Translations under genes and position numbers: made by a program
Virus record (IMG/VR): IMGVR_UViG_3300027805_000007
Direction: 5' to 3' (one strand)
Length of the DNA: 36,586 nucleotides
Source of the DNA: an uncultured virus (IMG/VR IMGVR_UViG_3300027805_000007)
Taxonomy: Duplodnaviria; Heunggongvirae; Uroviricota; Caudoviricetes
Part shown: in pieces, positions 1-36,586 of the stretch
Layout of the letters: every line of letters begins with the position of its first letter
Numbering within the stretch: position 1 is the stretch's first letter
The notes under the pieces: generated by a model
Databases searched by the model: none
What the model was told of the DNA's origin: nothing
What the model saw: only the letters and a program-made list of their open reading frames with translations

Positions 1-469
1 CAGTTGTGCCTGCGGTGTCTTTTGCTTGCATGTAGGCGTTCTGAACCGTGAGGATGTCCCCATCGGCATCTTTCCATGTAAAGGTGCGACGGAAGTCCAC
101 ACGTTGCTTGAAGCGGATTTCCATTGCCTGTGAGTCCTCCAGTGGTGTGATGTTGTCAAGAGCGGATACTACGATTGTACCTTTTGCAACGGGGCGCTGA
201 ATGTCAGCAATAGTTGCAAAGACATCGTATTCCAACTCACCTAGTGGAAGGTCCTGGGTCTCTTCGCCCGACAAGGACAACATGATGCCCTGTTCAGACG
301 TGATCTCAACAGTTATTTCTTTTTTAGCCAACCCAACGGTTTGGATAAACGACCGAGCCTCAGTTGGTTTTAGCAGTCTGTGGGTACGGCGATCTTTAAC
401 AATGATCAGGCGCTCCCATGGAAGCCCACGAGTAATGGAGTAATTGACGGTGTGGGCTGCGTGTGCCAT
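1..469 (-). CDS. Partial hypothetical protein, possibly virion/tail-associated (runs off left end)
   Basis: Read manually: ATG at 469, MAHAAHTVNYSITRGLPWERLIIVKD..., open to position 1. TAAACT -10 element lies 6 nt upstream. Absent from the ORF track because it is truncated; function is a guess. Confidence 0.65.
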   Translation of the reverse strand, partial: MAHAAHTVNYSITRGLPWERLIIVKDRRTHRLLKPTEARSFIQTVGLAKKEITVEITSEQGIMLSLSGEETQDLPLGELEYDVFATIADIQRPVAKGTIVVSALDNITPLEDSQAMEIRFKQRVDFRRTFTWKDADGDILTVQNAYMQAKDTAGTT

Positions 470-478
470 GCTCTAAGT

Positions 479-652
479 TTACTCTACAGAATCGTCGCCT
501 TTTAGCAAGGCTCCAACAAGGTGGATGCCCAATGAGGCAATCGTAATCCAGATACCCCACTTCAACGTCTGACCGCTTAAGGTAATCAGGACCATGCCCG
601 TACCACCAAGAGTCCACGCCAAGGCATGCAGTTCATCAATAAGTTTCTTCAC
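479..652 (-). CDS. Small two-TM membrane protein (57 aa), possibly holin-like
   Basis: Manual translation MKKLIDELHALAWTLGGTGMVLITLSGQTLKWGIWITIASLGIHLVGALLKGDDSVE; GGAG SD before GTG. Confidence 0.65.
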   Translation of the reverse strand: MKKLIDELHALAWTLGGTGMVLITLSGQTLKWGIWITIASLGIHLVGALLKGDDSVE

Positions 653-673
653 AGGTCTCCTAGAGAATCAGAT

Positions 674-2197
674 TTAAACTATTGATTGACGTCTAGAGAC
701 GACTGGTGCAGGCAATATAAATGATACCGTAGTCACCGCTACCACTACACGACGAGCACCCACGGAAATCGTAGAGTTTGTCGGCACGTACTCGTCAAAA
801 CCGCCCTCAAAGACATTGATTTCTTCTTCAAAGGCTTCTTTAACTTCGGTTGGTGCTTCCAAAAGTGCTTCAACAATAGCGGCGGCTTCTTCTCCTGAAA
901 GTTCACCAGTATCAATAGAAGCAAACACTTCGGTTGCTTGGTCTCCAGTAATGCTTTCTAGAACTGCGGCGCTGGTAGCAAGTTGAGTTGCTTGGTCGCT
1001 AGTGACATCAGTAGCCAAAATGGTGTCCACAATCTCTTGCACTTGTTCTTCAGTAACACTGTCCGATTCCAAAACGTTTAAGACTTCATCCAGAACTTCT
1101 GCGGTTATTTCTTCAAGGGTATCTAAATTCTCAACTACAGCGTCAACAATGGCTTGAACTTGCTCTTCTGTAATGTTGTCTGAGTTAAGAGCGTCTGCAA
1201 CTTCGGACAAAACCTCTGGTGTGATTTCTTCAATATTAGTTAGTTCTTCAACTACAGCCGCTACCTCTTCTTCGGTCAATGGCTCTAAATTTGGCTCTAA
1301 ATTTGGCTCTAACGTTGTAATAGTTGTTTCTTCAACGGTAGTCTCAGGGTATGTTTCAGTTATTGTGGTCTCTGGCTCAGTGGTCTCTGGTTCTGGCTCA
1401 GTTGTTGTGGTTATTTCTTCTGGAAGCGTCGTTTCTGGGGTGGGTTCCTCTACTATTGTCGTTGTGGTGCCTGTCGGCACTTCTACGATCGGTTCAGGGA
1501 CGGGAGGGACTGTAGATGTTGTGGTGGTGCTTGTTGGGGTCACCGTTGACGTGGTACTTGTTTCTGGGACTGTTGTGGAAGTTGAAGAAGTAGACGTTGT
1601 TGTCTGAGGTTCAGTACTTGTTGTGGTCGTGGATTCCGTGGTCGTTGTCGGCGGCTCTGTTGTTATTGTTGTCGTTGTGGAAGTGGTGGAAGAAGTAGAC
1701 GTGGTAGACGTAGTTGTTGTTTGTGAAATACCGTTCCATAAAGATAAATTACTAATTGTTAAATGACCTGGCTGGCAACAACTATCTGTTGAATACTGGC
1801 GGAACGTGAAGATGTCACCCTCGTTCACGGGTACAGAGAGCGAACCTGTTGCATCGTTCTGTTGTGTAAGCAATGTGTATACACCGTTGATGCCGTACTG
1901 TGGCGGGTCATACACCCAACCGTCATAGGTTTGGTATGACCAAGTGAAATCTATTGTGTCCACATCTGCGGGAATTGTGGTCTCAATTTTGACCCAATGC
2001 GATTGACCTCCACACCCACCATCGTTAGGACCATGCAAGATAATGGTGTCATTTATGACTTCTATTGAGCCATTACAGGCTGCTGATTCGCTGTATGTCC
2101 ATTCACCTAAAGCGTCTGCTCTAACAGAAGTAACTGGAGAGATCCAAGCAAAAAGCGCCACAGGGAAGTAAATCCAAAAGCCTCTACGAAGTCTCAT
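674..2197 (-). CDS. Secreted/surface protein: signal peptide, beta-rich domain, Thr/Ser/Pro/Glu-rich linker, acidic helical repeats, C-terminal hydrophobic anchor
   Basis: AAGGAGGG SD precedes ATG at 2197 (MRLRRGFWIYFPVALFAW...), so the start was moved from 2233. Low-complexity stalk and (EEITxEVLxEV...)-type repeats are visible. Confidence 0.75.
   Translation of the reverse strand: MRLRRGFWIYFPVALFAWISPVTSVRADALGEWTYSESAACNGSIEVINDTIILHGPNDGGCGGQSHWVKIETTIPADVDTIDFTWSYQTYDGWVYDPPQYGINGVYTLLTQQNDATGSLSVPVNEGDIFTFRQYSTDSCCQPGHLTISNLSLWNGISQTTTTSTTSTSSTTSTTTTITTEPPTTTTESTTTTSTEPQTTTSTSSTSTTVPETSTTSTVTPTSTTTTSTVPPVPEPIVEVPTGTTTTIVEEPTPETTLPEEITTTTEPEPETTEPETTITETYPETTVEETTITTLEPNLEPNLEPLTEEEVAAVVEELTNIEEITPEVLSEVADALNSDNITEEQVQAIVDAVVENLDTLEEITAEVLDEVLNVLESDSVTEEQVQEIVDTILATDVTSDQATQLATSAAVLESITGDQATEVFASIDTGELSGEEAAAIVEALLEAPTEVKEAFEEEINVFEGGFDEYVPTNSTISVGARRVVVAVTTVSFILPAPVVSRRQSIV
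1281..1312. repeat. Short in-frame 12-bp tandem repeat (GGCTCTAAATTT, about 2.7 copies) encoding LEPN LEPN LEP
   Basis: Directly visible. Confidence 0.8.
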
Positions 2198-2289
2198 GAC
2201 CCTCCTTAGACACGAAAGACGGACTGCTCGCAAGCAATCCGCCCTCGTTGAGTCTCAGTAATACATTGTACACGATAATTAACGATGTA

Positions 2290-3048
2290 CTAGAAAGGTA
2301 GTTCTGGTTGTTCGCTACGTGCTTGTTTACTCTTTTTAGGCTGAGGGATACGTCTGGTGCTCGTCATCCACGATGGGACGTTGATTGCAGCGTTGGGCGG
2401 GAAATCCTTATTAGGATCATGGATCATGTATGCATTCTGAGCACGGGTTTCAGCGGCAAGGGCACGATGTGCCTCACGTGGCATAGTTGCCGCATGGCTC
2501 TCATAGGCGGCTTCTTCACCATGTCGGGAGAAGTCACGACCGATGGCAAGGTGTCCAAGAGCATCGTGTACAGCACGGAACCTATCGTTTTGTTCGTTTG
2601 TCCATAAACTATGCCCACCCGTTGATTCAGTGGACAAAACACGTAGTCTGCGGTTTTTAGCGATGTCTTCGTGCATTTCACGTGGATGGTTGTACGGGTT
2701 ATCGTGGGTTACTTCAACGGCAATACCTGCACCACCCTGCTCTTTAGGAGTTGTTATGTGGGCGTACTGTTCATCAACTGTTCTAGTTAGGGCATCATAA
2801 CTACGGCGCATTGCACGAGTCAAAGGTTTTGGATTTGCATATGCAGGACGTACAGCCAATGCCGCTGTGTAGTGTGATTCTCCTGCACGAATATTGGCAA
2901 ACTGGTCTGGGTTATGGGTGCGCCCCACACGTGAGGCAAAGTGGCTGGCAACATCAGACAGTTCAGAAACAGGTGCGCCATAGCGCAAAGTGTCCCCACC
3001 TGGACCAAACTCTAGTGGCAGTTGCTCTTGTTGGACGGGTTTCTTCAC
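2290..3048 (-). CDS. Hypothetical protein with an HDxxGH metal-binding/peptidase-like motif
   Basis: NDRFRAVHDALGH...GEEAAY motif; QLPLEF near the N-terminus and QPELPF at the C-terminus. Confidence 0.65.
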   Translation of the reverse strand: MKKPVQQEQLPLEFGPGGDTLRYGAPVSELSDVASHFASRVGRTHNPDQFANIRAGESHYTAALAVRPAYANPKPLTRAMRRSYDALTRTVDEQYAHITTPKEQGGAGIAVEVTHDNPYNHPREMHEDIAKNRRLRVLSTESTGGHSLWTNEQNDRFRAVHDALGHLAIGRDFSRHGEEAAYESHAATMPREAHRALAAETRAQNAYMIHDPNKDFPPNAAINVPSWMTSTRRIPQPKKSKQARSEQPELPF

Positions 3049-3067
3049 CCTCCAATTTTAGTACAAG

Positions 3068-3298
3068 TTATACCGCTGTGAGGTTAATGGGTGAGTTCAT
3101 GAAGGCAAAATGAAGCGTTGTAGCAATATCATCTGATGTGTACCCAAGTTTAACTAAAACACTAATAACGTCGTCAACCGAACCAACCAGGGCATTATTC
3201 CAGTTTTTAATAGAGTCCACCGCTTTTACAACATCCAAAGCGTCTGCATGGTTTGGGCTATAACTCAGTAGGTGGGTAATTTGGTATGGTGCGGTCAT
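3068..3298 (-). CDS. Hypothetical protein
   Basis: Tightly packed ORF colinear with neighbours. Confidence 0.6.
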   Translation of the reverse strand: MTAPYQITHLLSYSPNHADALDVVKAVDSIKNWNNALVGSVDDVISVLVKLGYTSDDIATTLHFAFMNSPINLTAV

Positions 3299-3299
3299 C

Positions 3300-3875
3300 T
3301 TATTCTCCTTGTACTGTTCTTGCCCTTAAAGGCTGACCTTTCAAAAGAGCCGCAGTTGCTCGGTGGTGACCAGCAAGAATGATTCCTTGACCAGTGTCCT
3401 TCTTAACGTACACAAAAGGTAGTTGGTTTCCAACATTTTCTTTATCTGCGTACAAAGATGGTTGATTGGTCATGTAGTGGCGAACTCCAGCAGAAAGGAT
3501 ATGTGGTTGATTTGCTGTTAACAACCTTGGATCAAACTCTTCTACGTTTTCATTCCTAGGACGATTAATCGTTCTGTCTACCAATTCTTTGTCGTACCCA
3601 GTACCTTCTTTGCTTTTAGCAAAACGATCCCAAGGAACAGTGGTTTTAGCGTGGGTTGCATATCTGTATGCTTCACGCTCTGGTGGTACAGATCCTGTTC
3701 TTTTTTTAATATGTTCGTTGATTGCATTAAATGTTGGGTCTTCTCCAAGATTGCCAAACAATGCGTGAATGTCATTAGAACCATGAAGACTATTTAATTT
3801 TTGATACGACTGAGAATGTAGGTCGTAAAAACCAGCGTCTTTAATAAACTGGGATAAGTGTTGATGAGCAGCCAT
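3300..3875 (-). CDS. ParB/Sulfiredoxin-like domain protein
   Basis: LTANQP...LPFVY...IILAGHHRATAALLKG motif; N-terminus MAAHQHLSQF. Confidence 0.7.
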   Translation of the reverse strand: MAAHQHLSQFIKDAGFYDLHSQSYQKLNSLHGSNDIHALFGNLGEDPTFNAINEHIKKRTGSVPPEREAYRYATHAKTTVPWDRFAKSKEGTGYDKELVDRTINRPRNENVEEFDPRLLTANQPHILSAGVRHYMTNQPSLYADKENVGNQLPFVYVKKDTGQGIILAGHHRATAALLKGQPLRARTVQGE

Positions 3876-3894
3876 TAGTTATGTCCTTAAAAAC

Positions 3895-4038
3895 TTAATA
3901 TACACCTTCACAGCAGGCATCCCTAGAACCACACTCAGGGCAACGATAGTGGGCATGTTCTGGGCGCATGCGGGCACCGCAATGAACACACTGCTCGCTA
4001 CAGTCGGCTACTTTAGGACTTGGAGTTTGACTTCCCAT
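3895..4038 (-). CDS. Small Cys-rich zinc-ribbon protein (47 aa)
   Basis: Manual translation ...CVHCGARMRPEHAHYRCPECGSRDACCEGVY. The start overlaps the upstream ORF and is uncertain. Confidence 0.6.
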   Translation of the reverse strand: MGSQTPSPKVADCSEQCVHCGARMRPEHAHYRCPECGSRDACCEGVY

Positions 4039-4166
4039 GCACCTGTACCAACGGACTTAATGTTCAATAAAACAGATGATTTATACCCATGGGCCTTAGC
4101 CATTCTCATGGCTTGGTCAATAGCGTCCTGCATGGCTGGGGTATGAATGGGGTAGGTAACGATCAC
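4008..4166 (-). CDS. Small hypothetical protein (52 aa), leaderless
   Basis: Manual translation MIVTYPIHTPAMQDAIDQAMRMAKAHGYKSSVLLNIKSVGTGAWEVKLQVLK; TAGACT lies 6 nt before the GTG. Confidence 0.55.
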   Translation of the reverse strand: MIVTYPIHTPAMQDAIDQAMRMAKAHGYKSSVLLNIKSVGTGAWEVKLQVLK

Positions 4167-4182
4167 ATGTATAGTCTACAGC

Positions 4183-4947
4183 ATGCTTTTAGAAAACCTT
4201 ACAATACCAGCACCAGCACCAGGACCAGCCGATTGGAATGATGACGGCTTTGTAATTAAAAAAGGGCTGTTGCCAGAAGACTTAATGCAACAATATGAAC
4301 AATGCTGGATTGAACACAACCCAGAGCGACCTGGTGGATGGCCTGATTGTACTCCGTACCGTCGTCACCCAGAAGTGCTGAATATCCTTACCTATCACGC
4401 AATTAATGACACGATGGAACAATTGATTGGCGAACCTGCCGCTGTTCACTTGAATCTTACTGGTTGGGTCACTACTCGCCGCAACTGGCATCAAGACACT
4501 TATTTGAATCCTGCACACGTCGGTGACTACTACGTAGCAATTTGGATTGCTCTTGAAACTATTCATCCAGATTCTGGACCATTTCAGTTTGTTCGTGGTT
4601 CACATCGTTGGCCTGTTGTTACACGAGAAAAGATCCTTGAAGCGTTAGAGCCAGAAGAACGTGATCATCGTTGGCCTAAGTACAGCGAGCGACTGCTCAC
4701 ACCATTGTTTGAAGCAGAGATTGAAAAGCGTAACGCTGAAGTAATTACTTACTTGCCAGAACGTGGTGACGTTTTGTTTTGGCATGGTCGTTTGCTACAC
4801 CGTGGTTCAGAACCTAATATTCCTGGTATGCCACGCAAATCATTGATTGCTCACTACTCAGGTATTAACCATCGCCAAGACATGCCAACAGCAGTACAAC
4901 ATGGTGCTGGTTGGTATTTCCCAATTGAGGGTGGGAATACAGAGTGA
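4183..4947 (+). CDS. PhyH-family 2-oxoglutarate/Fe(II) dioxygenase
   Basis: WHQD facial-triad motif, VAIWIALE...GPFQFVRGSHRW, GDVLFWHGRLLHRGSEP...R. Confidence 0.9.
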   Translation: MLLENLTIPAPAPGPADWNDDGFVIKKGLLPEDLMQQYEQCWIEHNPERPGGWPDCTPYRRHPEVLNILTYHAINDTMEQLIGEPAAVHLNLTGWVTTRRNWHQDTYLNPAHVGDYYVAIWIALETIHPDSGPFQFVRGSHRWPVVTREKILEALEPEERDHRWPKYSERLLTPLFEAEIEKRNAEVITYLPERGDVLFWHGRLLHRGSEPNIPGMPRKSLIAHYSGINHRQDMPTAVQHGAGWYFPIEGGNTE

Positions 4948-5525
4948 AACTACTTAACGCAGGTTGTGGAACACATTACGCACAAGGGTGGGTAAACGTT
5001 GATGTTTGGGAATCAGACACAACAAAACCAGATGTTGTTGTAAAACCAGGTGAACCATACCCATTTGATGACAACACATTTGATGCTGCCTACTTAGGAC
5101 ATGTTATTGAGCACATTCCTTGGAATGATGTGCCTAAGTTCCTTACAGATATTTCAAGAGTTGTAAAACCGAACGCACCAATACTTGTAGTCGGTCCAGA
5201 CGTTTATAAAACAATAAAGAGATGGAAAGACGGTCAGGAACCGTTTTGGATGATTGAGTCTGTTCTAGAACATATGGACATGAACTGGCAACCTGAGCGT
5301 ACTCATGAGTGGTGGGATGGTGCACATCATCATTGGAACTGCCATGAGCAACGTGTAGAGAAGTTGCTGGACAAATGTGGTTTCTTAGACATTCGCAATG
5401 TTTATGAGGATATTCCGAATGATCCCAACGGTTTGTCATGGTTTGATAGTACAACAAACATCACATGGCCTGTGGTTGGTAAATACTTCTGGCAACTAGC
5501 GTTTAGTTGTAAGAACCCTATTTAA
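4944..5525 (+). CDS. Class I SAM-dependent methyltransferase (Methyltransf_11-like)
   Basis: LLNAGCG..., PFDDNTFDAAYLGHVIEHI...RVVKP; GTGA overlap with the dioxygenase gene. Confidence 0.85.
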   Translation: MKLLNAGCGTHYAQGWVNVDVWESDTTKPDVVVKPGEPYPFDDNTFDAAYLGHVIEHIPWNDVPKFLTDISRVVKPNAPILVVGPDVYKTIKRWKDGQEPFWMIESVLEHMDMNWQPERTHEWWDGAHHHWNCHEQRVEKLLDKCGFLDIRNVYEDIPNDPNGLSWFDSTTNITWPVVGKYFWQLAFSCKNPI

Positions 5526-6126
5526 TCCAAATACCCACACGCTCTGCTTCTGCACCGTCATCACTGACAAAGGTGTAGCCATCTGGCATCGGATCTGGTT
5601 CGTCAAACCATACTGGAACCATGCAAGTGTTACCGTACACAAAGTCAGGATTGCCTCTTAAATGTACCTCTATGAGGTTGCCGTCAATAAACTCACAGTT
5701 TATGGTTTTGTATCTAGTGACTAAGTGTTTCAAGAAACTAGGTAGCGGGTAAGTCTTAGCAACCTTCTCCCAGTAAACAAACCTGCTGTATGGGCGTTCT
5801 GCATGCTTAATGCCAACAACAGACAACACTGGTTCGCCTAATTCGTAATCAATGCTTAGATGCTCACCTGTAAACACCTCACACCAGAACTCACCTGGAT
5901 GTAGATGGTTTGTGTTGTGGGTAAGATGCTCAACACGTGCTTTAGTTCCCATGCCATTGATATTCATGACTGGTTTAACGAAATAGTCGTTAGGGGTTGG
6001 GACTGTCACGCCCGTGGGACCACAAAGGTGTCCAGCACGTCTTGCAACAATTAATTTATCAAAGACCCATAAGTCTTCGTCAGATACATTCCCAACCCAC
6101 GCAATAGCGTCTGGGGGTGGGCGCAT
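5518..6126 (-). CDS. ATP-grasp-like phage protein
   Basis: FDKL...YFVKPVMNINGMG...FWCEVFTGEHLSIDY...INCEFIDGNLIEVHLRGNPDF. The start is probably ATG 6126, just after the upstream stop. Confidence 0.6.
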   Translation of the reverse strand: MRPPPDAIAWVGNVSDEDLWVFDKLIVARRAGHLCGPTGVTVPTPNDYFVKPVMNINGMGTKARVEHLTHNTNHLHPGEFWCEVFTGEHLSIDYELGEPVLSVVGIKHAERPYSRFVYWEKVAKTYPLPSFLKHLVTRYKTINCEFIDGNLIEVHLRGNPDFVYGNTCMVPVWFDEPDPMPDGYTFVSDDGAEAERVGIWIK

Positions 6127-6127
6127 A

Positions 6128-6364
6128 CTATTCTTCTTTACTAATGACTCCAAAAGCAGAATCAATGTCTTCAGCGCTTAGATCACCGTCAGCAAGATAC
6201 AACCGAGCCAATCGCTCTACAACTGTGGCAACTCCACCAATACCAGCCATCATTATGGCTTTCCAGAGTTCAACTCCTGCAATGGTACCAGCACCGACAA
6301 CACCTAGTCCAGTGGCGGCAAATGCCGCAAGGATACGTAGAAATACATGTTTTAGTTTCTTCAT
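6128..6364 (-). CDS. Small membrane protein (holin-like)
   Basis: Two hydrophobic Gly/Ala-rich helices and an acidic tail; TATAAT 6 nt upstream. Confidence 0.65.
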   Translation of the reverse strand: MKKLKHVFLRILAAFAATGLGVVGAGTIAGVELWKAIMMAGIGGVATVVERLARLYLADGDLSAEDIDSAFGVISKEE

Positions 6365-6381
6365 CTACCGATTATAGATGA

Positions 6382-6585
6382 TTAGACCTTGGAGCGCCTT
6401 TTGAAGTCTTGGTGCATGAGGTGACCACGGTGGTCACGGCGGTAATCTTCACGGATTGGGGCAATATGACCATGTTCGTCTACAGCACGCATCAAATTGC
6501 GGTGAAAAGCACGGATAACAAGAAGGACGGCGGTGGCGATGATAAAGGTAGACATAAGACGTTTAAGTATAACCGATTTAGTCAT
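6382..6585 (-). CDS. Small single-TM protein
   Basis: Hydrophobic N-terminal helix; GGAGG SD. Confidence 0.6.
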   Translation of the reverse strand: MTKSVILKRLMSTFIIATAVLLVIRAFHRNLMRAVDEHGHIAPIREDYRRDHRGHLMHQDFKRRSKV

Positions 6586-6588
6586 AAA

Positions 6589-6762
6589 TTACCCTCCGTT
6601 TGAATAGAAGCCACGACCAACCAGATTGACCGCTGGAGAGAAGTAGACAGGGCGTAACTGCTCACCGCAGTCTGGACAGTTGATTACTTGCTGTTCGTCA
6701 TAGATACTGCGGGTTTCTTCATGACGGTGGTCATTTCCGCACTTGTAAGCATATGTTGGCAT
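6589..6762 (-). CDS. FmdB-family zinc-ribbon protein
   Basis: MPTYAYKCGNDH...CPDCG...LVGRGFYSN. Start reassigned to ATG 6762. Confidence 0.8.
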   Translation of the reverse strand: MPTYAYKCGNDHRHEETRSIYDEQQVINCPDCGEQLRPVYFSPAVNLVGRGFYSNGG

Positions 6763-6772
6763 GTCAAAAAGT

Positions 6773-7141
6773 CTAGTCGTATTGGACAGGGATTTCTGCG
6801 TTGGGGTTAATATCGTTGGCAACTGCAATGCGGTGGTGCCCATCTTCAATAACAGGTCCTTTATAGTCAGCCCCAGGAAAGTAGTCGTACGTACGACCAC
6901 GAACACTAAATGGGTGTTGACCTATCGTAATAGGATCTTGTACGCCCTCATTTTTAATTTCATTGTATAAACCTTCAGTTTTTGCTTCTTGTACTTTACG
7001 AGAAGTTACTTGAGGAAGATCTCTATATCTCTGAGGTTTGTCAGTTTCTGGCTGATCTAATGGAATCATGTCCATCAACTTATGTGCAGGAATAAACATA
7101 GCCAGTTGGGCTTCGTTAAGAACATGCTTCTTTTTACCCAT
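6773..7141 (-). CDS. ParB/Srx-like single-domain protein
   Basis: LYNEIKNEGVQDPITI...IEDGHHRIAVANDINP. Confidence 0.75.
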   Translation of the reverse strand: MGKKKHVLNEAQLAMFIPAHKLMDMIPLDQPETDKPQRYRDLPQVTSRKVQEAKTEGLYNEIKNEGVQDPITIGQHPFSVRGRTYDYFPGADYKGPVIEDGHHRIAVANDINPNAEIPVQYD

Positions 7142-7545
7142 TAGTCACGCTCTTCAGGTGTACTTACGTTACGTTCTGATTGCCTAGAATGAAATGTTGC
7201 CCTACCTGTGGCTACAAAGCCAGTTTTTGATGCGTATTCCTTACCATAGACTGTTTCTACAGCAGAATGGACATCTTCTGGCATTCTACGTTTAACTTGT
7301 TCAGAAACACTGGCTATGTCCTGTGGGGTTTCTACTTCGTTAATCCACGCACCTTTACCTTCTCCACGTGTAATTGCATACTCTTTGGCTTTTTCAAGGT
7401 CATTAGTAGCAAAAGCATATGGAGTTGTATCGCCTCCATAGTTTGTCATAGAACCCGTTTTTATAGGTTTTACTAATTCACCTTTTTTAAATAGATGTGC
7501 TGAAGAATGGAACAACTTAGGATTGAGGTGCTCTTGTGCTGACAT
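7141..7545 (-). CDS. ADP-ribosyltransferase-like protein (Arr/PARP-like fold)
   Basis: LFHSS..FKKGELVKP...YAFATNDLEKAKEYA...WINEVE. Confidence 0.55.
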   Translation of the reverse strand: MSAQEHLNPKLFHSSAHLFKKGELVKPIKTGSMTNYGGDTTPYAFATNDLEKAKEYAITRGEGKGAWINEVETPQDIASVSEQVKRRMPEDVHSAVETVYGKEYASKTGFVATGRATFHSRQSERNVSTPEERD

Positions 7546-8165
7546 TACTTCTTAGGCCATTCAGTTGGGACAGACGTAGGGTCAACTAACCATTCTGCTT
7601 CTGGGCGACGCTTATCACCAACAGTTCTGCGAACTCCACCTATTTCAGACAAAGGCACACCACGAACTAAGCCAGGGGCGGCTTTAAAGATAGAACCACG
7701 AGATCTACCACGAGGTGCGGCAAAAGAACGAGCAACATTTAAGTCAGGAGTAAATGACAACGCTGTATCCCTAGACTCACCAACATCTAGTGAAGGTAAG
7801 CGACGTGCGCCACGATATAAGGTGACATCGTTTTCACGACTGTTGCCACGTACTGCGTCGGTGAGATCACGTAAACTAGCGGCAACACGGTGAGGGTTAC
7901 CAATTAAGTGTTCACCACGTTCCATTTGAAACTGAGCAACGGTGTGGCTGACATCAGTTGGCTTAATTAAATCGGCATGGCTTTCAGCAAACGGACGCAT
8001 ACCTGCTCCGATACGAGTACCTTTCCATGCATCGTCATATTCTTCTGCTGACATCAAGGTGTCATTGATTTTGGCTACTTTGCCAGACAAAGCGTCTTCA
8101 ATGCTCATTCCATGAATTCTTTTAAAGTGCTCGCCAAATAGATAATTATTAAGTGGCGCACTCAT
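7545..8165 (-). CDS. ADP-ribosyltransferase-like protein (R-S-E type)
   Basis: TLYRG...LSFTPDLNVARSFA...EAEWLV. Confidence 0.65.
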   Translation of the reverse strand: MSAPLNNYLFGEHFKRIHGMSIEDALSGKVAKINDTLMSAEEYDDAWKGTRIGAGMRPFAESHADLIKPTDVSHTVAQFQMERGEHLIGNPHRVAASLRDLTDAVRGNSRENDVTLYRGARRLPSLDVGESRDTALSFTPDLNVARSFAAPRGRSRGSIFKAAPGLVRGVPLSEIGGVRRTVGDKRRPEAEWLVDPTSVPTEWPKK

Positions 8166-8180
8166 AAGTGACTAGTTACT

Positions 8181-8405
8181 TTAGTATTCTTGTCCTGGGT
8201 TGTCCAACATGTCGGCAGTGTCACGCAGTCCACAGCAGCGTTCACATGGGCAATCTTGCGCAACAGCCTTAAAGAAGGTGGAAATGTGGTTCAAACGACT
8301 TGGTGGAAAATCCTGCCCTTGGTTAGAAAGATAACCACGCTTGGCTACAGTCTCTTGTGGATTGATTGAGCGAGGATGGGCTGGTTCTTTTTTAGGTACA
8401 AGCAT
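8181..8405 (-). CDS. Hypothetical protein with CPCERCC motif
   Basis: ORF with TACAAT 6 nt upstream. Confidence 0.6.
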   Translation of the reverse strand: MLVPKKEPAHPRSINPQETVAKRGYLSNQGQDFPPSRLNHISTFFKAVAQDCPCERCCGLRDTADMLDNPGQEY

Positions 8406-8538
8406 TTATGTATTGTACAGCATGCTCTCACAACCATAATAGGCATATGAGTACCTCACCTGTCAAGGGTTTTTTAAAGAAAAATTAGGTAGTACTACTT
8501 CGTACACACTATTCAAATGGCGTCTCTAGGCAGTTAAA

Positions 8539-8880
8539 CTAAGTTTCTGTTGGTGGTTGGTGTTCTTTAACAACACGCCAACCATGACGAGATGCATAGT
8601 TTCGTCCAATCTCGTGGACGCTACCAGATGTTGGACCGTATAGGTCCTGACCACCTCGCATAGGTTTGACTTCCCATACCCTTACAGGGTTGTCTAAATG
8701 ACTATTCTTACTGTTTCTTAATGCTTCGGCACGTGCCGCATCAGGATGGTCAGTTGCCCATGTTTCATGTATCTGCCCGCCTGATGGGGGTGGGGGTACA
8801 ATAAACGAACCAACTGCCATATCTGGGGCTTTTGAACCATGGTAAAAGGTTGATGGAAATTGGTCTGGGCTAAGTGTCAT
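8539..8880 (-). CDS. ADP-ribosyltransferase-like protein (Arr-like)
   Basis: FYHGS...VGSFIVP...WATDHPDAA...RVWEVKP; N-terminus MTLSPDQF. Confidence 0.55.
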   Translation of the reverse strand: MTLSPDQFPSTFYHGSKAPDMAVGSFIVPPPPSGGQIHETWATDHPDAARAEALRNSKNSHLDNPVRVWEVKPMRGGQDLYGPTSGSVHEIGRNYASRHGWRVVKEHQPPTET

Positions 8881-9533
8881 TCCATACCTGGTAGCCGTGG
8901 CTGATCAAACTTTGGTGCAGGTGCGTCTTGAGGTGTGCGACCACGACCAAGAACTTGTCGTAAAAACTGTTTACCACGCATAACATCACTTTTAGGGATA
9001 AGAGTCTCGCCTGGATAAGGGTCACGTCCCATTTTATACATGTCAGGGTCAGTTGAATATAAAGCATGAGTGTCTGTTGTTGATGCGTCTACGTTAGATG
9101 GGTGAGGTTGTACTAGTCCTTTAGCAATACCATGTTTGGCTAATTTAGAAGAATCTTGTGTTAAAGCATGATCTGATACAAAGTCAGTATCTGGGTGATC
9201 TTGTTTAGCAATTGCTAATAATGTTGGAATATGTTGACGCATTGTTGGGTTTGCGTAAGCGCCAGAGATTCTGGCACGTGCTCTAGTGCTTTTAAACAAT
9301 TCTGTTGCAGGTTCTGGGGTATCTGCGCTGAAGTCGTTAGGCGTATGTGACTCATCATTAACATGCGATATCTCTACTTGAGCATAAGGGTACCCACCAG
9401 ACCACATGCGTGCAATACCTTTATCAGGTGAGTAGTTGTCACTTACGGCTCTGTATGTCTTCCATGTAGGGTGATGACCGTATTCATCCGTTACATATTG
9501 CAACTTGTCGTTTGTGCGGTAATACTGAGCCAT
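8877..9533 (-). CDS. Hypothetical protein, possible degenerate GNAT fold; C-terminus DQPRLPGME
   Basis: RISGAYANPTMR..IPTLL...SDHALTQDSSKL pattern is only weakly GNAT-like. Confidence 0.6.
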   Translation of the reverse strand: MAQYYRTNDKLQYVTDEYGHHPTWKTYRAVSDNYSPDKGIARMWSGGYPYAQVEISHVNDESHTPNDFSADTPEPATELFKSTRARARISGAYANPTMRQHIPTLLAIAKQDHPDTDFVSDHALTQDSSKLAKHGIAKGLVQPHPSNVDASTTDTHALYSTDPDMYKMGRDPYPGETLIPKSDVMRGKQFLRQVLGRGRTPQDAPAPKFDQPRLPGME

Positions 9534-9787
9534 TATTTCATACTCCTACGGATTTGACCCATTTTATAGTCTGCAATCCCTGACTGGATGGTGTTCCAGT
9601 TCTTTTTAGCAAACTCAACGTGTTCTGGAGAAGCATCAGGCCATTCATGCCACGAGTCACCGTTCTCTGGAGTCACGATAGACCATGCATCATCTCCAGG
9701 ACCCCACACAGCCTCACGTGGGGCTTTAGCAATACGGAATGCTTTACCGTAGTGCTGGTCCCAGTTAATGGCTTCGTGTGCCCCCAT
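9533..9787 (-). CDS. Hypothetical protein
   Basis: TAATG-coupled; N-terminus MGAHEAINWDQH. Confidence 0.7.
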   Translation of the reverse strand: MGAHEAINWDQHYGKAFRIAKAPREAVWGPGDDAWSIVTPENGDSWHEWPDASPEHVEFAKKNWNTIQSGIADYKMGQIRRSMK

Positions 9788-10296
9788 TACTTCTTTTCCT
9801 TGCCTACTTCACCTACGTATGTCACACGACCTGCGGTGATTGCAGACTTAGGGATCATGAAAGAAACACTTCCTGCATCTTCTACTTTATTTCTGTACGG
9901 CTGTACACGACCATGCTTTAGAGTTTCTTCTCCTGTGCTTGGAACGGATTCCCACAGGCTTTGTTGTACTCCTGACATACTTCTTTGAAATACGTTAGTT
10001 TCCCCCATGCCAGGTGCATCATCATAAGTGACTGGCGACATCTCACGTGTGTCAACGTCATAGGCATGTATGTAAGGACGGATACCGCCACCAAGTTCAC
10101 TTGCGGCTTTATGGGTGCCAGCATGGATGATGTCTGGGTGGGTGTTGGTGTACGCAGCACCTTGTTCGTACTCCATCTCTCTTTGCCCTCTTAATATAAA
10201 ACCATGAGGTAGTTCTACTTCATGTGGTGGCTCAGCATCACGAGATGCATGGTAAACACGCATAATGTGTTCACCGACATGGTCTGACGCCGCCAT
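9787..10296 (-). CDS. ADP-ribosyltransferase-like protein
   Basis: RVYHAS...IIHAGTHKAA...YIHAYDV...YRNKVEDAGSVSFMI. Confidence 0.5.
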   Translation of the reverse strand: MAASDHVGEHIMRVYHASRDAEPPHEVELPHGFILRGQREMEYEQGAAYTNTHPDIIHAGTHKAASELGGGIRPYIHAYDVDTREMSPVTYDDAPGMGETNVFQRSMSGVQQSLWESVPSTGEETLKHGRVQPYRNKVEDAGSVSFMIPKSAITAGRVTYVGEVGKEKK

Positions 10297-10614
10297 CTAT
10301 TGACCCATCTTCTTTTTCCAGTTCGCACCAGCGTCAGATGAAGTTGGTCCAATGTCAATTGGTCCGTAGTGTTCTTCGGCGGTATTGAACATTGCGGTGG
10401 CAATGCCTCGCTTTTCATAGCGTTTGTTTGTGGCAATACCAAACACCATGTGTGGACGCTCACCACCTTCTTGGAAGTTGAGCATGACTCCTAGTCTGCC
10501 TGTAACGGTTTTACCACTGCGTGCTTCCACATCGCCAAACGGGTTTGCACGGATCGTGTGCTCTTTGCCACGGCTGTCTACAAACTGCTTACTGAGGCTC
10601 TCGTATGCTGACAT
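10297..10614 (-). CDS. GNAT-family acetyltransferase-like protein
   Basis: VFGIATNKRYEKRGIATAMF (acetyl-CoA-binding motif A)...SSDAGANW. Confidence 0.7.
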   Translation of the reverse strand: MSAYESLSKQFVDSRGKEHTIRANPFGDVEARSGKTVTGRLGVMLNFQEGGERPHMVFGIATNKRYEKRGIATAMFNTAEEHYGPIDIGPTSSDAGANWKKKMGQ

Positions 10615-10617
10615 TTA

Positions 10618-10977
10618 CTAAGCGTACCTTACTGGTACTTCCATATCTGGGTTGATGTCATTAGCCGTTACGACTCGGTGATGTCCGTCGCTGATTTGTA
10701 CGCCATTTTTACGGACACGTAGCGATATAGGGCTTTTAACACCCTCTTTTTTAATACTGTCATACAAACTTTCTTGTCCTGTTTTTTTAGGAAGATGTGC
10801 ACCAGCAGCAGCACCTGACTTAGATTCTTGCAACTTTTCTTTTATAAGTCCAGGAGACTCAGACAAAAATAAGTATTTGTCGCCATATCCTTCGGTATGT
10901 CCTGCGGTGTAGCCCATTAGTTCCCGTGCAGGGACAAACATAGATAACTGACCACTGAGATGTTCTTGCGCCGCCAT
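10618..10977 (-). CDS. ParB/Srx-like single-domain protein
   Basis: LYDSIKKEGVKSPISL...ISDGHHRVVTANDINP; N-terminus MAAQEHLSGQLSMF. Confidence 0.75.
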   Translation of the reverse strand: MAAQEHLSGQLSMFVPARELMGYTAGHTEGYGDKYLFLSESPGLIKEKLQESKSGAAAGAHLPKKTGQESLYDSIKKEGVKSPISLRVRKNGVQISDGHHRVVTANDINPDMEVPVRYA

Positions 10978-11135
10978 TACTTCTTCTTTCGTTCTTGCTT
11001 GGCTTTATTCTTCTCTAGCAGGTATTCAGGGTCACGCTTGGTAAAGCCTGCGGCTTGGTGGATCTCGGAGCGGGGCACAGGCTCACCATCTACCCACACA
11101 TAGTCATTGAACTGATTACCGTCTAGGCGTGGCAT
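10977..11135 (-). CDS. Small basic protein (52 aa)
   Basis: Manual translation MPRLDGNQFNDYVWVDGEPVPRSEIHQAAGFTKRDPEYLLEKNKAKQERKKK; TAATG overlaps at both ends. Confidence 0.75.
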   Translation of the reverse strand: MPRLDGNQFNDYVWVDGEPVPRSEIHQAAGFTKRDPEYLLEKNKAKQERKKK

Positions 11136-11638
11136 TATTCTTCTTTCCCGCCTCTGAACCTGATAGGTCCGTAACCATCGCTATCCCTACCAAAGTCACG
11201 ATGACCATGTATTTGGATGTTTGGGTGCCGTTCTGAGGCGCTACGCATGACATCCACCACTCTTGGGGTCATAATCTTGCCAAAATTGATACTAGAAGGC
11301 TTATGGGCCTCTACTAGGGCATCCATGGCTCGTCTAGGGATACCTTCACCCTGTACACCAGACCTCATATAACGGATATAGATACCGTCCCCACCGTCTT
11401 GTGTCTCATAATCAATCATTCCAGCGGCATTAGGGCCAGCACCAGGTGTTTTTACCTTCTTTGGCTTCTGCCCACGTCGCATTTCTGTGTTTACCGTGTC
11501 TGCCAGCGTGTATCCAGTAGATGTTACGTCAGGATGCCGAACTACAACTCGTCTAATTTGTGCAAAACCAGGGTATGAACTCTCAAGAGGGGAATGCTCT
11601 TGGTGTTCAATGCGAAATTGATCAGGATTAAGTGGCAT
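11135..11638 (-). CDS. GNAT-like protein (divergent)
   Basis: AGMIDYE...IYIRYMRSGVQGEGIPRRAMDAL; N-terminus MPLNPDQF. Confidence 0.55.
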   Translation of the reverse strand: MPLNPDQFRIEHQEHSPLESSYPGFAQIRRVVVRHPDVTSTGYTLADTVNTEMRRGQKPKKVKTPGAGPNAAGMIDYETQDGGDGIYIRYMRSGVQGEGIPRRAMDALVEAHKPSSINFGKIMTPRVVDVMRSASERHPNIQIHGHRDFGRDSDGYGPIRFRGGKEE

Positions 11639-12597
11639 TATTCCATCCCTGGCAAGCGTGGCTGATCGTACTTTGGTTCTTTTTTGCCTACAGGTGCCTT
11701 CTCTGGGTATATATCTTCACCACGGGCTACACGAAATGCTTTAATACGGTTGCTTTTGAAGGTTTCACGAGCAGGAACTCGGTTATCTGAGTACTTTGAG
11801 TCAGTGATGTGCTCTGGTTGGTAACCTTGAAAAGACGGGTCTGATGCTCGTAAAGCCCTTGATTGCCTTCTCGTTGTGCGAAATTTTGCTAATTGGTACC
11901 CCATAGCACGACCTTCTGCGGCTGGAAGGAACTGATTTTGACCTCGGTACAGTGCGTTTTCACTACGATTACGATCAAAGTCGTGTGGATCGTTTGCTTC
12001 GTCTAGAGCATGCCCAATTTCGTGAATAAGTGTCTTACCTGTGAGCGCTCCATGGTATGTATCAAAGTTTTGCTTTGGATTTTTCATAAGAATGGCGCCA
12101 GCATCCTCGTCTTCGGAGACTGGTGACTCCCCACCTGGGTAATATTCACCAGCAATGCCTTTAGGAAGGCTCACACCAGTGTGTATCTCCATGTTGTTGT
12201 AGTCAGTCAACGCACGTATCTCATCTGTATCCATTGTGGAGCGAGCAATAGTGTCGTAGACAAAAGCCCTTTCTCGTTGTGGGCTTTGCGGACCCCAAAC
12301 TGGGTCGTTTCCTGATTCCTCAGTATGGGAATGAATGTATGGCATTGCTTCACCAACTTCAGCCCTACGCTGAGGTGTAAAGCCTTTAGGCCACACATGC
12401 TCATGAAACAGTTTTCCTTGCCCGTGCTTGCCTACAGGATGCTGTTGACCTGGCTTCACGTCGGAAAATTTAGGAACACGTGCCTTAATTGTTCCCGAAA
12501 ACTCAGGGTCACCCGTCTCAAAGGCATTCTTTTGCTCTTGAAACTTCTCCCAGTCAATCTGTTTGGGAGTTCTATAGTTGTCAGTCCAGAATGCCAT
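11638..12597 (-). CDS. Zincin-type metallopeptidase-like protein
   Basis: AGEY...ILM...TLIHEIGHALD (HExxH)...AEGRA; C-terminus DQPRLPGME. Confidence 0.7.
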   Translation of the reverse strand: MAFWTDNYRTPKQIDWEKFQEQKNAFETGDPEFSGTIKARVPKFSDVKPGQQHPVGKHGQGKLFHEHVWPKGFTPQRRAEVGEAMPYIHSHTEESGNDPVWGPQSPQRERAFVYDTIARSTMDTDEIRALTDYNNMEIHTGVSLPKGIAGEYYPGGESPVSEDEDAGAILMKNPKQNFDTYHGALTGKTLIHEIGHALDEANDPHDFDRNRSENALYRGQNQFLPAAEGRAMGYQLAKFRTTRRQSRALRASDPSFQGYQPEHITDSKYSDNRVPARETFKSNRIKAFRVARGEDIYPEKAPVGKKEPKYDQPRLPGME

Positions 12598-12614
12598 TTA
12601 CATAGTATAGATGG

Positions 12615-13001
12615 TTACTCTACTTCAAGTACATTCTCTGGAGGGATGTGACCCCAGTGCATTGCTGAACCTGTTTGCCGAAGGCTATTCTTCCAGTCAC
12701 TAGAATCGTCAGTACGTAGTTTAGATTCATCAAAATTTCTATTTACACTTGTGTGTACAGGATCCTCAAAGGAGTTCCAGTCTACTTGAAGGTTTCTTGG
12801 GTTCACACGAACTTTTACGATTGCTGGGTCTTTGTGCATGCTGGCGTAGTGTTCAGCCAATTCACGATCAGGTGTTACATAAACATTGGGCTTACCGAGT
12901 CCTGTACGTGCCCCTAGACCATCTGCTTTGATATTTGTGGCATTTTCTTTTGAAGTCCCATGGTACATATGCATGTGGAATTGATCGGGACTGAGAGCCA
13001 T
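12615..13001 (-). CDS. ADP-ribosyltransferase / Tpt1-like fold protein
   Basis: MYHGTSKENATNIKADGL...VYVTPDRELAEHYA...AIVKV...GHIPPENV; N-terminus MALSPDQF. Confidence 0.7.
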   Translation of the reverse strand: MALSPDQFHMHMYHGTSKENATNIKADGLGARTGLGKPNVYVTPDRELAEHYASMHKDPAIVKVRVNPRNLQVDWNSFEDPVHTSVNRNFDESKLRTDDSSDWKNSLRQTGSAMHWGHIPPENVLEVE

Positions 13002-13018
13002 AAATCAAGTATAGATGG

Positions 13019-13420
13019 TTACTGTTTAGACTGTTCGTTTTCTCGGTGTGTATGAGCAGGGAGACGCTCTGATTGAGCCTCTTTGGGTGTTCCATAGGTA
13101 ATTGGAACAAACATGGTCGGGTCAATGTCATGTGCGGCTGCAACACGGTGATAACCGTTGCGGATCCCTAATTCACGTCCCTCTACCCCGACACGGACAG
13201 GATTGACGATTCCTTCACGTTGCACGCTCTTATAGATGCCTGAGTCGTAGGCTTCGTCGCTTTTACGGTTCCAGAACGATTCATCTTCAGAAACTTGACG
13301 ACCTGCACGGGTTTGTGTAGGAGCATCTGCTGTAGTCATCTCACGAGGGTGGATTGGCATGTCACGGAGCATTTTTACAGGCATGAACAACTGACCGTTG
13401 AGGTGGTGCCATGATGCCAT
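13019..13420 (-). CDS. ParB/Srx-like single-domain protein
   Basis: IYKSVQREGIVNPVRV...IRNGYHRVAAAHDIDP; N-terminus MASWHHLNGQLF. Confidence 0.75.
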   Translation of the reverse strand: MASWHHLNGQLFMPVKMLRDMPIHPREMTTADAPTQTRAGRQVSEDESFWNRKSDEAYDSGIYKSVQREGIVNPVRVGVEGRELGIRNGYHRVAAAHDIDPTMFVPITYGTPKEAQSERLPAHTHRENEQSKQ

Positions 13421-13437
13421 ATTTCAAGTATAGAGGG

Positions 13438-13695
13438 TTACTTGTGACGCAAAGCGGCTTTAATGACTCCCGCTTTTTTATCCGCAATACCCTCGGGACC
13501 AGCATCACGCTCTGAACGGTAGCGGTTGACATTATTTTGCATACTTTGCGCTAGTTCTTCCCGTGGAATGGAGTGATGCGTGGAGGTTTTGGGGTCACGT
13601 ATAGACAATTCGTAGTCAACAATCTTGTTAACAAGACGTGGCGTGGGGCGATAAATAATAGCCCTGAACTGGTCAATGTTTACCTTGTCTTGCAT
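13438..13695 (-). CDS. Hypothetical protein
   Basis: First gene of the leftward arm; N-terminus MQDKVNIDQF; TATACT 6 nt upstream. Confidence 0.65.
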   Translation of the reverse strand: MQDKVNIDQFRAIIYRPTPRLVNKIVDYELSIRDPKTSTHHSIPREELAQSMQNNVNRYRSERDAGPEGIADKKAGVIKAALRHK

Positions 13696-13797
13696 AAAAC
13701 AAGTATAGGGCTATTTGGGCGAGGTGGGTGGTCGGTCGGATTTTTGAATGGGGCTATCTGGTAGTGGAGCGTTGGGTGGGGCCTCTCTCCTACCCCC

Positions 13798-13811
13798 CGA
13801 ACACCCGTTCG
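13798..13811. promoter_or_regulatory. LexA SOS box (Gram-positive/actinobacterial type)
   Basis: CGAAC-ACCC-GTTCG, a perfect match to CGAAC-N4-GTTCG. Confidence 0.65.
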
Positions 13812-13834
13812 CCCCCGCTTAACCATGGGGGTAC

Positions 13835-13931
13835 TTATCCACAGGGTACTCCATACCCCATAAGGGTTTGCTGGGTTATCCACAGCCCCCCCTGTGGATA
13901 TCCTGTGGATACTGTGGAACATTGTGGAACA
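13835..13931. promoter_or_regulatory. Cluster of six DnaA-box-like 9-mers
   Basis: TTATCCACA at 13835 and 13876 (perfect). Reverse copies: TGTGGATAT 13893, TGTGGATAC 13904, TGTGGAACA 13913 and 13923. Confidence 0.75.
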
Positions 13932-13970
13932 TTGGGTTAGGGGCGCCTAACACCCGTAAGGCTCACCTAA
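13932..13970. promoter_or_regulatory. Two tandem IdeR/DtxR-like boxes
   Basis: TTGGGTTAGGGGCGCCTAA and ACCCGTAAGGCTCACCTAA, each 14/19 to TWAGGTWAGSCTWACCTWA, 20 bp apart. Confidence 0.5.
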
Positions 13971-13972
13971 CA

Positions 13973-14020
13973 TGTGACGATCGTCACACTCATTGTTACA
14001 ATGTCGTGACATTCGTCACA
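13973..14020. promoter_or_regulatory. Two CRP/GlxR-type boxes
   Basis: TGTGA-CGATCG-TCACA (13973-13988, perfect) and CGTGA-CATTCG-TCACA (14005-14020). Confidence 0.7.
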
Positions 14021-14421
14021 AAGCCTTGACAAGCCCCCACCTCATATGCCCTCGCTTCAGGATGCGTTCTAAGAGGAGCAGGGGCGTTTTCAAGTAAATA
14101 TGCATTTTCAGGAATTAAACGCTTCCTGAGGCTTCTGATCAACCTAGAAATGGGGCTATGAGCCTTACTGGGTAAGGGTTTGCGGGGTATCGGTAGGTAT
14201 ATAAGACCCTCCACAATCGCCCCAGTTGCTATCAACCTCCTCCCGTCTCAAAATCGCCCTACGCCTCTCAGAACGGCTCCTAATGCGTCTCAGGGCATTT
14301 CCCAGTATTCATTGGAAACCTGCATTTCCTCCCTCTCTACTCCCTCCATCCGATGGATGGCTGTCGCTTTGGGCGCCCTTTTCCAGCCCTCTGACCGCCG
14401 ATCCCCCGCTGGAGGAGGCTC

Positions 14422-14483
14422 AAAAGAATTTAAAGAAATTGTTCAGAAACTATTGACAGATGTACACCCCATGTGCCTATGCT
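14422..14483 (+). promoter_or_regulatory. Candidate early promoter (A-rich UP tract, TTGACA, TATGCT)
   Basis: TTGACA at 14453-14458 and TATGCT at 14478-14483; the 19-nt spacer is atypical. Confidence 0.4.
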
Positions 14484-14539
14484 GGGGGTGGAGGCGCTAG
14501 TCCCCTCCGCAGGTTCCTTGACAAGTGGCAGGTACGGCA

Positions 14540-14563
14540 CGCAGGCTTCGCCCTGCGCTTTTT
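14540..14563 (+). terminator. Hairpin plus U-tract (possible attenuator/terminator in the early leader)
   Basis: CGCAGG-CTTCGC-CCTGCG-CTTTTT. Confidence 0.45.
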
Positions 14564-14604
14564 GCGTTCCTGCCCTCAGAATCAAACATGGTTCAAAATT
14601 CCTC

Positions 14605-14738
14605 AGCGTCACGGGCGGGCTTCGGCTTGCTCGTGGCGCTCAATGAGCGCTGGGGACACTCCCCCTGCTCCAGCGCTGATTGAGCGTCACACACGCTCCG
14701 ATGGCACACAGCCTTCGCAGTCCTGAGGAGGACACACC
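14605..14738 (+). repeat. Structured intergenic element type B (tandem long hairpins plus SD hairpin)
   Basis: AGCGTCACGGGCGGGC-TTCG-GCTTGCTCGTGGCGCT; second stem at 14637-14686; GTCC-TGAGGA-GGAC. Confidence 0.7.
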
Positions 14739-15164
14739 ATGAACATCAAAGATGAGCAATTCAGCAACTTGATCAAGTACAACGATCACGGTCAGGCTCA
14801 ATACAGCCCTGAGGCTGTAGCACTTCGCTTCGCTGGAATCTTGGCTGACATCACCAAGCGCAAGGCTTCATCGGCAGACCGAGCACTATGGGCTTCAGTC
14901 CCTCAGATCGGCGCCGATGCCAAGCGCTTGGACATCGTCAAGGACTTCAGCATTCGCTGTGCCGAAAAGGGATACATCAGTGACCTACTCGGTTACGGGG
15001 ATCTTGGCGGGCAGGTCGGCGTTGTCACGGAAGTGCGGGAGATCCGCAAGCGTGACGGTCGTACGGCGGTGGATGTTGAGATCGTTTTCTTCAACCACAC
15101 GACTATTGGCAAGTACCGCAGTGACTCAGCCAAACGGCGCAAGTTGCAATTCATCAAGGGCTGA
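14739..15164 (+). CDS. Hypothetical protein
   Basis: GAGGAGG SD, ATG start. Confidence 0.85.
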   Translation: MNIKDEQFSNLIKYNDHGQAQYSPEAVALRFAGILADITKRKASSADRALWASVPQIGADAKRLDIVKDFSIRCAEKGYISDLLGYGDLGGQVGVVTEVREIRKRDGRTAVDVEIVFFNHTTIGKYRSDSAKRRKLQFIKG

Positions 15165-15172
15165 CACAGCCT

Positions 15173-15257
15173 CCCCGCACGACTCGGTCGTGGGCTTCAA
15201 TGCCAATGCGGGACTACTGGCAACCGCCAGTTACAACGACCCGAGGAGGTCAACACC
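15173..15257 (+). repeat. Structured intergenic element type A, copy 1
   Basis: CCCGCA CGAC-TCG-GTCG TG GGC-TTCAAT-GCC AA TGCGGG AC, then a hairpin, then GACC-CGAGGA-GGTC. Confidence 0.85.
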
Positions 15258-15788
15258 ATGACATACGACGCAAACTGGGGTAACACCCCTGCCTACAAGG
15301 CTCATGTGGAAGCCCACGGAAGCGGTGACGGGTTCACCAACGCCAACGGTTATCCAAAGGAGCCTGTCAACTCCATCATGTGGGCGATGTTGGGAACTGG
15401 TGTCAGTTCAATCACCGAGAAGAACATCTCGGAGGTGTACGCACGCTTGAAGTTCCACGAGATCGTCTTCAACAATGGTGTGTGGGGTCAGCGATACATC
15501 GGAGTAGATCCGACCAATGAAGCCCTCTCGGTCAACTGGGAGAACTACACGCTGACGCCTGACATGGTGGCGCAATGTCTGAGTTTGAGCACCAACAATT
15601 CAACTGAGTCACGCAGTGCGTGGGTCAAGCGAGTGGTGGCTTACATTCAGAACGACCGCTACTGCACCAAGGCGAAGGAGTTGTACTTCGGCAAGTCAAT
15701 GACGCCGACCAAGTGCATTCAACACGCACTGGACGGTTGGAAACTGGAGTACGAGGCAAGCGTTGAGGTGCTCAGTCACGCAGTGTGA
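15258..15788 (+). CDS. Hypothetical protein
   Basis: GAGGAGG SD, ATG start. Confidence 0.85.
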   Translation: MTYDANWGNTPAYKAHVEAHGSGDGFTNANGYPKEPVNSIMWAMLGTGVSSITEKNISEVYARLKFHEIVFNNGVWGQRYIGVDPTNEALSVNWENYTLTPDMVAQCLSLSTNNSTESRSAWVKRVVAYIQNDRYCTKAKELYFGKSMTPTKCIQHALDGWKLEYEASVEVLSHAV

Positions 15789-15798
15789 TTGAGTTCTT

Positions 15799-15885
15799 CC
15801 CCCCAGCGGTTCAGCCGTGGCGATTCAATTCGCACTGGGGACTAGCGGAGCGAACGCTCCGTGAATATGCCTGAGGAGGCACACC
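15799..15885 (+). repeat. Structured intergenic element type A, copy 2
   Basis: CCCCAG CGGT-TCA-GCCG TG GCGA-TTCAAT-TCGC A CTGGGG AC ... TGCC-TGAGGA-GGCA. Confidence 0.9.
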
Positions 15886-16098
15886 ATGATTAAGAGGGAA
15901 CACGGAAGTAATGCATACCGAGCACATTGCAACGGGTGCAAAGCAACTGGAGTCCACACCTACACAACGGTGACATCGTTGATAGAGGACATGACCCGCA
16001 AGAATCCATTCACAGGCAACTGGAGATTCGTGCCGTCATCAACCACAAGGGCACAGCGAGCCTTGTGCCCAAGTTGCGTCAAGTACAAAGTGCGTTAA
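15886..16098 (+). CDS. Small zinc-finger protein (CxxC...CxxC)
   Basis: CNGC and CPSC motifs; SD present. Confidence 0.75.
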   Translation: MIKREHGSNAYRAHCNGCKATGVHTYTTVTSLIEDMTRKNPFTGNWRFVPSSTTRAQRALCPSCVKYKVR

Positions 16099-16116
16099 GT
16101 AATCCCGCAACGCATT

Positions 16117-16200
16117 CCCCCAGCGACTAGGTCGTGGCTCTTCAATGAGCACTGGGGACTGTGAGCGACCGCTCACTACAACGACCTGAGGAGGTCAACC
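16117..16200 (+). repeat. Structured intergenic element type A, copy 3
   Basis: CCCCAG CGAC-TAG-GTCG TG GCTC-TTCAAT-GAGC A CTGGGG AC ... GACC-TGAGGA-GGTC. Confidence 0.9.
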
Positions 16201-16521
16201 ATGGACAGCACATCAACACCTGATCAAGTAGCACTTATGTTTCTTGACTGGCAGATCAAACAGATGGAGGACAGACTTCGGTCGCTTAACTACATCGGAA
16301 TTGTCTCCGATTACGCCAAGTTCTTTGCCGAACTGCTCACCCAACTGGAGCCAGTCACGATTGATGCGACCAACGAAGACGCCGATTGGAGGATCAATTG
16401 GAGCCTTCCGTTCGCCACGCAGAAGTTGAATGACTTCAGCAAAGAGTTCACGGAACTTTACACATTGCGTAAAGCCAAGCGTGAGATCTTGAAGCACATC
16501 GCAAGCATTGAGCGTGAGTGA
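16201..16521 (+). CDS. Hypothetical protein
   Basis: SD and ATG start. Confidence 0.85.
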   Translation: MDSTSTPDQVALMFLDWQIKQMEDRLRSLNYIGIVSDYAKFFAELLTQLEPVTIDATNEDADWRINWSLPFATQKLNDFSKEFTELYTLRKAKREILKHIASIERE

Positions 16522-16544
16522 TCAGAAACTGAGTGAGTGAGTAT

Positions 16545-16633
16545 CCCCCAGCGCCTAGGGCGTGCCCGTTCAATCGGGACTGGGGACTAGCGACACGCCA
16601 GTGTCGTGAAGATAAGACCCGAGGAGGTCAACC
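16545..16633 (+). repeat. Structured intergenic element type A, copy 4
   Basis: CCCCAG CGCC-TAG-GGCG TG CCCG-TTCAAT-CGGG A CTGGGG AC ... GACC-CGAGGA-GGTC. Confidence 0.9.
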
Positions 16634-17173
16634 ATGAAAACATCAGACATCAAGCAGATCATTGCCAAGGATCCGAATGCAATATTCGTGATCAAGCAAC
16701 GCTTCGGTCGTGGCACGAGTTACGGATCAATCACGGAAGTGATTGAGCGTGAGGTTCCCGTGTACGACAACTACAGGCGGACAGGCACTCGCATTGAGTT
16801 CGTATTCGCTGTGACTCACCACACATATTTCCGTGGTTACTTGCGCAGTGAGGGTGCCAATGACAACCGAGAGCCTGTGTACGGCTTGGCAACTCGCAAG
16901 GTGTCAGCACGAGAGATCCAGTCTCACATGGCTCACTGGGAAGCGACCACCATTCAAGAATGGGTCGCTCAACAGGATGCCGAGGCGAAGGCTTACCACC
17001 AAGAAAAGATTGAGCGTGCTGGCTCCAAGCAACAGGCAGTCAATGGCATCATCCGACACATCAGTAGCCCAACGGTTACCGATGCCGAGTGGAACAAACT
17101 CAACGATGACCTCATGACTCTTCGCATTGAGACTCTGCAATTAATCAGTGAGAAGATCACATCACTTGTGTGA
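16634..17173 (+). CDS. Hypothetical protein
   Basis: SD and ATG start. Confidence 0.85.
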   Translation: MKTSDIKQIIAKDPNAIFVIKQRFGRGTSYGSITEVIEREVPVYDNYRRTGTRIEFVFAVTHHTYFRGYLRSEGANDNREPVYGLATRKVSAREIQSHMAHWEATTIQEWVAQQDAEAKAYHQEKIERAGSKQQAVNGIIRHISSPTVTDAEWNKLNDDLMTLRIETLQLISEKITSLV

Positions 17174-17184
17174 TGTGAGCGACT

Positions 17185-17268
17185 CCCCCGTGCACTTTAG
17201 GTGTGGCGTTCAATCGCAACACGGGACAAGGCATTCCCGCCGAAGTAAGCGACCTGAGGAGGTCAACC
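17185..17268 (+). repeat. Structured intergenic element type A, copy 5
   Basis: CCCGTG CACT-TTA-GGTG TG GCG-TTCAAT-CGC AA CACGGG AC ... GACC-TGAGGA-GGTC. Confidence 0.85.
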
Positions 17269-17649
17269 ATGAAAACAGCAACAACACTTACAGTCACCGT
17301 CCGACTGGATGCGGAAGAGTTCATGTCCGCAGTTCTCGGTTCGGGGTGGTTGGGATGGTCTTGGTGGGAGGCGTTCGGATACCTGAACGGCTACAGCGAT
17401 GACAATCTTCCAACTGACCCGAGTGAGAAGTTCATCTTGGTGGGTGTTGAGAACCCTGATCGTTACGATCGGGACACCTTCCCAGCACCAGCCAGCATCA
17501 AAAGCGCCAAGTTGTCAATGAATGACATCGCCATGGCGTACGGTGCGCTCGTGTCCCGTGGTTGGGATATCAACCACGAAGACCTTGACGCATGCGGTGC
17601 TGACAACATCATGCAGTACGCAGTGCTCGGTGACATCGTCTACGGGTGA
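17269..17649 (+). CDS. Hypothetical acidic protein
   Basis: Start moved to ATG 17269, which follows the repeated SD hairpin. Confidence 0.85.
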   Translation: MKTATTLTVTVRLDAEEFMSAVLGSGWLGWSWWEAFGYLNGYSDDNLPTDPSEKFILVGVENPDRYDRDTFPAPASIKSAKLSMNDIAMAYGALVSRGWDINHEDLDACGADNIMQYAVLGDIVYG

Positions 17650-17658
17650 GTGAGCGTT

Positions 17659-17749
17659 CCCCTAGCGCCTTGGGCGTGCCGATTCAATTCGGACTAGGGA
17701 CTAGCGACACGCCAGTGTCGTGAATACAAATACCTGAGGAGGTATAGCC
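17659..17749 (+). repeat. Structured intergenic element type A, copy 6
   Basis: CCCTAG CGCC-TTG-GGCG TG CCGA-TTCAAT-TCGG A CTAGGG AC ... TACC-TGAGGA-GGTA. Confidence 0.9.
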
Positions 17750-18040
17750 ATGAAATTCGGAATAGAAGACACAATTGCAAAAGCAATTCGCAGGCATGCG
17801 CACTTTGATTCCATGTCACCAAGAAGTCTCGGAGTCTGGCGGGTGATGCACCATGAGCGTGCACATATCGCTCTGTGGATGCTGTGGCAATCACTTGCGG
17901 ATCAACTCGGCATGGATGACGCTGTAATCGTTGACTGCCGAACGGCAGAAGAAAACAGCGCATTCTTGATCAAGTGCGGTATCAGTCCTGATGTCGTGCG
18001 AGACATCGTCACCGATGAAGAAAATTGGGGTTCTTACTAA
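17750..18040 (+). CDS. Hypothetical protein
   Basis: SD and ATG start. Confidence 0.8.
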   Translation: MKFGIEDTIAKAIRRHAHFDSMSPRSLGVWRVMHHERAHIALWMLWQSLADQLGMDDAVIVDCRTAEENSAFLIKCGISPDVVRDIVTDEENWGSY

Positions 18041-18046
18041 CCAATT

Positions 18047-18132
18047 CCCCCAGCGCTTTAGGCGTGACCGTTCAATCGGTACTGGGGACTGTGAGCAACC
18101 GCTCACTACAAAATACCTGAGGAGGTATAGCC
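18047..18132 (+). repeat. Structured intergenic element type A, copy 7
   Basis: CCCCAG CGCT-TTA-GGCG TG ACCG-TTCAAT-CGGT A CTGGGG AC ... TACC-TGAGGA-GGTA. Confidence 0.9.
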
Positions 18133-18453
18133 ATGAGTTATCAACTGACCGACTGGGATCTAGAACAGATCACTGACACACTGGACATGTATGAAGCGGG
18201 TTCCGTAATGGAGTACTCGGGTCGTGCGATGTATGGCGCTCAATGCCTCGGCATTGTGACCGAAGATGTGGCATCAACATTCTTGATCCTCGGATCGGCA
18301 CTCGCTGACTTGGGCAGTAAAGGTCAAGCCCTGACAAGGGCACTTCTTTACGATGTGCGTCAAGACAGCATGGGTCGTGATGAAGCCGTTGTCTACTTCC
18401 CATCCATCACAATGCCAGCAGGCTATGTGGAGGAGGACGAGGACAATGACTAG
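18133..18453 (+). CDS. Hypothetical acidic phage protein (YSGRAMYG...DSMG motif)
   Basis: SD and ATG start; motif is familiar from small phage proteins. Confidence 0.85.
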   Translation: MSYQLTDWDLEQITDTLDMYEAGSVMEYSGRAMYGAQCLGIVTEDVASTFLILGSALADLGSKGQALTRALLYDVRQDSMGRDEAVVYFPSITMPAGYVEEDEDND

Positions 18454-18664
18454 CCCAGTCGTAATTGGCAAAGTGATGGACGATGGTGCGTTGGTGTGCC
18501 TTGTGTGCGCCGACTACTACCAAGCCGAGTCACTTCGTGAAGGTGAGACACTGGAGTTCGCTGAGGCGTACGACATCGGATACCCCGATGGATACACCTG
18601 TGCGACATGCGGTGATGCGTGGTACCCCGAGGGGTACGACCACTCAGTTGATCACAGTGCGTGA
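18446..18664 (+). CDS. Small acidic zinc-finger protein
   Basis: CLVC...CATC; start ATG 18446 overlaps the upstream gene. Confidence 0.75.
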   Translation: MTSPVVIGKVMDDGALVCLVCADYYQAESLREGETLEFAEAYDIGYPDGYTCATCGDAWYPEGYDHSVDHSA

Positions 18665-18670
18665 TCGGGA

Positions 18671-18777
18671 GCATCACGGGTTCGCCCGTGGTGCCCTCAC
18701 AGTGCATCGGCGTTGTGTCGGTGCATTGTGAGGGCATACAATTGCCCGTTCAACTAACAGACCCGAGGAGGTCAACC
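18671..18777 (+). repeat. Structured intergenic element type B
   Basis: GCATCACGGG-TTCG-CCCGTGGTGC; CCTCACAGTGCATCG...CGGTGCATTGTGAGG; GACC-CGAGGA-GGTC. Confidence 0.85.
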
Positions 18778-19032
18778 ATGGATGCAACTATTCACAAAGT
18801 AACTGGGTTTCGGATTGAGAAAACTGGTGACTCACGACTTCACACGATTGATCTCGTGATTGAGTACGAAGACTTGGCGTTCAGCCGTCCCCAGTGGGAG
18901 CAGGACAAAGAGTCATTCGGTTACGCAAAACTGGAGTCCACGATCACGCTCTTTATCAGTGACACCGCTGACATTGACACAGTGTTATGGAAGGCAATCG
19001 CAGAACTCACTTCCCAACTCGCCAATGCGTGA
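18778..19032 (+). CDS. Hypothetical protein
   Basis: Start moved to ATG 18778 after the SD hairpin. Confidence 0.8.
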   Translation: MDATIHKVTGFRIEKTGDSRLHTIDLVIEYEDLAFSRPQWEQDKESFGYAKLESTITLFISDTADIDTVLWKAIAELTSQLANA

Positions 19033-19049
19033 GTAAGTAGCAGTGGGCA

Positions 19050-19159
19050 GTCATGGCGCAAGCCATGGCGTGCTCGGAGTGCACTGATCCCCCATCGGTG
19101 CATTCCGAGGACGCAAGTCCATTCAGTACAACAAAACAGAATCTGAGGAGGTTCTTACC
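19050..19159 (+). repeat. Structured intergenic element type B
   Basis: GTCATGGC-GCAA-GCCATGGC; CTCGGAGTGCACTGAT-CCCCC-ATCGGTGCATTCCGAG; GGAC-GCAA-GTCC; AATC-TGAGGA-GGTT. Confidence 0.85.
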
Positions 19160-19885
19160 ATGGGTGCAATAACACCAAAGCAACAGGCATTCATTCGCAC
19201 GATGCTCTTAGAGCGTGCTTCAACACTCGGTCTTGATGAGGCTGGTGTTGACCAGTACATCATTGATCAGAAGTTGAATGAGTTGTCCAGCAAGTCAGCA
19301 TCGTTCGCCATTGACGCAATCAAGAAGATTGAGGTCAAGCGTGTGGGCACTGACCACTTGCCTAAGGCAGAGCGCACCATCGTCAACAAGTATGCGAACC
19401 CGTGCACATTGTGCGGGCATCCTGTACCTGTCGGTGCTGGTCACGCATTGCTCATCAGTGGCAAGTGGCAGACATTCCACAAGGCTGGTGAATGCTCATC
19501 GGAGCCTGTTGCTCGTCCAGTGACGGTGACCAACGAACTCTTCGGCACACTTGCCGATGGGTTCTACGCACTGTCATCAACTGGCGCCAACGATCTCGTG
19601 TTCTACGCAGTGAAGACCAACAAGGGCGTGCATAACGCAAGCCTCAAGGGTCAGCGTGCGATCTACATGGTCGTGGGTGGTCATCGTGACGAGCGACTAC
19701 ACGGTGAGCGTGCAGTGAACGCTGTGAAGCGTCTACTTGCGCTCAGCGATCAAGAACGCATGGATGCACAGGCACTGTACGGTCAAGAGATCGGGCGGTG
19801 TGGTGTGTGCGGGCGTCACTTGACCGATGAGGTCACACGCAAGCGTGGCATCGGCAACGACTGCGCAAAGCGATTGGGCTTCTAG
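19160..19885 (+). CDS. DUF6011-like zinc-binding protein
   Basis: C-terminal RCGVCGRHLTDEVTRKRGIGNDCAKR; internal NKYANPCTLCG. Confidence 0.75.
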   Translation: MGAITPKQQAFIRTMLLERASTLGLDEAGVDQYIIDQKLNELSSKSASFAIDAIKKIEVKRVGTDHLPKAERTIVNKYANPCTLCGHPVPVGAGHALLISGKWQTFHKAGECSSEPVARPVTVTNELFGTLADGFYALSSTGANDLVFYAVKTNKGVHNASLKGQRAIYMVVGGHRDERLHGERAVNAVKRLLALSDQERMDAQALYGQEIGRCGVCGRHLTDEVTRKRGIGNDCAKRLGF

Positions 19886-19891
19886 CCCGAG

Positions 19892-19993
19892 GATGTCACA
19901 CCGCAAGGTGTGGCGCCCTCACAGCACATCGGGCAACTGATGTGTTGTGAGGACGCAAGTCCACTAACAATTACCTGAGGAGGTAAACAGACC
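19892..19993 (+). repeat. Structured intergenic element type B
   Basis: GTCACACC-GCAA-GGTGTGGC; CCTCACAGCACATCGG-GCAA-CTGATGTGTTGTGAGG; GGAC-GCAA-GTCC; TTACC-TGAGGA-GGTAA. Confidence 0.85.
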
Positions 19994-21517
19994 ATGAATA
20001 CACAACTAGAAGGACTGAGTGCATTGCTATCGGGGCTTGATCGTGTTGCGCCAGCAATCACTGCTGACCCATCACTCCTTGCTCTTAGTAGCGCTCACGA
20101 TGGTGAGGTCGCTGTAGATCTCGCTCAACCTCTCTTCCCGTTCCAGCGTGCTGGCGTGGCGTATGCAATCAAGCAACGCCGTGTCATCATCGGTGACGAG
20201 ATGGGGCTGGGCAAGACTCCGCAGGGCATCGCAGTGGCTGTGCAGGCTGTCAATGAGAAGCACAAGGTGCTTGTCGTGGTGCCTCCGTCATTGCGCACCA
20301 ACTGGGTTCGCTCATTCAAGCAGTTCGCACCGTGGCTCTCTGTAGCCGTGGTGAAGGGCAGTCGTGTCGGTGCCATACCTAAGGCTGATGTGGTGATCAT
20401 TGGTGACAGCAATGTTGACCTGTGGTCACTCAAGTTGGCTGGCAAGTTTGGAGCGCTCATCGTTGATGAGGCACACCGTGCGAAGAATGCGAAGTCAGGT
20501 CGCACTAAGGGTATTGCATACATCGCCAAGTCAATTCCGACTGAGGGGTATGTGGTATTGCTCAGTGGCACCATCATCGTGAATCGTCCAAGCGAACTCG
20601 TTGCTCCGCTGTCAATCATTGACAGACTGGACAGAGGGTTCGGTGGACGCAACGCATTCCTGTTTCGTTACTGTGATCCAATCCACAATGGATGGGGTTA
20701 TGTGTACAACGGAGCCAGCAACACCACTGAGTTGAACGACAAATTGCGTGGCATCTGCTATGTGAGGCGTAACAAGTCAGATGTGTTGAAGGAACTCCCA
20801 GCGAAGCGCCGTGCTCAAGTGGCGGTAGAGATCACAGAAGATGATCTCGCTACATACCGTCACGCCGAGAATGACTTCCGTGACTTCGTCATCGCCAATG
20901 GCGGTGCCGAGGCATGGCAGAAGGCATCCAAGGCTGAGGTGATCACTCGCCTCAACGCACTGCGCAAGTTGCTCGGTATCGCCAAGATCCCGTATGTGGT
21001 TGAGCATGTAGAAGAACTTGTCGCTCAAGGCGAGAAGGTCATCGTGTTCGCACATCACCGAGATGTCATCGCAGGCTTAGCCAGTGCTCTTAACAAGCAC
21101 GGCGTAGTCAAGGTGGCTGGCGGTCTTACCGATGAGCAGAAGCAGGAAGCAGTTGACGCATTCCAACAAGGTGACGCCAAGGTGTTCATCGGACAATTCA
21201 CAAGTGCTGGTGTCGGTCTTACATTGACCGCATCATCGCATGTGGTGTTCGCTGAAGTGCCATGGACACCAGCGGAAGCAGTGCAATCAGAAGACCGTGC
21301 ACACCGCATCGGTCAAGACAACGCAGTCGTTGCGTGGTGGTTGTTGGCTGTAGATGACACAAGCGAGATCCCAACAGTGGACGATCGCATGTGGGCACTA
21401 CTCAACGCCAAGCACGAGACGGTATCGGCTGTCTTGACAGGTCACGGTGAAGACATGGGTGCAGAGGGTGGAAGCATTACGCAAGCCCTCATTGACGGGA
21501 TCGTTGGTAACGGATAA
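19994..21517 (+). CDS. SNF2-family (SMARCAL1/HARP-like) helicase/translocase
   Basis: GDEMGLGKT, DEAH, LSGT, KVIVFAHH, GVGLTLT, QSEDRAHRIGQ. Confidence 0.95.
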   Translation: MNTQLEGLSALLSGLDRVAPAITADPSLLALSSAHDGEVAVDLAQPLFPFQRAGVAYAIKQRRVIIGDEMGLGKTPQGIAVAVQAVNEKHKVLVVVPPSLRTNWVRSFKQFAPWLSVAVVKGSRVGAIPKADVVIIGDSNVDLWSLKLAGKFGALIVDEAHRAKNAKSGRTKGIAYIAKSIPTEGYVVLLSGTIIVNRPSELVAPLSIIDRLDRGFGGRNAFLFRYCDPIHNGWGYVYNGASNTTELNDKLRGICYVRRNKSDVLKELPAKRRAQVAVEITEDDLATYRHAENDFRDFVIANGGAEAWQKASKAEVITRLNALRKLLGIAKIPYVVEHVEELVAQGEKVIVFAHHRDVIAGLASALNKHGVVKVAGGLTDEQKQEAVDAFQQGDAKVFIGQFTSAGVGLTLTASSHVVFAEVPWTPAEAVQSEDRAHRIGQDNAVVAWWLLAVDDTSEIPTVDDRMWALLNAKHETVSAVLTGHGEDMGAEGGSITQALIDGIVGNG

Positions 21518-21598
21518 TCGTGGGCGCTGTAGCGCTTCATGGTCAGCGTTACAAGCGACAATCGGTGCACTCTTGTCCTCACGGGAGCCACCACAGTT

Positions 21599-21701
21599 CA
21601 TCACGGGCGCAAGCCCGTGGTGTTCTGACAGTACATTGACACACCGTTGATGTACTGTCAGAACATCACCCGATGTTCATTCAAGACCTGAGGAGGTCAC
21701 C
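21599..21701 (+). repeat. Structured intergenic element type B
   Basis: CATCACGGGC-GCAA-GCCCGTGGTG; TTCTGACAGTACATTGA...TTGATGTACTGTCAGAA; GACC-TGAGGA-GGTC. Confidence 0.85.
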
Positions 21702-21917
21702 ATGTACAACTTAAATATCACTCTCAACGGAGGCATTGATCGCCGTGGATCCGAACTGGACATCCTGTACCAGTTGGTGCGAGACGGCATGGAAGCGATT
21801 CACAACCGACTCGGTGACGATGGCATCTATCCATGGGGTTCTCTTGAGCAGTATCTCGCTGTAGAGGACAAGGTCATTGGCGCTCTCAGCAAGATCTGTG
21901 ACAAGAACGGCTTCTAG
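21702..21917 (+). CDS. Hypothetical protein
   Basis: SD and ATG start. Confidence 0.8.
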   Translation: MYNLNITLNGGIDRRGSELDILYQLVRDGMEAIHNRLGDDGIYPWGSLEQYLAVEDKVIGALSKICDKNGF

Positions 21918-21923
21918 AGAGAT

Positions 21924-22007
21924 CCCCCAGCGCTACAGGCGTGCGGATTCAATTCCGACTGGGGACAAGGCAATACCGCCGAAGTAAACAAAGCCTGAGG
22001 AGGCACC
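21924..22007 (+). repeat. Structured intergenic element type A, copy 8
   Basis: CCCCAG CGCT-ACA-GGCG TG CGGA-TTCAAT-TCCG A CTGGGG AC ... GCC-TGAGGA-GGC. Confidence 0.9.
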
Positions 22008-22247
22008 ATGAAAGTAAGTCACGCAATTAAATTATTGAGTGAGATCAATCCTGACGAAGAGATCGCTATCTCTTGGTGGGAAGCAAACCTGTTCACCATT
22101 GGTGACAATGATGAAACATTGTCGGCAGATTCAGAAGAATGGCTCAGGGCTGTTGAAGTGTTTGACGCCAACGGTGGTTACGACAGCGTCAACCAAGATG
22201 TGTGGACATACCTCAATTACGACATCACAGAACAAGGAGAGTTCTAA
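22008..22247 (+). CDS. Small acidic hypothetical protein
   Basis: SD and ATG start. Confidence 0.8.
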   Translation: MKVSHAIKLLSEINPDEEIAISWWEANLFTIGDNDETLSADSEEWLRAVEVFDANGGYDSVNQDVWTYLNYDITEQGEF

Positions 22248-22534
22248 TGAGCAATATCGGAACACCAATTGGTGCATGGGCAATCATCCAGTGGAAGGAC
22301 ACGCAGGACGAAAGCGAGGTGTACATCTCGTTTGGCACATGGAATGAGAACGAGTGGAACGGCGAGTACGACTCGCTGGGCAACCGAGACGATGAGGTCT
22401 TCTTCTACTGCGAAGGCGGAGAAGAGGAACTCAAGTCACTCGTAGGCAACAACGGCGAAGACTTCAATGTCTTGTCGTACGACATTGACTACAAGATCCC
22501 ATTCGTGCTCGCTGACATGGAGGTAGAGCAATGA
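22247..22534 (+). CDS. Small acidic hypothetical protein
   Basis: TAATG coupling and AAGGAG SD; start moved to 22247. Confidence 0.8.
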   Translation: MSNIGTPIGAWAIIQWKDTQDESEVYISFGTWNENEWNGEYDSLGNRDDEVFFYCEGGEEELKSLVGNNGEDFNVLSYDIDYKIPFVLADMEVEQ

Positions 22535-22788
22535 GCAAGGTCATGATCGGCACTGGGTTGTTAGTTGACGACCACCATGGCGTGTACAGCGCCATGGAAG
22601 CGTGCAGGATTGCACGAGAACTTGGGTGGGATGGGCGCCAGCCCACCGACATTGAGGACTCGTGGTACCAAGAACAGGTAGCCACGGAATGGCTGAATGA
22701 CCAAGTCGCTACTGACGGTCACTCATTCGGCTGGCACGAAGGCGGATACTTCTACATGCCACAGACATGGTGGGAGGATGTTGCCTGA
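22531..22788 (+). CDS. Small acidic hypothetical protein
   Basis: ATGA overlap and GGAGG SD. Confidence 0.8.
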   Translation: MSKVMIGTGLLVDDHHGVYSAMEACRIARELGWDGRQPTDIEDSWYQEQVATEWLNDQVATDGHSFGWHEGGYFYMPQTWWEDVA

Positions 22789-22790
22789 TC

Positions 22791-22907
22791 GGGGCATCAC
22801 GGGCTTCGGCTCGTGGTGCTCTCACAGCACATAAATTCTGTTTGTGTGTTGTGAGGGTACCTAGTACCCGATAAATTAGTTAATCCCTAAAGACCTGAGG
22901 AGGTCAG
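22791..22907 (+). repeat. Structured intergenic element type B
   Basis: GGGCATCACGGGC-TTCG-GCTCGTGGTGCTC; CTCACAGCACATAAA...TTTGTGTGTTGTGAG; GGGTAC-CTA-GTACCC; GACC-TGAGGA-GGTC. Confidence 0.85.
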
Positions 22908-23267
22908 ATGATACAACCAGTAATCAAAATGTCTGTTGAAGAATGGGAGGCAAAGTTCAAGCCTGTCAACAATCACCTAGATGACAACGCATCGTGGTCA
23001 GACGATGATGGCAACGGCATCATGTTTGAAACATACGGTGCCGAAGTTGACCATGTGTTTGATCAGCCATTGCATTACACATGGACATATGTGGACGGCG
23101 AGGAAGGCACATACATCATCGCTGGACGACACATCGTTAACCGCATCGGTTATTTCATAACTGAGAACCAGTGGGACGATGACTTCAACACCAAGTACGA
23201 AATTCAAGTAATCAGCAACGAAGACATGTACGAAACAGTGTTAGACCTTGAAGGAGGCAACAAATGA
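22908..23267 (+). CDS. Acidic hypothetical phage protein
   Basis: SD and ATG start; FETYG...WT..D...G.HIVNRIGYFITE motif. Confidence 0.85.
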   Translation: MIQPVIKMSVEEWEAKFKPVNNHLDDNASWSDDDGNGIMFETYGAEVDHVFDQPLHYTWTYVDGEEGTYIIAGRHIVNRIGYFITENQWDDDFNTKYEIQVISNEDMYETVLDLEGGNK

Positions 23268-23473
23268 AAACAATCAATGTGGCAGTAGGAGACGAAGTAG
23301 AAGTATCCGTGCAGATCTCTCCGATAGAGACATTTGACTACTCAGGAATCGTCTCACGAATCAGCGACACCGAGTTGTCAATGTGGACTAGCGACAGCCC
23401 ATACGACACCTACGAGAACGAGCGTGAGATTGACATCGCACTCTCAAAGATCATCGCAGTGGATGTGTTCTGA
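23264..23473 (+). CDS. Small acidic hypothetical protein
   Basis: ATGA overlap and GGAGG SD. Confidence 0.75.
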   Translation: MKTINVAVGDEVEVSVQISPIETFDYSGIVSRISDTELSMWTSDSPYDTYENEREIDIALSKIIAVDVF

Positions 23474-23673
23474 TGCAGAGCGTCATGGAATATTTCAATC
23501 GCACGGGAGAGACTCCAACAGCGGTGATCCTGTGTCACCATGACTTCCGTCCAGCGCCTGACTTACCTCTGAATGTGTGGAGGTGCGTCAAGTGTGCTGA
23601 GAACGGCTGGGACAGTCGGCAAACTCAATTCGCACCATGCAATGGCAACTGCCGTTGTGGAGGCGAGCAATGA
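23473..23673 (+). CDS. Small Cys-rich protein
   Basis: TGATG coupling; several Cys motifs. Confidence 0.6.
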   Translation: MQSVMEYFNRTGETPTAVILCHHDFRPAPDLPLNVWRCVKCAENGWDSRQTQFAPCNGNCRCGGEQ

Positions 23674-23921
23674 TCCTCGGTGGTTACCCAGTAGTGCGCA
23701 GGGACTTGGTGGAGGCGAATCTCTTGATCCCCTCTGTCAATACCAATGAGTACTACGGGCAAGAACAACTGTCCAAGATGAAGTACATCGGCAGTGTCAA
23801 TGAGCAGTTTGAAGATGACGACTCGGGCGCTTACATCAAGTTCTATGCACCTGAGGGTCATGTCGTATATCTGTACAACATTGACTTAGATTGGATTGAA
23901 ACATCGTTAAACGAGTCCTGA
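23670..23921 (+). CDS. Hypothetical protein
   Basis: ATGA overlap and GGAGG SD; start moved to 23670. Confidence 0.7.
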   Translation: MILGGYPVVRRDLVEANLLIPSVNTNEYYGQEQLSKMKYIGSVNEQFEDDDSGAYIKFYAPEGHVVYLYNIDLDWIETSLNES

Positions 23922-23937
23922 GAGGCTCGTACGAAAG

Positions 23938-24058
23938 GTGACATCAGCCTCGGCTGGTGTCACCCCGTGAGCACTTCCCTTGATCCGCCTTGGGAAGTGC
24001 TCACGGGGTGAAGCAACCTTGTAACACCTGTCAACAACAATGATCTGAGGAGGTCATC
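23938..24058 (+). repeat. Structured intergenic element type B
   Basis: GTGACATCAGC-CTCG-GCTGGTGTCAC; CCCGTGAGCACTTCCC...GGGAAGTGCTCACGGG; TGATC-TGAGGA-GGTCA. Confidence 0.8.
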
Positions 24059-24304
24059 ATGAATAAATGGAATGTAAGTATCTCGCTCCAAACGGGCGTG
24101 TATCTAGAGGGAGTCAATGCAAGTGACCCTGCAACATTGCTTGCGGGAGACCTCAACATAGAAGATGTTGTGGATGCATTGACTAAGCAACTGCTCTCAG
24201 GTCAAGCGTCATTGGACTGGGTAGTGGAAGAAGTGCAGACACTGGACGGTCGTACCGTTCGGGTTGACGATGAAGACCGTCTATGGCTCGGAGATGCAGT
24301 ATGA
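24059..24304 (+). CDS. Hypothetical protein
   Basis: SD and ATG start. Confidence 0.8.
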   Translation: MNKWNVSISLQTGVYLEGVNASDPATLLAGDLNIEDVVDALTKQLLSGQASLDWVVEEVQTLDGRTVRVDDEDRLWLGDAV

Positions 24305-24507
24305 GGCTCCGAGACATGATGGTCATGATGCTCGGCATTACCGACATGGAAGCCGAGCAAGTACACAACTTCTGCTGGGACACAGAGATGTATCCCGACA
24401 TGCAGAAGTTGAAGACTGAAGCCTCAGTGGCTGACATCAAAGCATTCTTCGCACATGCGTGCGATGAGTACCGCAAAGCAAACAACATTCAAACAAAGAG
24501 CCTTTAG
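24301..24507 (+). CDS. Hypothetical protein
   Basis: ATGA overlap and GGAG SD. Confidence 0.7.
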   Translation: MRLRDMMVMMLGITDMEAEQVHNFCWDTEMYPDMQKLKTEASVADIKAFFAHACDEYRKANNIQTKSL

Positions 24508-24515
24508 GAGGGCAC

Positions 24516-24650
24516 ATGGATAACGGATTCACCATTCACATAAGCGGTTACGCAATTGATTGCTTTGTGTTTTTTGTAATTGGGATCGGTTGGGGGATCG
24601 TATTAACACGGGCAGTAGACATGTTCAGAGACAGAAGGAAGGCAAAGTAA
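24516..24650 (+). CDS. Small single-TM protein (44 aa)
   Basis: Manual translation MDNGFTIHISGYAIDCFVFFVIGIGWGIVLTRAVDMFRDRRKAK; AGGAGG SD; TAATG coupling to the next gene. Confidence 0.7.
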   Translation: MDNGFTIHISGYAIDCFVFFVIGIGWGIVLTRAVDMFRDRRKAK

Positions 24651-24946
24651 TGGGAAGCATCAACGCACTAGGCATGGCGGAAGCCGTGGAAGACGGAATG
24701 ATTGAACTACGACAGGCGCTCGCATGGCACCTGCAAAGCAATCACTATCCACCAGTACCACTCAACATGGTTGATCCATGTGTGGTCGCAATTCAATTGG
24801 TCACCGAAGGTGAGCACGACACCAATGTCACGCTCCCCGATGGCATCATGTGGAGGGGTCAGCCAGTTGCTCCAGCGTGGGCAGTGGTGAATGCACACCA
24901 CCTTGACTCATTCATTGACACCAGCGAAGAGGAATGGGGCTTCTAA
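24650..24946 (+). CDS. Hypothetical phage protein (WHLQSNHYPPVP motif)
   Basis: Start moved to ATG 24650. Confidence 0.8.
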   Translation: MGSINALGMAEAVEDGMIELRQALAWHLQSNHYPPVPLNMVDPCVVAIQLVTEGEHDTNVTLPDGIMWRGQPVAPAWAVVNAHHLDSFIDTSEEEWGF

Positions 24947-25158
24947 TGATGATTGACACAGCCAACATCGTTGGTGCCAACGAGATCGCTGACAGGCTCC
25001 AACGAGCACACTCAACGATCGTGCACCAATGGAGAATGCGAAACATCGGATTCCCCGAGCCATGTCTTGTACTCAGTGCAGGACTGTTTTGGGAATGGGA
25101 CAAAGTAGAAGCATGGTTTAACGGAAGAATGAACAAGACCAAAAAGGAGACAGCATGA
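24946..25158 (+). CDS. AlpA/excisionase-like HTH DNA-binding protein
   Basis: IVGANEIADRL...VHQWR....FPEP...LSAGLFWEWDKVEAW. Confidence 0.75.
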   Translation: MMIDTANIVGANEIADRLQRAHSTIVHQWRMRNIGFPEPCLVLSAGLFWEWDKVEAWFNGRMNKTKKETA

Positions 25159-25358
25159 ACACCTATCAAATAACCGCACAGCGCTTAGGCAAAGTGAAGG
25201 CACACACATTCACCGATGTGGATGACAACGAAGCAACAATGACTGCAATCTTCTACATCCTTGATCAAGCAAAGACCAAGGACATGTGGGCAAAGGGTCG
25301 CATTGAATTGAAGAACACAACAACCAACGAGTTACTCAAAGTAATGGAGGCAAAGTAA
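25155..25358 (+). CDS. Hypothetical protein
   Basis: ATGA overlap and AAGGAG SD. Confidence 0.75.
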   Translation: MNTYQITAQRLGKVKAHTFTDVDDNEATMTAIFYILDQAKTKDMWAKGRIELKNTTTNELLKVMEAK

Positions 25359-25939
25359 TGGATGAAATTCAACAAGAAGTGAAAGAACTTCTGAAGGACG
25401 AGTGCTGTGAATGTAGCGAAATCGTGGACACCGATGGTGACCATGGCTGGAGCAATGTACACGATGGTTACCTCTGCTGGGGTTGCTACGAGTCCGATCA
25501 GAACCACTCGTCAACTGTGCAACTTGTGCACGATGGTGCAGTACGCAAGTACTACATCGGAGACCACATTCGCATGGACGAGTACGGCGATGACCTGTAC
25601 AACACCAACCTCACGATCAATCGTGAGTACATCCAGTCAAGTGACTGGCGTGGTCACTACGAGACCACCATTGAAGGCTGGACAGAGATCATGGCTGGCT
25701 GGACAACTGGTGGCTGGGGTGACCCAATCGCTGACAAGAAACAGATATTCAATCAGTGGGCTGAACGCTTGCTGACAGGTGAAGTTGACTATGGCGACAT
25801 ACCAATCGCCATCGTGGCTGATCCAACGAGCAATGTGTTTAGCATGGGTATCTCGGTGCTCACACCTGAACCAAACAGGCTCATTGAATGGATGGAGCAA
25901 GGCGGAGATTATCTTCTACTCAAGAATGCTCTGTCATGA
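25358..25939 (+). CDS. Hypothetical acidic protein with N-terminal zinc finger
   Basis: CCEC...CWGC; TAATG coupling. Confidence 0.8.
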   Translation: MDEIQQEVKELLKDECCECSEIVDTDGDHGWSNVHDGYLCWGCYESDQNHSSTVQLVHDGAVRKYYIGDHIRMDEYGDDLYNTNLTINREYIQSSDWRGHYETTIEGWTEIMAGWTTGGWGDPIADKKQIFNQWAERLLTGEVDYGDIPIAIVADPTSNVFSMGISVLTPEPNRLIEWMEQGGDYLLLKNALS

Positions 25940-26091
25940 GCACCACCGAATTCACACTTCAGGTCACAGTGCGCAAGCGCTGTGACTTGGATGAACCAAC
26001 CAATGCTCCCGATGCAATCCGTCTCGTAGAGGCGCTGTTGACACTGGGGTCATTCATAGAAATCATAGACATCAAGGAGGTAGAGCAATGA
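25936..26091 (+). CDS. Small hypothetical protein
   Basis: ATGA overlap. Confidence 0.6.
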   Translation: MSTTEFTLQVTVRKRCDLDEPTNAPDAIRLVEALLTLGSFIEIIDIKEVEQ

Positions 26092-26246
26092 GCAACATGA
26101 GGACAGTTGAGTTAGTAAACCAAATCCAAGACGAATTGGGAATCATGGCGTTTACATGGTTCAAGTACGACTTAGGTCTTGTGTTACCAGCAAAGTCATT
26201 AGAGGACATCTTGTCCGCAATCATCAAACTTAAGGAGAAAGTGTGA
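26088..26246 (+). CDS. Small hypothetical protein (52 aa)
   Basis: Manual translation MSNMRTVELVNQIQDELGIM...KEKV; AAGGAGG SD; overlaps at both ends. Confidence 0.7.
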   Translation: MSNMRTVELVNQIQDELGIMAFTWFKYDLGLVLPAKSLEDILSAIIKLKEKV

Positions 26247-26527
26247 AGGACTACACAAAACTCAATTACAGAATTACATGGGCGTTCTACGGGTTCCTTG
26301 CGATGCTCGTGACAGCGTTCGTGTATTTCTTAATCCAAGAGTCTGCGGAGCATATGGATTCATATATCTGCAATACAAAGCAACACACCGTGTCATACGG
26401 TGAGACCCTGTGGGAAATCGCTATGAGCAATTGCTCGGGCAACATAGAGTCCGCCGTCAATGACCTAGTAGAGACCTACGGGTCAACCATCCAAAACGGG
26501 CAGGTCATTGACCTTCCCACAAAATAA
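26243..26527 (+). CDS. Membrane-anchored LysM-domain protein
   Basis: TM helix followed by HTVSYGETLWEIA...IQNGQVIDLP. Confidence 0.85.
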   Translation: MKDYTKLNYRITWAFYGFLAMLVTAFVYFLIQESAEHMDSYICNTKQHTVSYGETLWEIAMSNCSGNIESAVNDLVETYGSTIQNGQVIDLPTK

Positions 26528-26536
26528 GAACAGAAG

Positions 26537-26565
26537 TTGCAATTCCCGTCCCACGGAGGTAGTTT
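26537..26565 (+). promoter_or_regulatory. Candidate sigma-A promoter for the DUF932 gene
   Basis: TTGCAA-N17-TAGTTT. Confidence 0.5.
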
Positions 26566-26616
26566 TATCTCAGTGGTACAACAAACCAAATAACTCAAAC
26601 AACAAGGAGAAACATC

Positions 26617-27639
26617 ATGTCAAGAGAAACCAGCCAGTGGCTCAACCAAAATGTATTGGTGGGCTTTACATCCAAGCGTGGGAACGCATGGCACTACAAG
26701 GCAACCGATCAGGGAACTGAGCCAAACCATTACGAGCAGGCAATCCCTGTTGAAGATGTCAAGCGTCGTCTGTTCCACTGGAAGGCAATTGAAGCACCAG
26801 TGTTCGTGCAAGTGCCTAACAATGGCACCTTCAAGTACATCCCACAGGATGACCGCAAGGCAATCGTTCGTGACGACAACTACGAGACGCTTGGTCTCTT
26901 CAAGGATTCGTATCAGATCCACCAGTACGAGGAGTGGTTGCTCGGCACCGTGGCAAACGTGATTGATGACAGCAACTTGCAGATCGGTTCTGCGGGCTTG
27001 CTTCGCAGTGGCGGTGTCGCATGGGTCAGCATTGAGATGCCTGAGACAATCAGCACCAAGGCGGGCTTTGAGTTCCGTCCACACTTGCTCGCAACTACGA
27101 GCCACAACGGCACGCTTGCCACAACATTCAAGCGAGTCGTCACCGCCGTGGTCTGCGACAACACGCTCGCTGGAGCGCTCGGTGAGCAGGGATCAGAGTT
27201 CAAGACTCGTCACAGCAAGTACAGCAACGGACGCATTCAAGACATCCGTGACGCTCTCGGAATCATTCACAGCATGGCTGATGAGGTGTCGCTTGAGATT
27301 GAGCGCCTCTCGTCAATCACTGTGACCCAGTCCGAGTGGGACGCCATCGTGGATCGTCTCGTGCCTGTTGGTACCGAAGGTGAGGCTCGCCCACAAGCGA
27401 TCAGTCGCTCACAGAACAAGCAGGAAGCGATCCGTCACCTCTACAAGAACGACCCACGAGTCGCTCCATGGATGGGAACTGGTCTCGGAGTGTTGCAAGC
27501 ATTCAACACCTACCAACACCACATGAGTGGCAAGGACGACAGCCGTGTTGAGCGCAACGCAATGAATGCACTCAACGGCAAGACCGATGAGTTTGACCGT
27601 CAGGTCATTCGGATCTTGGAGGATGTAGTCCTCGTATGA
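26617..27639 (+). CDS. DUF932-family phage/plasmid protein
   Basis: SAGLLRSGGVAWV, LLATTSHNGTLAT, VVCDNTL, RHSKYS, GTGLGVLQAFNTY. Confidence 0.85.
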   Translation: MSRETSQWLNQNVLVGFTSKRGNAWHYKATDQGTEPNHYEQAIPVEDVKRRLFHWKAIEAPVFVQVPNNGTFKYIPQDDRKAIVRDDNYETLGLFKDSYQIHQYEEWLLGTVANVIDDSNLQIGSAGLLRSGGVAWVSIEMPETISTKAGFEFRPHLLATTSHNGTLATTFKRVVTAVVCDNTLAGALGEQGSEFKTRHSKYSNGRIQDIRDALGIIHSMADEVSLEIERLSSITVTQSEWDAIVDRLVPVGTEGEARPQAISRSQNKQEAIRHLYKNDPRVAPWMGTGLGVLQAFNTYQHHMSGKDDSRVERNAMNALNGKTDEFDRQVIRILEDVVLV

Positions 27640-28001
27640 ACCGCTGGGATTACTACAACGATGCGGGGGAGTCAAATCCCCCGCTTCATGTACCTACAAT
27701 CATTAACAAAGAGATCATGGATCCTTTACCGTTCCCCGAAGTAGGTACATGGCGCAAATATGCGTCATGCCGACATGAAGACACAACTACTTTCTTTGCT
27801 ACTGGATTAGTAGGGCATAACAAAGAAATACGATTAAAAAGAAAGCAAGCCATTGAGATATGCCAAGGCTGTCCTGTTTCATTCCAATGCCTACGCTATG
27901 CCGTCAAGAACGACATCCGCTGGGGCGTATGGGGTGGCAGAGATATGCAGTCTCTTGAAAAGGTTGATCGCCTGAATCTAGGAAAGATCTTCAATAAGTA
28001 A
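27636..28001 (+). CDS. whiB: WhiB-family transcription regulator
   Basis: W...ASC...FF...AIEICQGCPVSFQCL...WGVWGG. Confidence 0.9.
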   Translation: MNRWDYYNDAGESNPPLHVPTIINKEIMDPLPFPEVGTWRKYASCRHEDTTTFFATGLVGHNKEIRLKRKQAIEICQGCPVSFQCLRYAVKNDIRWGVWGGRDMQSLEKVDRLNLGKIFNK

Positions 28002-29051
28002 GTTGAGGCGGTGTGCTCCGAGGCTGATGTCTCGTGAGCGCACCGCTTCTCTCAAAGCCTCTCCCTCGTCTGCTCGCCTGACTGGATCCCGAAGATCCCT
28101 CAGATGCTTGAGCCACTGCGATGGTTTACTCGCAGTACGACCAACTCCCCAACTATCACGCAAAGCCTCATACGCTGAAAGAGATGAACCAACCCATGGA
28201 ATCCCCGAGGAGGAGTACTCCAACAACTTGATGTCGCTCTTGGCATGGTTGAATGGCGTATCACGCAGTGGTGCGATACCCACGTCCATGGTCAACAGCG
28301 ATGGGTATTCTTTGGCGTCCACTGCATTCGCAACAGTCACCTGATCTTCGTGCAGTCCTAACTTGCTGGCAACTGATGGTGCATGCGAGTAGTGACCGCT
28401 GTGATGGAACTTAATCTCGTTGTTAGCGATTAAAGGGTTGATGATCCCCTTCATGATCTCTAAGTCACTGGAGCGATGGCTCGTGGCTCCCACCCACCCA
28501 ACTACAGGAACAGAACTATCGGTGTGCACATGTGGAGTAAACCGTGAGATGTCTACCGTGTTCTCCAATGTGATGATTGGGCAATGCACAAACGACTTGA
28601 TGCGATCGGCAAGATACGGAGTTGACACGGTGACCAGCGTGCTGGATGCGAGCACCTTCTTGTAATGATCTCGGTTCTCTTTTGGGTTGGTCTTTGGGTG
28701 CGATGACATGAATGCATCGTTGGCTGGATCAAGTCCCCAGTACCAGTCGTCTAAATCATTAATTACAATTTGTCCAACAGCACGAGCCTTGTGAATGTGA
28801 TCGGCTAGTGAGTCGTGCATGAGTCGTTGCATCACAATGATGTCAACGGGGATCAACTCATCGTTAGCACCTCGGATGCAGAAGTAGTTCTTGTTCCATG
28901 TGAGCACTCCTACAATTACATCTTTTTCAAAATGCTCCAACCACTCCACATACTGACCAATGCGTGCCCAGCCCGAGCCACCCCAATGCTGTTTACCATC
29001 TGTGGAGCGTTGTACTGGAACGTAGTCACCACTGGCAAAGCCAATTCTCAC
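27978..29051 (-). CDS. GT-B glycosyltransferase
   Basis: IVMQR...INDLDD...VTVSTPYLA...VGWVG..SH..DL...DVGIAPLRDTPFNHAKSDIKLLEYS. Confidence 0.9.
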   Translation of the reverse strand: MRIGFASGDYVPVQRSTDGKQHWGGSGWARIGQYVEWLEHFEKDVIVGVLTWNKNYFCIRGANDELIPVDIIVMQRLMHDSLADHIHKARAVGQIVINDLDDWYWGLDPANDAFMSSHPKTNPKENRDHYKKVLASSTLVTVSTPYLADRIKSFVHCPIITLENTVDISRFTPHVHTDSSVPVVGWVGATSHRSSDLEIMKGIINPLIANNEIKFHHSGHYSHAPSVASKLGLHEDQVTVANAVDAKEYPSLLTMDVGIAPLRDTPFNHAKSDIKLLEYSSSGIPWVGSSLSAYEALRDSWGVGRTASKPSQWLKHLRDLRDPVRRADEGEALREAVRSRDISLGAHRLNLLIEDLS

Positions 29052-29185
29052 TTCTTCTCCACCATTTCAACAGTGACGCTGGTATGTCTGTCAGGGTTGG
29101 TGCATGTTGGTGGCACCGAGGGCTTCACAAATACGGTGATGACCTTCCCGCATTGCGGGCATTCGTAATGGCGTTTGTCGCTCAT
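29048..29185 (-). CDS. Small zinc-ribbon protein (45 aa)
   Basis: Manual translation MSDKRHYECPQCGKVITVFVKPSVPPTCTNPDRHTSVTVEMVEKK; 4-nt overlaps on both sides. Confidence 0.75.
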   Translation of the reverse strand: MSDKRHYECPQCGKVITVFVKPSVPPTCTNPDRHTSVTVEMVEKK

Positions 29186-29391
29186 TGTGGTGTGACCTTC
29201 CATGGACGCCACTCAGCAAGGAATGCTTGAATGTCACGCTTATCCCAAATTGGTGTGGATGCCAAGTTTGCGATCGGTTGTGGGAACTTCTTCTGCTTAC
29301 GCAAGGCGTGGATGCGCTGTTTGGTTACGCCAAGTATTACAGCGATCTCACTAGTGCCTGCCAAGTGTTCGGGTTGTAGTTGATTTGTCAT
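29182..29391 (-). CDS. AlpA/excisionase-like HTH DNA-binding protein
   Basis: LAGTSEIAVILGVTKQRI...FPQPIANLASTPIWDKRDIQAF; TAGGAT 6 nt upstream. Confidence 0.8.
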   Translation of the reverse strand: MTNQLQPEHLAGTSEIAVILGVTKQRIHALRKQKKFPQPIANLASTPIWDKRDIQAFLAEWRPWKVTPQ

Positions 29392-29423
29392 GTGTACATC
29401 CTACTTGTTTGTGTACGTTATGT

Positions 29424-29921
29424 CTACAGTCTCCAGTGACCTAGACCACCATTGTCGTACAGGTATTTGGCTACCGATAAATTGCAGTCCACATTGAATA
29501 ATCCTGTGATGTCGGTGCCACATATGTTCCTCGTGACCGTTCGCCAACTGGAGTTGACCTGCACCAGACCGAGGTCGTGTGATTTATCACGGTTTAAAGT
29601 GCGGTTGTGTGCGAGTTCATTACAGCGGGACTCACGCCAACTGATATACGAAAAAGCAACGACAGGCAAGCCGTATTCACGGAACTTGGCTTCCCATTGT
29701 GGGCAACGCTTTGTCTTATCTTTCGGGATTCCTTTCGGTGTTGGCATTTGTTCAGGTGCCAATTCCTTTGCATTTACTACCTCTAGTGCTACCGATTGGA
29801 CTAGTGGTGTTAGTTGAATTGTTGCTACTTCGGACTGTTGATTATTTGGAGCCAGCCCCACCAACAACGATGTGATTGATGTGAACACGAGTCCAACGAT
29901 AACTAACGAGCGATCTAACAA
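29424..29921 (-). CDS. Secreted lytic transglycosylase (SLT/lysozyme-like)
   Basis: Signal peptide; RESRCN...DLGLVQVN...NLSVAKYLY...GLGHW. Confidence 0.85.
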   Translation of the reverse strand: MLDRSLVIVGLVFTSITSLLVGLAPNNQQSEVATIQLTPLVQSVALEVVNAKELAPEQMPTPKGIPKDKTKRCPQWEAKFREYGLPVVAFSYISWRESRCNELAHNRTLNRDKSHDLGLVQVNSSWRTVTRNICGTDITGLFNVDCNLSVAKYLYDNGGLGHWRL

Positions 29922-30010
29922 TATTCTTCTCCTTGATAGGCGGATAAAGCAAAACGCCCACAGGATTCTATGAAGAACTCTATGGGCGTTACCCTTCTAG
30001 TTTACAGGTA

Positions 30011-30427
30011 TTAAGGCTGAATCAACCGAAACTTAAGCATCTCTAAATTATTCAGTTCCGTACCCATCTTAGGAATCTCTAGAATGTTTATTTCATTAAT
30101 CTCTTTTGACTCAGCGTCTGCACACTCTGTGCATCTACAGCCTTGTCTGTAACGCATCCATGTACCATGTGCACGAAGTACACTTGCTTTCGGATGTTCA
30201 ACAGTAAGCGCTGTTCGCTCTTGCGGTGTGAGTCCGCCCCACAACCCCCATTTCTCTTCTACGCCATCATCTAAGCAGTCTTTCCATACAGGACATTGTC
30301 TGCATACGGCTCTAGAGATCGTGTAGTAATTCTCTGGTACGTCTGTGTCTAATGGTGGGTACCAAAGATCAATGTGTCGGTCTTTACAGAGTGCTTGCTT
30401 ACGCCAATCCTCTGCGAACTGAGGCAA
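30011..30427 (-). CDS. whiB: WhiB-family regulator with C-terminal HG...Y..GCRC..C zinc motif
   Basis: WRKQALC...CRQCPVWKDCL...WGLWGGLTPQER. Confidence 0.9.
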   Translation of the reverse strand: MPQFAEDWRKQALCKDRHIDLWYPPLDTDVPENYYTISRAVCRQCPVWKDCLDDGVEEKWGLWGGLTPQERTALTVEHPKASVLRAHGTWMRYRQGCRCTECADAESKEINEINILEIPKMGTELNNLEMLKFRLIQP

Positions 30428-30859
30428 CTAAAACTCTTCCGTTGGAATTTCATCGTGAATGCGTTTATCACGAATCGGTCTGATGGTTGCTTCAATTGCC
30501 GTGTAGATCGCTGTACTCATGCGCTCTACTTGCTCATTCATCTTTTCAATTTGTCCGAGAAGGGTCACAACTTCACCTGACAAACGCTTGTTCTCTACAG
30601 CCAGTTGAAGGATGATGTCCCAATTGTCTAGCAAGATCTCTGCCATAGACAATTCCGTTTGAGCCGAGAACTCCGCCAGCGTTGACGCAGTTTGTTGTTG
30701 AACAAGTTGTGGAATCATGCCAAGGGCTTTAGACAAGCGTCTACGCTCGTTCTCTAGTTCTTGTGCCATTGTCCAGTGGTTTGGTTCTTTCTTTGGTTTC
30801 TTTTCACTGTGTGGGTTTTGTTCGTTCCACTCATTGAAGTACATGTGACCATTAGGCAT
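30428..30859 (-). CDS. Coiled-coil hypothetical protein
   Basis: ATG 30859 follows GAGGGG; heptad-like C-terminal half. Confidence 0.7.
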   Translation of the reverse strand: MPNGHMYFNEWNEQNPHSEKKPKKEPNHWTMAQELENERRRLSKALGMIPQLVQQQTASTLAEFSAQTELSMAEILLDNWDIILQLAVENKRLSGEVVTLLGQIEKMNEQVERMSTAIYTAIEATIRPIRDKRIHDEIPTEEF

Positions 30860-31178
30860 TGTGGTACCCCTCTTCACGAACTACGCAGTCCCAACCACAA
30901 GCAATATAGCCAGCGCTGTCTGCCCAGTGGTCACGCTTCTCAGGTGACCATGAGATGCGAGAGATCTTGAGAAGGGTCATCATGACAGCGACATCATGTG
31001 GCTTGAGTTGTGTTGACTCTCGCTTATCTACAACACGGCGAAGGTATGTTGACCACATTTCTGCCGTAGTGGCAAAGTCATCAATTGGATCACCGTATGT
31101 GTCATTGCGATCACCGTTGACGAGCAACTCTGCCTCCGTCAGAATGTCTGTGCGATTATTGAATGTTGGTGGTCTCAT
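30852..31178 (-). CDS. DUF6378-like phage protein
   Basis: ILTEAELLVNGDRNDTYGDP..DF...A.MW..YL...DVAVMM.LLKISR...DHWADSAGY. Confidence 0.85.
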   Translation of the reverse strand: MRPPTFNNRTDILTEAELLVNGDRNDTYGDPIDDFATTAEMWSTYLRRVVDKRESTQLKPHDVAVMMTLLKISRISWSPEKRDHWADSAGYIACGWDCVVREEGYHNA

Positions 31179-31768
31179 AGGTATACCTCGTTGTTTGGAT
31201 TGAGAAGGTTAATGATCTGAGCAAAACTGCGAAGGTTGGGAACACGCACAGCATCAACTTGGTAAGTGTTCCATGGTTGTGTGCGAAGTATGGACATCGC
31301 TCCAGCATTATCCATGTCTAGGTAGTACTCCACGTTGTCGTCAATTGCAATGGTTGGTCTACCGATCTCTTTAATGACTTGTCCCTTAGTGGTTGATGGG
31401 AACCACAGGTAGTCAGGGGCAAGGTTGTGAGCGTCTAGCCACTTACGTGTTTGTTCGTGGGCTTCTTGTGGTCTAAAAGTTACGACATGAATCGTTAGTT
31501 TGAGTTCTCTGATGACACTCCATGCGTAGTCGGCGTTGTACTCGGGAGGCATGGTGGCGTACAGATCGTGCTTAATGGTTGCTTGAAGTAGGTGAGCGTC
31601 AAACTCTTCACGGGTCATCCCCCAGTCCTCGTAGAACTCCCAGCGGGTAGGGTACGGCAATTGCTTGGGGTTCATGTGCAGTTCTCGGACGCAGTACTGT
31701 TTGAAAGCGTCAGCAAAGGGGTAGACAACGCCGTCAAGATCAATGACAACATCCGTTACTCGGTTCAT
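31175..31768 (-). CDS. HAD-family 5'(3')-deoxyribonucleotidase-like protein
   Basis: IDLDGVV, IHVVTFR, TRKWL, AIDDN, QPWN. Confidence 0.85.
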   Translation of the reverse strand: MNRVTDVVIDLDGVVYPFADAFKQYCVRELHMNPKQLPYPTRWEFYEDWGMTREEFDAHLLQATIKHDLYATMPPEYNADYAWSVIRELKLTIHVVTFRPQEAHEQTRKWLDAHNLAPDYLWFPSTTKGQVIKEIGRPTIAIDDNVEYYLDMDNAGAMSILRTQPWNTYQVDAVRVPNLRSFAQIINLLNPNNEVYL

Positions 31769-31822
31769 AAGCCCCCGTACTACATAAAGATAGCGAATAT
31801 TACAGGGTGAACTATGTGTTTG

Positions 31823-33259
31823 TCAATTATCTTCTGAGAGATCCAATACATCTGAGTACAAAGCGTTGGTGGCATTTGGTCCCATTCCGCCACCTTCCAG
31901 CATGCGGTTAGTTTCCCCAGCCTTGGCACCGAACAAACGAGATAGCACACCGCTAGATCCTCGGGCTTCCATCTCTAGTCGGATGGTGTCACGGGTATCA
32001 GAGATGTTCTTGAAGCGATCAATCAAGTTAAACAAGCGATCCATTTCATGTGACAAGGCTGGGTCAAGACCTTGACCTTCCAGTTCTTCTGCAAAGCGAG
32101 CGAACATCACACGACCTACTTGCATCTCCAAAAGTGCACGCATCGCCGCCTGTAACTGATCCTTTGTACGGATCTCAATCGGTAGTTTAAATGCACATTC
32201 TGAATGTTCCTTGAAACTAGGACATCTATTGCTCAGATAGCAACTATCGCACTGGCGTAAAGGGTTCGCATTGTAACGAATTACGTTGATCTTTTCAGGA
32301 TCAATTTCTATAGAATCCCCTTCTGTATCAACGGTTTGCGAGCCAAAGGAGGTGATGGTTTCTACACCCATTACTGGTAGCAATACACGCTCACTCTCAT
32401 GCCTCTTCGTTGGGGTGTTGATAGCAATAGTTGACCCCCCAGAAACCACAGAAGTGGGGGTATGCGTTACAGGGGGTATAGCAACTATCTGCCCATCATT
32501 TGGGGTTAGGATCTCTTGCTCATCATCGTCATTCATAGGGTCATAGCCCCCAAAAGTATGGGTCTCCCATTGTTGCCATGAAGCAATTGCAAGGTTACCG
32601 ATTGCGGATACGTTGTCATCCATTACAGCATCAAAATCAATATTGAGACGAACAATGTCGGCACGATGCTTCCTGCGTGAGGACTCTTTCTGCTGTGCTG
32701 GGTATCTGCGTAGCCCGTGACCGTCCCACACTTGTGTCTCGCCGTAGCGGATGGCGCTAGTCCATGAGCCTACGATGACACTTTCCCATGGCACACGCTC
32801 AATCAAGTCAGGCTTTGAGGTGATGCCAATCAATTTGGCGTTCCAACGCTGTGCGATAGACGCTATGCGCCCCATGTTGCGTCCTGTGACCGCCTTGTCA
32901 CTGACCGCCGCCCGACCATACTTCTGGCACAACCATGTCAGGCGCTCCAGATCTTGCTCATCATTCCACAGCGGGTAGTACTTCTCACCTAGCCACGAGC
33001 CATCATAATCAGGGCGACCAATTACAATGTGTAAATTATCTGCGTGATCTCGTACGAACTGGTCAAAGCGGTTTATGTCCTCATCGTTTTCTGATGTGTA
33101 CACAATGATCTCGCCCTCATTAAACAAGGCACTGAGGTCTAGTTCTTTCTTCTTAGGGATCGGGAAGTGAGTCAAGTTGAGGGCATGGCGAGTTACGCCA
33201 GCCGTCAACAGCATCTTGCGATACGTCCCCTTTTCCGCTCCGCCAAAGAATACTTTCAT
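31823..33259 (-). CDS. Hypothetical protein: degenerate TGT/DpdA-like N-terminal domain, Cys cluster, helical C-terminus
   Basis: KLIGIT..PDLIERVPWESVIVGSWTSAIRYGE resembles the phage TGT-like SVDSxSW...RxG segment; CDSCYLSNRC...C. Confidence 0.5.
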   Translation of the reverse strand: MKVFFGGAEKGTYRKMLLTAGVTRHALNLTHFPIPKKKELDLSALFNEGEIIVYTSENDEDINRFDQFVRDHADNLHIVIGRPDYDGSWLGEKYYPLWNDEQDLERLTWLCQKYGRAAVSDKAVTGRNMGRIASIAQRWNAKLIGITSKPDLIERVPWESVIVGSWTSAIRYGETQVWDGHGLRRYPAQQKESSRRKHRADIVRLNIDFDAVMDDNVSAIGNLAIASWQQWETHTFGGYDPMNDDDEQEILTPNDGQIVAIPPVTHTPTSVVSGGSTIAINTPTKRHESERVLLPVMGVETITSFGSQTVDTEGDSIEIDPEKINVIRYNANPLRQCDSCYLSNRCPSFKEHSECAFKLPIEIRTKDQLQAAMRALLEMQVGRVMFARFAEELEGQGLDPALSHEMDRLFNLIDRFKNISDTRDTIRLEMEARGSSGVLSRLFGAKAGETNRMLEGGGMGPNATNALYSDVLDLSEDN

Positions 33260-33510
33260 TCGTCTTTTGGTAAGTCTTCCCAGCCAGCCTTACGCCATAC
33301 TGACGGGCTGTGGTTCTGCTCTACGAGCAGTGCTTCAAGGTCATCTACATAAAGACGCAAAATGTGAATGCAAGGATCTTCGCCCTCGTCCCATGCCGAG
33401 TCTTCGTCCTCGGTTGAAGGTAGCCCATCATGTGTTGAGCACACTGGGGGACCAACCCATTTATTCTCTAAACCTATTTTAAGCCACGAGTCAAAATCCA
33501 TTTCAGACAT
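33256..33510 (-). CDS. Small acidic hypothetical protein
   Basis: ATG 33510 follows AAGGA; C.THDG.P...DPCIH motif. Confidence 0.75.
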   Translation of the reverse strand: MSEMDFDSWLKIGLENKWVGPPVCSTHDGLPSTEDEDSAWDEGEDPCIHILRLYVDDLEALLVEQNHSPSVWRKAGWEDLPKDE

Positions 33511-33985
33511 TGCCCCAATTCCTTTCTGCTCTCGCAAGAGCCTGTGCATCTACTTCTTCTACGATTGTGTCCCACGCTTTTTTAGTGCGTGCTTCTGACC
33601 ATTCAGGTCTGACGATGTGTGGCACCGTCATCAACAGTGTAGGGATTCCATTGTGAGAAACCTTTGCTATTACCCGAGGATCAATGTCAATATACCAGTT
33701 GATGCGTCCATAAACAGCATGCAAATTCTGAATTCTTTCTACACGAGCCTCAACCGTACTTTCAGCAATAAAATCAACTGTTGACGCTTTGAAGCCTTCT
33801 CGCTTTAACCATTCAAGACAGCCTTGTTCATTGGTAACGCCTGAAGCAAACACTGCCATGCGACCATTAAATGCAGGGAAGAAAGTGTTCCACAACCTAC
33901 GTCCCTCTGGGCTTGGTTGTCTGGCTCCTACTTCATCACTGACATTGCTTGGTATAGAAAGAACGTCTAGCGATATCAGGATCAT
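33503..33985 (-). CDS. HAD-like fold hypothetical protein
   Basis: ILISLDVL...WL...WYIDIDP...GIPTLL. Confidence 0.6.
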   Translation of the reverse strand: MILISLDVLSIPSNVSDEVGARQPSPEGRRLWNTFFPAFNGRMAVFASGVTNEQGCLEWLKREGFKASTVDFIAESTVEARVERIQNLHAVYGRINWYIDIDPRVIAKVSHNGIPTLLMTVPHIVRPEWSEARTKKAWDTIVEEVDAQALARAERNWGNV

Positions 33986-34449
33986 CAGTCGTACATGCCC
34001 ATTTCAACACGCTGACGATGCGTGTAGTACTCGGCGGCTGGACAGTACATGCAAAGATACTGACGCTTTTCTGGTGGCACACCAACTTTACGACCAATCG
34101 TCTTAGCGTCTGTGCACCAGTCAATACAACCTTGCTTAGGGCGATTGTGGCGGTTAAAGCACTTAAGTGCATCTACTTTGAGTTCGTCACGAGTGTCTTT
34201 GATGTAGACATCGTTCTTTGCTAGTTCGCTTTTAACTGCTGTTTCTGAGTCCAGTTTCTTTGCGGTCTCTTCATCTGTGCGATAAATGAGTGCACTGCAA
34301 TTCTGTGGGTCTGGCACCTGTGCGTTGTGGCGGTCACAGAGTTCACGCAACTCTTGGTCGTGTTCTGGTGGTCCATCGTATGGACGCATCTTCCACATAA
34401 CACCGTGCGTTTTGCATACCAAAAGACGGTGTGCTTGTTCATTAGCCAT
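33985..34449 (-). CDS. Cys/His-rich hypothetical protein
   Basis: AGGAG SD; multiple CxxH/CxxC motifs. Confidence 0.8.
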   Translation of the reverse strand: MANEQAHRLLVCKTHGVMWKMRPYDGPPEHDQELRELCDRHNAQVPDPQNCSALIYRTDEETAKKLDSETAVKSELAKNDVYIKDTRDELKVDALKCFNRHNRPKQGCIDWCTDAKTIGRKVGVPPEKRQYLCMYCPAAEYYTHRQRVEMGMYD

Positions 34450-34496
34450 GTTGTGCTCCTAACTTCGGTCTAGCCGAAGCCTACTACAAGTTTTAC

Positions 34497-34763
34497 TTAT
34501 GAACGCATACTTCTTGGAAGGTCTACGATGCTTCCGTCTTCGTATTCCTCGTATCCGTGGATACCGTCATCGTGCATAACCGTTTTAACAGGCTTACGGG
34601 TTGAGTCATTAGCAAACGATTGTTCGTTGTTAGGTGAATCTGGATAACCTGGTCGGATATAATTTTCATACCCGTAGATGTCAGAGAGATTTACTGCTCT
34701 CATACGGTTTACTTTGTTGAGGTGAGGTTCACCTACTGGGTTCATGCGATGGTCGTGTGCCAT
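34497..34763 (-). CDS. Hypothetical protein
   Basis: AAGGA SD and ATG start. Confidence 0.7.
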   Translation of the reverse strand: MAHDHRMNPVGEPHLNKVNRMRAVNLSDIYGYENYIRPGYPDSPNNEQSFANDSTRKPVKTVMHDDGIHGYEEYEDGSIVDLPRSMRS

Positions 34764-34772
34764 GGTTATTCC

Positions 34773-34976
34773 TTATCGGTGTAGATGTGCTTCAGGGGCG
34801 TTAGCCAAAGGGGTTCGCTCTACGAGACCGTACTGTGGCTGTACTTCCATAGCACGGACTGAGGCATCAGTTGGGTCAACGTTGCCACCACGATCTGGTG
34901 TGAGTGACTTGAACTTGCCGTCCTTGGCACCAAGGCTAAGGTCGTTGTTCATTGAGCGGGTTTCGTTTACAGCCAT
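34773..34976 (-). CDS. Hypothetical protein
   Basis: TAGGAT 7 nt upstream; colinear with neighbours. Confidence 0.7.
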   Translation of the reverse strand: MAVNETRSMNNDLSLGAKDGKFKSLTPDRGGNVDPTDASVRAMEVQPQYGLVERTPLANAPEAHLHR

Positions 34977-34989
34977 AGTATTAATCCTA

Positions 34990-35676
34990 TCACGGTTTCT
35001 GATTATTTAAAGATTCACGAATTCTAGCAATAGCGTCAGCACCCATTGCTCTGCGCTGTGCACGAGTTTTGGCTGGAGCAGTTGCAGAAGGGGCACGAGG
35101 TGGTCTGTTAGTTGCCGTTACTGCTGGAGGGCGTTGCATTGGGGGCAATGGGTTAACTGGTTGACCCGCAGGCGTGGTAGACGTAGGTACCGCTTTATTT
35201 TGAGAAACCCCAGCAACTGCCTGCTGTTGTATTGGTGTTAATACGGTAGGAGCAGGTGGTTCTGGAGTAACCCGTTCCATGTTGATTTTGAGCCGAGGAC
35301 GTTCAATTGGTGTTGGCGCTGGGCGTGGCGCTGGAGGGGTTACTTCAATTATTGGGCGATCAGATACGCCAGCAACAGCCCGTTGTTGTAGTGGCGTTAA
35401 GTCCTCTACTGGTGTCTTTGTAAATGTTGGGGATATGCGCAAAGTTGGACGTGGCTTACCCATTGGGCTAGCACCAGGGGGTGGTGGAACCAATGGAGAT
35501 GTAGGAAGCACTGGAACTACTGGTGCTGGAACAACAGGTGGTGGTGGGGGAGCAGGTTTTGTAGCGTCTTCTTTTGCTTTTTTAATGTCAGCAATACCTG
35601 TTTTAACTTCGTTTATTGCTTTTGCTGTCTCTGTTTGCTGAAGAACCAGTTTTGCAAAGTCTTTCATACCACCCAT
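34990..35676 (-). CDS. Proline-rich disordered protein with internal duplication
   Basis: RPTLRI...LTPLQQRAVAGVS and RPRLKI...LTPIQQQAVAGVS. Confidence 0.75.
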   Translation of the reverse strand: MGGMKDFAKLVLQQTETAKAINEVKTGIADIKKAKEDATKPAPPPPPVVPAPVVPVLPTSPLVPPPPGASPMGKPRPTLRISPTFTKTPVEDLTPLQQRAVAGVSDRPIIEVTPPAPRPAPTPIERPRLKINMERVTPEPPAPTVLTPIQQQAVAGVSQNKAVPTSTTPAGQPVNPLPPMQRPPAVTATNRPPRAPSATAPAKTRAQRRAMGADAIARIRESLNNQKP

Positions 35677-35678
35677 GG

Positions 35679-36227
35679 TCAGATCACCGTTCCTGAAGAC
35701 CTGCGGTTTGCACGGGTGTTCCTAATTGCGCCAATACGGTTTCTAACTTGTCCCATGGTCTGACCAAACGGAGTTTGTTGAACAGCATTTTGTGCCATGC
35801 TAATCAACGGACGGGCGCCTCCAGAAGACGCCATTGTCATTGGAGAACTAGATGGTGCTGGCACGGTACCAGACGCTGTTGGCGTTGTAGGTGTTGCTGG
35901 GGCAGTTGGACCAGTTACCGCAGTACCAGCAGTTGGAGATGGTAGTGGTGTTCCTGTGGTTGAGGAATCAGGAGTAGATTTATCTTTGTAACGATCGCTC
36001 CACTTTTCGCCGCCTTTATTAAAACCACGATCCATGATGTGCTCGTTGGCTCCCCAATTTAAACGCATGCCAATGCTAGGTGGTCTAAACCTAGGTGCCT
36101 GACTGACACGTGGACCTTGTTTAAAGCCAGCCTGCATCCATGATGGCGTAGACCATTGCATGGAGTTTGACCACTGCTGGTTGAGGCGTTGGTTTTGGAT
36201 CTCTCCGATGTAATCGTTTTCTGCCAT
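35679..36227 (-). CDS. Low-complexity Thr/Pro-rich protein
   Basis: Start moved to ATG 36227, directly after the upstream stop. Confidence 0.7.
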   Translation of the reverse strand: MAENDYIGEIQNQRLNQQWSNSMQWSTPSWMQAGFKQGPRVSQAPRFRPPSIGMRLNWGANEHIMDRGFNKGGEKWSDRYKDKSTPDSSTTGTPLPSPTAGTAVTGPTAPATPTTPTASGTVPAPSSSPMTMASSGGARPLISMAQNAVQQTPFGQTMGQVRNRIGAIRNTRANRRSSGTVI

Positions 36228-36228
36228 A

Positions 36229-36543
36229 TCAGCCCCACAAACTTTGCATTGAGTAGCGACTAGAACTAGAGAAGTTATCTTCCATGAAACCATCACGGAA
36301 CATCACAGGTGCCCCTGAGACCCACGAACGGTTAGATGCGGTGTAACGATCAATGTTTAGTACGTCCATTATACCCATTGTTTGCTTGGCATAACCTTCA
36401 CGAACAGTAAACAATTGTTGTGGATGTACTGGGCGGATTTGGCGGATCGTGTCAGGATCAGAGATAGCCGTCTGCAACGCCATGTCAACGAGCATCTCAG
36501 AATGAGACTGCCATGGGCGTGCGGTAGGCATCTGTTGAGCCAT
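36229..36543 (-). CDS. Hypothetical protein
   Basis: Colinear ORF. Confidence 0.7.
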   Translation of the reverse strand: MAQQMPTARPWQSHSEMLVDMALQTAISDPDTIRQIRPVHPQQLFTVREGYAKQTMGIMDVLNIDRYTASNRSWVSGAPVMFRDGFMEDNFSSSSRYSMQSLWG

Positions 36544-36586
36544 TATTTAATCCTGAAACCAGTCTGTGTTTGGGCGTGGTATGCCA

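Follow-up and report, generated by a model that had tools for sequence, protein, structure and literature searches.

A short N-terminal header common to many array proteins of an actinophage clade, with a capsid address as one possible reading

In the window (the whole stretch of DNA analysed, 36,586 nt from an uncultured Caudoviricetes virus, IMG/VR IMGVR_UViG_3300027805_000007) we observed that a short N-terminal header recurs on small proteins encoded in a minus-strand array. This header is real, is selected at the level of the peptide and is common to many unrelated protein bodies across a wide actinophage clade; its reader is possibly the virus head. Broadly, we consider it probable that the header is a short peptide through which its carriers dock on one common partner. 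The most likely specific reading is that of the original prediction, held here tentatively, as possible rather than probable: the partner is a head-assembly component, on which the header would dock the enzymes, and these would be packed into the procapsid and delivered along with the DNA, like proteins with the T4 capsid targeting sequence (CTS) or the P1 DarB signal.

The header and the proteins that carry it

All 14 N-termini that the original prediction had placed in the array were confirmed, with their coordinates, as starts of minus-strand ORFs. The header is about ten residues long and is present on most of the array enzymes. It has a long form, M-[AS]-A-[HSQ]-[DE]-H-[LI]-[NSH]-x-x-Q-[LF] (in summary M-A-A-H-E-H-L-N-x-x-Q-[LF]), and a short form, M-x-L-[NS]-P-D-Q-F (in summary M-x-L-N-P-D-Q-F); they are variants of one header, the short form being the second half of the long form. 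We searched the first 14 residues for the pattern [LIV][SND].{0,2}Q[FL] and for a stricter form beginning with [LI][SN]. The prediction depended on enrichment of the motif relative to other genes, and this was borne out: the pattern was present in 10 of 19 array ORFs (the minus-strand ORFs between 3300 and 13695) versus 1 of 59 other window ORFs, with ORF 8181-8405, judged spurious, tallied among the latter. The one match outside the array, in the GTG-start ORF at 22202, looks like chance. The stricter form was found in 8/19 array ORFs versus 0/59. No match was seen in 675 non-overlapping internal 14-mers, in 75 ORFs from the remainder of this phage (G001, positions 1-54224), in 100 ORFs from the first 50 kb of Streptomyces phage BRock or in 96 ORFs from the first 50 kb of Actinomycetia phage DSL-LC01. 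We found the header on no structural protein and in no cultured phage; the BRock group (58% capsid identity) is without it in the 50 kb examined. The predicted N-termini at 7545, 8165, 9787 and 10296 miss the pattern and are header variants nonetheless.

The array matches a set of stand-alone copies of enzyme modules that elsewhere are fused into polyvalent proteins, with ParB/Srx-like, ART-like, GNAT-like and zincin-like members, all described here on the minus strand. The tagged gene at 10618-10977 (119 aa, starting MAAQEHLSGQLSMF) has a ParB/Srx fold according to its AF2 model (mean pLDDT 77.5) and Foldseek, with KorB, ParB, Noc and sulfiredoxin (Srx) as top hits (E-values from 5e-4 to 3e-2); a PDB profile search returned ParB (E-value 0.047). 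Residues 1-10 of the model are unstructured, with pLDDT <50, and the first strand is at 13-16; in this one good model, the header is a predicted disordered N-terminal overhang before the ParB/Srx fold. Its paralogues, according to BLAST, are the tagged genes at 6773-7141 (122 aa, starting MGKKKHVLNEAQLAMF; E-value 5e-18), 13019-13420 (133 aa, starting MASWHHLNGQLFMPV; E-value 4e-12) and, weakly, 3300-3875 (191 aa, MAAHQHLSQF; E-value 0.049), whose C-terminal GHHRATAALLKG resembles a ParB/Srx motif and which had no Pfam or PHROG match. The family extends to 2,313 metagenomic clusters at E-value ≤1e-3; among the best 150 of these, the long form opens 91 and a looser form 130. Members of this family usually begin with the header.

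The ART-like members include the tagged gene at 12615-13001 (128 aa, starting MALSPDQFHMHMYHGT), which matched Pfam ART-PolyVal at E-value 0.0078 and 17.4 bits, below the cut-off of 31.2 bits, and gave a poor AF2 model (pLDDT 36.5). The tagged genes at 8539-8880 (113 aa, starting MTLSPDQFPSTFYHGS) and 7141-7545 (134 aa, starting MSAQEHLNPKLFHSS) were linked to it by BLAST with E-values 3e-4 and 0.019, the latter being ART-like by weak similarity only; the three are mutually related when weaker links are counted, and homologues of the 7141-7545 protein start MSAQEHLSPKLFHGS and MAAHEHLSPKLFHGS. In a relative, L001:7560-7925 matched Arr-ms with E-value 0.0052. The tagged gene at 7545-8165 (206 aa, MSAPLNNYLF) has a shortened long-form header, its homologues in L061 and L072 starting MAAHEHLNNYLF; it matched neither Pfam nor PDB sequences, and LYRG, SFT and EAEW motifs seen by eye suggest a putative R-S-E type ADP-ribosyltransferase. 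The tagged gene at 9787-10296 (169 aa, starting MAASDHVGEHIMRVYHAS) is also ART-like by eye; for this gene we noted, again by eye, an internal AASDHLVLYHGA in the fused protein P0072 (see the last section).

A weak GNAT match (Pfam Acetyltransf_1, E-value 0.0031, below cut-off) was obtained for the tagged gene at 10297-10614 (105 aa, MSAYESLSKQF). The protein of the tagged gene at 11135-11638 (167 aa, MPLNPDQF), of unknown fold, has a GNAT-like Q-x-x-G-x-G motif by eye; it has nine close homologues, of which eight cover the N-terminus, all with M-x-L-N-P-[DE]-Q-F, and one starts later; a family member in L003 starts MAARDHIGDQF instead of the short form. Three further tagged genes are at 9533-9787 (84 aa, starting MGAHEAINWDQH, with an orthologue in L003 starting MAAHEAINWDQH and a relative in L061 starting MAAHEHINWEQH), at 10977-11135 (52 aa, MPRLDGNQF, with a relative in L001 starting MDPRHESPQF) and at 13438-13695 (85 aa, MQDKVNIDQF), the first gene of the array.

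Untagged array members include 8877-9533 (218 aa), whose stop overlaps the start of 8539-8880 as ATGA, and 11638-12597 (319 aa), a zincin-like protein with HEIGH and weak Pfam matches to Peptidase_M91 (E-value 0.023), M13 (0.045) and M85 (0.11). The C-terminal half of the former is similar to the latter (BLAST E-value 3e-5), and both end in DQPRLPGME. A C-terminal Q-x-x-LPG[ML]E tail is a second short motif of these arrays; in one variant the end is EQLNLFD. Zincin-like proteins with HExxH are also common there. An array-associated gene at 2290-3048 (252 aa, phrog_3170) encodes QEQLPLEF at the N-terminus, an internal HNPDQF and SEQPELPF at the C-terminus.

When bodies were compared by BLAST (E-value ≤1e-4), the 14 header proteins fell into 12 groups, a number that weaker links lower. 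The original description of folds with nothing else in common holds in that many bodies are BLAST-distinct; it was overstated in that four carriers are ParB/Srx paralogues and four look ART-like.

Conservation, portability and gene junctions

The header core with fixed spacing is encoded by 20 distinct DNA versions, whose third codon positions are free to vary, with information of 0.22-0.54 bits at the third positions of Leu, Pro and Phe versus 1.3-2.0 bits at constrained first and second positions. With third positions free and the amino acids maintained, the target of selection is the peptide rather than DNA or RNA. In 75 of 102 between-genome pairs, conservation of the header exceeded that of the body (mean identity 0.50 versus 0.40), and among them are 10 of the 12 pairs outside the ParB family; e.g. 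the orthologues of 13019-13420 in L036 and L037 kept 10/11 and 9/11 header residues, with body identities of 52% and 56%. Across 99 array ORFs from six related genomes, the header was found on 16 of 49 BLAST-distinct families, three of which (families 0, 14 and 19) each carry either the long or the short form. It is retained over a GC range of 0.39 to 0.66, and also where a gene sits inside a head module with ordinary sequence upstream.

These data bear on a reading in which the header has no partner: new cassettes would enter by recombination in the opening codons of a resident gene and so take over its promoter box and start, or the first codons would be tuned for leaderless or re-initiated translation. 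The junctions of the array are indeed regular. A motif search found CTATACT four times in the window, every time at an array start: at 12604-12610, six bases before the ATG of 11638-12597, and at 13008-13014, 13427-13433 and 13702-13708 before the ATGs of 12615-13001, 13019-13420 and 13438-13695 (all on the minus strand). The four junctions have the conserved structure of a stop followed by box and start, TAA-CC(A/C)TCTATACT-N6-ATG; either such a junction or a TAATG/ATGA overlap is present at nearly every boundary. The gene content of the array is shuffled among relatives, with the array inverted in G003, and the core L-[SN]-P-D-Q-F would also fit a generic helix N-cap pattern. Still, free third codon positions with amino acids kept, persistence over that GC range and outside array-type upstream context, and a header more conserved than the bodies all argue against an origin in recombination or translation, which we regard as improbable. 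The original term ‘modular address label’ is apt in its first part, as many families, selection at the protein level and a predicted disordered overhang speak for a modular, portable element; the capsid as the address is circumstantial.

Genome position and candidate readers of the header

In favour of a capsid address, the carriers are of the domain types seen in polyvalent, head-delivered proteins, and tagged genes adjoin portal or capsid genes in some high-GC relatives. They overlap the portal start in L075, L160 and L162; in L076 there are two, one overlapping the portal stop and one after the capsid gene; in L138 a tagged gene lies just upstream of the portal. On the other side, the head module of the window's own phage holds no tagged gene, a tagged ORF was beside the portal in one of the 80 best portal-relative loci, and among 19 loci of tagged ParB-like genes only six contained a portal, capsid or terminase gene in the flanks of ∼6 kb, where about a fifth is expected by chance according to a rough estimate. 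Untagged accessory enzymes, namely a metallophosphoesterase and an HslV-like peptidase, are also encoded in the gap between terminase and portal, which may simply be an insertion hot spot. Neither MuF nor an HK97-type prohead protease (Peptidase_S78, with a working control) was detected in the five phage records; the search for T4-type Peptidase_S77, also 0/5, was uninformative as its control matched nowhere. The only peptidase encoded near the portal was HslV-like.

The array neighbours the replication module in the window's clade and is distant from the head genes; G003, a complete relative, has it ∼30 kb from the portal and capsid genes, beside tail-fibre-like and replication genes. This location argues for a different, somewhat less likely reading, that the header docks early host-takeover enzymes on one non-capsid hub and concentrates them on one target right after infection. 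The hub could be RNA polymerase, the replisome, the nucleoid, the ribosome, or a phage regulator or chaperone; no candidate was identified. The conserved -10-like boxes, which stand six bases upstream of the start codon in the first genes, point the same way, and boxes of their own at a fixed distance from ATG fit independently expressed host-takeover genes; CTATACT also precedes array genes of relatives. However, a sigma-70 scan did not call the boxes promoters (10 sites versus a mean of 20.2 in shuffles). The same kind of box precedes a gene heading the packaging region in G003; thus, the boxes are no proof of early timing. A disordered N-terminal peptide, as predicted in the model, would be typical of linear docking motifs, the Q-x-x-LPG[ML]E tail in the same arrays suggests a theme of peptide docking, and T4 ModA and ModB are described as early, non-packaged ARTs (PMC5512222). 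Against a non-capsid hub stands the translational coupling of tagged genes to the portal, or their position after the capsid gene, in some relatives.

It is also conceivable, with little likelihood, that the header signals processing or turnover, as a leader clipped by a protease, like that cut by Prp, or as a degron timing the destruction of potentially toxic enzymes. A phage HslV-like peptidase, whose gene adjoins the portal gene in G001-G004, or the zincin-like proteins so common in the arrays are possible readers. There is a likeness between the core L-[NS]-x-x-Q-[FL] and the Prp site (D/N)LQ(F/L)F'A (PMC9405229), and the module of P0072 most like the L076 tagged protein is, by eye, without the HLGPQ core. 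Yet no Prp homologue (Peptidase C108, PF04327) was found at E-value ≤1 in five phage records, the search covering phage records only and its control matching in six genomes; a review of Prp names no Actinobacteria among the phyla that have it (PMC9405229). DSL-LC01 has an HslV-like gene and yet no header in the 50 kb examined, and the residues after Q-[FL] are unconserved, so no cleavage site is evident.

Returning to the head as the reader, one could speculate further that the header serves a very large clade of actinobacterial myoviruses as a universal cargo address: whatever protein starts with it would be loaded into the head and injected, and other cassettes would have borrowed the address from the ParB/Srx-like family as its ancestral carrier. 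We consider this extension doubtful; if true, it would explain why a freely shuffled cassette array of solo anti-host enzymes is present rather than one giant polyvalent protein.

Comparison with known systems

The leaders cut by Prp, in ribosomal protein L27 and in the capsid and scaffold proteins of phage 80-alpha, have the motif M-L-x-x-(D/N)-L-Q-(F/L)-F'A-(S/H)-K-K (PMC9405229). As here, unrelated proteins begin with a common short leader; there, its core is (D/N)-L-Q-(F/L)-F and phage head proteins are among the carriers (PMC9405229, PMC5744158). The header has only the (D/N)..Q-(F/L) part in common with that motif, with no F-F'A after it; its carriers are enzymes rather than capsid or scaffold proteins, and the Prp system is described from Firmicutes and a few other phyla (PMC9405229).

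With the polyvalent proteins of Iyer, Burroughs, Anand, de Souza and Aravind (2017) the array has a domain vocabulary in common, including ParB, zincin peptidase and 2H domains and a putative ART (PMC5512222). A ParB/Srx-type domain is present here according to Foldseek and the PDB profile search, and P0072 matched ParB_N with E-value 1e-8. Polyvalent proteins have two to fifteen domains per polypeptide, whereas the window genes are separate ORFs of 52-319 aa; the only distant fused relative is P0072 (1,662 aa, from an Actinomycetia MAG), in which three ParB-like stretches are fused with NUDIX and 2H domains. Linkage to portal, MuF or terminase genes is another feature of the polyvalent class; for tagged genes, a position beside the portal is seen in some relatives and is absent from the window's phage and from G003. 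Solo versions of polyvalent-protein domains exist in phages, and the available text of that paper makes no mention of a common N-terminal header on them (PMC5512222).

In phage P1, the anti-restriction Dar enzymes enter the head by means of an N-terminal signal of <30 residues; for DarB, the first 30 residues are enough for packaging, and its gene adjoins that of the portal (PMC9024508). P1 DdrB has a ParB-like domain (PMC5512222). The Dar proteins, as far as they are described in PMC9024508, have no common N-terminal consensus, while a consensus is the striking feature here. P1 carriers are large and multidomain; those described here are solo modules of 52-206 aa.

The T4 CTS guides proteins to the scaffolding core, and the prohead protease cuts it. 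For the header, neither packaging nor a cut was found, and no HK97-type protease was detected, the T4-type search being uninformative; most carriers are recognisable enzyme modules, and the array lies away from the head genes in this phage. The likeness described here is one of arrangement. The internal proteins of T-even phages have only the capsid targeting sequence in common (PMC3012670). In T4 (IPI-III and Alt), as in the array, a short N-terminal peptide is the only feature common to diverse, fast-changing small anti-host proteins encoded together (PMC3012670). Such a peptide, on otherwise dissimilar proteins of a variable locus, is what we observed in 10 of the 19 array ORFs and in 16 of 49 families.

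An N-terminal header under peptide-level selection

The original prediction was that a series of unrelated small proteins share an N-terminal tag. All 14 N-termini listed in support of it are present, and the expected enrichment relative to other genes was observed: of the 19 array ORFs (minus strand, 3300-13695), 10 carry the pattern [LIV][SND]x0-2Q[FL] within their first 14 residues, compared with 1 of 59 other ORFs of the window and none of 675 internal 14-mers. The pattern was also absent from 75 ORFs in the remainder of the same phage, as well as from the initial 50 kb of phages BRock (100 ORFs) and DSL-LC01 (96 ORFs). The array genes are closely packed, with TAATG or ATGA overlaps.

Pattern scans of IMG/VR and of related loci gave the full form of this header as M-A-A-H-E-H-L-N-x-x-Q-[LF]; a short form, M-x-L-[NS]-P-D-Q-F, corresponds to its second half (compare MAAHEHLNPDQL in locus L041), and either form may appear inside one family (families 0, 14 and 19). 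Since homologues of 7545-8165 begin with MAAHEHLNNYLF, the weaker N-termini on the list are eroded copies of the tag. Among 99 array ORFs from six genomes, which make up 49 BLAST-distinct families, the strict tag was found on 16 families; with evident variants included, by eye, the number rises to ∼24.

Judged from the coding sequences, selection on the tag works at the peptide level. A purely expression-linked origin of the header is less likely, given that, across 20 different DNA sequences encoding the fixed-spacing core, the third codon positions are nearly free and the first and second are fixed. Leucine is encoded by CTT, CTC, CTA, CTG or TTA and serine by AGC or AGT, with TCC used in the short-spacing tag of 3300-3875. 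Of 102 between-genome pairs, 75 show stronger conservation of the tag than of the body; 90 of the 102 are ParB-like and non-independent, and for the non-ParB pairs the count was 10 of 12.

Each of the first four array genes is preceded by a junction of the form TAA-CC(A/C)TCTATACT-N6-ATG, with a CTATACT box on the minus strand (12604-12610, 13008-13014, 13427-13433 and 13702-13708). CTATACT occurs nowhere else in the window; boxes of a similar kind stand ahead of array genes in relatives and of a few other genes. Leaderless transcripts are a habit of Actinobacteria, and the boxes could possibly be -10 elements of such transcripts or else mark a cassette boundary; a scan with the sigma-70 consensus did not call them.

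Carrier proteins, a C-terminal motif and polyvalent relatives

The carriers include three ParB/Srx paralogues and, weakly, a fourth. The model of 10618-10977 (mean pLDDT 77.5) matches KorB, ParB, Noc and sulfiredoxin, and a profile search of PDB sequences was in weak agreement with ParB. In this model residues 1-10 have pLDDT values under 50 and are unstructured, with the first strand beginning at residue 13; the tag is thus predicted to be a free overhang ahead of the ParB/Srx fold. The remaining assignments are weak: ART-like (ART-PolyVal, E 0.0078; Arr-ms, E 0.0052), with [YF]HG[ST] directly after the tag; GNAT (E 0.0031 in the window protein, 2.6e-5 in a relative); and zincin (HEIGH with E 0.02-0.1). 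The AF2 model of the ART-like 12615-13001, built from an 8-row alignment, had a mean pLDDT of 36.5 and was not used. Searches of PDB sequences with 7545-8165 and with 11638-12597 gave no meaningful match.

A second motif, a C-terminal tail Q-x(1-3)-L-P-G-[ML]-E, was seen on 13 of the 99 array proteins, mostly zincin-like or of ∼275 aa (8877-9533, 11638-12597 and 2290-3048 in the window; others in loci L001, L003, L005, L036 and L037). Examples are ..DQPRLPGME, ..QFLPGMEGFV, ..QLPGLENY and ..SEQPELPF; one relative ends in ..KKPEQLNLFD, and the N-terminus of a 252-aa family reads ..QEQLPLEF. These sequences are reminiscent of bacterial sliding-clamp-binding motifs. For QLx[ML]F in the ParB-like proteins a reading as a clamp motif was rejected: its F is an invariant residue of the first strand of the fold, and the Q-L position shifts relative to F in the 13019-13420 subfamily.

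A profile of the tagged ParB-like proteins matched 2313 clusters (defined at 50% identity) with E<=1e-3, of which 877 reach E<=1e-10; the long form opens 91 of the best 150 of the 2313, and a looser form opens 130. Larger tagged proteins also exist. Paired proteins of 467-583 aa, at 70538-73588 in the complete relative G003 (locus L001) and at 2794-6269 in L036, begin with MPLGKQFDNTYY, contain HExxH and mostly end in the LPG tail; they appear related to the solo genes, as small multi-module forms. In the ESM Atlas the best score for the 583-aa protein was 0.84, a lead only, with an LPD23 cluster at rank 14. P0072, a fused relative matched by the ParB-like profile (1662 aa, from an Actinomycetia MAG, where it is named hydrolase), contains NUDIX and 2H domains joined to three ParB-like stretches and, by eye, ART-like and HExxH segments. 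P0072 qualifies as a polyvalent protein as defined in PMC5512222, with the same module vocabulary as the array. The header connects solo genes with polyvalent proteins. No longer, fused homologue of 9787-10296 was found among 507 candidates, which is weak evidence, and a search of related loci with the single protein L076:5019-5357 returned its own contig only. The available parts of the literature on polyvalent proteins, Prp/L27, the capsid targeting sequence and freshwater actinophages do not describe the header; this is weak evidence of novelty.

The phage and the position of tagged genes

The window derives from a ∼95-kb phage. Record G001, which carries the structural genes, represents this same phage, with 99.98% identity across window positions 15790-36586. 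G003 is a complete myovirus relative (98 060 bp, with terminal repeats) carrying genes for capsid, putative scaffold, portal, HslV-like peptidase, large terminase and tail sheath. Judged by the capsid protein (58% identity), the BRock group are cultured relatives. Searches of phage records gave no match to 3000-14000 (megablast) or to the ParB-like protein (tblastn). Elsewhere in the window there are two WhiB-like ORFs, identified by eye (27636-28001, plus strand; 30011-30427, minus strand), and a homologue of DpdA-like tRNA-guanine transglycosylases (31823-33259, minus strand) with 27-29% identity to proteins of the Streptomyces phage BRock group, some annotated as queuine tRNA-ribosyltransferase or dpdA-like transglycosylase; the similarity suggests 7-deazaguanine DNA modification. 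A 519-aa protein (674-2233, minus strand), with homologues in G003 and L005, has a hydrophobic N-terminus and a long low-complexity middle rich in Thr, Ser, Glu and Pro; it may be a surface or fibre protein. The ∼1 kb (13700-14739) separating the array from the divergent replication-side genes has no convincing ORF; its GC content, 0.54, is above that of the array, and ARAGORN found no tRNA there.

In the window's clade the array adjoins tail-fibre-like genes and the replication module; in G003 it lies ∼30 kb from the portal gene. The G003 array (73799-76883) has the inverse orientation with respect to the replication genes, the two being convergent in G003 but divergent in the window (6773-13695) and L003, and close relatives differ in array gene content. 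At several high-GC loci tagged genes are found beside head genes: in L075, L160 and L162 the start of the portal gene is overlapped by a tagged ParB-like gene; in L076 one tagged gene runs over the portal stop, and a second comes after the capsid gene; in L138 the portal gene has a tagged 176-aa gene immediately upstream, and the complete genome containing this locus, G013, has an array elsewhere. The portal of L078 shows 82% identity to that of L076, and the tagged insertions are absent from L078. In an unselected count the link to head genes is modest: portal, capsid or terminase genes flank 6 of 19 tagged ParB-like loci, some of them near-duplicates, and a tagged gene neighbours the portal at 1 of 80 portal loci. 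A regular-expression scan of these 80 loci produced 51 candidates (20 on reversed sequence); 49 of them, sharing one peptide that starts at an internal Met of the capsid gene (checked in L083), were discarded.

Possible partners of the header

Short, disordered, conserved at the peptide level and placed on many unrelated bodies, the header is most plausibly a docking peptide for a single common partner. The proposal of a modular address label stands in this respect; its further element, a capsid address, is only slightly favoured over a non-capsid hub. Head loading is the single most likely address, considering that the repertoire is of the polyvalent type, that some copies are coupled to the portal and that T4 and P1 offer precedents (PMC3012670, PMC9024508). 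A non-capsid hub is almost as likely a partner, because the array in the window's phage is separate and apparently self-promoted, and neither MuF nor a standard, recognisable prohead protease was found. Between the terminase and portal genes of G001 (L032, 11331-13144) there are a metallophosphoesterase (phrog_20266, E 4e-82) and an HslV-family peptidase (phrog_1040), the latter kept in G001-G004. This peptidase was downgraded as a candidate reader of the tag, as DSL-LC01, tag-free in its first 50 kb, also has the gene. A complex prediction for portal, putative scaffold and tagged ParB-like protein scored 0.00 and counts neither way on binding. That the header could be a clip-off or degron signal is less likely: Prp, the protease cutting the N-terminal leader of ribosomal protein L27, was absent from the five phage records searched and was dropped as a tag reader.

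Even with a non-capsid partner, the header defines a large unannotated family, with >2300 clusters of ParB/Srx-like carriers alone. Should the header prove to be an address label, a simple rule would follow by which candidate delivered effectors could be flagged in the genomes of thousands of uncultured actinophages, and possibly a handle for loading proteins into phage particles. It would then be a second natural plug-and-play tag for a changing anti-host arsenal, after that of the T-even internal proteins, and, in comparison with the T-even tag, far commoner and readily recognised from sequence.

Follow-up and report, generated by a model that had tools for sequence, protein, structure and literature searches.

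We found that a tract densely filled with predicted regulator-binding sites is the left half of a master control region in an actinobacterial myophage, and that it carries a cassette limited to one subgroup of the phage family. This cassette comprises an oriC-like array of five to six predicted DnaA boxes and one LexA box, located between a family-wide anchor and a set of operators. The sites are real, non-random and conserved, and chromosomes of aquatic Actinobacteria carry DnaA and LexA sites that correspond to them. An input of host state to early transcription emerged as the best reading of the cassette, albeit a tentative one. An earlier sequence-only reading had interpreted the tract as a run of binding sites for four host regulators (LexA, DnaA, IdeR/DtxR and CRP/GlxR).

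The window, i.e., the whole 36,586-nt stretch of DNA that was analyzed, is part of a ~95-kb genome of a WhiB-encoding phage. ORF maps, a composite genome and four complete relatives placed divergent transcription at only one site, the gap at 13696..14459 (764 bp), which could be aligned with relatives along its entire length. The gap lies between a - strand gene that starts at 13695 and a + strand gene that starts at 14739, and the alignment of relatives showed indels that were not multiples of three, which bears out the non-coding placement proposed earlier. All motifs that had been claimed were found inside this gap; one of them, the CsoR-like sequence TACCCCATAAGGGTT, starts at 13855 and not at 13854, one base off the position originally given. 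On both sides, the divergence region is flanked by small genes without assigned function, for which PHROGs and Pfam searches gave no function. The actinobacterial setting was supported by two WhiB genes and by a terminase whose nearest relatives were from Streptomyces phages (46% identity); ESM Atlas placed WhiB in Actinomycetota or viruses and nothing finer. Members of the phage family were found in lake and other freshwater metagenomes from several studies, and the host probably belongs to low-GC freshwater Actinobacteria. The phage encodes its own recA as well as DnaB-like, DnaC-like, primase and PolA replication proteins. No tRNAs were found, and neither integrase nor partition domains were detected among ORFs of at least about 90 aa, on which basis the phage is probably virulent. 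A DNA search with positions 13000-15000 against 50,697 phage records gave no match, and in a search of sequencing runs no run contained half of the sampled words. One additional sequence, G001, represents the same phage and ends at window position 15790, hence it does not include the control region. In an RNA library, a 245-nt contig was identical to positions 13794-14038, with a word depth of 7.2 compared to 2.3-3.4 for three coding contigs; these figures refer to contigs whose strand and ends are unreadable and which may derive from DNA carry-over, so they carry no inference about transcription.

The relatives were divided into subgroups A, B and C, with 15 distinct group A sequences and 16 sequences from groups B and C, and the detailed alignment included 9 distinct group A members. 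Chance occurrence was assessed with 300 dinucleotide shuffles of the 36.6-kb window, and copy numbers were counted over 90.8 kb of the phage genome, in which no further copies of the perfect DnaA, LexA and GTGAC sites were present. On the basis of shuffle counts, the DnaA and LexA parts are far above chance, the CRP-like pair is modestly above it, and the IdeR-like pair remains at background. Comparison with relatives likewise favored the DnaA and LexA boxes, which were kept, and did not uphold the IdeR and CRP assignments.

Boxes 1 and 2 of the DnaA array (13835..13884, + strand) are perfect TTATCCACA(G) sequences at 13835 and 13876, with starts 41 bp apart, and are the sole perfect DnaA boxes in the 90.8 kb. 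They face boxes 3-6 (13893..13931, - strand), represented by TGTGGATAT at 13893, TGTGGATAC at 13904 and TGTGGAACA at both 13913 and 13923, which abut head-to-tail with starts 11, 9 and 10 bp apart. When compared to the 9-mer TTATCCACA, two boxes are perfect, two have one mismatch and two have two mismatches, and TCCACA is present in all six. At least four DnaA boxes (no more than one mismatch) within 110 bp occurred in 0 of 300 shuffles, and so did six TCCACA cores within 110 bp (the maximum reached was four). Boxes 1, 2 and 4-6 were kept in all 15 distinct group A relatives amid variable flanks, with conservation of the whole 9-mer beyond GTGG, and box 3 was intact only in this window among the 15. 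The array resembles oriC arrays of aquatic Actinobacteria. For example, the dnaA-dnaN spacer of a Micrococcales MAG contained tandem abutting boxes and shared a 16-nt identical tandem pair with the phage array. Pairs of TTATCCACAG were detected at dnaA/dnaN in three actinobacterial genomes; such pairs also lay between rplI and dnaB in Pontimonas and in Nocardia, a setting that is regulatory in type and not an origin. Matches shared by the tract and five MAG genomes were only of DnaA-box size. The shuffle counts, the conservation of five boxes and the oriC-like match all bear out the DnaA assignment, and the array boxes are very probably genuine DnaA sites. Group C members had a single perfect DnaA box that precedes a conserved ATTGTTATGACAT element by 7-9 nt (4 of the 5 loci shown), and group B had no DnaA/LexA cassette, yet possessed the same replication genes.

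To the left of the array lies the family-wide anchor CTACCCCC-N20-CTTAACCATGGGGG (13790..13831), a C-tract/G-tract inverted repeat with a variable loop, whose exact pattern was present at 24 loci in IMG/VR and at 25 in metagenomes. Depending on the subgroup, the loop contains a LexA box or a GTGAC palindrome. By eye, the anchor has no convincing -10 element or T-run, and its assignment as a promoter or terminator was rejected. In the window, the loop contains the LexA SOS box CGAAC-ACCC-GTTCG (CGAACACCCGTTCG, 13798..13811; designated position 1), which is the sole perfect copy in 90.8 kb; at least one perfect palindrome of this type occurred anywhere in the 36.6 kb in 7 of 300 shuffles. A LexA box with no more than one mismatch was identified in 14 of the 15 distinct group A relatives (perfect in 11) and in none of the 16 group B/C sequences. 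Its arms were fixed across group A, and the N4 spacer took seven different forms. The box occurred either at position 1, in three registers within the anchor loop, or at position 2, after DnaA box 6, and in every case it adjoined the DnaA array on one side or the other. One relative, L037, had a decayed box at position 1 and a perfect box at position 2, a pattern that points to site turnover. We also examined five aquatic actinobacterial MAGs, in one of which lexA had no match, and found TCGAAC-N4-GTTCGA-type boxes upstream of lexA in 4 of the other 4; these boxes carry an outer T and A that the phage boxes do not have. The uniqueness of the box in 90.8 kb, its conservation in 14 of 15 relatives and the combination of fixed arms with a variable spacer agree with the earlier assignment, and it is likely a genuine LexA site.

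The remaining palindromes of the tract gave a different picture. Two TTAGG-N4-CCTAA palindromes (13937..13970), TTAGGGGCGCCTAA at 13937 and TAAGGCTCACCTAA at 13957, had been read as two 14/19 IdeR/DtxR boxes. Compared to the 19-bp IdeR consensus used here, the first box indeed scored 14/19 and the second only 13/19, and another part of the phage genome contained a 15/19 match. Of the 300 shuffles, 97 produced one or more matches with no more than five mismatches. The inner 14-bp TTAGGGGCGCCTAA was conserved in 8 of the 15 distinct group A sequences, with varying flanks of the 19-bp box, and the second copy was unique to the window among these 15. With matches at background level and no conservation of the 19-bp unit, the IdeR assignment failed, and the idea that the tract derepresses host iron uptake found no support. 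The pair occupies the position 2 slot, in which other relatives have the LexA box.

The two sites assigned to CRP/GlxR, TGTGACGATCGTCACA at 13973 and CGTGACATTCGTCACA at 14005, are a perfect and a one-mismatch match, respectively, to TGTGA-N6-TCACA, and such sites were conserved in groups A and B. If these were true host CRP/GlxR sites, three host regulators would act at the tract. This appears improbable, however, considering several observations. At least one perfect site appeared in 47 of 300 shuffles, and a pair (no more than one mismatch) within 110 bp in 9 of 300. The conserved unit is TGTGAC-N4-GTCACA, in which C and G are fixed at positions 6 and 11, making it narrower than the CRP consensus. 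In groups A and B, it was present in 2-5 tandem copies laid out as for a repressor, overlapping both a -35-like element and the presumed start, and group B had one GTGAC palindrome copy within the anchor loop. In group C, the unit was missing and a different palindrome, GTTGCA-N2-TGCAAC, replaced it. The TGTGA-N6-TCACA matches exist, but a dedicated, family-specific operator would suit the sequence pattern better than a site for a global regulator. Both this pair and the IdeR-like pair are probably operators for other regulators, likely encoded by the phage. A search of the small early ORFs gave no HTH match above threshold. The O-like initiator was also considered as a general binder of these operators. 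Its identity was 85/50/50% in groups A/B/B, with no clear homolog in group C, and the group C initiator iterons (GGTCAC-CA-GTGACC) are unlike the group C intergenic palindromes; this candidate was therefore rejected as a general binder, although in groups A and B it could contact the GTGAC sites.

Putative promoters were observed on both sides of the cassette. The two operators (13973-13988 and 14005-14020, + strand) flank an extended -10-like sequence, TGTTACAAT (13994-14002), and the block contains a promoter-like match, GTGACG-17-TACAAT with TG, making it a candidate repressible rightward promoter. The promoter status of this -10-like hexamer is uncertain, because its final T varies among relatives and is lost in several. 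A second, canonical rightward promoter was predicted at 14453..14483 (+ strand), with TTGACA at 14453-14458, a 19-nt spacer and TATGCT at 14478-14483. It had been missed by the promoter tool, which allowed spacers of 16-18 only, and its -35 hexamer and nAnnnT -10 were kept in 8 of the 9 distinct group A sequences. Downstream, a conserved structured RNA leader (14486..14738, + strand) precedes the first rightward gene (ATG at 14739); 63 base pairs were predicted, nine of which had compensatory changes in eight sequences, and Rfam offered no credible family, only a sub-threshold mir-610 match. In the leftward direction, a predicted promoter block (13702..13760, - strand) contains a -10-like TATACT (13707-13702) and RATRGGGCTAY repeats at 13705 and 13748. 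The leftward mRNA is probably leaderless, since 6 nt separate the end of TATACT from the ATG at 13695. This block was found in all three subgroups and was almost invariant in 9/9 distinct group A sequences despite a different downstream gene. The inverted repeat TCAGGAA-N8-TTCCTGA, noted earlier, was found at 14108..14129; in the alignment, other inverted repeats occupied this position in relatives, suggesting a conserved hairpin.

If the cassette provides an input of host state to early transcription, host DnaA and LexA would load onto the incoming phage DNA and tie the divergent early promoters to the replication and DNA-damage state of the host. LexA would damp expression until RecA activation, with the phage-borne recA as a possible built-in timer, and a cooperative DnaA oligomer would modulate the same divergent promoters. 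Among the three functional ideas of the sequence-only reading, host-state signals for phage transcription ranked first. This regulatory reading is favored by the location at the sole divergence point, by the single fixed DnaA box of group C, by the group B phages, which share the replication genes but not the cassette, by the lambda-type origin found elsewhere in the genome, by the phage-borne recA and by the convergence with T5 described below. Several observations argue against it. Neither LexA position overlaps a recognizable -35/-10 element: position 1 is separated from the leftward start by ~110 bp and from the candidate rightward start by ~200 bp, and position 2 is ~60 bp upstream of the latter. 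The distance between the DnaA array and the candidate starts, 80-240 bp, is large for a mechanism of simple occlusion, and the -10-like hexamer between the operators is without its final T in several relatives. In addition, the adjacency of the LexA box on either side of the array is as compatible with a joint nucleoprotein complex as with transcription control.

We also considered replication functions. The ori of phage lambda is located within gene O, and the phages studied here likewise have a lambda-type origin within their O-like initiator gene, where 5-8 iterons with a GTGAC core precede an AT-rich stretch (5/5 genomes examined). This gene is about 39 kb from the DnaA/LexA tract, and because of the origin in it, the DnaA array is probably not the main origin. 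It might instead be an auxiliary oriC-like origin, at which DnaA opens the DNA, the phage DnaB-like helicase and DnaC-like loader are recruited, and LexA licenses firing. Consistent with this possibility, the converging box arrays resemble the oriC DnaA-assembly region, DnaB-like, DnaC-like, primase and PolA proteins are phage-encoded, and origins that combine initiator sites with DnaA boxes exist in plasmids and phages, such as P1 oriR and pSC101. However, no conserved AT-rich unwinding element was detected beside the array: its flanks are GC-rich (anchor) or filled with operators, and the sole AT-rich stretch (14090-14124) was not conserved. Cumulative GC skew in the four complete relatives had no consistent extremum, and group B phages, which have no boxes, possess the same replication module at 40-73% identity. 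Together with the lambda-type origin, these data make an auxiliary origin quite unlikely. The absence of an unwinding element is in line with a sponge or decoy, the main idea of the sequence-only reading, in which amplified phage boxes would titrate host DnaA and block new rounds of host replication, and the LexA box would add SOS derepression. E. coli datA and the B. subtilis DnaA-box clusters, which regulate the cell's own initiation, also have several high-affinity boxes and no unwinding element, but they are chromosomal. To our knowledge, there is no example of a phage-borne, non-origin DnaA-box titration cluster. Two perfect boxes combined with cooperative tandem boxes correspond to the architecture of strong chromosomal DnaA-binding clusters, and the concept that chromosomal boxes titrate DnaA is well established (PMC12371093, PMC5835720). 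Nevertheless, a sponge is unlikely overall. Each genome has a single LexA box, which makes the idea weak for LexA and possible for DnaA; group C keeps a lone DnaA box at a fixed place by a conserved element, and one box cannot be a sponge; titration needs neither a LexA box beside the array nor a cassette beside the operators; and group B phages manage without the cassette.

The two least probable explanations concern DNA entry and the identity of the boxes themselves. DnaA is largely membrane-associated, and DnaA and LexA could catch the first-entering DNA, with the effect of pausing injection, anchoring it or protecting the DNA. A function of this kind was proposed for T5-like phages: their non-coding injection-stop region retains eight DnaA boxes, and a DnaA-membrane model of the stop was put forward (bioRxiv 10.1101/866236). 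T5 SOS boxes are 8 nt from DnaA boxes, and the region studied here is also repeat-rich, non-coding and situated between early genes. However, the T5 stop model is itself a proposal, two relatives were assembled with end overlaps, as circular or permuted genomes are, and the arrangement of boxes differs from the T5 pairs spaced 3 bp apart inside inverted repeats; we consider an entry function very unlikely. Even less probable is that the boxes are not DnaA sites and that the four tandem repeats are instead bound by a phage protein or by MraZ, a host division regulator. MraZ recognizes direct repeats of GTGG type that recur about every 10 bp, and the TGTGGA motif occurs here four times in tandem at intervals of 9-11 bp. 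This cannot easily be reconciled with two invariant, perfect 9-mers 41 bp apart and opposite in orientation to the repeats, with conservation of the entire 9-mer, or with the same tandem arrangement in the dnaA-dnaN spacer.

The closest parallel to the cassette was found in T5, where a near-consensus SOS box accompanies perfect DnaA boxes at a distance of 8 nt, both in the divergent pre-early intergenic region and in the injection-stop region (DnaA boxes at 6121, 6194 and 9437-9510; SOS-like boxes at 6211 and 9409). This 8-nt gap parallels the 6-8 nt gap at position 2. In both systems, a virulent phage has a conserved non-coding cluster of DnaA boxes that is located between early genes and apart from its replication origin. 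The phage family, the host phylum and the LexA consensus are all unrelated. The T5 boxes occur as pairs 3 bp apart inside the IRC/IRD inverted repeats in the terminal repeat, whereas the present array sets two spaced boxes opposite four abutting ones at the single divergence point of the genome. The terms LexA and SOS do not occur in the Davison preprint on the T5 arrays (bioRxiv 10.1101/866236), and our literature search found no paper joining bacteriophage T5, LexA and DnaA, and nothing on an actinophage DnaA array. Related regulatory logic exists in other systems. For example, the E. coli uvrB promoter region is reported to be co-regulated by LexA and DnaA; LexA boxes and several DnaA boxes in one promoter region read damage and replication status, in this case for a host repair gene and not a phage (PMC6015884). 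In LexA-controlled phages such as GIL01, host LexA binds SOS boxes in the early promoter region, but GIL01 is temperate and its boxes overlap promoter P1 (PMC4551915, PMC6182141), whereas no lysogeny genes were found here and the LexA box overlaps no recognizable promoter. Phages of Alphaproteobacteria contain CtrA sites, so that their promoters read a host cell-cycle master regulator, which was discussed as "lytic deferment"; they differ in the regulator and host, and many encode their own CtrA (PMC9437464).

These comparisons raise the possibility, still a doubtful one, that a DnaA array with an adjacent LexA box is a convergent module of virulent phages, present in T5-like coliphages and freshwater actinobacterial myophages, by which they read or capture two host sensors of replication stress. 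In each case, the LexA consensus is the host's own type. Virulent phages are commonly pictured as running a fixed program; if the module works as suggested, such a phage could decide whether and when to launch its early program, i.e., it would have a host-state switch without lysogeny. A functional DnaA/LexA docking cassette would mean that the phage senses or manipulates the replication and damage state of its host. The family provides natural controls on the same backbone, as group B lacks the cassette and group C has a single DnaA box. The analysis also sets two well-supported assignments, DnaA and LexA, apart from the IdeR and CRP assignments, which should not be propagated. That T5 carries the same pairing suggests a general principle, which may be tested in a model system.

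The tract lies within a 764-bp gap (13696-14459); a minus-strand gene block ends at 13695 and plus-strand genes start at 14739. Every motif that the sequence-only reading had listed was found in the window. The tract contains one putative LexA box (CGAAC-N4-GTTCG, 13798), two perfect DnaA boxes (boxes 1 and 2, TTATCCACA, 13835 and 13876), four abutting DnaA boxes in the opposite orientation (boxes 3-6; 13893, 13904, 13913 and 13923), two TTAGG-N4-CCTAA palindromes (13937 and 13957) and two TGTGAC-N4-GTCACA palindromes (13973 and 14005) on either side of an extended -10-like TGTTACAAT. When 300 dinucleotide shuffles of the window were used as background, none had a comparable DnaA cluster, whether scored as 4 boxes or as 6 cores in 110 bp, and at least one perfect LexA palindrome occurred in 7.

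The genomic setting was reconstructed from G001, a record of the same phage that is 100% identical to window positions 15790-36586 and extends past the window end; joining the two gave a 90.8-kb composite. Perfect DnaA, LexA and GTGAC sites were confined to the tract in this composite, the LexA palindrome being unique. Proteins encoded in the window include two WhiB proteins, DUF932 and DUF6011 proteins and an SNF2 helicase. The composite has contractile tail, portal, capsid and terminase genes (the terminase has 46% identity to those of Streptomyces phages, e.g., BRock), together with PolA, RecA, primase, DnaB-like helicase, DnaC-like loader and O-like replication initiator genes; no integrase or partition gene was detected among ORFs of at least about 90 aa. 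In the composite and four complete relatives (91-97 kb), the gap is the sole point of divergent transcription. A plus-strand island within the leftward block (4183-5525; PhyH-type dioxygenase and methyltransferase genes) is common to the relative G002 and missing from groups B and C, two of the three subgroups described below. Parts of the stretch were found only in metagenomes of lake and other freshwater or aquatic origin. A 245-nt contig in a freshwater metatranscriptome library corresponds exactly to 13794-14038, with identical sequence; its word depth exceeded that of three contigs over neighboring genes, but the contig may stem from DNA carry-over.

Relatives were retrieved with an inverted-repeat anchor, CTACCCCC-N20-CTTAACCATGGGGG (13790-13831), which adjoins the tract and is independent of the sites in question. 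The search yielded 24 IMG/VR and 25 metagenome loci; of the 50 sequences including the window, two were too short and 31 were distinct, forming three subgroups. The anchor is common to all three (49 further loci), and its loop is a hot spot for placement of LexA boxes or GTGAC palindromes. Group A, to which the window belongs, has 15 distinct sequences, all of which retain DnaA boxes 1, 2, 4, 5 and 6; box 3 is intact in the window alone. The LexA box has at most one mismatch in 14 of the 15 and is perfect in 11, occupying one of three registers in the anchor loop or a site 7 nt past box 6, with conserved arms around seven different spacers. Where it lies in the loop, the slot after box 6 is occupied by TTAGGGGCGCCTAA; the lineage of phage locus L037 has a decayed copy in the loop and a perfect copy in the second slot. 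Group B (8 distinct sequences, plus phage locus L036) has neither the DnaA array nor the LexA box, and carries up to five GTGAC palindromes, often one inside the anchor loop. In group C (7 distinct), these are replaced by GTTGCA-N2-TGCAAC palindromes, and a single perfect DnaA box is present; in 4 of the 5 loci listed, a conserved ATTGTTATGACAT element follows it 7-9 nt downstream.

Similar boxes occur in actinobacterial genomes. A genome-wide pattern scan detected paired TTATCCACAG boxes in 73 loci, including actinobacterial pairs at dnaA/dnaN in three genomes and pairs between rplI and dnaB in Pontimonas and Nocardia. In a Micrococcales MAG, tandem boxes abut in the dnaA-dnaN spacer, with 16 nt identical to phage boxes 4-5, and in four MAGs of aquatic Actinobacteria lexA is preceded by TCGAAC-N4-GTTCGA-type boxes, which the phage palindrome resembles. 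The observation is real, and two of its four regulator assignments, DnaA and LexA, are well supported. A TTATCCACAG pair approximately 44 bp apart recurs in Pontimonas/Microbacteriaceae MAGs and Nocardia (bacterial loci L048, L051, L057, L064, L068, L072, L081, L088, L097 and L061); in L048 and L061, the two that were checked, rplI flanks it on one side and dnaB, the gene for the replicative helicase, on the other, a placement that suggests DnaA control of dnaB.

The TTAGG-N4-CCTAA boxes had been assigned to IdeR/DtxR, a claim that fails on both significance and conservation: at least one match with up to five mismatches occurred in 97 of 300 shuffles, equal or better matches lie elsewhere in the composite, and the full 19-bp unit is not conserved. 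The TGTGAC-N4-GTCACA palindromes had been proposed as CRP/GlxR sites; a CRP-type pair with at most one mismatch within 110 bp occurred in 9 of 300 shuffles (at least one perfect site in 47). CRP may still bind here, but a dedicated regulator is the more probable binder in view of the invariant C and G, the tandem arrangement across a promoter-like element, the anchor-loop copy and the group C swap.

Other conserved elements were observed. RATRGGGCTAY, probably another protein-binding site family, has three copies (13705, 13748 and 14150), two within the invariant leftward promoter block, that are kept across all subgroups. Group A also conserves the invariant palindrome CCATCCGATGGATGG (14346-14360) and the repeat TAAGGGTTTGC (13861 and 14173). 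The ~250 nt before the first rightward gene (14486-14738) are almost invariant in relatives, and the indel lengths are not divisible by three; the predicted fold has 63 pairs, 9 with compensatory changes, and no Rfam family matched. This region probably specifies a novel structured 5' leader or small RNA.

The array might serve as an auxiliary origin. However, 5-8 GTGAC-core iterons and, after them, an AT-rich stretch are found within the O-like initiator gene of the window's phage and of three relatives (groups A and B), at 1800-1960 in phage locus L042 (composite ~52.88-53.0 kb, outside the window); in group C, this gene instead carries four GGTCAC-CA-GTGACC iterons, again with an AT-rich stretch. 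Lambda has the same layout, which we interpret here as a lambda-type origin, ~39 kb from the DnaA array. Because alignment with relatives also revealed no conserved AT-rich neighbor of the array, group B keeps its replication genes without it, and GC skew was uninformative for origin position, we rank origin function low. Alternatively, the array could titrate DnaA, or the tract could have a role in DNA entry. T5-like phages have eight conserved DnaA boxes in a non-coding injection-stop region, argued not to be an origin in a preprint that mentions neither LexA nor SOS (10.1101/866236). In T5 (NC_005859), a near-consensus SOS box lies 8 nt from a DnaA box both in the divergent pre-early intergenic region (6121-6230; perfect DnaA boxes at 6121 and 6194, SOS-like box at 6211) and in the injection-stop region (9409-9518). 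The SOS box at 9409 matches the consensus at 19 of 20 positions, and four DnaA boxes then start at 9437.

In both T5 and the present phage, DnaA boxes adjoin a predicted LexA box, each with its own host's LexA consensus; the adjacency therefore occurs in two unrelated phages, T5 being virulent and the present one probably so. Joint control by LexA and DnaA reportedly has a host precedent in uvrB, GIL01 is said to be a LexA-run phage, and some phages reportedly read the host cell-cycle regulator CtrA. Of the functions considered, we tentatively favor host-state input: the cassette may convey the state of the host to the divergent early promoters.

What the first reader, a model, noticed from the sequence alone, without database searches (positions are those of the whole stretch)
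15173..22007. Eight copies of a compact, strongly covarying three-way-junction element with an invariant UUCAAU loop, each placed between early genes
Seen: eight intergenic spacers (15173, 15799, 16117, 16545, 17185, 17659, 18047, 21924) share one 39-40 nt architecture: P1 (6 bp) - P2 (4 bp, 3-nt loop) - UG - P3 (3-4 bp, loop UUCAAU) - A/AA - P1' - AC, followed by a further hairpin and the SD hairpin. Stems covary. P1 is CCCCAG/CTGGGG, CCCTAG/CTAGGG, CCCGTG/CACGGG or CCCGCA/TGCGGG. P3 is GCGA/TCGC, GCTC/GAGC, CCCG/CGGG, CCGA/TCGG, ACCG/CGGT or CGGA/TCCG. UG, UUCAAU and AC never change, and G-U pairs in P2 point to the plus-strand RNA. Known: UUCRA is the tRNA T-loop motif, and acceptor/T-arm mimics are read by RNase P and RNase Z. 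Inference: this is a mini tRNA-like processing, stability or antitermination module (or a small ribozyme or protein-binding site) that divides the early transcript gene by gene. I do not recognise it as a named RNA family.
Basis: partly seen in the sequence, partly recalled or inferred. Interest (0 to 1): 0.92.

Follow-up and report, generated by a model that had tools for sequence, protein, structure and literature searches.

The report
Mini T-loop RNA junction between phage genes
Eight gaps between early genes of an uncultured lake phage of actinobacteria hold the same small three-armed RNA fold with a tRNA-type loop; it is a real, uncatalogued RNA family that probably marks where the long early message is cut and capped, though no experiment has tested this.

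Summary
Exactly eight + strand copies lie at the stated coordinates. A covariance model scores them at 54-72 bits, and the next best site in the window scores 11 bits.

The fold is P1 (6 bp), P2 (hairpin), UG, P3 (3-4 bp with a 6-nt loop), A, P1', AC. It recurs in 95 IMG/VR contigs. Of 76 distinct sequences, 69 pair perfectly and 9 of 14 pairs show double changes.

The same pattern in 596 Gb of bacterial genomes gave 31 stretches, about chance level. One of them pairs at every free position but scores only 26 bits. Rfam and ARAGORN find nothing.

One correction: across the family the loop is UUCRAU, not an invariant UUCAAU. That matches the tRNA T-loop consensus UUCRA.

- The strand from the loop to the 3' end has a fixed length.
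- The upstream stop codon lies a median of 7 nt before the element.
- A further hairpin starts 1-2 nt after AC in 87 of 100 contexts.
- Relatives permute the gene cassettes at these modules.

Best reading (about 0.4): a tRNA acceptor/T-arm mimic read by host tRNA-end nucleases, which punctuates and caps the early mRNA. No transcript-end data were available.

The scan found this element before on other DNA (e1-5990655, e1-6022450, e1-6022479).

The parts
15173..15214 (+). Element copy 1: conserved 5' C, P1 CCCGCA/TGCGGG, P2, UG, 3-bp P3 GGC/GCC with loop UUCAAU, AA, then AC
   Evidence: 54 bits
15799..15842 (+). Element copy 2: P1 CCCCAG/CTGGGG, P3 GCGA/TCGC
   Evidence: 67.1 bits
16117..16159 (+). 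Element copy 3: P1 CCCCAG/CTGGGG, P3 GCTC/GAGC
   Evidence: 68.5 bits
16545..16587 (+). Element copy 4: P1 CCCCAG/CTGGGG, P3 CCCG/CGGG
   Evidence: 71.7 bits; the minimum-energy fold gives the junction
17185..17227 (+). Element copy 5: P1 CCCGTG/CACGGG, 3-bp P3 GCG/CGC, then AA
   Evidence: 59.7 bits
17659..17701 (+). Element copy 6: P1 CCCTAG/CTAGGG, P3 CCGA/TCGG
   Evidence: 72 bits
18047..18089 (+). Element copy 7: P1 CCCCAG/CTGGGG, P3 ACCG/CGGT
   Evidence: 71.7 bits; the minimum-energy fold gives the junction
21924..21966 (+). Element copy 8: P1 CCCCAG/CTGGGG, P3 CGGA/TCCG
   Evidence: 66.4 bits
15215..15260 (+). Leader after copy 1: hairpin P4 starting 1 nt after AC, spacer, SD hairpin, ATG of the 176-aa ORF
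15843..15888 (+). Leader after copy 2: P4 hairpin, spacer, SD hairpin, ATG of the 70-aa ORF
16160..16203 (+). Leader after copy 3: P4 hairpin, spacer, SD hairpin, ATG of the 106-aa ORF
16588..16636 (+). Leader after copy 4: P4 hairpin (about 16590-16607), SD hairpin (about 16616-16629), ATG at 16634
17228..17271 (+). Leader after copy 5: short P4 hairpin, spacer, SD hairpin, ATG of the 126-aa ORF
17702..17752 (+). Leader after copy 6: P4 hairpin, spacer, SD hairpin, ATG of the 96-aa ORF
18090..18135 (+). Leader after copy 7: P4 hairpin, spacer, SD hairpin, ATG of the 106-aa ORF
21967..22010 (+). Leader after copy 8: short P4 hairpin, spacer, SD hairpin, ATG of the 79-aa ORF

Best explanation
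The element is a cis-acting RNA in the long early mRNA of a lytic actinophage: a miniature mimic of the acceptor-stem/T-arm half of a tRNA.

Inferred structure:
- P3 carries a true T-loop (UUCRA plus one nucleotide).
- P3 stacks on P1, giving a helix of fixed length that ends in an unpaired C...A and a 3' C.
- The small P2 hairpin presents an invariant G, preceded by a purine, to the T-loop, much as the D-loop G18-G19 does in tRNA.

Inferred function: host enzymes that recognise a tRNA by its elbow and measure to the acceptor end (RNase Z-like and/or RNase P) cut at the invariant AC and/or 5' of the element. The upstream cistron keeps a compact 3' cap. The downstream cistron starts 1-3 nt before hairpin P4, which acts as a 5' cap. 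One operon thus becomes separately stabilised gene-sized messages. As a by-product, the repeated modules act as recombination joints that shuffle the gene cassettes.

Shown: the fold, its conservation pattern, its placement and the cassette shuffling. Inferred: coaxial stacking, the loop-loop contact, cleavage and the enzymes involved.
For: 1. The structure is real and phage-restricted. There are 8 window copies at 54-72 bits against 11 bits for the next site. Of 76 distinct IMG/VR sequences from 95 contigs, 69 pair perfectly at positions the pattern left free. Covariation exceeds 500 of 500 shuffles. All 35 long viral records searched carry it.

2. T-loop rule. With the loop unconstrained, the 64 folding members show UUCAAU (53), UUCGAU (9), UUCGAA (1) and UUCAAA (1). 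Three further family-like strings show UUCAAU (2) and UUCGAU (1). Only the position equivalent to R57, and rarely the extra sixth nucleotide, varies.

3. Ruler-like constancy. The loop-to-GGG segment is 8+3 nt in 76 of 76 distinct sequences, although 7 or 8 was allowed. The 5' side of P3 varies between 3 nt (37) and 4 nt (39). Of 29 distinct chance hits in genomes, 10 used 7. RNase P, RNase Z and CCA-adding enzymes measure from the tRNA elbow along this stack (passages of PMC4919913).

4. Invariant unpaired nucleotides lie at both ends of the proposed stack and in the P2 loop: C(-1), U23, G24, A39, A46, C47 and G19. G19 was not imposed in the first scan.

5. Placement. The stop codon of the upstream ORF lies 4-24 nt before the element in 94 of 94 instances, with a median of 7. 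The next start codon lies a median of 43 nt after AC. Hairpin P4 starts 1-2 nt after AC in 87 of 100 distinct contexts.

6. Positional equivalence. Six other gaps of the same operon hold 16-21-bp hairpins of the kind RNase III cuts in T7 early RNA (the T7 comparison is from my own knowledge).

7. Strand. All copies are co-oriented with the genes, and G-U pairs exist only on the sense strand.

8. Precedent. Plant-mitochondrial t-elements are tRNA-like signals for RNase P/Z at mRNA ends (abstract of PMC1920247).
Against: - No transcript ends were seen. The only RNA-library data were assembled contigs. One freshwater metatranscriptome contig (15784-15998) runs straight through copy 2, which fits unprocessed RNA or DNA carry-over.
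- ARAGORN and the Rfam tRNA model do not recognise the element.
- The loop has 6 nt, not 7. The helix has 10 Watson-Crick pairs, not 12; the count of 12 layers needs an inferred G-A pair and a C-A apposition.
- The first P1 pair is C-G and the 3' tail is AC-N, not the RCCA that helps bacterial RNase P (own knowledge).
- T-loops also occur in RNAs unrelated to tRNA mimicry, so the loop alone does not prove mimicry.
- Seven of 100 contexts lack P4.
- The roughly 38-40-kb phages carry a single copy after the first ORF of the small-gene operon. This placement also resembles lambda nutR or HK022 putR.
Confidence: 0.4

Rival explanations
1. The element is a binding site (operator) for one protein, phage- or host-encoded. 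That protein would control all early messages together, for example to shut them off or to recruit a nuclease, as T4 RegA and RegB do on early mRNAs.
For: - About 19 of 42 nucleotides are invariant, including base-paired ones (CCC/GGG of P1, C-G of P2) that could have covaried. This suggests sequence-specific reading.
- The copies mark the early ORFan genes specifically.
- The small and large phage groups that carry the element share about a dozen proteins of unknown function, such as a DUF6378 protein and a 97-aa protein.
Against: - No RNA-binding or nuclease family was recognised among the 64 window ORFs scanned with PHROGs or the 29 scanned with Pfam.
- The element sits about 43 nt upstream of the start codon and does not overlap the SD, so direct translational repression is unlikely.
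- The T-loop rule and the fixed helix length are explained more simply by tRNA-type recognition.
- The invariance of CCC/GGG is partly imposed by my search patterns.
Confidence: 0.2
2. The element is a self-sufficient protective fold with no cleavage factor. As a compact junction locked by a T-loop/P2-loop contact, it would block exonucleases (RNase J 5'-3', PNPase 3'-5') and keep the untranslated gap structured, so that RNase E and Rho cannot load. This compares with REP-type stabilisers or viral xrRNAs.
For: - All conserved unpaired nucleotides can be assigned to tertiary contacts.
- The whole 90-100-nt gap is structured: junction, P4 and SD hairpin.
- The stop-to-element spacing (median 7 nt) is about the shortest that lets a terminating ribosome leave the fold intact (combined with own knowledge of ribosome footprints).
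- No dedicated partner gene was found.
Against: - Ordinary hairpins do this job in six other gaps of the same operon, so it is unclear why a sequence-constrained junction would be needed.
- The invariant flanking C and AC lie outside the fold and are better explained as a recognition or cleavage site.
Confidence: 0.2
3. The element is primarily a DNA-level recombination joint that makes early-gene cassettes mobile. It would work either by homologous exchange between repeats (as with T4-type PeSLs) or as folded single-stranded DNA read by a recombinase (as with integron attC).
For: - Metagenome contigs join the window at or beside the elements. Examples are 17222 to 18085 and 16589 to 17725.
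- Relatives carry the same cassettes in permuted order, with breakpoints in the intergenic modules. One relative has the order A, D, B, F, E, G.
- Stops in all three frames precede 20 of 94 copies.
- PeSLs are a documented case of regulatory repeats that mediate modular shuffling (abstract of PMC2839356).
Against: - Simple homologous recombination needs no conserved three-helix covariation, no T-loop rule and no fixed spacing to the stop codon, SD and start codon.
- No recombinase was detected in the window.
- The single-copy phages cannot shuffle with one repeat.
- Shuffling is better read as a consequence of repetition.
Confidence: 0.07
4. The element is a processive antitermination RNA that modifies the transcribing RNA polymerase, as HK022 put does.
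For: In complete 38-40-kb phages the single copy follows the first ORF of the small-gene operon next to a divergent region. This position is like nutR or putR (own knowledge).
Against: - The scan found no terminator-like sites beyond chance in the operon: 14 found against 11.5 +/- 3.8 expected.
- Eight copies in 7 kb are unnecessary for a processive modification.
- P4 has no U-tract.
- The fold is unlike the two-hairpin put RNA (own knowledge).
Confidence: 0.05
5. The element is a new small self-cleaving ribozyme that cuts the early transcript between genes.
For: - About 14 conserved unpaired nucleotides surround a three-way junction, a number similar to hammerhead cores.
- It lies between genes in tandem arrays.
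- An earlier scan note (e1-5973622, unchecked) reports self-cleaving ribozymes at equivalent positions in another phage group.
Against: - The junction strands are only 0, 2 and 1 nt long, which leaves little room for an active site.
- Most conserved nucleotides sit in loops typical of tertiary docking.
- No Rfam ribozyme model matches even at E up to 10.
Confidence: 0.05

Closest known systems
Plant-mitochondrial t-elements and the mitochondrial tRNA-punctuation principle (Forner et al. 2007, PMC1920247; abstract read)
   Same: Both are tRNA-like structures without decoding function that sit at mRNA borders in polycistronic transcripts. Both are proposed signals for RNase P and/or RNase Z that define 5' and 3' mRNA ends.
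   Different: The t-elements are larger tRNA-derived folds in organelles, and their ends have been mapped. This element is a 41-42-nt junction with no anticodon arm, a 6-nt loop and a 10-bp stack. It occurs in a bacterial virus, in arrays of up to 8, and no ends have been mapped.
RNase III processing hairpins between early genes of phage T7/T3
   Same: Both are structured elements in the gaps of a long early phage operon that cut it into gene-sized, end-protected messages. The same window has six gaps with 16-21-bp hairpins of that kind.
   Different: The longest helix in the element is 6 bp, too short for RNase III. Its conserved T-loop and junction imply a different reader.
PeSL cassettes of T4-type phages (PMC2839356, abstract read; PMC4122927, search listing only)
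   Same: Both are repeated regulatory modules that flank small non-essential early genes, and recombination between the modules shuffles those genes.
   Different: PeSLs consist of a sigma-70 promoter plus a terminator stem-loop acting at the DNA/transcription level. This operon shows no promoter-like or terminator-like sites beyond chance, and the conservation here is that of a folded RNA.
tRNA T-arm / T-loop motif, and tRNA-like domains of tmRNA and bacterial Y RNA (PMC4201824, search listing only; T-loop review cited within PMC4919913)
   Same: The loop is UUCRA closed by a short helix whose 3' strand runs on into a terminal helix. A second loop offers a purine-G dinucleotide, like D-loop G18-G19.
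   Different: The loop has one nucleotide fewer. There is no D stem, no anticodon arm and no CCA. The element is embedded in mRNA rather than being a stable small RNA.
Stoperators of cluster A mycobacteriophages and start-associated sequences of cluster K (own knowledge; SAS paper PMC3203893 named in note e1-5973892, not read)
   Same: Both are oriented repeats in short intergenic gaps of actinophage genomes.
   Different: Those are 13-17-bp DNA words with no compensatory base-pair changes. This element is defined by three covarying helices.

Membership tests
Any Rfam 15 family | Match to a curated covariance model at its gathering score | tested here: not met
   There were 0 matches in the whole window. 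At E up to 10 over 15150-22020 there were 10 weak matches, none overlapping an element.
tRNA | Cloverleaf with anticodon arm, detectable by ARAGORN or the Rfam tRNA model | tested here: not met
   ARAGORN found 0 genes in the window and 0 in 18 related loci, which include 5 whole records of relatives. There was no tRNA hit at E up to 10.
T-loop motif | Five-nucleotide consensus U-U-C-R-A: positions 1, 2, 3 and 5 fixed, position 4 a purine | tested here: met
   With the loop unconstrained, the 64 folding members have UUCAAU (53), UUCGAU (9), UUCGAA (1) and UUCAAA (1).
T-loop motif | U1-A5 reverse-Hoogsteen pair and a base intercalated between positions 4 and 5 | not testable with these tools
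   This needs a 3D structure or chemical probing. The invariant G19, preceded by a purine in the P2 loop, is a candidate intercalator or partner, by inference only.
tRNA T-arm | Seven-nucleotide loop on a 5-bp stem with G53-C61 | tested here: not met
   The loop is 6 nt and the stem 3-4 bp. The closing pair covaries: G-C 43, C-G 27 and A-U 27 of 97.
tRNA-like acceptor/T-arm minihelix (t-element type substrate of RNase P/Z) | Continuous 3' strand from the T-loop to the helix end, of fixed length (12 nt in tRNA) | tested here: inconclusive
   The length is fixed in 76 of 76 sequences. It is 11 nt to the last G and 12 nt to the invariant A. Only 9-10 of the layers are Watson-Crick pairs; the rest are inferred.
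tRNA-like acceptor/T-arm minihelix (t-element type substrate of RNase P/Z) | Cleavage by RNase P 5' of the helix and/or by RNase Z after the discriminator | not testable with these tools
   Only assembled contigs of RNA libraries were available, with no read ends.
RNase III processing site (T7 type) | Roughly 20 bp of near-continuous double-stranded RNA | tested here: not met
   The longest helix of the element is 6 bp. The other hairpin modules of the operon have 16-21 bp.
PeSL (promoter-early stem-loop) | Sigma-70 promoter plus an effective terminator stem-loop in each repeat | tested here: not met
   Over 13900-28100 there were 8 promoter-like sites against 10.9 +/- 3.9 expected, and 14 terminator-like sites against 11.5 +/- 3.8 expected. 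None of the listed sites lies in an element or its P4 hairpin; one minus-strand terminator-like site (16629-16616) lies on the SD hairpin after copy 4.
PeSL (promoter-early stem-loop) | Recombination between repeats shuffles the flanked genes | tested here: met
   Contigs join at the elements, and relatives carry the cassettes in permuted order.
Known small self-cleaving ribozymes (hammerhead, twister, pistol, hatchet, HDV-like) | Match to the family's model or core | tested here: not met
   No ribozyme family appears among the matches up to E=10. Self-cleavage itself is not testable here.
Integron attC | Neighbouring integron integrase, and a two-armed imperfect palindrome with extrahelical bases | tested here: not met
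   No integrase or recombinase family was found among the 64 ORFs scanned. The fold is a three-way junction, not a single bulged hairpin.

The most novel reading that the evidence does not exclude
The junction is a new class of small self-cleaving ribozyme. Its T-loop/P2-loop contact would clamp the three helices so that the invariant junction nucleotides cut the transcript at the invariant flanking C or AC. In that case these phages would punctuate their early operon with no protein at all.
Probability: 0.05. Interest if true: 0.95.

Novelty: new variant of a known kind. Interest (0 to 1): 0.7.

Why it matters
tRNA-shaped punctuation of messenger RNA is textbook biology for mitochondria, and it is known for a few nuclear long non-coding RNAs. 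I know of no phage operon, and no bacterial one, that is divided gene by gene with a dedicated mini tRNA mimic, and my five text searches found none.

If the reading holds:
- It shows a virus using the host's tRNA-end machinery to set the boundaries and lifetimes of its early messages.
- It gives a 42-nt portable element for cutting and capping synthetic operons in actinobacteria.
- It adds a very small natural T-loop junction to the set of RNA building blocks.

Whatever the function, this is a well-supported new RNA family. It has more than 100 distinct sequences in at least 95 viral contigs. It belongs to phages of abundant uncultured freshwater actinobacteria, and it marks the joints at which these phages exchange early genes.

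Tried and rejected
- **Known RNA families.** Rfam at gathering scores and at E up to 10 gave nothing on the elements. ARAGORN gave nothing.

- **Cultured relatives.**
  - Megablast of 15000-22200 found no match in 50,697 phage records.
  - Sensitive blastn of one module found no match either.
  - The helicase has at most 35.5% identity to any cultured phage.
  - The window's own assembly is not held. The nearest record, G001, carries the same copies.

- **Host origin.** The same 18-base pattern in 596 Gb of bacterial and archaeal genomes gave 31 stretches, about chance level. Fifteen reached E of 1 or less, and none scored above 26 bits. Only one (L168, 77% GC) pairs at every free position. 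I treat that one as probably chance, but it is unresolved.

- **Transcript ends.** The run search found 3 runs with small shares, all kept as contigs. Laying them gave no table of molecule ends. No support either way.

- **Partner protein.**
  - PHROGs on 64 ORFs and Pfam on 29 gave no RNA-binding or nuclease family near the array.
  - Comparing four whole 38-40-kb records and one 97-kb record with the window listed shared proteins of unknown function, but I had no element-free control set, so no candidate can be singled out.
  - I did not fold or dock any protein.

- **Riboswitch-like alternative pairing** between P1 and the SD region, examined by eye. CCCCAG can pair with CUGAGG at 5 of 6 positions. 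However, P1 variants (CCCUAG, CCCGUG) do not covary with the SD, and the small phages use a different SD. Rejected.

- **Ninth copy at 14598-14662.** It scores 11.3 bits and folds into a different long hairpin. It is not counted.

- **Promoter or terminator reading.** The consensus scan is at chance level.

- **Literature.** Five full-text searches found no description of this element. Subscription journals and supplements were not covered.

Full report
**What the window is.** The window is 36.6 kb at 49% GC. It encodes two WhiB-like regulators, an SNF2-type helicase, a DpdA/TGT-like protein, a glycosyltransferase and many small ORFs without family. Its helicase is at most 35.5% identical to any cultured phage, with Arthrobacter and Thermus phages nearest. 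It has no DNA match in 50,697 phage records. Its nearest held relative is a 75-kb IMG/VR record. It is therefore an uncultured actinophage. The + strand from about 14.45 kb to 28 kb reads as one long operon of small genes, with promoter-like and terminator-like sites at chance level.

**Check of the observation.** A covariance model built from 77 family members gives these eight sites at 54-72 bits, with the next site at 11.3 bits, when every position of the window is scored. Single-sequence folding of two copies returns the junction, the following hairpin and the SD hairpin as the minimum-energy structure.

**Is it more than chance?**
- I scanned IMG/VR with a pattern that fixed 18 bases: CCC/GGG of P1, the outer C-G of P2, GUG, the hexaloop and AC. 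Three P1 pairs, three P2 pairs and all of P3 were left free.
- The scan returned 119 stretches in 95 contigs.
- The loci then held contained 76 distinct sequences. Of these, 69 pair at every free position and the other 7 miss one pair.
- On 77 aligned sequences, 94.8% of cells are paired against 74.3% in shuffles, and 0 of 500 shuffles reach this. Nine of 14 pairs change on both sides. Shifting the partner by one column drops pairing to 38-50%. P3 counts are underestimates, because MAFFT misplaced the gap of the 3-bp variants.
- Negative control: the same pattern in 596 Gb of bacterial and archaeal genomes gave 31 stretches, near the number expected by chance. Fifteen reached E of 1 or less and none scored above 26 bits. 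Only one pairs throughout.
- The family is therefore real, and as far as these collections go it is confined to viruses.

**Distribution.**
- All 35 long viral records searched with the model carry it.
- The four whole records of about 95-97 kb (99-100% complete) have 2-4 copies.
- Fragmentary records of 21-75 kb have up to 8 copies. The window's 8 equals the highest count seen.
- The six records of 35-40 kb that are at least 90% complete each have one full copy. In one of them a partial second match lies at the record's end.
- In the ten single-copy contexts read, the copy is again just after a stop codon and before an SD and start codon on the same strand.
- In the two records whose neighbourhood I laid out by eye (G012 and G009), it follows the first ORF of the small-gene block next to a divergent region.
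- No tRNA gene is present in the five whole records of relatives.

1. *Loop.* A second IMG/VR scan left the loop free. Sixty-four passed my fold filter, and three more family-like strings failed it by one P1 mismatch. Loops among the 64 are UUCAAU (53), UUCGAU (9), UUCGAA (1) and UUCAAA (1); the three others have UUCAAU (2) and UUCGAU (1). The remaining 43 strings are GC-rich chance hits. The loop thus follows the tRNA T-loop rule UUCRA.
2. *Fixed 3' strand.* The segment from the loop to GGG is always 8+3 nt (76 of 76), although 7 was allowed. The 5' strand of P3 is 3 nt (37) or 4 nt (39). Among chance hits, 10 of 29 used 7. The 3-bp form keeps the orphaned 3' nucleotide as a second junction purine.
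3. *Invariant or near-invariant unpaired positions*:
   - the C before P1;
   - U and G between P2 and P3;
   - A between P3 and P1';
   - AC after P1;
   - in the P2 loop, U (46 of 50), a purine (49 of 50) and an invariant G that the first scan did not impose.
4. *P2 loop pairing.* The pyrimidine formally paired with that G covaries instead with the neighbouring purine: C-G 48, U-A 30, U-G 9, A-U 2 and others 8, of 97. The G may therefore be free for a tertiary contact.
5. *Flanking variants.* Two distinct variants replace the flanking C...A by G...G together.

**Placement.**
- In 94 distinct instances with enough flank, the stop codon of an upstream ORF of at least 40 codons lies 4-24 nt before the conserved C. 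The median is 7 nt, and 68 instances fall at 4-8 nt.
- The start of the next ORF lies a median of 43 nt after AC, and 68 of 93 fall at 40-49 nt.
- In 100 distinct downstream contexts, a hairpin (P4) begins 1 nt (32) or 2 nt (55) after AC. Seven contexts have no hairpin.
- The P4 sequence differs between classes while pairing is kept.
- The module is therefore: stop codon, about 7 nt, junction, AC, 1-2 nt, P4, spacer, SD hairpin, start codon.

**Cassettes.** Contigs of other samples join the window at or beside the elements, for example 17222 to 18085 and 16589 to 17725. Relatives hold the same genes in permuted order, with breakpoints inside the intergenic modules. One relative has the order A, D, B, F, E, G relative to the window. 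Repetition of the module thus drives modular exchange, as described for PeSLs of T4-type phages (abstract of PMC2839356).

**Mechanism.** I read the element as a mimic of the acceptor/T-arm half of tRNA.
- P3 and its T-loop stack on P1 through the continuous 3' strand.
- Counting an inferred G-A pair at the junction and the C...A apposition at the end, the stack has 12 layers. This is the length of the tRNA acceptor/T-arm stack (own knowledge).
- The purine-G of the P2 loop may play the part of D-loop G18-G19.
- RNase P measures a fixed distance from the elbow along this stack, and RNase Z and the CCA-adding enzymes are likewise rulers that measure the tRNA to place their active sites (passages of PMC4919913).
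- A cut at or next to the invariant AC would leave the upstream cistron with a compact 3' structure placed as close to its stop codon as a terminating ribosome allows. The downstream cistron would be left with a hairpin 1-3 nt from its new 5' end. Both arrangements are known to stabilise bacterial mRNAs (own knowledge).
- Six other gaps of the same operon hold a tetraloop hairpin plus a 16-21-bp hairpin at the equivalent place. That is the kind of structure RNase III cuts in T7 early RNA. The two module types therefore look like alternative punctuation marks.
- Plant-mitochondrial t-elements are the closest documented parallel (abstract of PMC1920247).
- All steps after 'the fold exists and sits here' are inference.

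**Against this reading.**
- No ends could be mapped. Only contigs of three runs with small shares were available, and a metatranscriptome contig crosses copy 2 unbroken.
- The tRNA tools do not see the element.
- The loop is one nucleotide short, and only 10 layers are Watson-Crick pairs.
- The tail is not RCCA.
- T-loops also serve as plain tertiary modules in RNAs unrelated to tRNA.

The rivals are therefore kept with real weight: a protein operator, a self-sufficient nuclease-resistant or insulating fold, a DNA-level recombination joint, put-like antitermination, and a new ribozyme.

**Novelty.**
- There is no Rfam family.
- Five full-text searches found no description of the element.
- This scan met the same element before on other genomes (e1-5990655, e1-6022450, e1-6022479) and reached a similar reading. 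I formed mine before seeing those notes, and I took the identifier of the t-element paper from them.
  - the UUCRAU loop rule;
  - the fixed 3'-strand length;
  - the stop, P4 and start spacings;
  - the genome-collection negative control;
  - the single-copy small-phage context;
  - the explicit cassette permutations.

Noticed in passing
window 18665-18777, 19033-19159, 19886-19993, 21518-21701, 22789-22907, 23922-24058 (+): A second kind of intergenic module occupies the same position (stop codon to SD hairpin). It is a GC-rich hairpin with a UUCG or GNRA tetraloop, followed at once by a long hairpin. The long hairpin is 16-21 bp, has G-U pairs on the + strand, and gives fold z-scores of -6 to -7. 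Three of the modules share the word GACGCAAGUCCA or a close variant after the long hairpin. They look like RNase III-type processing sites.
   Followed up: partly
window 15238-15257, 15866-15885, 16180-16200, 16616-16629, 17251-17265, 17730-17747, 18113-18130, 21989-22004 (+) and the other gene starts of the operon: Almost every gene start of the operon has the same small hairpin, NNCC-UGAGGA-GGNN, which presents the SD (GAGGAGG) across its loop and 3' arm. The arm sequences vary (GACC/GGUC, UACC/GGUA, GCC/GGC).
   Followed up: partly
window 14598-14662 (+): The leader of the first gene contains a stretch resembling the 3' half of the element (GUG-GCGC-UCAAU-GAGC-G-CUGGGG-AC). It scores only 11.3 bits and folds into a different long hairpin. 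It may be a decayed or diverged copy.
   Followed up: partly
window 14440-14570 (+): Two TTGACA words and a hairpin with a U-tract (14540-14557, then CTTTTT) lie upstream of the first early gene, in the divergent region between the - strand and + strand blocks. This is a candidate early promoter region, possibly with a short leader transcript or attenuator.
   Followed up: no
window 31823-33259 (-), 27636-28001 (+), 30011-30427 (-): There is a 478-aa protein matching the PHROG family annotated as queuine tRNA-ribosyltransferase (DpdA-like, E 5.6e-33), which hints at 7-deazaguanine modification of the phage DNA. There are also two WhiB-like regulators.
   Followed up: no
window 14400-19600 versus L041/L042, L043-L045, L073-L075: Relatives carry the same early-gene cassettes in a different order and number, with breakpoints inside the intergenic modules. 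Twenty of 94 element copies are preceded by stop codons in all three frames within 33 nt.
   Followed up: partly
L168:1501-1540 (-), a contig binned as Spirochaetota: This is the only one of the 31 stretches from bacterial genomes that pairs at every free position. It is 40 nt long, 77% GC and scores 26 bits. It is probably chance, but its neighbourhood was not examined.
   Followed up: no
L127:4038-4280 (-) and the equivalent ORFs in L128, L130, L131: In several 35-40-kb relatives, the ORF just before the single element copy is a conserved protein of about 60-80 aa. Its end reads ...F-x-x-A-C-G-L/F, either as the last residues or within the last nine. No homologue was found in the window.
   Followed up: no
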